From Fibrobacter succinogenes subsp. succinogenes S85 (GTDB lineage: Bacteria; Fibrobacterota; Fibrobacteria; Fibrobacterales; Fibrobacteraceae), in assembly GCF_000146505.1 (NCBI RefSeq), contig NC_017448.1:2700001-2732000 (forward strand): a stretch of DNA of 32,000 bases, in the 5' to 3' direction. This document shows positions 1-32,000 of this stretch, piece after piece. Both the position numbers and the translations under genes were made by a program. A model generated the notes under the pieces. It was not told the origin of the DNA and made no database searches. It was given only the letters and a program-made list of their open reading frames with translations. The stretch's first letter is position 1. Every line of letters starts with the position of its first letter.

Positions 1-1
1 T

Positions 2-97
2 CTTTACGCAACAATTCAAGCGGAGTTGCATTCCGGATGGCCCGAAGGTCGGAACGATTTCACTTTCGCCCCGTGCGGACTGGCGCATGCCAAGTGA
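2..97 (+). CDS. 3' end of an unidentified gene entering from the left edge (...[34 protein letters not shown] at 95-97)
   Basis: The frame is open to the window edge and a hairpin plus T-run follows at 167-190. It is too short to name. Confidence 0.2.
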
Positions 98-166
98 CGC
101 AAGTTTTGCGGACTGGCTGAAATAATTCTCGCTATTAGTTCACTCGCTATTAATTCAAAAAAATAA

Positions 167-190
167 GTGCCGCCTTTGCGCGGCATTTTT
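167..190 (+). terminator. Rho-independent terminator-like hairpin (tgccgc/gcggca) followed by TTTTT; the A-run upstream makes it potentially bidirectional
   Basis: Inverted repeat at 168-173 and 180-185, with a T-run at 186-190. Confidence 0.5.
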
Positions 191-234
191 CGTTTGAATC
201 CTGTTTGACAATTTGACGTTCTCGTTGCAAACGT

Positions 235-260
235 AAAACCCCGGAACATTTGTTCCGGGG
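235..260 (-). terminator. Rho-independent terminator of the glnK-amtB operon
   Basis: Perfect inverted repeat ccccggaaca/tgttccgggg at 239-260. On the minus strand it is followed by UUUU (plus-strand aaaa at 235-238) and lies about 100 nt downstream of the amtB stop. Confidence 0.7.
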
Positions 261-284
261 TACTTTAGTCAACAGAGATACTTT

Positions 285-329
285 TTAGTTGGTAGAACTT
301 AGTTGGCAGAGCTTAGTTGGCAGAACTTA
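285..329. repeat. Three tandem copies of a 14-bp unit TTAGTTGG(T/C)AGA(A/G)C plus a partial fourth copy
   Basis: Copies at 285-298, 299-312 and 313-326, then tta. The repeat lies between the amtB stop (360) and its terminator. Confidence 0.85.
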
Positions 330-359
330 AAGAGAAAGCTTTGTTCTAAGTTCTAAATA

Positions 360-1625
360 CTACATGTTGCTGAAGATTTGGAATCCGCTGTAAGCTTCTT
401 GACCGTGTTCAGCTTGGTCAAGGCCGCGAAGTTCTTGCTTTTCAGTCACGCGGAGGCCCATGGTCTTCTTGATGATGAAGAAGATGAGGCTTGCGGCAGC
501 GAAGCACGGGACAGCGTAGGCGAGGACACCAACAGCCTGAGTGCCGAGCGTGTAGTCACCGGTGATATCGAAGATACCGACAGCGAGCGTACCCCAGACA
601 CCGTTTACGAGGTGAACAGAGAGAGCACCGACCGGGTCATCCAAGTGCAAGCGGTCGAACATGAAGACTGCACCGACGACGAGCACACCAGCGATTGCAC
701 CGATAATCCAGGAAGAAAGCGGGGTCACGACGTCTGCACCAGCGGTGATAGCGACGAGACCGGCAAGGCATCCGTTGAGGGCCATGGTGGCGTCCGGCTT
801 CTTGGAAACGATCCAGCTTGTAAGCGTTGCGGTGATGATGCCTGCGACAGCAGCGAGGTTCGTGGTCACGAGAATCCAGCTAGTAGCCTTCGGGTCGCCG
901 TTAAGAGCAGAACCGGCGTTGAATCCCCACCAACCGAACCAGAGCATGAACACACCGATTGTTGCAAGCGGAATGTTGTGAGCCGGGATAGCGTGAACCT
1001 TGCCGCCGACATACTTACCGATACGCGGTCCGAGAATCATGACGCCAGCGAGAGCTGCCCAACCACCCACAGAGTGGACGAGGGTAGAACCGGCGAGGTC
1101 GTGGAAACCGTGAGCACCGAAGGTGGAGAGCCAGCCGCCGCCCCATGTCCAGCTACCGACAACCGGGTAGACGAGAGCCACGTAGGCGATGGTGAAAACG
1201 AGGAAGGAGTTGAGCTTCACACGTTCAGCAACGGCACCAGAGACAATCGTTGCTGCGGTTGCAGCAAACATTGCCTGGAACAGCCAGTCCGTGAACAGAG
1301 TGAAGTGTCCGTTGTAGGCGGCAGTGAAGTTTGCCGGATTTGCCCAGTCGCCAATGCCGAAGCCTGCGAAACCGAGAATGCCGTTGAATGTACCCGGGTA
1401 CATAAGGCCAAAGCCGAGCAAGGCGTACATCGTGATACCGATTGCCGGCACGGCGATGTTTTTGAAGGCGACGTTTGCAGAGCACTTAGCACGCACAAGG
1501 CCTGCTTCGACACATGCAAATCCGAGACCCATGATGAACACCAACATGGCGCTGATCATGATCCAAATGTTTTCCGTCATAAAGATGGCGTCGTTGACGG
1601 TTGCGACTGTTGCTACTTCGTTCAT
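360..1625 (-). CDS. amtB: Ammonium transporter (Amt family)
   Basis: A 421-aa polytopic membrane protein with typical Amt sequence (FACVEAGLVRAK, AATAATIVSGAVAERVK, DLAGSTLVHSVGGWAALAG, WFGWWGFNAGS, LDDPVGALSVHLVNGVWGT). It sits immediately downstream of a PII gene. Confidence 0.95.
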   Translation of the reverse strand: MNEVATVATVNDAIFMTENIWIMISAMLVFIMGLGFACVEAGLVRAKCSANVAFKNIAVPAIGITMYALLGFGLMYPGTFNGILGFAGFGIGDWANPANFTAAYNGHFTLFTDWLFQAMFAATAATIVSGAVAERVKLNSFLVFTIAYVALVYPVVGSWTWGGGWLSTFGAHGFHDLAGSTLVHSVGGWAALAGVMILGPRIGKYVGGKVHAIPAHNIPLATIGVFMLWFGWWGFNAGSALNGDPKATSWILVTTNLAAVAGIITATLTSWIVSKKPDATMALNGCLAGLVAITAGADVVTPLSSWIIGAIAGVLVVGAVFMFDRLHLDDPVGALSVHLVNGVWGTLAVGIFDITGDYTLGTQAVGVLAYAVPCFAAASLIFFIIKKTMGLRVTEKQELRGLDQAEHGQEAYSGFQIFSNM

Positions 1626-1680
1626 TTGTTAAATCCTTTTTGAAAATTTTAGTTTCTAATTCTGAATTCCTGATTCCGAA

Positions 1681-2022
1681 TTAACCAATCGCCTCCGGGC
1701 CAGTTTCGCCCGTGCGGATGCGAACGCACTGTTCAAGCGACGTGACGAAAATCTTTCCATCGCCGATTTCTCCCGTGCGTGCGCCCTTGATGATGGCGTC
1801 GATGCAGGGCTTTACGAATTCGTCGTTCACTGCAATCTTGAGACAAATTTTCTTCAGCAAATTAACTTCGGTAACAACGCCACGGAAACGTTGGTTGTAA
1901 CCCTTCTGCTGGCCGCAGCCAAGTACGTTAGTGACGGACATCTTGTAGATCTTGTTCTCGTATAGCGATTGCTTTACGCTATTGAGCTTTTCTGGTTGAA
2001 TATAAGCTGTGACGAGCTTCAT
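1681..2022 (-). CDS. glnK: Nitrogen regulatory protein P-II
   Basis: A 113-aa protein reading [20 protein letters not shown]...[20 protein letters not shown], the classic PII length and C-terminal motif. It is paired with amtB. Confidence 0.9.
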
Positions 2023-2069
2023 GTTGGTATCCTTTTTTGAGGTTTTTAATTTTTGTTCGCTACCCCTAA

Positions 2070-2085
2070 TGCAAAGACTGTGCCA
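2070..2085 (-). promoter_or_regulatory. Sigma-54 (-24/-12) promoter for glnK-amtB
   Basis: The minus strand reads TGGCAC-AGTCT-TTGCA, an exact match to the TGGCAC-N5-TTGCW consensus. The -12 element is about 48 nt upstream of the glnK ATG (2022). Confidence 0.7.
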
Positions 2086-2135
2086 AAAAATAAAACTGGC
2101 GAAATTCGCTCAAAAACGCCAAAAGCAAAAGAAAA

Positions 2136-2158
2136 ATCGCAGCTGAGCTAGCTGCGAT
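2136..2158. promoter_or_regulatory. Perfect 9-bp inverted repeat atcgcagct-N5-agctgcgat, a candidate enhancer-binding-protein site upstream of the sigma-54 promoter
   Basis: The palindrome lies about 50-75 bp upstream of the -24 element. Its half-site spacing resembles the NtrC-type 6-N5-6 architecture. Confidence 0.35.
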
Positions 2159-2203
2159 TACAAATTTTAGATTTACAAATTTTGCGTTAAATTCACAAAA
2201 TGT

Positions 2204-2235
2204 AAAAAGAAACGAGACGCTTTTGTGCGTCTCGT
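2204..2235 (-). terminator. Rho-independent terminator of pyrG
   Basis: Stem acgagacgc/gcgtctcgt (2212-2220 and 2227-2235), followed on the minus strand by UUCUUUUU. It lies 14 nt past the pyrG stop. Confidence 0.75.
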
Positions 2236-2248
2236 AATGAACTTTTAA

Positions 2249-3940
2249 TTACTTTGTTTTAGTCTTTTTCGTTTTTTCAGATGGCGCTGTAGGCTTTTTC
2301 CCGTTCGCTTTTTTCTGCTCGAGGGCTGCCTTTACAAGACCTGTAAACAGCGGGTGCGGATCTGTCGGGCGACTCTTGAATTCCGGATGGAACTGGCAAG
2401 CTTCAAAGTACGGGTGATTCTTGAGTTCGACCATTTCGACGAGCTTTCCGTCGGGCGATGTACCTGCAATTTTGAGTCCCGCCTTTTCGAGTTCCTTGCG
2501 GAATTCGCTATTGTAGTTGAACTCGTAACGGTGGCGATGGCGTTCGCTGATTTTTTCGCTCTTGTAAAGCTTGGCCGCGTTGGAATCCTTGGCGAGCTTG
2601 CAGGGGTAAGCGCCCAAGCGCATGGTGCCGCCTTTTTCCGTGACGTTCTTCTGTTCGTCCATCAAGTCGATGACCGGGTGCGTTGTATTTTCGTCAAATT
2701 CGGTGGAGTTGGCGTCCTTCCAGCCGAGAACGTCGCGCGCAAATTCAATCACGCAGCATTGCATGCCGAGGCAGATGCCGAGCAGCGGAACCTTGTTTTC
2801 GCGAGCGTAGCGGATGGCAGCGCACTTGCCGTTGACACCGCGGCTTCCGAAACCGCCCGGAATCAAAATGCCGTCAGCCTTCTTGATGAGCTTTGGATTC
2901 TTTTCGAGTTCTTCGGCTTCGATACATTCCACGTTCACCTTGGCGTTGTTGGCCATGCCGGCGTGCTGCAAAGCTTCGTGTACGGACTTGTAGGCGTCAC
3001 GAATGGCAATGTACTTGCCGACGAGTGCGATGGTGCATTCGTACTTGGGCTGCGTGGCCTTCTTGACGAGGCTATCCCATTCAGAATGTACAATCGGGTG
3101 GACGCTCAAATGAAGCTGTTCCAAAACGCGCAAGTCGAGTTCCTGCTTGGAAAGTTCGCGCGGCACGGCGTAAACGGAATCCTTCACGTCCTTCTCTTCG
3201 ATGACGCATTCGGGCTTCACGTTGCAGAAAAGCGCGAGTTTGTCGAGATGTTCCTGCGGAATATGCATTTCGGTACGGCACACGAGAATGTCCGGGAAAA
3301 TACCGATGTTGCGGAGTTCTGCGACGGAGTGCTGCGAAGGCTTGGTCTTGAGTTCGCCTGCGGCCTTGAGGTACGGCACCAAAGTCAGGTGGATAAAGCA
3401 AGTGTTTTCGACACCGACTTCAAAACGGAACTGCCTTGCCGCTTCGAGGAACGGGAGCGATTCAATATCGCCTGCAACACCGCCGATTTCGCATAAGATA
3501 ATATCTGCGCCACTTTCGGCTGCCGAGCGGAATGCATCCTTGATTTCGTTCGTGATGTGCGGAATGACCTGTACCGTTCCGCCCAGGTAATGGCCTGCAC
3601 GTTCCTTAGAAAGTACGGAAGAATAAATACGGCCTGATGTGTAGCTTGATGCCTTGGAACACTGCACGCCAGCAAAACGTTCATAGTGGCCAAGATCCAA
3701 GTCGGTTTCGTAGCCATCGTCAGTCACAAAAACTTCGCCATGCTGGTACGGGCTCATCGTACCCGGATCCACGTTCAGGTACGGGTCGAGCTTTTGCATG
3801 AATACCTTGTAGCCGCGGCTCTTCAAGAGGAGCGCGAGCGATGCCGAGGTGATTCCCTTGCCGAGCGAGCTTACGACGCCGCCCGTGATAAAAATGTACT
3901 TAGGCTGCTTTGCCGAATTCTTTGCGGTTGCCTTAGCCAT
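2249..3940 (-). CDS. pyrG: CTP synthase
   Basis: A 563-aa protein with [17 protein letters not shown] at the N-terminus and a C-terminal glutamine amidotransferase domain ([25 protein letters not shown]). Confidence 0.97.
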
Positions 3941-3990
3941 GTAGCGTCTCCTTGCCGGCCACTGTGCCGGGGGTTGTTATAAAGTTTGTA

Positions 3991-4023
3991 TAAAAATAAA
4001 GGCAAAAGCCAGTAGCTTTTGCC
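3991..4023 (-). promoter_or_regulatory. Terminator-like hairpin in the pyrG 5' leader (possible attenuator)
   Basis: On the minus strand, ggcaaaagc-tactg-gcttttgcc is followed by UUUAUUUUUA, 51-83 nt upstream of the pyrG ATG. A second small hairpin (3955-3970) abuts the SD. Confidence 0.35.
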
Positions 4024-4351
4024 AAACGATAAAGACAGTTAAAGAGGGGAAAAATCGGGTGTTTAATAGCTTGTTCGGAGGGGGTCGCCTGATGACGTTG
4101 CGAAATCGTTGCAACGGCTGAATACAGGTGAGCTTCGATGGTGTCCGATATTTTCATCGGACTTATAATGTAGTAAAAATGCGGCGTAGGGCAAGAATAA
4201 CCTTGAAATTTTTTGTAACAATTTTTGTACTGTTACATTTTGTGTAAAGCAATTTTCTCTAAAACAAGAAAATGTAAAAGATTGGCGCGATGCACGATGT
4301 TTTGCGATTGCGGAACCGCTGTTTGTGACTATTTTTTAGCCAGGTATTTTT

Positions 4352-5050
4352 ATGTCTATCATCAACGAAATTCAAAAAGCGCTTTTCGCAAAACAGGATT
4401 TAAAGTTCAAGGCTTTCCATAGCAAGCTTATTCCGACGACGGATCCAAAGTCAATTATCGGTGTGCGTACTCCCGACTTGCGGGCCATAGCAAAGGAATT
4501 TGCAAATCACTCTGACGTGGAAAAATTCTTGACCACGCTTCCGCATAAGTATTACGACGAAAATCAAATCCATGCGTTTATTTTGTCTTTAATTAAGGAC
4601 TATGATGATTGCGTGTCGCACATTGATGCGTTCTTGCCGTATGTGGATAACTGGGCAACTTGCGATCAGATGCGCCCGAAAGTTTTTGCAAAGGCCGCGA
4701 ACCGCAAGCGACTTTTGAAAGATGTTGAACGTTGGATGAGTGCTCCCGTGACGGACGTTTACGCTGTCCGCTTTGGTATCGAAACGTTGATGTCGTTCTT
4801 TTTGGATGATGACTTTGACCCGAAATTTTTGAAATGGGTTTCGAAAATCCGCAGCGAGGAATATTACTTGAACATGATGGTGGCGTGGTTCTTTGCGACG
4901 GCACTTGCAAAACAGTACGAAGTGACTCTCCCATTTATCGAAAAACACGTGCTTGATGCATGGACGCATAACAAGACCATCCAGAAGGCGATTGAAAGCT
5001 ATCGCATCACGGATGAGCAGAAAGCATATCTGAAGACCTTAAAATTATAG
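4352..5050 (+). CDS. DNA alkylation repair protein (AlkD-like HEAT-repeat family)
   Basis: A 232-aa protein whose N-terminus (FKAFHSKLIPTTDPKSIIGVRTPDLRAIAKEF) and length are typical of the DNA alkylation repair enzyme family. Confidence 0.65.
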   Translation: MSIINEIQKALFAKQDLKFKAFHSKLIPTTDPKSIIGVRTPDLRAIAKEFANHSDVEKFLTTLPHKYYDENQIHAFILSLIKDYDDCVSHIDAFLPYVDNWATCDQMRPKVFAKAANRKRLLKDVERWMSAPVTDVYAVRFGIETLMSFFLDDDFDPKFLKWVSKIRSEEYYLNMMVAWFFATALAKQYEVTLPFIEKHVLDAWTHNKTIQKAIESYRITDEQKAYLKTLKL

Positions 5051-5062
5051 TATCTTTAAAAT

Positions 5063-5872
5063 ATGATTGATTATACAGTACAGACCATAAAAACTGACAA
5101 TTTTGAAATGGACTACCTCAAGTTTGGCACAGGCGCGCGTACGCTCGTGTTGTTACCGGGGATGAGTCTCAAGAGTATGATGGGCCTTGCCTCGATGGTG
5201 GTGGATTCGTACAAGATATTTGCAGACGATTTTACGGTCTACATGTTCGACCGCAAAAAGAATTTCGGTGAATCGTATCCGATGGAACAGATGGCGACTG
5301 ATACTGCCGAAGCGATGGATGCGTTGGGCATTGAACGCGCCTGCTTCATTGGAATTTCGCAGGGTGGCATGATTTCGCAAATCATTGCTGAACAATACCC
5401 GCAGAAGGTTGAACGCTTGGCGCTCGGTTGCAGTGCAGCCCGCTTGAACGATATGTCTCGCGCGGTGATGACGGAATGGAAACGCCTCGCCGAAGCTCGC
5501 GATATCGAAGCCCTCTGCTCTAATTTTATAGATAAAGTTTTTTCTGCCGAAACAATCCGCAAGTACAAAAAGAGCCTGATGCGCATGAATACGAATGCGA
5601 CCGAACAGGACATGGCTCGCTTCTGCGTGCTTGCCCGTGCCTGCCTTGAATACGATGCATACCCGGGACTTGAAAAACTCAAATGTCCGACGCTCGTTTT
5701 GGGCGCAGAACTCGATCAGGTCTTGGGCGTAATCGCCTCTCGCGAAATCGCCGAAGTGCTAAAGCAAAACGGTGTGCCGACGGAACTCTACGTTTACGAG
5801 AACTATGGCCATGCCGCCTACGATGAAGCTCCGGATTACCGTTCAAGGATTTTGGAGTTCTTGAAGGGATAG
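5063..5872 (+). CDS. Alpha/beta hydrolase
   Basis: A 269-aa protein with an LPGMS oxyanion region, a nucleophile elbow GISQGG and a C-terminal GHAAYDE histidine. Confidence 0.75.
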   Translation: MIDYTVQTIKTDNFEMDYLKFGTGARTLVLLPGMSLKSMMGLASMVVDSYKIFADDFTVYMFDRKKNFGESYPMEQMATDTAEAMDALGIERACFIGISQGGMISQIIAEQYPQKVERLALGCSAARLNDMSRAVMTEWKRLAEARDIEALCSNFIDKVFSAETIRKYKKSLMRMNTNATEQDMARFCVLARACLEYDAYPGLEKLKCPTLVLGAELDQVLGVIASREIAEVLKQNGVPTELYVYENYGHAAYDEAPDYRSRILEFLKG

Positions 5873-6099
5873 GGGGAAGGGCCCTGTTTGATGAGTCGGT
5901 TATCTCGGATTTTCTCGTGAATTGGGCGTGGCGAGCGTTTTTTTAGCGATTTTATGTTAATTTGCGAAAACATACACTAAAAAAATGTATATATAAAACG
6001 TGCAATTAATATTAGGCACAAAAGCCAAAAAATGTTTTTTAATTAATACCTTGGATGCTTGACTTCTGAGGTGTGTTTTTGTTTAAAATTGGAAAAATT

Positions 6100-9000
6100 A
6101 TGGACGAAATTCTTTCTCTTGCTTATTATATCACATACGCGACTCGTAGGGCTGACGCTCCTATTGGTTTCAACTTTCTTCGTCAAGCAGAAAACTTTAT
6201 TGCTGCGTTGATGCCTTTTGAAGCTGCTACTCAAGATTACTATGATGACGATCTTGTTGCTTTAATTAATATCCATATCACTAGAGATGAGTTCTTAGAT
6301 GTACTAGCGCAAATAGAGCGGGGGGTTCGGCCGCGAAATGTCAGTTTGCCTGTAAGAGGAGTTGTCCCTAATCCTCAGGAACGTCCGAGTTTTTTTGAAA
6401 ACTATATCACTAATATCCATGATGATAGAACAAAATCGTCGGTTTGCCAGACCATCAATCGCTTGAATGAGGTTATGCAGGGCATTTCCTATAATGGTGT
6501 TGATGAAAATGGAAATCCGGTTGTCGAGGCGAATAATCCGAAGTCTAGACCGAATGGATTGGTTGTTGGTCGAGTCCAGTCGGGTAAGACGCGCAACTAT
6601 ATCGGCTTGATGTTAAAGGCTTTTGATGAAGGTTGGAATACAATCTTTGTTTTAACGAGTAATAGCACTGAACTTCGTACACAGACTGCTAGTCGAATTG
6701 CCAAAGATTTAGCCAAAGCCGGTATAACGGATAGGTTTGCTCGTCAGGTAGATGTAAGTATTAGAAATGGAAATCTTCCTGCGAATGACACAAATGGTTT
6801 CCTCTATTGGGGCGTGGTAATTAAAGAAGTTAATAATATTGGAAATTTCAAGCAATGGTTGAGTGATAGTCGTGCTGTTCATCAGAATATGCGCGTTATG
6901 ATTATCGATGATGAAGCTGATAATGCAAGTCCGAATTCTAATAATGATCCCAATTTGTTAGAGGACGCAGAAATTGATTTGGAACTTGAGAAGTTGACTT
7001 GTCTTGCTGAAGATGAACAATTTGCAGGACTAGTAGATGTTGTGGAATGGTTCAAAAATCTTAGAACATTGAATGCTGAACATGCTGCATTAATTTTTGC
7101 TAAAAATATTTTAGCAGAAGGTGCAAGATCGGCTACTGTTCAACGCGATGCGCTTCTTCGAAATCAAAATTGGTGCAACCTGACTGGTGCGACGGAAGAA
7201 ATTGTTCGTGAAATTTATAGATACTATAATGTTGGCAATAGAAAGCCAAATGTAAAAGAATTTATTTTATTGGTGAAGTCAATTCTGTCTATCGCAACTG
7301 ACAGAAGCCAAATCAATGGTGGCATCATTGAAATCGTGGATAAGACTCGGGATGCTGTCGAATATACATATAATTTTAAACATTGTGCTTATATCGCTTA
7401 TACAGCAACGCCTTATGCTTGTATCTTGAATGAAAATCCGAACGCAACTTCCATTTATCCTGATTTTATTCAATCACTAGACAAATCAAATCAGTATTTT
7501 GGCCTTGCTGAAATTTTTGGACGGTATGATCCTGATAATCTAAATTCGAGAATGCCTATTTTGCAAACTTTTTCGGATGAGGAAGCTGTTCTCGTTGATA
7601 AAGTTAAAAGTGGAGCTAGAATATCGGACGATTTGTCGGTTGAAGGAGAAGAATGGGTTGGCTTGAAAGACGCCATCAGCTATTTCGTTTGCTCTGCCGC
7701 AGCTCGCCGTGTACGCCGATTGAGAGATGTTCCTGTTATAGAGAATAATGGAAATGAAGAATTTTATTCGTCTATTCGTGACGATTTATGGACATCAATG
7801 TTGGTAAACATCCATCATACGATAGGAGTCATGGATGGAGCTAAAGATGCTATAAAAACATATTTGCGAAATTTCTTACGGAGGGACGATTTTATAGATG
7901 TTTGTCATGAAGCTTGGGTGCGTATGACAGGCGAATTTACCGAAGAATATTTTAGACAACTTTTCCCAAATTATGGAGAGTTTGAGCCCTATCCAAGTTG
8001 GGAAGCTCTTTTGCCTCATTTAGAGTATTTTAGAGGCGTGGATAAAATCCAGGTTGTGGTATTGAATACTGGCGCTAGCGGTAGAGATGATTCGAATCGT
8101 TACGCAAATAATGGTGATGGTGTTCAACGTTATACGGATGATCGAGCCTGGATTGTTTGTGGTGGTAACAAAATTTCTCGTGGTTTAACGCTTCCGGGGC
8201 TTACTGTTAGCTATTTTGACCGATTGAACAAAACGATTCCCGTGGATACAATGACCCAAATGGGGCGTTGGTTCGGTTATCGTCGTGGTTATGAAATGTT
8301 ACCACGAATTTGGATGAAGCCTGCAAATTTACAGGAATTGAAGAAAATCGCCCAGGTTGAAGAATTGCTTCATCCAAGCATTAGAGAAAATTTTGATAAT
8401 CATTATTCTCCGGCAGATCCGAACCATTTCCAAACGGTTTATTCATTTGGTAGAAAGCTCTCTGGAAGAGAACAAAGTCGCAGACGGATGGAGGCTCCGA
8501 TGGGGGCTTTAATCCATTCTAAAACACTGCCTATTCAGAGAGACTCTGTTGTGGCTGCTTATAATATTGTTAATCGCTTTGCTACGGAACATCAAGAGAA
8601 AGTTCGGAATTCAGAAGAATATCAATATAGTAGAATCCCGTTATGGGAGAATGTTCCTGTAGAAGATGTTGTTAGGACATTGACCGAATTACGAGATTTC
8701 TATCCTGAAAAAACGAAACGCGTTTTGAATGCCTTGATTAGGGATGTTAACAGTAGCTTAGTAAATGAATGGGATGTCGTTTTAGGTACACCTGCTATTG
8801 GCGTGCTGGATAGCGTGCCGGAAAATAGGCCGTATTTCCGGATAGGGAATTTTATTCTTTCGGGTGCTAATCCGAGGATATTCTATAAGGATGGCGTTTT
8901 GGAAGCGGAATCTAGACTTCACATTTCGTTCTATGCGAATTTCCCGAAAACAGTTTTGGAAGAAACAACTCAATATTATAAGGATTATTTTAGTCATCAT

Positions 9001-9747
9001 CCAGAAGATTTGCCTAAAGATAAGAAATTGCCTGAAGGTTTCCGTAACAGATCTGATTCCCGTTATATGGCAACAGCGTTTGCTGGTTTGAGAAGTCCTT
9101 CTAATAAGAAGCCTGTATTGCAATTCTATGTGATTAATCCGCAAGGGAATGTAGAAGGACTTGAGGCGGGAATACCTTTAATCGCTATATCTGTTTATTG
9201 GCCGGAACACAATCCGGATTACTTCGTTGCAAATGAAGTTGGTTATGAACCGCCTCCGCGTTCTATTGACAAAACTCATGTCTTTGTGAAAGTCAATAGA
9301 ATTCTTCAGGAAGCCAACTTCCCGATGACTACGGCGGCTTTAAGGGCGAAGTTCCTCAAATATTATCCGCTTCGCAAATTCCCAAATGCAGAAACGGTTT
9401 ATAATGCCAATGTTCGCCGTGGTAACGAGAATGGGTATGGTTATTACCAGTTCCCAGGTAAAGATGCTTATGCTTCTATAAATTGGGCGGAAATGGAAAA
9501 TGCGGAAATAGAAATAGGTCGTGCTTTCTTGAAAGAAATCGCAATTATTTTACGAGGCACCGTGAATCGGTTGTCTTTTGATGATTTGAAAAATGCTGTT
9601 CTTGCTGCGGATGCTAGATGGAATGAAAATTTGATGCCTTCAACTCCGGCAGAATTACAAAGGCTTATAGAGAATCATCCTGAATATAATCTGAGGTGCG
9701 AACCTGGACGTCCGTATCGTTTCTGGTTTAATTGTGAGGGTGTGTAA
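6100..9747 (+). CDS. Z1-domain P-loop ATPase (large, about 1215 aa)
   Basis: Motifs: GRVQSGKTRNYIGL Walker A (nt 6568-6591), MIIDDEADNAS Walker B, YTATPYA, ISRGLTLPGLTVSYF and QMGRWFGYRRGY...RIWM, the hallmark Z1-domain string. The ATG at 6100 is preferred over the upstream GTG at 6073. Confidence 0.75.
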   Translation: MDEILSLAYYITYATRRADAPIGFNFLRQAENFIAALMPFEAATQDYYDDDLVALINIHITRDEFLDVLAQIERGVRPRNVSLPVRGVVPNPQERPSFFENYITNIHDDRTKSSVCQTINRLNEVMQGISYNGVDENGNPVVEANNPKSRPNGLVVGRVQSGKTRNYIGLMLKAFDEGWNTIFVLTSNSTELRTQTASRIAKDLAKAGITDRFARQVDVSIRNGNLPANDTNGFLYWGVVIKEVNNIGNFKQWLSDSRAVHQNMRVMIIDDEADNASPNSNNDPNLLEDAEIDLELEKLTCLAEDEQFAGLVDVVEWFKNLRTLNAEHAALIFAKNILAEGARSATVQRDALLRNQNWCNLTGATEEIVREIYRYYNVGNRKPNVKEFILLVKSILSIATDRSQINGGIIEIVDKTRDAVEYTYNFKHCAYIAYTATPYACILNENPNATSIYPDFIQSLDKSNQYFGLAEIFGRYDPDNLNSRMPILQTFSDEEAVLVDKVKSGARISDDLSVEGEEWVGLKDAISYFVCSAAARRVRRLRDVPVIENNGNEEFYSSIRDDLWTSMLVNIHHTIGVMDGAKDAIKTYLRNFLRRDDFIDVCHEAWVRMTGEFTEEYFRQLFPNYGEFEPYPSWEALLPHLEYFRGVDKIQVVVLNTGASGRDDSNRYANNGDGVQRYTDDRAWIVCGGNKISRGLTLPGLTVSYFDRLNKTIPVDTMTQMGRWFGYRRGYEMLPRIWMKPANLQELKKIAQVEELLHPSIRENFDNHYSPADPNHFQTVYSFGRKLSGREQSRRRMEAPMGALIHSKTLPIQRDSVVAAYNIVNRFATEHQEKVRNSEEYQYSRIPLWENVPVEDVVRTLTELRDFYPEKTKRVLNALIRDVNSSLVNEWDVVLGTPAIGVLDSVPENRPYFRIGNFILSGANPRIFYKDGVLEAESRLHISFYANFPKTVLEETTQYYKDYFSHHPEDLPKDKKLPEGFRNRSDSRYMATAFAGLRSPSNKKPVLQFYVINPQGNVEGLEAGIPLIAISVYWPEHNPDYFVANEVGYEPPPRSIDKTHVFVKVNRILQEANFPMTTAALRAKFLKYYPLRKFPNAETVYNANVRRGNENGYGYYQFPGKDAYASINWAEMENAEIEIGRAFLKEIAIILRGTVNRLSFDDLKNAVLAADARWNENLMPSTPAELQRLIENHPEYNLRCEPGRPYRFWFNCEGV

Positions 9748-9749
9748 CT

Positions 9750-10736
9750 ATGCCTGATGCTTTAGATGCAAACTTAAAAGAGGTGCTGACTGATTTGATG
9801 ATGCAAATTGGTCAGACTCGACAGAAGATTGTTCGCCAGTTTGCTGGTGACTTCTACTTCTTTTCAAATTTCACTCAGATGGGCGTTGCAATCGCTTTCC
9901 GTAATGATGCGAATGCGTTTGTTCGTCAACTGAAGACGTTTTCTTTAGCACGTAGTGCTGAACTGCAAACGACGAATGGCTTGTTGCCTGGTCCGTTTTT
10001 GACATTGTCTATTAATCCGCAGGAATTTGACTTTGAAAACTCACTTTCTGTTGGAATTTTCGTTGATTTGATGATTCGCTTTGTTGATGCTGAATATAGG
10101 GAAAAGTTTACAACGGATCCCGATATTTGTTATACGATTCTAGCGGACTTGCTTGGCAATACGTTTAAAGAAACTTCGCCGTATGCAGTACTTGCTGAAG
10201 TACAAATGCTGCGGATGCTTAATAGTCAGTGGTTGATTCATTCTGTTCGGGAAAATTGGCCTGGGCCGGATGGAAATGTCCATGATTTTGAACTTGAAAA
10301 CTGCAGCGTAGAGGTTAAGTCGACTTTGCATGCAAAGGATCGACCAGAACTTGTTATTTCATCTCAACACCAGCTGCAAAGGACTGGGGATAAGCCTCTT
10401 TATGTAGCCTTGTTCCAGTATGAAAATACGGGCGATTTATCTATTGGTGAAGAAGTCGCTAGATACGAATCTCCCAAGATAGAATACAATGCTCTTGTTA
10501 ATAAATTGAAGGACAAGGGAATTGTTGAGGGGTCGCTTTCGTGGCAAAAACAGTATCATTGGATTGAAAATCCTCGTTTTTATGAAGTGACGGATGATTT
10601 CCCAAGAATTACTGAGGACATGTTCGTAAACAATCAGTTCCCGCAAGATATAACCAAGATTATTTATCATGTGGATTTGAGAAACCAACGTGCTTACACG
10701 TTTGAAGAATTTCTAAAAAGAATTTCAAATAATTAG
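9750..10736 (+). CDS. PD-(D/E)xK nuclease-motif protein (DUF4420-like partner of Z1 proteins)
   Basis: A 328-aa protein with VHDFELENCSVEVKST, which gives a D...E.K core. The start codon is 2 nt after the Z1 stop, suggesting translational coupling. Confidence 0.55.
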   Translation: MPDALDANLKEVLTDLMMQIGQTRQKIVRQFAGDFYFFSNFTQMGVAIAFRNDANAFVRQLKTFSLARSAELQTTNGLLPGPFLTLSINPQEFDFENSLSVGIFVDLMIRFVDAEYREKFTTDPDICYTILADLLGNTFKETSPYAVLAEVQMLRMLNSQWLIHSVRENWPGPDGNVHDFELENCSVEVKSTLHAKDRPELVISSQHQLQRTGDKPLYVALFQYENTGDLSIGEEVARYESPKIEYNALVNKLKDKGIVEGSLSWQKQYHWIENPRFYEVTDDFPRITEDMFVNNQFPQDITKIIYHVDLRNQRAYTFEEFLKRISNN

Positions 10737-10744
10737 GAGAAAAT

Positions 10745-12391
10745 ATGGCTGGTCAAAAATTGGAACTTACATGGGTTGGCAAAAATAAACCGGTAAAGCT
10801 GGAACCGCGTTTGTTGCTGGAAGTGCCTGAAAAGTCCTATTGTGCGAAAACAAAGCGCGAAGGCGATATTTTTGATAATATGCTTATTCATGGTGATAAC
10901 TTGCTTGCATTAAAAGCTTTGGAAAGTAAGTTCACCGGACAAGTGAAGTGTGTGTATATTGATCCTCCGTATAATACGGGGTCTGCTTTTAAACATTATG
11001 ATGATTGTTTGGAACATTCTACTTGGCTGAATTTGATGCGAGCTCGTTTAGAGTCTATTTTTAAATTGTTAAAAAAGGAAGGTGTCTTATTTATTTCCAT
11101 AGATGATGACGAATGTCATTATTTGAAAATATTATGCGATGAAGTGTTTGGCCGAGAAAATTTTTGTGGTTCATTTGTTTGGGAAAGAAAAAAGAAACCG
11201 TCATTTCTGAGTAATATGGGCGTTGTGACGGAATATATTCTTGCTTATGCTAAAGAGAAGAAAAGTAGTCCTCCATTTATTTATGGAACAACAACTAAAG
11301 GGAAAAAATATCCTATTAACAATGCAGGAAATACTTTAGCTACTTTGACATTCCCTGCTGGAAGTGTGTCTTTCAGAATGGTTGATCAGGTTGTAGTTGC
11401 TCAGGATATGTCTGGTGGAAATATCGTTACACGTTTGCTTAATGATGTGATTATCAAAAATGGTGTAAATGAAAATCAATTCTCTCTTGAGGGTGAATGG
11501 CGTTATTCTCAAGACACAATAAATGAGATTATTGATTCTGGTGAGCAAATTGTTATTAGTAAAGTTCCTTTCCGCCCTAATCATGTGAAAGATGGTGGAA
11601 AACCTAAAAAAATGAAAAACTTGTTAAGTGTTGCCCACTATAGTATGGCGACTAATGAAGATGCTACTGCGGAAAGCGAAGCGCTTTTTGGCAATATGGA
11701 CGCTTTTGACAACCCAAAGCCAGAAATGTTGATTTCAACATTAATTGATGCTGTGACAGAAAAGGGCGATTTGGTTCTTGATTCTTTCCTTGGGTCTGGA
11801 ACGACTGCTGCTGTAGCTCATAAAATGGGACGACGATGGATTGGTGTTGAATTGGGTGATCACTGTTATTCACATTGTATTTCTAGATTGCAAAAAGTGA
11901 TTGATGGCAATGATATGGGAGGTGTAAGTAAATCTTATGATTGGCAAGGTGGCGGCGGCTTCCGTTTTTATGAATTGGCTCCATCCCTCATCAAAAAAGA
12001 TGAGTATGGAATAGAGGTCATTGATAGGGAACATTTTGATGGTGCGCGCCTTATTGAAGCTGTCTGCAAAATTATGGGTTTTGAATATGCTCCGAGTCAA
12101 GATGAATACTTTATCCATGGACAGAGTACTGAAAATGCGTTTATTTATGTGACGACGAACTTTATGACTACAGAGCATATTCGTTCCATTAGTCAAAAAT
12201 TGGGTGATCGTCATTTAAGCATTCTCTGCAAAGCATTTGATGCCGTTCCTGCAGATTGTGAAAATATCACCATTTCTAAGATTCCCAAAGAGATTCTTGA
12301 CAAGTGCGAATGGGGCCATGATGATTATAGCCTTAATGTTAAAAATCTGCCCATGTCAGAAACTGAATCGGAACCTTCTTTGAATTTGTAG
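10745..12391 (+). CDS. mod: Site-specific DNA methyltransferase, beta-class N6A/N4C (Type III Mod-like)
   Basis: Motif IV VYIDPPYNTG lies near the N-terminus and motif I VLDSFLGSGTTAAVA near the C-terminus, with a variable region between them. SD aggag is upstream. Confidence 0.85.
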   Translation: MAGQKLELTWVGKNKPVKLEPRLLLEVPEKSYCAKTKREGDIFDNMLIHGDNLLALKALESKFTGQVKCVYIDPPYNTGSAFKHYDDCLEHSTWLNLMRARLESIFKLLKKEGVLFISIDDDECHYLKILCDEVFGRENFCGSFVWERKKKPSFLSNMGVVTEYILAYAKEKKSSPPFIYGTTTKGKKYPINNAGNTLATLTFPAGSVSFRMVDQVVVAQDMSGGNIVTRLLNDVIIKNGVNENQFSLEGEWRYSQDTINEIIDSGEQIVISKVPFRPNHVKDGGKPKKMKNLLSVAHYSMATNEDATAESEALFGNMDAFDNPKPEMLISTLIDAVTEKGDLVLDSFLGSGTTAAVAHKMGRRWIGVELGDHCYSHCISRLQKVIDGNDMGGVSKSYDWQGGGGFRFYELAPSLIKKDEYGIEVIDREHFDGARLIEAVCKIMGFEYAPSQDEYFIHGQSTENAFIYVTTNFMTTEHIRSISQKLGDRHLSILCKAFDAVPADCENITISKIPKEILDKCEWGHDDYSLNVKNLPMSETESEPSLNL

Positions 12392-12402
12392 GAGCATTTA
12401 AA

Positions 12403-15084
12403 ATGAAGCTTGTTGATAGTATTTCTAAGTGCTTGAGCCTTCGCAAACCGCAGAAGGTTGCTCTCGAACACCTTTCCGCTGTTGTAGAAAAATTTGCAGA
12501 AGCCAATCTTTTGAAAAAAGATGCCGATATTGCGGAACAATTGAAAATCGTTCAACAATATCAACAGTCTGCTAATTTGACTCCAATGTCAAATTTTGAT
12601 CATAGTTTTAGTTCAATGACATTTGACATGGCTACAGGCGTGGGTAAAACACGTTTGATGGGGGCTTTCATTGCCTACTTGTATAAAAAGTTTGGTTTAA
12701 AGAATTATTTGATTGTTGCTCCAAATACCACGATTTACGAAAAACTTATTGCTGATTTTACTTCTGGTTTTGATAATAAAAAATATGTTTTTCGAGGCCT
12801 TGATCCTTTGGGATGGCCGTCGCATCGAATTATTACAGGGGACAACTATAATAGCGTTGCTGCGGGGACTGATGTTCTTTATGATGTAACTCCTATTACA
12901 GTAAATATTTTCAATATAGCCAAGTTGACGGAAAAGCAAAGTGCAAAAGAAAATCATTTAGATAAATCGGATGCCGCTGCTGCTCTTCCCCGAGTTCGTC
13001 GAATTTCAGAATTTTTGGGTGATAGTTACTTCAATATTCTTTTGAAAAAAGAAGATTTGGTAGTGATTATGGATGAAGCCCATCATTATAGGGCGAAAGC
13101 CGGATATAGCGCCATAGATGAACTTCATCCTGTTCTCGGTTTGGAACTGACGGCTACTCCAACTAATCAAACTAGGAATATCCTATATTCTTATGATTTA
13201 CCGCAGGCAATGCATGATGGCTTTGTCAAGGTTCCTGCTGTTGCTTGTCGCCGCAACTTCAATCCTGCTAATTTCACTCCAGAGGAATTGGAACACTTAA
13301 AACTGAAAGAAGCTGATTTAATTCATTCAAATAAAAAGGTAGCCTTGAAGGATTATGAGTTTAATCATGGCTTGAAACAAAATGTTAAACCATTTATATT
13401 CGTAATCTCTAAAGATATCGCCCATGCTAAGCAGATTGAGGAATACACTCAGTCGAAAGATTTTTGTAATGGCAAATATAAAGATAAGGTTCTGCGCATA
13501 GATAGCTCTTCAAGTGATGAAGAAATAAAAAAACTGTTGATGCTTGAACATCCCTTGAATCCGTATGAAATTGTGATTCATTGCAACAAGCTGGGTGAAG
13601 GATGGGATGTTACGAATCTTTATACGATTGTACCTTTGCGTGCTGCGAATGAGCTGCATTTGATTATGCAGTCCATTGGACGTGGGTTACGATTGCCGTA
13701 TGGCAAGCGTGTTGGGGATAAGGATGTCGACCAGGTAGTCGTTATCTCGCATGATAACTTCGATAAAGTTATTGAAGAAGCGAAGAAGAAAATGGGCGTT
13801 TTGGAAACGATTGATCTTGGTCCTGGAACTCCAGAAGAGGCTGGCAGTGGTGTTCCGCGTAAAGTCCAGATAACGATGAAACCCAAAACAGAAATGCTAG
13901 TTGCTCCGGTTTCGGCTGGTGCTCCTGCTACGGAAGATTCTGCTCCGTCAATAAACGTTCCTCAACCGAGTTCTGTAAATACGCCTGAAGTTGCGGCAGG
14001 TAAGATTCTTACCCAAATGGACGAGGATGCTGGCAAAGGCTTAAAGCCAAACCTGAATAATCCTGTATACGTGCAAACGACAAAAGATTCTTTGGCTGAG
14101 CAAGGTGTATCTGAAAATGTTGCGGAACAAGGCGTTGAAATTGTAAAACATGTGACGATTGATATTCCTCGAATCACATTGACTCCAAAATTTGCTGTAA
14201 CATGCAATCTTGATGAATTTACTTTTGATGGTTCTGAAATAAAGAAGCTTCAGCCTATAGACAATCAATTGTTGATTCAAACAGTATTGGCTCAGAAGCC
14301 TTCTCGTTATATACTGAAGGTTGTGGAAAATGGGGACTCCTTCGATGCAAATGATTTTGTAACCCATTTGATGCAGGAATTGTCTCATGTGGATGGTATT
14401 GATTATGATAGTAGTTCGAAAGTTGTCTATGATGTTGCAAATCAGGTCAAGGATATTCTTTTGCAATGCGATAGAGCTTGGAATATTGTAGCTAATTATT
14501 TCAATCGCATATGTGAAATGGTAAAGAGGCAACTTTTGGCTCATCGAACTGTTGGTAATTTGGAGTATGAAACTCGTGTAGAACCGGGATATGTCAAATT
14601 GCAAATTATTAGCGGAACCATCAATGAAGGTGAAAAAATCCGTGATTTCAGGGACGATAAATTTGTAAAAAGTCAAATTAAGTCTATGGCATTTAATGGA
14701 TTTGAAAAATGCCTTTATGATGTCCAAAAATTTGATAGCGATCCGGAACGCAAGTTGATGGTTGGATTGGAATCTGATGAGACGTTGCAGAAGTGGTTCC
14801 GTGCAACACAAACTACATTCCGTATTCCGTATGGTGCTGATGGGTCTTGCTACACTCCAGATATCATTATGGAAACCGCAAATGAAAAAATCATGTGTGA
14901 AGTCAAGGCCGCTAATAAAATGAAGGATGAAGAGGTCCTTCAAAAAGCGGCTGCCGGAAAAATCTGGTGTGAACGTGCCTCAACGGAAGATTCTAAGCCG
15001 TGGAAGTACGTCTTGATTTCTGAAGAAGAAATTAACCAAAGATTGTCACTAGATATAAGTGGTTTGCTTGCGTTGGGGACGTAA
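12403..15084 (+). CDS. res: Type III restriction Res-like SF2 helicase-nuclease
   Basis: Motifs: ATGVGKT (I), MDEAHHY (II), TATP (III), QSIGRGLRL (VI) and a C-terminal PD...E.K motif (YTPDIIMETANEKIMCEVKA). The start is 11 nt after the mod stop. Confidence 0.85.
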   Translation: MKLVDSISKCLSLRKPQKVALEHLSAVVEKFAEANLLKKDADIAEQLKIVQQYQQSANLTPMSNFDHSFSSMTFDMATGVGKTRLMGAFIAYLYKKFGLKNYLIVAPNTTIYEKLIADFTSGFDNKKYVFRGLDPLGWPSHRIITGDNYNSVAAGTDVLYDVTPITVNIFNIAKLTEKQSAKENHLDKSDAAAALPRVRRISEFLGDSYFNILLKKEDLVVIMDEAHHYRAKAGYSAIDELHPVLGLELTATPTNQTRNILYSYDLPQAMHDGFVKVPAVACRRNFNPANFTPEELEHLKLKEADLIHSNKKVALKDYEFNHGLKQNVKPFIFVISKDIAHAKQIEEYTQSKDFCNGKYKDKVLRIDSSSSDEEIKKLLMLEHPLNPYEIVIHCNKLGEGWDVTNLYTIVPLRAANELHLIMQSIGRGLRLPYGKRVGDKDVDQVVVISHDNFDKVIEEAKKKMGVLETIDLGPGTPEEAGSGVPRKVQITMKPKTEMLVAPVSAGAPATEDSAPSINVPQPSSVNTPEVAAGKILTQMDEDAGKGLKPNLNNPVYVQTTKDSLAEQGVSENVAEQGVEIVKHVTIDIPRITLTPKFAVTCNLDEFTFDGSEIKKLQPIDNQLLIQTVLAQKPSRYILKVVENGDSFDANDFVTHLMQELSHVDGIDYDSSSKVVYDVANQVKDILLQCDRAWNIVANYFNRICEMVKRQLLAHRTVGNLEYETRVEPGYVKLQIISGTINEGEKIRDFRDDKFVKSQIKSMAFNGFEKCLYDVQKFDSDPERKLMVGLESDETLQKWFRATQTTFRIPYGADGSCYTPDIIMETANEKIMCEVKAANKMKDEEVLQKAAAGKIWCERASTEDSKPWKYVLISEEEINQRLSLDISGLLALGT

Positions 15085-15101
15085 GCTTATATTTCCTTGG
15101 T

Positions 15102-15130
15102 AAAGGGCTCCGCTTTGAGCGGAGCCCTTT
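15102..15130 (+). terminator. Strong rho-independent terminator closing the restriction-type operon
   Basis: A 12-bp GC-rich stem, aaagggctccgc-tttga-gcggagcccttt, lies 18 nt after the res stop. Confidence 0.8.
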
Positions 15131-15283
15131 GGCTATTGAGCTTTTTTGGCTACTTATTTTTATATTAAATTTGTTGCGGGCATTAGTCTACAATAGAAAA
15201 CACTTGGATTTTAGACCTATACGAAATGCCTCTCATTATTGGGTTGACTTGCCAATAAAATAGATGAAAAAAAAGGATTTTTT

Positions 15284-17521
15284 ATGAGTGAACAAAATCT
15301 GAATGAGTTAAGTGAAATTGGTAAGTGCCGTTTGCATTTTCCTTTTTTGCACCCGAAGAAAAGGGAAGAAATGGTTTCGCTGTATTGTTCAGAACGCAGC
15401 GAACTTAGCAATGATGTCGACGCGGATATTAAGAAACGCGTTTTGGAGGCATACAAGGGCTTTAAAATAGAAGGCTCTATTCATAGCGTAGAAGTTGGCC
15501 CTGTTGTTATGCGCGTAAATTTTGTTCCTGCCCCAGATGTGACGAATGAACGTGTTGCGAATAAGGCGAGTGATTTGGCTCGATTATTGAAGGTGAAAAG
15601 CGTTTGCGTCACTTCCAATAACTCCGTAGGGGCGATGGCGATAGACATCCCATGTAGAACGCGTAAAAATGTGTTGCCTGGAAATTTGTTGGATATTGAT
15701 CATTCCGATAAAGTTTTACCCATAGATCTAGGCGTAGATGTTGTTGGAATGGGTATTTGCGTTGATTTATGCAAGGCTCCGCATATTCTTGTTGCTGGTA
15801 CCACTGGTAGCGGCAAAAGTGCTTTTATTAACGCAATTATTGCAAGTCTTTTGCGTAATGTAAGTGAAACCGATTATAGTTTGATGCTGATAGACCCCAA
15901 GCGTGTTGAATTGGCGTGTTTTAAGGATTTGCCAAATGTGATAAATAAGAAAGTTCTGGATAAGTCGGAGGATATTCTTCAGGGCTTAGATTGGCTCCAT
16001 CGCGAAATGGAACGTCGATATGAACTGCTTGCTAATGTTGGTGTAAAAGATATTAAAAAATTTAATGAAAAGGTTATTTCTGGAGATAAATCATTCTATA
16101 GTAAAGTTGGCGTCTCCGATTTGCATAGAATGCGGTATATAGTGTGTATTATTGATGAATTTGCAGACCTTGTACTTAATAATGAAAAAGAGCAAAAAAG
16201 AGAATTTGAAAAGCATGTCCAAAGTTTGGCGCAAAAGGGGCGTGCTGCAGGCATTCATTTAGTTCTTGCTACGCAAACTCCGAGAAGTGATGTAATTTCG
16301 GGTGTTATAAAAGCTAATGTTCCGATGAAAGTTGCTTTTCGTGTATCTAACGTTGTTGATAGTAGGGTTGTTTTAGATGAAGCCGGTGCAGAAGGTTTGC
16401 TTGGGTCGGGTGATATGCTGGTTGACTATAGTGGTTGGGGCGGTTTAAAGCGCTTGCATGGAGTGTGGTATGACGATGAGACTGTAATTGAAAAGATGGT
16501 TGCCTTTATAAAATCAAATTCTATCGATATGCAACATGAAATGGTCTCTTTTGATACAGGTACATGTCGCCAGTCGATTACTGAAATTCCAGAAGGAGTT
16601 TTTACAGCATCTTTTGATGGTGTTATGGAATTGGCTGAATATATTGATGAAAAATTGTCTGCTGGAGGGCAGTTAGTTGAACTAGCTCGCAAAAAAATGA
16701 GTAATGTCGCTTGTCCTGTGACTCGATTTAAATCGGGCTGGGATGAGTCTGCTTTTTTTGAATTGGAACGAAATCAAGTCGTTTGTTTGACAAACGGGAA
16801 AGATTGTGTTGTAAAAAGGAAATGGAAGTCTGAAAAGGACTACGATGTATATGAGGTTGTTTACGAAAATAGGCGTTATGCCTTAAGATGGTTTGCTGGC
16901 AAACCATCAAAGAATCAAATGGAAAAATTGCAGTATTTGTTGGATGTCCCCTTGTCAGAAAATTTTATTCGTCCTCTGGCGATTTCCTATTCTATGGCTA
17001 ATGGATATGGCTATTTAATATTTAAGAATTTTGTTGATGCTAGTAAATTACAAGAATTTGATTCTTTTGACATTCCGTCATTTCTAAGTATGTGTTTGCA
17101 AATAGCATCGTCTTTTGAAGAATTGCATAAGAATGGACTTTGCTTTTCTAATTATGGAGAATCTGATGTTTTGGTTGATTCAAATGATGGACGCGTTTTG
17201 ATTGATGTGTGTGAAAATTTGACAAGAATGGAGAAAACAGATGTCTCTGTCGCTGTTCAGGGACGGTATCTTGCTCCAGAACTTTTGGAAGGTTCTCATG
17301 TTCCTGACTGCTATACAGACTATTATCTGTTGGCTTGTATTTTGTCTAGCTTAAAAAGTAACTTGGATGATGTTGATGAAGTCATTAATTTCCCAGTGGA
17401 TTTGGATAATGTTTTTTCAAAATCGCTTAGTTCTGAAATGAAAATGAATCGTGAATTAAGAATGAAGGATAAAGAATGGATTGATTTATTCAATTACATG
17501 CGCGATAATTATCTGGTTTAA
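15284..17521 (+). CDS. Soluble FtsK/SpoIIIE-like ATPase fused to a C-terminal Hanks-kinase-like (probably degenerate) domain
   Basis: FtsK motifs: VEVGPVVMRVNFVPAPDV, AGTTGSGKS (aa 171-179, nt 15794-15820), IVCIIDEFADL (aa 286-296), LVLATQTPR and GSGDML. The C-terminal part (about aa 500-700, nt about 16781-17383) has RRYALRWF, LHKNGLCFSNYGESDVLV, LIDVCENL and RYLAPELLEG. I see no N-terminal TM helices. Confidence 0.7.
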   Translation: MSEQNLNELSEIGKCRLHFPFLHPKKREEMVSLYCSERSELSNDVDADIKKRVLEAYKGFKIEGSIHSVEVGPVVMRVNFVPAPDVTNERVANKASDLARLLKVKSVCVTSNNSVGAMAIDIPCRTRKNVLPGNLLDIDHSDKVLPIDLGVDVVGMGICVDLCKAPHILVAGTTGSGKSAFINAIIASLLRNVSETDYSLMLIDPKRVELACFKDLPNVINKKVLDKSEDILQGLDWLHREMERRYELLANVGVKDIKKFNEKVISGDKSFYSKVGVSDLHRMRYIVCIIDEFADLVLNNEKEQKREFEKHVQSLAQKGRAAGIHLVLATQTPRSDVISGVIKANVPMKVAFRVSNVVDSRVVLDEAGAEGLLGSGDMLVDYSGWGGLKRLHGVWYDDETVIEKMVAFIKSNSIDMQHEMVSFDTGTCRQSITEIPEGVFTASFDGVMELAEYIDEKLSAGGQLVELARKKMSNVACPVTRFKSGWDESAFFELERNQVVCLTNGKDCVVKRKWKSEKDYDVYEVVYENRRYALRWFAGKPSKNQMEKLQYLLDVPLSENFIRPLAISYSMANGYGYLIFKNFVDASKLQEFDSFDIPSFLSMCLQIASSFEELHKNGLCFSNYGESDVLVDSNDGRVLIDVCENLTRMEKTDVSVAVQGRYLAPELLEGSHVPDCYTDYYLLACILSSLKSNLDDVDEVINFPVDLDNVFSKSLSSEMKMNRELRMKDKEWIDLFNYMRDNYLV

Positions 17522-17587
17522 AATGATTTCTTATATTTATTCTATAAATCTAAAAAAGTGTAAATAACCAAATAGAAAGGTGTGTAG

Positions 17588-19036
17588 ATGACTGAAATTT
17601 ACGGTATCGACTTGGGTACGACATATTCGTGTATTGCGGAAATTAATTCGATAACGAAATTGCCTTCGGTTATCAAGAATCAAGACGATTTGGCGACAAC
17701 TCCATCAATTGTATTCTTTGATGAAAATGATGCGCCACTAGTTGGCGGTGAGGCAAAACGCTATATGGCTTCGGATCCAAGCCGTGCGGTTGCGTTCATC
17801 AAACGTGAAATGTCGAATCCCACGTTTCGGATGGAAATAGGTTGCAACGAAATCACACCCGTGAAAATATCCGCAATGATATTGAAAAAGCTTGTGGATG
17901 ATGCGAACATCAACCGAAAATTCAGGGGAAAGCCTCCCATAAAGGATGTTGTGATAACTGTTCCTGCTTATTTTGGCAACAATGAAAGAGAGTTAACTCG
18001 CCAAGCCGGGATTATCGCTGGATTAAATGTTTTGGGTTTGCTAAACGAGCCTACAGCGGCTGCTCTGTATTATGGCTCTAGAGGTAATGTTTTCAATGAA
18101 AAAACGTTCATGGTCTATGATTTAGGCGGCGGAACGTTTGATGTCAGCATCATGCGGATGCATAACAATGTGCTTGAAACATTATCTACAGACGGCGACC
18201 ATCATCTTGGCGGTGTTGATTGGGATGCAGCCATTGTTGATTACGCGTTGAAAGTTGTTTGCGGCGAAAGCGGTGTGACGTATGAAGATATAAAACATAC
18301 GCGTGATGGCGGCGACATGATTATGAATGCAGAAAAATGTAAAAAAATGTTGTCTGAAAGTGATCGTGCTCCGCTTCGATTTAGGTACAAAGGCCGCATG
18401 TATATGCACGAAATGAGACGATCTACATTTGAGAATTTGACAGCTGGTTTGTTGAAAAAAACGATTGATTCCATTCGCAATGCGATAAAGATTTCCAAGG
18501 ACCCCAATGCGAAAATTGACATGATTTTCTTAGTTGGCGGTTCTTCCTATATGCCTATGGTCAAGGAACGTCTTTATATGGAATTTCCTAGAGTGAGCAT
18601 TTTCTTGGAACAGTTTGAACCAGATTTGGCTGTAGCCAAAGGTGCGGCTATCCAAGCATTCAATATCGCGAATCCGCAAAGCGCCCCAGCTGCTGGTGTG
18701 AAAATAGGCACGGATTTGTCTAGCCGCTCGTATGGTGCGGGCTGTATGCGAACAGGAACTGATGAACACATAATTGATAATCTTATTTTGCGTACAGATC
18801 CGATGGTTTATGAAGGAACTTGTCGCCATTATACAAGAAATGACAATCAAACCTCAACGTCGGTTTCTATTTACGAAAATAAAACAGTTGAGAAAGAACT
18901 TTCTGTCAATGATGGTGTCCTGGTTCAAAGACAAAGAATAGAATGGGGATATCCGGTTCCTAAGGGAACGCCGGTAGATTATACTATAAGGAGGGGGTTA
19001 GATGGTATAATCCACATTGAAGCAATGTGTGAATGA
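17588..19036 (+). CDS. Hsp70/DnaK-family ATPase, short form (482 aa; possible 30-codon extension to 19129 past an in-frame TGA)
   Basis: Motifs: GIDLGTTYSC, VITVPAYFGNNER, LLNEPTAAALYYG, YDLGGGTFDVSI, LVGGSSYMPMVK and PDLAVAKGAAIQA. Only about 100 aa follow the nucleotide-binding domain. Confidence 0.85.
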   Translation: MTEIYGIDLGTTYSCIAEINSITKLPSVIKNQDDLATTPSIVFFDENDAPLVGGEAKRYMASDPSRAVAFIKREMSNPTFRMEIGCNEITPVKISAMILKKLVDDANINRKFRGKPPIKDVVITVPAYFGNNERELTRQAGIIAGLNVLGLLNEPTAAALYYGSRGNVFNEKTFMVYDLGGGTFDVSIMRMHNNVLETLSTDGDHHLGGVDWDAAIVDYALKVVCGESGVTYEDIKHTRDGGDMIMNAEKCKKMLSESDRAPLRFRYKGRMYMHEMRRSTFENLTAGLLKKTIDSIRNAIKISKDPNAKIDMIFLVGGSSYMPMVKERLYMEFPRVSIFLEQFEPDLAVAKGAAIQAFNIANPQSAPAAGVKIGTDLSSRSYGAGCMRTGTDEHIIDNLILRTDPMVYEGTCRHYTRNDNQTSTSVSIYENKTVEKELSVNDGVLVQRQRIEWGYPVPKGTPVDYTIRRGLDGIIHIEAMCE

Positions 19037-19147
19037 AAAAAGGTTTTTTTCGAAATAAAGCCTGAAGGTGGGGTGAGTCTCGAAGAAATGGAATCTTTGA
19101 AACAAGAAATTGCGTCGTACAACCTTTAATTTAAAAAAGAATAGACC

Positions 19148-19867
19148 ATGTTTGATGGTAACGCTAATAACAGTTTTCAACAGAGAAATGATATTTCCGA
19201 AATAAAGGAACAGCTGCAACGCCTTTCTGCAGCGCATGAGCAAACGATTCATAAACAAAATGAATTGATTGGCAGGTTGCATGAATGCATTGTCAAGTAT
19301 GGTAATGACGTTCTTTTCAAGTCGCAAAAAGATCTTATTGAAGAGATGATTCAGCTGGCAGATCAAGTACATTACTGTATCCAGGATCAGAAAAAAGAGC
19401 GAAATTATCAGTTGCTGTTAGATTCAATGATTCAGATAAGCCAATGGATTGATGCTAGCTTGAGCCGTGTCAAGGTGCGTCGATTTGATTCCGGTGAAAA
19501 ATGTTTTCGTGAATTTAATGCCAAAAGGCAAGAAGTCGTTAATACTGTTGAAACGACTAATTCGTCTGAAGATGGATGCTATAAATCGGAGCTGCCTGGA
19601 TATGAGTGGACCATCCCATTTGTAGGGTCTGTTGAATCAATGCTGTCCGAAGGTGTTCCACAAAAATTTGAGTTTGTATTCAGACCTGAACAAGTCGTTT
19701 CGCTCAAGTATAGGCCAGTTAATGCAGAATCGCAAACGCAAAAATTGGTTGATGTTGTTTCCGAGAGCAAGCCTTCGGTATTTTCTAGCGTGTCGTCTGA
19801 CAAGTTGGAATGTAAACGCAGTTTTAGGCAATGGCTTTTGTCACTCTTATTTAAAAAAATTTTTTAA
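19148..19867 (+). CDS. GrpE-like nucleotide-exchange-factor paralogue 1
   Basis: A coiled-coil N-terminal half, then NDVLFKSQKDLIEEMIQLADQV...LLDSMIQISQWIDASL...KRQEVV...LPGYEWT...FRPEQVVSLKY. This follows the GrpE pattern (A.KF...LL.V.D.L...G...L...FDP..H.A...GY...RPA.V.V). It has a 55-aa C-terminal tail ending WLLSLLFKKIF. Confidence 0.5.
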   Translation: MFDGNANNSFQQRNDISEIKEQLQRLSAAHEQTIHKQNELIGRLHECIVKYGNDVLFKSQKDLIEEMIQLADQVHYCIQDQKKERNYQLLLDSMIQISQWIDASLSRVKVRRFDSGEKCFREFNAKRQEVVNTVETTNSSEDGCYKSELPGYEWTIPFVGSVESMLSEGVPQKFEFVFRPEQVVSLKYRPVNAESQTQKLVDVVSESKPSVFSSVSSDKLECKRSFRQWLLSLLFKKIF

Positions 19868-19880
19868 GAAGAATTAGAAT

Positions 19881-20789
19881 ATGAAGGATACAACTGAAAA
19901 ACATGTTGAAAGTAACGTGGCGGAATCAGCGGCTGCGCCATCTATAGATGATAATCCGGCACAGATATCTGCAGAGAATGTTTTGGAACCTGAGACTGAA
20001 ACAAAGGAGATTCCTGCAACAGAGATGCCTGATGTCGTAGTGGAACTCCGTAGCGAATTTGAACAAATAAAACGTTCATTTGCAAAACAAAATGAAGAGA
20101 ATGCGGACGCTTTGAAGATGTTGAATGAAAATGCCCAAAATTTCTATAAAAAAATGGAGCCGTATCTTCAAAGGCTTGATAAAAATGTTTTTGTTCTCGG
20201 AAAAAAAAGTTCTGATGTAGAAAATGCTTTAAAAGGATTGCATGGTGAATGTCTGGAAAAACGTGAACAGTTTATAAAAGAACAGTCTGATACTATTGCA
20301 AAACAGCAGGACTCGTTAAAAGAGCTTTCTGGAGCAATCAATAAGCTTCAAGATTGCATGACTCGCTATCAGAACGATGTTTTGTTCAAAGCGCAAAAGG
20401 AAATTTTGGAAGATTTAATTCAACTTTCGGATCAAGTACGTTGCAATATTTTGGATCAAGAACAAAATCAGAATTACGAATCACTGCTAGATTCTATGAA
20501 GCAAATTGGCAAATGGATAGACGCAAGCCTAGAGCGTTCAAAAATGCATAAGTTCGAAGATTGCTGCCATGGAAATACCACCATCGACAAGAAAAGGCAA
20601 GAAGTCGTGGATATCGAGGAAACGGAAAGCGCCGAAAAAGATGGATACTTTGTCACTCGCCAACCTGGATATTTGTGGACGATTCCTTTGGTGGGAAGCG
20701 TTGATACTATGCTTTCAGGGAATGCCCCGCAGACGTTTGAATTTGTATTTAGGCCTGAACAGGTGGTAAAACTTAAGTACAAAAAGTGA
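19881..20789 (+). CDS. GrpE-like nucleotide-exchange-factor paralogue 2 (longer acidic/coiled-coil N-terminus)
   Basis: The C-terminal roughly 150 aa are clearly paralogous to the preceding gene (NDVLFKAQKEILEDLIQLSDQV, LLDSMKQIGKWIDASL, KRQEVV, QPGYLWTIPLVGSV, FEFVFRPEQVVKLKY). Confidence 0.5.
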   Translation: MKDTTEKHVESNVAESAAAPSIDDNPAQISAENVLEPETETKEIPATEMPDVVVELRSEFEQIKRSFAKQNEENADALKMLNENAQNFYKKMEPYLQRLDKNVFVLGKKSSDVENALKGLHGECLEKREQFIKEQSDTIAKQQDSLKELSGAINKLQDCMTRYQNDVLFKAQKEILEDLIQLSDQVRCNILDQEQNQNYESLLDSMKQIGKWIDASLERSKMHKFEDCCHGNTTIDKKRQEVVDIEETESAEKDGYFVTRQPGYLWTIPLVGSVDTMLSGNAPQTFEFVFRPEQVVKLKYKK

Positions 20790-20846
20790 AAACTGTTGAC
20801 TTTTTAAGAAACGTCTCTGCGTTCCTTTTTACTACGCCGCTATAAG

Positions 20847-20910
20847 AAAACCCGATGACCAGAAGGTCACCGGGCTTTTCGTTCAACTAGGAGGTTACTA
20901 TGGAATTTTA
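20847..20910. repeat. Copy A of a roughly 60-bp direct repeat (terminator hairpin plus caactaggaggttactatggaatttta)
   Basis: Reads aaaacccgatgacc-agaag-gtcaccgggctttt..caactaggaggttactatggaatttta. The hairpin plus T-run also serves as the terminator of the Hsp70 cluster. Confidence 0.85.
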
Positions 20911-20973
20911 ATTGTTGTTTCTACTTATATATCGGAACGAGATTTGTGACTGTAAAGCTCAAAAAGAAAAAAA

Positions 20974-20994
20974 TCGTTCGCCATTGGCGAACGA
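20974..20994 (-). terminator. Terminator downstream of the RelB/PIN operon (bidirectional shape)
   Basis: tcgttcgcc-attg-gcgaacga flanked by A- and T-runs, about 75 nt past the PIN stop. Confidence 0.6.
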
Positions 20995-21068
20995 AAAATC
21001 TTAAGTTTCGCAAAGTGCTAGCCGCTATGAATTGTTGAAAAACGAGTTGCCGTGGGGCTTTGCTGTGT

Positions 21069-21524
21069 TTATGGTCTGTATTTTCGCATGCAGTCGTTCA
21101 TGAACATTTTTTGCAGAGGAGCATCGATAATCTCAAGAAATTCTCGCGGTGTGACAACGAATTCGCAGACGGGGAAGTGTTTGATGTTGCCTGTTACTAG
21201 GTACGCCCCGTTATCTCGCCTTGCGAGAACAACATTGTAGAATACAACGTCTTTAGGGTCTGGCAAAGTTGTGCCACTTGGTGGCGCGTCTACGTCTAAG
21301 CTATGTTTTAACAATTCAGAAATAACGGTTTCGATGGATTCTTTTTCTAAACCAAATTTCGGGCGAGATAGAACTTCTCGGTATTCGGCAAGAATCTCTT
21401 TATTGACTAGTATGCAGACGAATCCTGAAAATATTCTTTGAACAACTTGCAATACCGGCGAATTTGGAGATTTGGTAATAAGTGCGGAAACAATGACATT
21501 TGTGTCAATGACTGCGTAAATCAT
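21069..21524 (-). CDS. PIN-domain toxin (PIN_3-type)
   Basis: MIYAVIDTNVIVSALI... at the N-terminus is typical of PIN toxins, and GAGGGGG precedes this ATG. An alternative start at 21539 adds MSRGF. Confidence 0.75.
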   Translation of the reverse strand: MIYAVIDTNVIVSALITKSPNSPVLQVVQRIFSGFVCILVNKEILAEYREVLSRPKFGLEKESIETVISELLKHSLDVDAPPSGTTLPDPKDVVFYNVVLARRDNGAYLVTGNIKHFPVCEFVVTPREFLEIIDAPLQKMFMNDCMRKYRP

Positions 21525-21545
21525 GAACCCCCTCGACATACGGGT

Positions 21546-21839
21546 TTATTTGCCGGAACGGTATGCGGCGATTTCTGCCTCAATTTCGGATTCGCTCATG
21601 CCTGCGGCTGCGCTTCGCTGGGCTTGTTTGCGTAAGTCCATGAACGCTTTCCAACCTGGATTGGCGTTATAAATTGCGGATGGGTCCCGCAGTTCAAAGG
21701 GAATTCCCTTTTCAGCAACAGCGCGTTTAAAAAAGATGCGAATGGCCGTTGGAATGTCTATTCCAAGGCTTTCGAAAATCTCCGCCGCTTCATTTTTTAA
21801 ATTCTCGTCAAGACGTACTTGTAATACAGTTGTAGCCAT
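21546..21839 (-). CDS. RelB/DinJ-family antitoxin
   Basis: MATTVLQVRLDENLKNEAAEIFESLGIDIPTAIRIFFKRAV is the RelB/DinJ ribbon-helix-helix signature. SD aagagg lies upstream of the ATG at 21839, and the longer track ORF (to 21905) is unlikely. Confidence 0.8.
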   Translation of the reverse strand: MATTVLQVRLDENLKNEAAEIFESLGIDIPTAIRIFFKRAVAEKGIPFELRDPSAIYNANPGWKAFMDLRKQAQRSAAAGMSESEIEAEIAAYRSGK

Positions 21840-21976
21840 AATAACCTCTTTTATATTATAAATATAATGTAAAATAATACGTGAGTCAATGGTGTTGTTT
21901 TTCATTTGACGCTTGACGAGTTTACACTGGAATATGATTATTCGATATTATTATATATGTGTTTTTGGAGGTTTTC

Positions 21977-22588
21977 ATGGTAGCGCTTCCTTCGATGGCT
22001 CAAGTTGTCGCATGGTTTGGCTGGGGAAATGGCCCCGGCGCCATTGCTGCTGTCAGTGCCGTTTTGACGATAGTCGTTTTGTTGGCTCCTGTCATTGCGG
22101 GGCTGATTTTATTTGGGCTTGAACGTTTGCAAGTGTCGCTCATCGGGGCGCTCAATCGCGATTTGGCGTACTTTTTCGTGAATTTTGTGACGTTCCCGGG
22201 GACGTTCGTGCATGAGATGTCTCATTTGGTATTCGCTGTAATTACAGGGGCGGAAGTGAATGAAGTCTGCATGTTTGAAAATGATGGCGGGCGTCTTGGC
22301 CATATCAGTTATCGTACGAGGGGACCGTGGTTCATGGCGGCGGTGCAGCATTCGCTAACCGCAGTGGCTCCGACGGTTGTCGGATTTGCACTTGGCTATG
22401 TGCTGCTGAAGTATATCTTTGCAGGGACTCACTCTGTTTGGGCTTACGTCGGGCTTTGGTATTTGGTGATTTCGCTGATAGATCATTCCACGATGAGCGA
22501 TTCGGACCTGGAACATTATTTTCAGGGCGTGTGGATTTTTATCCTTCCGGTTTTCCTCGTGTTTTTCGGGCTAGGGTACTGGGGATGA
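21977..22588 (+). CDS. Polytopic membrane protein with HExxH zinc-metallopeptidase motif
   Basis: FPGTFVHEMSHLVFAVITGAEV sits among several hydrophobic helices. ggagg SD precedes the ATG at 21977; the track start at 21959 is a GTG. Confidence 0.55.
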   Translation: MVALPSMAQVVAWFGWGNGPGAIAAVSAVLTIVVLLAPVIAGLILFGLERLQVSLIGALNRDLAYFFVNFVTFPGTFVHEMSHLVFAVITGAEVNEVCMFENDGGRLGHISYRTRGPWFMAAVQHSLTAVAPTVVGFALGYVLLKYIFAGTHSVWAYVGLWYLVISLIDHSTMSDSDLEHYFQGVWIFILPVFLVFFGLGYWG

Positions 22589-22643
22589 ATTTTTTCGCCA
22601 TGTGAAAAAATCGCCAGCCGGTGGCTGACGATTTGATGATTCT

Positions 22644-22979
22644 CTAAGCTGAGGCGGCGTTGTCTAGCAATACATTTACATAGGTTTGATATGGAATGCC
22701 TGCGGCTGCAGCTTTGCGTTTGATTGCGTCCACTGTTTTGACCTTGAGCCTTATGGAATACATTTTCTTTTCTTCCTTGGCTTCGGCTATGGCACGGCTG
22801 ATGCGTGCTATGGATTCCTCGATAGTTTCCGACTCGTGTCCTCCGGTGATGATTATCGGATCTCTCATTGTGGTGTCGTTTTCAAGAGCCTCAATTTCTT
22901 CCTTAGAAAGAAAATCATCAACTAGCTTGAAACCCTTGGGCAGTTTAACCTTTTCGGGCTTTTTTCTCTTCATCTTCAT
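22644..22979 (-). CDS. BrnA-like / CopG-RHH antitoxin
   Basis: The C-terminus SIRLKVKTVDAIKRKAAAAGIPYQTYVNVLL matches the BrnA antitoxin pattern (..iRld..v...K..A...G.gYQT.iN..L). It overlaps the upstream toxin gene. Confidence 0.6.
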   Translation of the reverse strand: MKMKRKKPEKVKLPKGFKLVDDFLSKEEIEALENDTTMRDPIIITGGHESETIEESIARISRAIAEAKEEKKMYSIRLKVKTVDAIKRKAAAAGIPYQTYVNVLLDNAASA

Positions 22980-23187
22980 GAGCTCTCCTTACGGTTATCA
23001 AAGTTTTTAAATCGTCAGAAACAATTAATGTCCAAAAATGATTGTCAACTTCGGATGTGATTTTAGATACACCTTCTTTATCGGATGGATCCCGTACTAG
23101 GTCTTTTCTCCGCAGTACTTTTCCAAGCATTTCTACGGTAAAGCCTCTTTCACGCATTCTTTCAAAAGCGTGTTTTGTAATATTCAT
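22945..23187 (-). CDS. DUF4258-like small toxin
   Basis: An 80-aa protein with ITKHAFERMRERGFTVEML...LITVRRA, resembling the DUF4258 pattern. Toxin-first gene order, as in BrnT/BrnA. Confidence 0.5.
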   Translation of the reverse strand: MNITKHAFERMRERGFTVEMLGKVLRRKDLVRDPSDKEGVSKITSEVDNHFWTLIVSDDLKTLITVRRAHEDEEKKARKG

Positions 23188-23562
23188 CTATTACCCTCTT
23201 TATTATAGAAAATGTATAGACTGATGTCAATACGTATTGCAATACATCAAATGAATATGGTTCATTTGATTTTTGTCTTGTTCTTGGGAAATTTCCACGA
23301 TTCGCGTGGAAATGGGATGCTCTTGCGGTGCTGTTGGCGAGGGTTTTCCTCGGCGTTACTTGGCGCAGTTCAATCTGCGCACTCGAGCAGGCTGTTTCTC
23401 CTGCCAGCTATCCAACAACATCTACAAGAATGTGGATGCGCCTCGTCGCGGATGCACGTACGGGCCATAGGCCTATGCCGACTGTCACGAGGATTGTCGA
23501 AATACGAGGATAAATATATGAATAGGCAAAAGGAAAGTCAATAAGGCGCATTTTACTATGAC

Positions 23563-23623
23563 AAAACCCGATGACCTGACGATCACCGGGCTTTTTCAAC
23601 TAGGAGGTTACTATGGAATTTTA
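23563..23623. repeat. Copy B of the roughly 60-bp direct repeat; its hairpin doubles as terminator of the sigma-like gene at 23640-24350
   Basis: Reads aaaacccgatgacc-tgacga-tcaccgggcttttt-caactaggaggttactatggaatttta. It is near-identical to 20847-20910 apart from the loop and a 3-nt indel. Confidence 0.85.
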
Positions 23624-23639
23624 CGATATTGACTAGGCG

Positions 23640-24350
23640 TTACGCCGCCATGAGGAGGCGGCATTCGTCTTCGAGCCCGCAGTCGATCAAAAACTTGCAA
23701 ATGTTCTTCTTGATCTTGCCCGTGTTGGCGCGGGTGCAGTGCAGCGCTTCGGCGACTTCGACGTCGGTGTACTTGTCGCAATTGCGGCTCACCTCGTACA
23801 TGGTGTCGAATGCCTTGAGCATCTTGGGGCTCTTGGCGAGACGGTGCCTGATGATGTCGATGATTTCGCACTGTTCGTAGTCGCTTTCGAGCACGTTGCG
23901 TTCCCCGGTAAACGGGTTCATATCGCCGTTGTCAATGATGGAGTCGGCTTCGTCATCGTTTTTCTTCAGCTTGCTTTCGGTTTTTTCGCGGTCGCCGCGC
24001 TTGGAGTTGTTGCGCTTTTCGTCGGCCATGTGCCAGCTGATTCTTTGTGCGAAGAAAGCTTCGAAGGGGACTTTCATGCTCGGGTTGAAATCATGCACGG
24101 CCTTGCAGAAGACCATGTAGGCGTCGCCGGCCAGGTTGGCCTTGCGTTCCTTGGGGCTGCAGCCGTTGAGGCTAAAATCGGAGCAGATCTGGAACGAGTT
24201 CTTGGCGACGAGTGCCATGACGTAGTCCCCGAAGATGTCCCAAAGGGTGTACATTGCCTTGTCGTGGGCGTATTCGCTCGGGGCGGCCTGAGCGATGGCG
24301 ATGAGGTTGTTGATCTGGGAGGCGGTGGCCTTGGTGGTGTTGTGCTGCAT
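23640..24350 (-). CDS. Sigma-70-family-like regulator, paralogue 1
   Basis: A region-2-like block (AGDAYMVFCKAVHDFNPSMKVPFEAFFAQRISWHMADEKR) and a C-terminal HTH-like block (TDVEVAEALHCTRANTGKIKKNI). SD aaaggag precedes the ATG at 24350; the track ORF extends to 24422. Confidence 0.5.
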   Translation of the reverse strand: MQHNTTKATASQINNLIAIAQAAPSEYAHDKAMYTLWDIFGDYVMALVAKNSFQICSDFSLNGCSPKERKANLAGDAYMVFCKAVHDFNPSMKVPFEAFFAQRISWHMADEKRNNSKRGDREKTESKLKKNDDEADSIIDNGDMNPFTGERNVLESDYEQCEIIDIIRHRLAKSPKMLKAFDTMYEVSRNCDKYTDVEVAEALHCTRANTGKIKKNICKFLIDCGLEDECRLLMAA

Positions 24351-24403
24351 AAGCAAGCTCCTTTGGGAAGTTGAAAATTTTGAGACAAGACGGCAAAACG
24401 CCC

Positions 24404-24423
24404 TTTGATAATTTTTTATCAAA
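24404..24423. promoter_or_regulatory. AT-rich perfect palindrome tttgataa-tttt-ttatcaaa in the leader of sigma-like paralogue 1
   Basis: 8-bp arms, 54-73 nt upstream of the ATG at 24350. An analogous palindrome lies upstream of paralogue 2. Confidence 0.5.
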
Positions 24424-24536
24424 AGACTATGGCGTGAATTGCTGAAATGTTGTTTATTTGGTCAAGCCGTTTGCTGGACCTATATAGACGAAAATCGGTG
24501 TTGCGCTGTTCAATGCGCTGGAAAAACGAATAGAGA

Positions 24537-24569
24537 AAATCTTATTCAATCTCATGCTCCTAAATATAG
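24537..24569 (-). promoter_or_regulatory. Conserved 33-nt box (minus strand CTATATTTAGGAGCATGAGATTGAATAAGATTT) upstream of sigma-like paralogue 1
   Basis: It matches 27346-27378 at about 30 of 33 positions and is preceded on the minus strand by the palindrome tgtcataatatgaca (24580-24594). Confidence 0.6.
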
Positions 24570-24800
24570 AAAACCGGTATGTCATAATATGACAGCCGAA
24601 AATTTCTTTTGTAAAGTTTTCTAAACTTTTGAGATCGAAGAGTGTAGACGTCCAAATCATATCCGTGTTATATATCGACTGTTAAAGTGAAAAAGTAAAC
24701 TGAAAAAGTTGAATTTTTTTCAAAAAAAATTTTTTCTCCCCATATTTACATGCGGATTTTATGAATCGATATCATGGTGTACACTTCTTTGGAGGTCTGC

Positions 24801-25709
24801 ATGAAACTCTTTAAACCCCTTTCGTTTAAAATCTTTGGCACGTCTTTAGGCGAGTGGTTGTTGTGGTTTACTATCGGCTTAATCATTGGTGGGGTAATTT
24901 CCATATTTATTAGTAGGGTGGAAATTTCGTGGAAACCTCCCCGTAATTATGCGCATTGCCCTGAAAAGGATATTGATGGCTACTATTTTCAGAAGCTCGA
25001 GACCTTTGTGGACCCGCGCGACAGCAACGAATATATAGTGCTGAAGTATGCTGGGTATACTGGCTGCGACATGTCGGAACACGATTCGGGCTTTGTGGCG
25101 GGTGGTGATACCGTGACTTTCCACTTGATGCTGGAAAATTTGCGATACAAGACGCATTGCAGTTTCTGCCTGGATTCCTCTTGCGAGCGAGGGCGCTATT
25201 ACTCTTCTATAGGGCGACTCAACGCATGTCCTGCGGGCTGGAAAATCGCCTCAGCGGAGCAGAATGCGGGGCTGTTTTTCTCCCCAAAGGGGCATTTGAT
25301 GTATTGGCCGACGTTTAGCCCTACTAAGGTCGTGGATTCTTTGGACCCGAGTGGCCTGAAGCGTTTGCGAGCACACCTGCACGAAGAGACTTACGGGTGG
25401 GTCGATACGGTTGAACTGAACCTGTCCGGGTTTTACAATAACGAGAAGGATTCTATGGAATTTGTGGACTCCCTGAGCGTCGTCTGGACGGATGACGGGT
25501 TCCCGACTGTGATTGTGCCGAACAGTTACACGAAAGAACAGCAAGATGGGATTAAGGAAACCATGAGAGGTATCCTCTTGAAACAGGATTATTATTACCC
25601 AATCCGCTGCATCCGTATAGACGATCCGAACCACATGATGGATAGCCAGAAATCGAATATGACGACGTATTACAACAATATGAGACAATTGCCGTATCTG
25701 TATCGGTAA
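24801..25709 (+). CDS. FISUMP (Fibrobacter succinogenes major paralogous domain) protein with an N-terminal TM anchor
   Basis: FVDPRDSNEYIV...MLENL...GRYYSS...CPAGWKIASAEQ matches the remembered FISUMP pattern (DPRD..Y, ..ENL, GrlY, CP.GW.lPs). ggagg SD precedes the ATG at 24801. Confidence 0.6.
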   Translation: MKLFKPLSFKIFGTSLGEWLLWFTIGLIIGGVISIFISRVEISWKPPRNYAHCPEKDIDGYYFQKLETFVDPRDSNEYIVLKYAGYTGCDMSEHDSGFVAGGDTVTFHLMLENLRYKTHCSFCLDSSCERGRYYSSIGRLNACPAGWKIASAEQNAGLFFSPKGHLMYWPTFSPTKVVDSLDPSGLKRLRAHLHEETYGWVDTVELNLSGFYNNEKDSMEFVDSLSVVWTDDGFPTVIVPNSYTKEQQDGIKETMRGILLKQDYYYPIRCIRIDDPNHMMDSQKSNMTTYYNNMRQLPYLYR

Positions 25710-25721
25710 AAAGGAGAACCT

Positions 25722-26363
25722 ATGCTTTTCGGTAAAAAACGCTGGATATGCGACGAGGTGGAACAAATGCTGTTGGCGCTCCACCCGGCGTACGACATCC
25801 GTGTCAAAATTAAGACTAACGGGAAAACTGTGGATTTCCCGTTCCGCGATAACGAGGGCAAGATGTTCGTGGACCCTTATAGGCGCGATGTCGTCAGTGT
25901 GGACGTCGATTACATGCGGGAGGGCTATCCCGTAGAAACATTTTATGTCGGGAAGGACGGACTCGCTGATTGGAGCGTGCCTTACATCAGGGAACGTCTG
26001 GATCGGTATGTCTCGCAGTTCCCTAAGATGAGTTGGACAACAAGTTTGAAGCGTTTGGCAAATATGCGCGAAGAACTCCGCACGGCAATCTGCAATAGCA
26101 TGGGGGTGAATTTCACCCGTTTGGAAGGCGATACTTCGTCGTCTATTGGGGTCGTCTTTAATTGTCTTTCTCTTGAGCAGAGGCGGCGAGTCTGCGATGT
26201 CATTTGCAACCTGGATAGCGATGCCATCTCGATTCAGGCTGACTTTTTGCTTGATAACGTGGATGAAAATCGCATTTACGCCACGCTTGATGAACTCGCT
26301 CTGTACGATGCCGCGAAAGAAGCGGAACAGTACGGATGTGGGGAAGATGGGCTAGGGTTTTAA
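25722..26363 (+). CDS. Hypothetical protein (213 aa)
   Basis: aaggag SD, start 12 nt after the FISUMP stop, and a terminator follows. No motif recognised. Confidence 0.55.
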   Translation: MLFGKKRWICDEVEQMLLALHPAYDIRVKIKTNGKTVDFPFRDNEGKMFVDPYRRDVVSVDVDYMREGYPVETFYVGKDGLADWSVPYIRERLDRYVSQFPKMSWTTSLKRLANMREELRTAICNSMGVNFTRLEGDTSSSIGVVFNCLSLEQRRRVCDVICNLDSDAISIQADFLLDNVDENRIYATLDELALYDAAKEAEQYGCGEDGLGF

Positions 26364-26381
26364 GGGTGAATATAGGAGAAT

Positions 26382-26409
26382 GCCGTGGAATTTGACCACG
26401 GCTTTTTTT
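26382..26409 (+). terminator. Rho-independent terminator
   Basis: gccgtgg-aatttga-ccacggc followed by TTTTTTT. Confidence 0.75.
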
Positions 26410-26419
26410 CTTTTTTCCA

Positions 26420-27133
26420 TTATGCGGCCATGAGCAGGCGGCAATCATATTCAAGCCCGCTGTTGATCAACTTCATCATGATGCTGTTCTTGACGTTTTT
26501 CATGTTGGCGCGTTCGCACCCGATGCGCCTGGCAGCTTCGGCGTCGGAGTATTCACCCGAAAGGCAGAGTTCGTACATGACGTCAAATCTATGGAGCACC
26601 TTGGGGTCGTCTGCAAGGCTTTCCCTGATGCGGGCGATGGAATCTTCTTTTTCAGTGTCGCATTCCTGAAAATTGCGTTCCCCGGTGAAGGGGTTCACGT
26701 CGCAATTGTCGATGAGTGAATGCGAATCTTCTTCGTCATCGCTGTACTTTGCGTTCTTTTCAAGCTCCTCGTGCTTGCTGCGCTTGGCGTTTTTGCGCTT
26801 TTCGTCGCGCAGGCGCCATCCCCCGATTTTGGCAAAGTAGGCTTCAAAGGGAACCTTCTTGCTCGGCTCATAATCCTTGACGGCCTTGCGGAACAGCATG
26901 TAGGCGTAGCCTGCCAGGCTATTGCGGCGTTCCTTGGGGGTGCATCCGTTGAGGCTGAAGTCGGAGTCCATCAGGTACGACTTCTTGGCTACTGTGGCGG
27001 TGAACTCGTCCCCGTAAATTTCCCAAAGGTCGTGTATTGCCTTTTCGGAGGCTTTTGCGGTCGGGGCTGTCTGGGCAATCGCGATGAGGTTGCAGATTTG
27101 GGTGGTGGTTGCTTGGGGGTGGTTTTGACGCAT
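26420..27133 (-). CDS. Sigma-70-family-like regulator, paralogue 2
   Basis: It is collinear with 23640-24350 (ICNLIAIAQTAP, SDFSLNGCTPKER, KVPFEAYFAK, ending CRLLMAA in both). SD aaggagg is upstream. Confidence 0.5.
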   Translation of the reverse strand: MRQNHPQATTTQICNLIAIAQTAPTAKASEKAIHDLWEIYGDEFTATVAKKSYLMDSDFSLNGCTPKERRNSLAGYAYMLFRKAVKDYEPSKKVPFEAYFAKIGGWRLRDEKRKNAKRSKHEELEKNAKYSDDEEDSHSLIDNCDVNPFTGERNFQECDTEKEDSIARIRESLADDPKVLHRFDVMYELCLSGEYSDAEAARRIGCERANMKNVKNSIMMKLINSGLEYDCRLLMAA

Positions 27134-27195
27134 GTGCGTCCTCCTTTTTGGGGTGTTTGCCCGTCGGCGGGCGGTTTCAGCCGAAAAAACAAAAA

Positions 27196-27238
27196 AGAGC
27201 CCCTTGATTTAAAAAAATATTTTAAATCAAAAGGCTCT
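27196..27238 (-). promoter_or_regulatory. Long AT-rich palindrome (agagcc..ttgatttaaa-N7-tttaaatcaa..ggctct) in the leader of paralogue 2; on the minus strand it is followed by a U-run, so it is terminator- or attenuator-shaped
   Basis: 10-bp inner arms plus 6-bp outer arms. The minus strand continues UUUUUUGUUUUUU, and the element lies about 60-105 nt upstream of the ATG at 27133. Confidence 0.5.
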
Positions 27239-27345
27239 TAAAGTCTTTCTATGTCAATCTTTACTACAAAATATTATAAGCTGTCTAGTGGTAACTAGAT
27301 ATTGCGTCCCTTAGGGCGGCGCGGTGCCAAAGAAATAAATGCCAA

Positions 27346-27378
27346 AAATCTTAATCATTCTCATGTTCCTAAATATAG
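27346..27378 (-). promoter_or_regulatory. Second copy of the conserved 33-nt box (minus strand CTATATTTAGGAACATGAGAATGATTAAGATTT)
   Basis: It is preceded on the minus strand by the hairpin ccgaatgtca-aaagc-tgacattcgg (27384-27408), the same arrangement as at 24537-24594. Confidence 0.6.
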
Positions 27379-27457
27379 CATCCCCGAATGTCAAAAGCTG
27401 ACATTCGGCGTGTTTCTTTAATTTTTTTTTAAAATGTCCGTTTTGGGGATGGCGGAA

Positions 27458-27769
27458 TTACCAGTCCTCTTCTCCGTTTTCCCAGTCCTCCTCAACGTCT
27501 GATTTCGGGATCTCAATTTCGCTGAGGAGCTTGCCTTTGGTAGCCTTGATGAAAGCTTCAACATCATCCCAATCGGCGCGCATCACGTAGATCAGGTAAC
27601 GCAAGCCTTCGTAGCATTCAATGCCCTTGTGGTTCTCAAAGAAATCGGCGTAGCTTTCGCCTTCGTACAGTGTGGCTTTGTTCTGCAGATCGCATAGGTC
27701 GCTTTCGTGTTCGTCCTGGTTTACAAACCAGTCAAATACGGATGCCTTAGTCTTGTAGAATGCAGGCAT
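27458..27769 (-). CDS. Small acidic hypothetical protein (103 aa, C-terminus DVEEDWENGEEDW)
   Basis: An ORF with protein-like composition. It overlaps the preceding ORF by 49 nt. No family recognised. Confidence 0.4.
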   Translation of the reverse strand: MPAFYKTKASVFDWFVNQDEHESDLCDLQNKATLYEGESYADFFENHKGIECYEGLRYLIYVMRADWDDVEAFIKATKGKLLSEIEIPKSDVEEDWENGEEDW

Positions 27770-27921
27770 GCCTCGACCTCTGCAAGGGTGTAGAAAATAG
27801 GCTTCCCTTTTGCAGTTTGGGGCTGCAGTTCCAATTCGGCAACGAGGAATCCTGGCTCTGGGCCTCCGCTTAACACTTCTACGCGGGCGTTTACGATTTT
27901 GTACTGCTTTTCCTTCGGCAT
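27721..27921 (-). CDS. Small hypothetical protein (66 aa)
   Basis: An ORF with gagtc/aggag-like sequence upstream. It may be the N-terminal part of a frameshifted single gene with 27458-27769. Confidence 0.35.
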   Translation of the reverse strand: MPKEKQYKIVNARVEVLSGGPEPGFLVAELELQPQTAKGKPIFYTLAEVEACLHSTRLRHPYLTGL

Positions 27922-28043
27922 AGAGACTCCTTGTTGAGTTGTTCTATAGATATATCGTATTCTAATTTGAAAATGTTAACTAGAAAAGTGATTTTTTTAT
28001 CACTATATTTAATACCGAAAAAAACTGAAAAGGGGAGCAATGT

Positions 28044-29174
28044 ATGATTGCAAAAATTTTTGCGGTTGGTTCTGTGGCGGCGATGTTCTTGGCTGGCTGC
28101 TGCGATAAGCGGGCATCTTGTGAAGACTGTTCCAAATATGAAGATAAGTCCGCGGCGGTCCAGACTGCGACTGTCCCGGCGGAATCTCAACAGGCTGCGG
28201 AGTCTCGCGCGCTTCCCGAGAGACCTCAGGAATCTCTTTTGCTCTGGAACGATCACGCTCCTGCGAAAGATTCTCTTGAAGCGTTTGTGCGTGCAACGAC
28301 GGATTCAACCTCGCCAGATTTTATTCCGGCAGAACGCCGTATAGCTGTTTTCGATTGGGATGGCACGCTCTTCCTTGAGACCGCTCCGACGTATTTTGAC
28401 TGGATGCTTTTTGAGCATCGCGTTCTTGACGATTCCACTTACAAGCCTTCGAAAAAGCAGTTGAAGGCGGCACGCGATGGCCGCGAAAAGAGAATTTTCC
28501 CGGGGCTGAGCGCAGAGCGCGAACGCATGGTGGCCGAGGCTTACAAGGGCATGACGCTTTCGGAATTTGAAGCGTACGTCCGTGCGTTTATGCAAGAACC
28601 GCAGCCGGGCTTTACGGGACTCAAGCGTGGCGAGGCTTATTACAAGCCTATGGTTGAAGTGGTGAAATTCTTGACTGCGAATGGCTTCACGGTTTACGTG
28701 AGCAGCGGTACGGAACGCTATACAATGCGCCCGGTCGTTGTTGACGGTCTCGGTCTCCCGCCCAAACAAATTATCGGTTCCGATGTGGTCGTAGTGTTGA
28801 GCAACCAAAAAGGTGCGGACGGCCTTGCGTACACGTTCCAGAACGGCGACAATCTTGTGCTAGCGGGGCAGAGCATTATCAAGAATTTGCAGACGAATAA
28901 GGTGACGACTCTCGCGAGCGAAATCGGCTACCAGCCGGTACTCGCTTTTGGCAACAGCGGCACGGATGCAAGCCTCTTGAATTATGCCATTTCCAACAAC
29001 AAGTACAGATCAATGGGCTTCATGTTGCTTTGCGATGACTTGGAACGCGAATATGGCAACGAGGCGAAAGCCGAAAAAATGCGCGCTGCAAGTGAAAAGA
29101 ACGGATGGATTCCGGTGTCCATGAAAAACGACTGGAAGACTATCTACGGGGAAGGTGTCCAGAAGGCAAAATAA
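28044..29174 (+). CDS. HAD-superfamily hydrolase, probable lipoprotein
   Basis: The signal peptide ends in a lipobox-like FLAGCC. HAD motif I is VFDWDGTLF, and later motifs include VSSGTERY and GNSGTDASL. Confidence 0.7.
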   Translation: MIAKIFAVGSVAAMFLAGCCDKRASCEDCSKYEDKSAAVQTATVPAESQQAAESRALPERPQESLLLWNDHAPAKDSLEAFVRATTDSTSPDFIPAERRIAVFDWDGTLFLETAPTYFDWMLFEHRVLDDSTYKPSKKQLKAARDGREKRIFPGLSAERERMVAEAYKGMTLSEFEAYVRAFMQEPQPGFTGLKRGEAYYKPMVEVVKFLTANGFTVYVSSGTERYTMRPVVVDGLGLPPKQIIGSDVVVVLSNQKGADGLAYTFQNGDNLVLAGQSIIKNLQTNKVTTLASEIGYQPVLAFGNSGTDASLLNYAISNNKYRSMGFMLLCDDLEREYGNEAKAEKMRAASEKNGWIPVSMKNDWKTIYGEGVQKAK

Positions 29175-29199
29175 AATGCGCAGCGGGCGCCGCGCATTT
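29174..29199 (+). terminator. Terminator-like GC hairpin after the HAD gene
   Basis: aaatgcgc...gcgcattt inverted repeat starting at the stop codon, with a weak T-tract. Confidence 0.35.
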
Positions 29200-29344
29200 C
29201 GCTTTCTGTATTGTCATCCCGGATTCCATGTCACCCCGGATTTGTACAAGTACAAAGCCCTTTGGCTCAGCTATGAAAATGCAAGCATTTTCGCAGCGTT
29301 CGCCTTGGTTGCTTTTATTCCGGGACGGGATCACCTTTTTTGAT

Positions 29345-31261
29345 TTATTTCACCATCTCCACGTAAATTCCTTTAGGCAGGTCGGGCATTTCGCCCGACT
29401 CTGTTCTTTTACCGACGGGCTTCCCGAGCGCGTTGAAAATCATGTTTCCGGGCTTGCCGCGTTTTGAACTGCGGATATTTGAAATCCTCGTCGTCTTTTG
29501 CTGTATCGTGACCGTGATTTCAAAAGTGACCTGCTTGTTTTCGTAAACAACCGCTTGTCGTACGGTGAACGAATCTCCGGCCTTGACCTTGTTCGGCATG
29601 TGTCCGATTCTCGTGGTCATTGTCGTAAGATCGGCGTTGGAATAGACAATGCTCGTTCCGTTCGGATCCCAGGCAACGATTTTTCCGTCCTTGTCAAACC
29701 AGTGTCCGGTCCCTTCGCCGGTGGTGCGGCTGTTGAGCGTTCCATCGGGCTCTACACCGTAGAATTTGACTTTATCTGCGATTTCGCTTTTCTTGATGCC
29801 CAGGATTTTCGCTACGTCATCGCCTTTCAAATCAAGCGTGACGTATGCATAATTGTCGTCTATCGGGAGCGTCACCTCAAATGCGATTTTCTCTCTTTTC
29901 ATTTCAACGGCGCTGCTTGAACTTTCGGGCTTCGGCGCACTTGATGAACTTGAAACGACTGGCGCGCTTGATGAACTCAACGAACACTCCCCGCCGATGC
30001 AGAACGTGAGCGTTTCTCCGGGCGTTCCGATATCCGTGATTTTTAGCCCCGTTTTTGTTCCGCTATACCAAGTGATTGCAGGGTAGGTTTCGTCCGAAAA
30101 TTCTGGGTAAGTCCCGCTTTTGAAGAATGCATCTGCGGTACTACCGGGATTTGGCCATTGGTCTTTGTCGCCGCTGAGGGACGGTTCTGTGTGATTGGCA
30201 CGGACAATTCTCAATCCGAGTTTATTCGAAGCAGTATTGCCTTCTATAGAGAAGTCGTAATGCTGCATCAAGAGCCCGCTTCCCCTAAGAACTTTGTTGC
30301 GGCCTGTGTTCCGTACGTATGACCACACCAAACCTTCTTGATTTGGCCTTGCGGGGTTCTTGTAGCGGTAGCACACTTCGCCGGGCTTTGTGGTTTCGAG
30401 GCTCACGTCTTCGCTAGTCACATCTACGAACGGAATCCAGCCTTGGTCTGCACGGTAAAAGTCGTTTATCGCCACAGGATTTATGTCGTTAGGTCTGTTG
30501 CCCATGGTGCAGTAATCGCCGTACCAATAAAGGTCTGGCCAACCGAAAATCATGTGCCCGCTTTCGTGCACAAAGACGTAGAGACCGAATGTGCCTGGCA
30601 TGTCCGTCATTTGGTGGTGCGTGAGTCTAACGCCATCGCGCTTTTCGTTGGACCATCCGGCATGTGGCCAGAGACCTCGCTCTCGGACTTCGCCGGCACC
30701 GGCGTAAACAATATTGATCGCTTCGGTTGTTCCGTCCTTGTCGTTGTCATAACGCGAATAATCCACCATCGCGTCGAAATACGCAAAAACCTCTTTCATC
30801 AGGGAATCAGAACCCGTGTATCCCGGCAAGCTTTCGTACCAGGACTTGGGATGCTTGGCACGGTACCAGCCGAAAACTTCGTTGGTGAGGTCAAGTTGTC
30901 CGTTTGAAACATCCAGATAGTAGTCGCGGACGGAACCGTTACAGCCGTTCCTGTTAAACCCTTCCTTGTTCAGCCAGTCTTCGATTTCGCTCTTCGTGAC
31001 AGGGGCGGCCTTATCCGAGAAGTCAACGAGCAGCGTTAGGCTGTAAATTTTGCCCTTGGGGGCGGCATAATGGCTTTGAGTTTGTGTTGCTGCCGTCCTT
31101 GCCAAAACAAAGCTAGGCCTAGCTCCGGATCCGTTAAATGTCGGCCGGGCCTCTTCGGGCCACTCCTGGACCCTTTTCCCTTTATACACGATGTCGGCAA
31201 AAAGCATCGTCGGGAGCAACAATAGCCCCATTAATAAGCCGAATGCAATTTTGGTTTTCAT
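29345..31261 (-). CDS. Secreted M6-family (immune inhibitor A-like) metalloprotease domain protein
   Basis: Signal peptide MKTKIAFGLLMGLLLLPTMLFA, TLLVDFSD...DYYLDVSNGQ, a zinc site VHESGHMIFGWPDLY, a Ser-rich linker SSSSAPVVSSSSSAPKPESSSSA, and a C-terminal roughly 190-aa domain ending LPKGIYVEMVK. Confidence 0.75.
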   Translation of the reverse strand: MKTKIAFGLLMGLLLLPTMLFADIVYKGKRVQEWPEEARPTFNGSGARPSFVLARTAATQTQSHYAAPKGKIYSLTLLVDFSDKAAPVTKSEIEDWLNKEGFNRNGCNGSVRDYYLDVSNGQLDLTNEVFGWYRAKHPKSWYESLPGYTGSDSLMKEVFAYFDAMVDYSRYDNDKDGTTEAINIVYAGAGEVRERGLWPHAGWSNEKRDGVRLTHHQMTDMPGTFGLYVFVHESGHMIFGWPDLYWYGDYCTMGNRPNDINPVAINDFYRADQGWIPFVDVTSEDVSLETTKPGEVCYRYKNPARPNQEGLVWSYVRNTGRNKVLRGSGLLMQHYDFSIEGNTASNKLGLRIVRANHTEPSLSGDKDQWPNPGSTADAFFKSGTYPEFSDETYPAITWYSGTKTGLKITDIGTPGETLTFCIGGECSLSSSSAPVVSSSSSAPKPESSSSAVEMKREKIAFEVTLPIDDNYAYVTLDLKGDDVAKILGIKKSEIADKVKFYGVEPDGTLNSRTTGEGTGHWFDKDGKIVAWDPNGTSIVYSNADLTTMTTRIGHMPNKVKAGDSFTVRQAVVYENKQVTFEITVTIQQKTTRISNIRSSKRGKPGNMIFNALGKPVGKRTESGEMPDLPKGIYVEMVK

Positions 31262-31476
31262 AAAACATCCCTTTCCCTTTAATCCATTTTTAGAAATACA
31301 TTAATTTTCGGCAAGAAGGCGTTTCGTATGAAAAAAGCAAGGACTATTCATTTTACCCATAGCCTATTTTTATTACATTTCCTCCGAATGTAAACATTAA
31401 CCATAGGATGTTACTAGGGAGCCTTCGATTTCTTTTCGCTGTCTACTTCTAACTTCCTACTTCCTACTAAATAAAT

Positions 31477-32000
31477 ATGTCCAAATTCAAACGTATTCTT
31501 CTCAAGCTCAGTGGCGAAGCCCTCGCAGGCGAAAAGGGCCACGGCATCGACAACCAGATTCTTTCTGACATGGCCTCCGAAATTGCATCCATCGTCAAGC
31601 AGGGCGTGCAAGTCGCTCTCGTGATTGGCGGCGGCAACCTCGTTCGCGGCATTTCTGCTTCTGCTGGCGGCATGAACCGCGCCCAGGGCGATGCCATGGG
31701 CATGCTCGGCACCGTGATGAACGGCCTTGCCATGCAGGACGCTCTTGACAAGCAGGGCATTGACTCTGTGGTGATGTCCGCTATCCGCATGGAACCGGTC
31801 TGCGAATTCTTCGTCCGCCGCAAGGCTCTCAAGCTTTTGTCCGCGGGCTCCGTGGTTATCTTCTCCGCTGGTACGGGTAACCCGTTCTTCACGACGGACA
31901 GCTGCGCCGCTCTCCGTGCTATCGAAAGCGAATGCGATGTCATCATGAAGGCTACCAAGGTCGACGGCATCTACACCGCAGACCCGGTCAAGGACCCGAC
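31477..32000 (+). CDS. pyrH: UMP kinase (5' part, runs off the right edge)
   Basis: My own translation from the ATG at 31477 reads [25 protein letters not shown]...[13 protein letters not shown]...[19 protein letters not shown]...[13 protein letters not shown], the canonical PyrH sequence. The track lists only the antisense shadow ORF. Confidence 0.93.

Follow-up and report, generated by a model that had tools for sequence, protein, structure and literature searches.

Gene organization and the FtsK-type motor

The window, a 32,000-nucleotide stretch of the Fibrobacter succinogenes subsp. succinogenes S85 genome, contains a stop-free open frame at 15284–17521 (+ strand, as are all features given below) that encodes a 745-aa protein, P0001, in which an FtsK-type ATPase is fused to a pseudokinase. 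The FtsK alpha domain was matched at aa 48–123 (15425–15652; PF17854, E 6.4e-11; score 42.8 bits, cut-off 22.9), and the FtsK/SpoIIIE beta, or motor, domain at aa ~140–400 (15701–16483; PF01580, E 3.1e-47; score 161.3 bits, cut-off 24), the latter covering profile positions 13–219 of 221. Walker A (GTTGSGKS, aa 172–179, 15797–15820) and Walker B (IIDE, aa 289–292, 16148–16159) were read from the translation, and both are unchanged across 4 orthologues. The 1036-aa FtsK of the same genome is 42% identical to the P0001 motor over aa 49–407. The canonical FtsK relatives listed carry both PF13491 and PF09397 (Ftsk_gamma, which follows the motor), whereas a Pfam scan of the 745-aa protein returned no match to PF13491 (N-terminal 4TM) or PF09397 (gamma), and neither that scan nor reading of the translation revealed a membrane domain. 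On these domain and motif matches, the motor is assigned to the soluble alpha/beta FtsK/SpoIIIE type, with Walker A and B intact and with neither membrane anchor nor gamma domain. A linker (aa 401–500, 16484–16783), helical and modelled at low confidence (AF2 pLDDT 41–64), follows the motor in place of the FtsK gamma domain; a Pfam search of aa 395–505 gave no match. Together, this linker and a complete protein-kinase fold occupy the C-terminal position of gamma.

Given the similarity to FtsK, the substrate of the motor is probably dsDNA rather than protein. PADLOC matched the motor part to SspH, mad8 and HerA, and the C-terminus to the PD-T4-6 kinase. The closest stand-alone FtsK-like motors (P0171, P0173 and P0174) lie on phage-like or mobile-element-like contigs with many small unannotated ORFs; neither an Hsp70 nor a kinase was found in their neighbourhoods, and this context is therefore uninformative for the function of P0001.

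An Hsp70-family ATPase gene (17588–19036, 482 aa; PF00012, E 1e-84) starts 66 nt past the fusion gene, and its product shares 83% identity with that of a related locus, L001, an Hsp70 of 513 aa. Its frame contains an in-frame TGA at 19034–19036 and continues for 30 further codons to 19129. Decoding of this TGA as an amino acid was considered and rejected, since near-copies have CGA (Arg) at the same position, which makes a nonsense change the simpler reading; in the near-copy L032, the Hsp70 is broken into two ORFs. Two GrpE-like paralogues follow, one of 239 aa (19148–19867; sub-threshold Pfam GrpE, E 0.0044) with 84% identity to the L001 gene at the matching operon position, and one of 302 aa (19881–20789; sub-threshold Pfam GrpE, E 0.00078) with 63% identity to its L001 gene. 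The analogous GrpE-like gene of L007 reaches E 3.9e-5 against Pfam GrpE, also sub-threshold. Searching PDB sequences with a profile of the GrpE-like family returned no GrpE, just coiled-coil noise, and the AF2 model of the 239-aa protein had a pLDDT of 47, too low for structure search. Adjacent to the island are a Z1/DUF4420 pair, a Type III R-M system and a PIN/RelB pair.

Kinase fold and family membership of the C-terminal domain

The pseudokinase domain (aa 501–745, 16784–17518) was modelled as a kinase fold with AF2 at pLDDT >90 across most of its length (83.7 for the model). Alignment of the model with VIA-align to BRAF, ABL, EGFR and PknB gave Z scores of 18–19 over 220–231 residues at an rmsd of ~3 Å, with model residues 72–316 forming the part that matches solved kinases. 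All 1000 chains re-aligned by VIA-align had a Z of at least 8, and all among the matches listed were protein kinases. Foldseek returned at least 500 matches at E ≤0.001, the best 50 of which were kinases or pseudokinases, including ROP2, ROP5B and VRK3. On aa 480–745, Pkinase (PF00069) was the sole Pfam match (E 1.1e-4, 22.1 bits), below its cut-off of 31.7 bits. The predicted model thus confirms that aa ~501–745 fold as a protein kinase, with a likeness that exceeds chance. A sequence-only reading of the same DNA had proposed a kinase-like domain fused to an FtsK-like motor and had suggested superposition on solved kinases such as PknB; the Pfam motor match, the modelled fold with its Z scores and the family profile described below all bear out that proposal.

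A phmmer search with the domain against 1.8 billion representatives yielded 345 matches, nearly all of them ~430-aa kinases, with a best non-orthologous E of 2.7e-19. A family profile built from 51 active members scored the domain at 118 bits. A profile of the family matched PKC, GRK and RSK structures at E ~1e-18, by which the motif columns were fixed. Residue counts in these columns were taken over 57 active family sequences and compared with those of the fusion clade (6 proteins: the window protein, L032, L001, L002, L003 and L036). In the tree, this clade has a support of 100 and a stem length of 1.93 changes per column, and lies within a set (support 97) that holds the kinases of Hsp70-linked operons. 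Profile positions 205–264 are missing from the domain, an internal deletion of ~60 residues after helix F, and the protein terminates at the kinase C-lobe (aa 745) with no C-terminal Zn-ribbon or OB extension.

In the accounts given in PMC11090510 and PMC4978471, after Anantharaman et al. 2012, a TerY-P triad consists of a Ser/Thr kinase, a TerY-like VWA protein and a PP2C phosphatase. Profile scores and tree place the domain, at the level of sequence, as a fast-diverged paralogue of the kinases of such triads. Its dN/dS was 0.14–0.31, compared with 0.09–0.12 for the motor, making the pseudokinase the fastest-evolving portion of the protein; with the whole range well below 1, the domain is kept by purifying selection.

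Catalytic motifs

The Gly-rich loop is degenerate, with KSEKDY (aa 515–520, 16826–16843) where the family has GxGGQG. Its four Gly columns are filled by Gly in 44, 54, 39 and 52 of the 57 family members, and by no Gly at all in the fusion clade. At the beta3 VAIK Lys, the protein has R535 (AGA, 16886–16888), within YALR (aa 532–535); a profile alignment to PKC-theta places R535 in the column of the VAIK Lys, which is K in 53/57 family members and R in 6/6 fusion proteins. The catalytic loop, FSNYGESD (aa 621–628, 17144–17167), aligns to HCDLKPEN of DYRK2, with N623 (AAT, 17150–17152) at the position of the catalytic Asp (D in 52/57) and D628 at that of the catalytic-loop Asn (N in 42/57). Position 623 is N in the window and L032, and D in L001, L002, L003 and L036, while D628 is present also in the relatives with D623. 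A sequencing error as the source of N623 was rejected, because the independent metagenome contig L032 has the same codon state; N623 and R535 recur there together.

In the DFG region (D641-V642-C643-E644-N645, 17204–17218), the family counterpart is C-D-N-D-N. In the alignment to the family profile, which has no gap in this region, V642 matches the invariant metal-binding Asp and E644 the second of the two Asp residues of DxDN; in a pairwise alignment with DYRK2, E644 stands opposite the DFG-Asp instead, and DSSP on the AF2 model makes D641 the last residue of strand beta8, one before V642. The APE motif (aa 664–666, 17273–17281, within YLAPELLEG, aa 662–670) is intact, as in 56/57 family members, and is unchanged across the fusion clade; the helix-F Asp D679, which is invariant, and the hydrophobic core are also retained. 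By family alignment, each catalytic element conserved in the family is replaced here, the first Asp of DxDN probably being lost. The Asp to Asn change at 623 is specific to the allele group of the window, and since the three triad-linked relatives have the catalytic Asp, the clade overall is less degenerate than the window allele.

The four motifs named in the sequence-only reading (YALR, FSNYGESD, DVC and YLAPELLEG) are all present in the translation. Its Lys to Arg change at beta3, its Asp to Asn change in the catalytic loop and its intact APE are upheld by the HMMER alignments to DYRK2 and PKC-theta together with that of the family, the Asn being limited to the window and L032. Its statement that DFG becomes DVC (aa 641–643) is probably off by one residue in register, since V642 (profile) or E644 (DYRK2), not D641, falls on the Asp. 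Conservation of the substitutions among homologues, which it had left for alignment to decide, proved to be divided: R535, the loss of the Gly-rich loop and D628 are clade-wide, but N623 is not. The loss of the Gly-rich loop, D628 and the ~60-residue deletion after helix F had not been reported in it.

Operons of relatives and the second locus

The gene order in metagenomic relatives is Ank, FtsK–pseudokinase fusion, kinase, VWA, PP2C, Hsp70 and two GrpE-like genes. The window operon comprises only the fusion, the Hsp70 and the two GrpE-like genes, with no Ank, kinase, VWA or PP2C in cis; a kinase-VWA-PP2C-Ank cassette is present at a second locus of the same genome, 2.1 Mb off (genome position ~0.6 Mb). 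The triad is in cis in L001, L002 and L036. In L001 and L002 the pseudokinase gene lies immediately 5' of the active kinase gene, and in L036 the two are separated by a VWA-like gene of 231 aa. In an unrelated lineage, a gene encoding a protein with another N-terminus and a pseudokinase with a K to F change (P0006) is located immediately 5' of a kinase-VWA-PP2C ... GrpE-like-Hsp70 array. Support for one common origin of the pseudokinase lineage stands at 87. The triad-less four-gene form was found again in several metagenomes at 98–99% identity, and the fusion itself is rare, being present in 1 of 296 genomes of the phylum. The premature stop in the Hsp70, together with a triad that is not in cis, suggests that the local copy may be partly disabled.

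PADLOC had no system model for the gene set, and none of its models named the VWA or PP2C of these operons. No McrB/McrC GTPase, HEPN or helicase Pfam match was found in the window, L001 or L002 operons, and no WXG100 or FHA Pfam match among the called genes of the operons. Complex prediction of a cognate pair, the L001 kinase domain with the pseudokinase domain of P0003, with alignments, gave a score of 0.00, which has no bearing either way.

Proposed function and alternative explanations

The reading preferred here, at a probability of roughly 70%, is that the domain is a catalytically dead pseudokinase that serves the motor in regulation or recognition and not in catalysis, within an anti-invader translocase coupled to Hsp70, GrpE-like proteins and the triad. 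The pseudokinase may act as a docking or pseudo-substrate partner of the paralogous active kinase and PP2C, and may also present a binding surface to an invader-derived protein. A phosphorylation switch and Hsp70/GrpE-like remodelling would in this way be coupled to an ATP-driven, probably dsDNA, translocase. In the window strain, the kinase-VWA-PP2C-Ank cassette 2.1 Mb away may contribute in trans; alternatively, the reduced module may function without it. The gene set, little studied and centred on a switch of kinase and phosphatase and on an Hsp70 chaperone, is probably anti-phage. The sequence-only reading had proposed a pseudokinase or an atypical kinase with a scaffold or sensor role. 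Modelled fold, family alignment and motif counts support this, an atypical kinase being the less likely of the two, and purifying selection and the conserved place beside an active paralogous kinase in relatives fit such a putative role.

An atypical active kinase or nucleotide-dependent switch, in which Arg535 would replace the Lys, Asp628, Asp641 and Glu644 would handle metal, and the motor, the Hsp70 or an invader protein would be the target, is unlikely. The APE motif, D679 and the entire bilobal fold are retained, the three acidic residues clustered at what was the active site might in principle coordinate metal, the catalytic Asp is present in relatives, the domain is under purifying selection, and active kinases that lack canonical residues are known, WNK and CASK among them. 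Against this, five catalytic elements that are conserved in 42–54 of 57 family members are all changed together in the window allele, Gly-free charged residues stand in for the Gly-rich loop, and relatives encode an active paralogue next door, which is the usual pseudokinase setting; Arg for the beta3 Lys and Asn for the catalytic Asp are, moreover, the classic substitutions by which kinases are rendered dead. It is also quite improbable that the domain is a decaying remnant of a system being lost in this strain, with the triad deleted, the Hsp70 cut short, the catalytic Asp gone and the substitutions functionally meaningless. Such decay would account for the window being without Ank, kinase, VWA and PP2C in cis, for the strain-specific nonsense codon in the Hsp70 and the two-ORF Hsp70 of L032, and for the pseudokinase evolving fastest within the protein. 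The ORF is nevertheless unbroken in six independent sequences, dN/dS lies well under 1, and several metagenomes contain the triad-less four-gene form as well; Arg at beta3, absence of the Gly-rich loop and Asp for the catalytic-loop Asn are common to all members, including those with complete operons, and hence are older than any decay.

Very improbable, finally, is a type VII-like protein-secretion or translocation ATPase, with the pseudokinase in the EssB/YukC role, as a hub for substrate recruitment, in cis and a motor that moves protein. A pseudokinase also works together with an FtsK/SpoIIIE ATPase in T7SSb (PMC9600267), and TerY-P triads have been reported beside WXG100/FtsK modules (PMC4978471, PMC11090510). 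Against this, P0001 lacks a membrane domain (Pfam, translation), the called operon genes contain no WXG100 Pfam match, there is one ATPase domain where EssC/EccC have a tandem array, the motor is nearest to genuine FtsK (38–47% identity) and to short phage-/mobile-element-like FtsK proteins, and the pseudokinase descends from TerY-P kinases. EssB/YukC chains were absent from the 50 matches listed by Foldseek and from the 50 listed by VIA-align, but may stand further down.

Beyond the catalytically dead regulatory module favoured above, a more specific and tentative proposal, held at odds well short of even, is that the fusion, the Hsp70 and the two GrpE-like proteins, whether or not joined by the TerY-P triad and ankyrin protein, constitute an undescribed anti-invader system with the fast-evolving pseudokinase as its sensor. 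The pseudokinase would bind a phage protein, or the kinase and phosphatase of the triad would read it; together with remodelling by Hsp70, it would license the gamma-less FtsK pump to seize or expel invading DNA. If true, this would be a first example of a sensor with a kinase fold coupled straight to a DNA translocase.

Pseudokinases are few in bacteria, and most have gone unstudied. That of P0001 has a clear origin, as a duplicate of a TerY-P kinase, and a clear partner, the covalently attached FtsK motor, at the usual site of the DNA-reading gamma domain; natural variants differ in whether they have the catalytic Asp and in whether the kinase/phosphatase/VWA triad lies in cis. Origin, partner and variants together make it testable how phosphorylation triads of defence islands connect to an effector. 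A rare multi-gene set (Ank, FtsK–pseudokinase fusion, TerY-P, Hsp70 and GrpE-like genes) is also now defined.

Comparison with known systems

The sequence-only reading knew of no described fusion of an FtsK motor to a kinase fold, and in the literature searched none was found, the nearest cases being the T7SSb pair in trans and the tandem kinases of DndF; the set of Ank, FtsK–pseudokinase fusion, TerY-P, Hsp70 and GrpE-like genes was likewise not found in PADLOC or that literature.

The pseudokinase of T7SSb, YukC/EssB, binds YukB/EssC, an ATPase of the FtsK family, and serves as an interaction hub that does not bind ATP (PMC9600267), so that there, too, a pseudokinase is physically partnered with a hexameric FtsK-family ATPase. 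The T7SSb partners are, however, two separate membrane proteins joined via FHA domains, with ATPase domains in tandem and WXG100/LXG export, and EssB/YukC continues after the pseudokinase into a TM helix and an extracellular domain (PMC9600267), whereas P0001 stops at the kinase C-lobe and is a single soluble polypeptide with one ATPase domain and a pseudokinase of other origin. DndFGH has tandem inactive and active S/T/Y kinase domains fused to DndF, and DndH with a HerA/FtsK ATPase (PMC10853773). This defence system has an inactive kinase and an active one alongside a translocase of the HerA/FtsK class, but its kinases are carried by DndF, not by the ATPase subunit, and it has no Hsp70, VWA or PP2C. 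Chromosomal FtsK/SpoIIIE shares with P0001 the alpha and beta motor domains and Walker A and B, at 38–44% identity, and differs in possessing the 4TM region, long linker and gamma domain (KOPS/XerD), in place of which P0001 has a pseudokinase at its C-terminus.

TerY-P triads are anti-phage according to Gao et al. 2020, as cited in PMC11090510, where they are also described in association with FtsK-like ATPases and homologues of Hsp70 in further systems. The C-terminal domain of P0001 is related in sequence to the kinases of these triads, and relatives of the operon place it 5' of kinase, VWA and PP2C; it differs from them in its catalytic substitutions, the ~60-residue deletion, the absence of Zn-ribbon and OB, and its fusion to FtsK, and the window operon differs from a triad in that kinase, VWA and PP2C are missing. 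CoCoNuT type II/III-A superoperons, which are predicted to act in defence, likewise combine TerY-P with an Hsp70-like protein (CnuD) and optional FtsK/EssC-like ATPases (PMC11090510), but in the window the Hsp70 has a gene of its own and GrpE-like partners, and the ATPase is an FtsK of a single domain to which a pseudokinase is fused.

Kinase fold of the C-terminal domain

The gene under study (15284-17521, + strand) encodes a 745-aa protein, FtsK~pseudokinase, with the feature of interest at aa 500-700; the motifs from which the sequence-only reading had recognized a kinase-like domain lie in its translation at 532-535 (YALR), 621-628 (FSNYGESD), 641-643 (DVC) and 662-670 (YLAPELLEG). For aa 480-745, the sole Pfam match was Pkinase (22.1 bits, E = 1.1e-4, under the 31.7-bit cut-off), and PDB sequence matches of the domain were kinases only, at E = 0.025 or weaker. 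Searched exhaustively with phmmer, 1.8 billion representatives yielded 345 matches; almost every one is a ~430-aa protein whose kinase domain is N-terminal, and the best non-orthologous E-value was 2.7e-19. The AF2 model, produced from a 62-row alignment (pLDDT 83.7 overall, >90 across most of residues 500-745), was compared with solved kinases using VIA-align (Z 18-19, 220-231 residues aligned, ~3 Å), and a Foldseek search with the same model returned at least 500 matches at E ≤ 0.001, the 50 listed being kinases or pseudokinases, including ROP2, ROP5B and VRK3. The phmmer, VIA-align and Foldseek results bear out the kinase-like domain, and the fold is that of a protein kinase beyond reasonable doubt.

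Catalytic residues

Motif columns were set by aligning to PKC-theta the profile of the family, i.e. the ~430-aa kinases of TerY-P triads (kinase, VWA and PP2C), which assigned LGxGGQGxVY to the Gly-rich loop, YALKWY to the VAIK Lys, YQDLNDGN to the catalytic loop (HRDLKxxN), ICDNDN to the DFG region and YMAPE to APE. Among 57 non-fusion family members, the Gly-loop glycines are kept in 44, 54, 39 and 52, the beta3 Lys in 53, the catalytic Asp in 52, the catalytic-loop Asn in 42, the first and second Asp of DxDN in 51 and 54, and APE in 56. The Gly loop of the fusion clade (the orthologues of FtsK~pseudokinase) has zero glycines (K/R-S/A-E-K-x-x), and the catalytic-loop Asn is Asp in 6/6 sequences; APE and the helix-F Asp are retained.

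The earlier mapping of VAIK to YALR stands, with Arg at the beta3 Lys in 6/6 fusion-clade sequences, as do the intact APE and the placement of FSNYGESD on the catalytic loop, which falls on HCDLKPEN in a pairwise alignment with DYRK2. An HMM of 51 active members aligned the DFG region of the pseudokinase ungapped, pairing V642 (Ala in relatives) with the invariant Asp and E644 with the second Asp of DxDN and leaving D641 one residue upstream of the invariant-Asp column, at the end of strand beta8, so that "DFG becomes DVC" is probably one residue out of register; the register differs by alignment (E644 in the DYRK2 pairwise alignment, V642 in the HMM). By the same HMM, the domain lacks ~60 family-specific residues that would follow helix F, and it keeps the last helices. 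The proposed alignment of homologues upheld the Lys to Arg change, but Asp to Asn at the catalytic position is limited to the window and L032, a 98%-identical metagenome copy, the Asp being retained in the metagenomic relatives L001, L002, L003 and L036. The Lys to Arg and Asp to Asn changes are textbook kinase-dead substitutions; with the Gly loop lost as well, conventional phosphotransfer is, judged from sequence, very unlikely.

FtsK motor and linker

In Pfam, the motor half scored 42.8 bits against FtsK_alpha and 161.3 bits against FtsK_SpoIIIE, the latter match spanning positions 13-219 of a 221-position profile. It has Walker A (GTTGSGKS) and Walker B (IIDE) motifs invariant across orthologues, and is 42% identical to the 1036-aa FtsK of the same genome. 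The Pfam scan found neither the 4TM nor the gamma domain in the fusion protein, both of which are present in the canonical FtsK proteins listed, and the linker (aa 401-500) gave no family match and was modeled with low confidence. The gamma domain of FtsK reads DNA and activates XerD; the pseudokinase sits at its position, a placement whose functional meaning we infer.

The nearest non-orthologous motors (44-47% identity) are stand-alone FtsK-like proteins of 495-563 aa. The closest of these, at L028, L030 and L031 (around 9001-10490), are without TM or gamma domain and are surrounded by long series of small ORFs, unannotated and all in one direction; one of the contigs measures 431 kb, and those examined look like phage or other mobile elements.

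Operon structure and distribution

A low-GC island (~38-41% GC vs ~50% in the flanks, roughly 6 to 21 kb) carries on the + strand a Z1/MzaC-like ATPase, a DUF4420 protein, a Type III Mod/Res pair and, after a 200-nt gap, four co-directional genes: FtsK~pseudokinase, an Hsp70-family gene (17588-19036) and two GrpE-like paralogues (19148-19867 and 19881-20789, each with a sub-threshold GrpE match), followed by a PIN/RelB pair on the opposite strand. The ATPase and the DUF4420/MzaD-like protein are packed directly upstream of the Mod/Res pair, and this set (6073-15084) is a composite restriction-type operon.

Only four clusters (90% identity, 5.8 billion proteins) have the C-terminal domain in this architecture, and among the phylum's 296 species genomes it is confined to one, the genome of the window itself. 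The full operon, on metagenomic contigs, comprises an Ank-repeat protein, preceded by RmuC as seen in L003-L004, FtsK~pseudokinase, Pkinase (431 aa), VWA, PP2C, Hsp70 (513 aa) and two GrpE-like genes; L036 has an additional 231-aa VWA-like gene (4503-5198; VDTSSCM, a MIDAS-like motif) between FtsK~pseudokinase and the kinase. Since its Hsp70 is 83% identical, and its GrpE-like genes 84% and 63% identical, to those of L001, the window operon is the same system minus Ank, the kinase, VWA and PP2C. That the triad-less form is an assembly artefact was ruled out by L032-L035, from other samples, whose proteins match those of the window at 98-99% identity, with the same gene order, over the stretch that each covers; a PIN gene follows this form in L032-L034 too.

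In the same genome, a second locus 2.1 Mb from the window operon (C1:~593500-600500, minus strand; L013 5542-12513) encodes a 447-aa TerY-P-type kinase (62% identical to that of L001), VWA, PP2C, a 770-aa ankyrin-repeat protein and then RmuC. Two congeners carry these four genes at 96-99% identity, with the adjacent RmuC at 83-98%, and neither has the GrpE-like gene, so the triad and Ank cassette also occurs alone. The RmuC-family gene adjoins the ankyrin gene on different sides in the metagenomic operons (L003 1862-3427) and in L013 (5542-6990), and its PADLOC match is the RmuC that accompanies a DRT system (E = 6e-68); it may belong to the operon system described here or mark an insertion hot spot.

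The window Hsp70 has an in-frame TGA at 19034, after which the frame runs on for 30 codons to 19129, matching the C-terminus of the 513-aa orthologues. Because four near-copies, among them L033, L034 and L035 at 99% identity, have CGA (Arg) at this codon, the TGA is a strain-specific nonsense change with loss of 30 residues, and the local system may be impaired by it. In L032 (846-2397), Hsp70 is split in two ORFs (229 and 270 aa), either another disruption or an assembly error.

In another lineage, an operon (L007/L008, 10001-21571) encodes P0006, kinase, VWA, PP2C, a second VWA, MORN, GrpE-like, Hsp70, Lcl_C-like and Zn-ribbon proteins. P0006 (736 aa, without an FtsK domain) consists of an N-terminus of unknown type, a pseudokinase with Phe at the VAIK Lys and a Zn-ribbon-like tail; its kinase-like domain shares 60% identity with the active kinase of the next gene downstream, a sequence similarity that points to tandem duplication. 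The arrangement thus recurs: a triad kinase has a degenerate paralogue immediately before it and is accompanied by Hsp70 and a GrpE-like gene, and the N-terminal module of the first gene is variable.

Evolution and selection

Maximum-likelihood analysis recovered the fusion clade with support 100 on a very long stem (1.93 changes per column) and P0006 as its sister (SH-aLRT 87, subject to a long-branch caveat), within a starred set (97) containing the kinases of these Hsp70-linked operons. Pairwise dN/dS was 0.09-0.12 for the motor vs 0.14-0.31 for the pseudokinase, which is constrained, though less strongly. When the window was compared with the triad-linked relatives, dS was 1.3-3.0 (saturated) in the pseudokinase part (16784-17518) and ~0.6 in the motor part (15401-16483), whereas the two parts agree among those relatives themselves. 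This suggests that the C-terminal allele of the window has been recombined or is much older, a pattern that would be expected of a specificity or recognition module.

Proposed role and comparison with known systems

By analogy, the dead kinase fold is best read as a regulatory or recognition arm of the FtsK motor. The active paralogue and PP2C could dock on it or treat it as a pseudo-substrate, it could offer a binding surface for an invader protein, or both may apply; Hsp70 and the putative GrpE-like proteins would remodel the assembly.

The covalent fusion and its gene set were not found in PADLOC or the searchable literature, and to that extent the sequence-only reading, which knew of no described FtsK-motor-to-kinase-fold fusion, stands; the fusion is rare, well defined and amenable to experiment. 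Its elements have parallels. TerY-P triads are reported to act against phage on their own and also to be accessory to larger defence operons, and FtsK/EssC-like ATPases and Hsp70 homologues are present in some of these operons (PMC11090510; PMC4978471). The T7SSb pseudokinase EssB/YukC, which does not bind ATP, serves as an interaction hub and binds EssC/YukB, an ATPase of the FtsK family (PMC9600267), and DndF proteins can carry an inactive and an active kinase domain in tandem, the DndH of that system having a HerA/FtsK ATPase (PMC10853773). The pairing of a pseudokinase with an ATPase of the FtsK class, that of an inactive with an active kinase, and the association of TerY-P with Hsp70 are thus already known.
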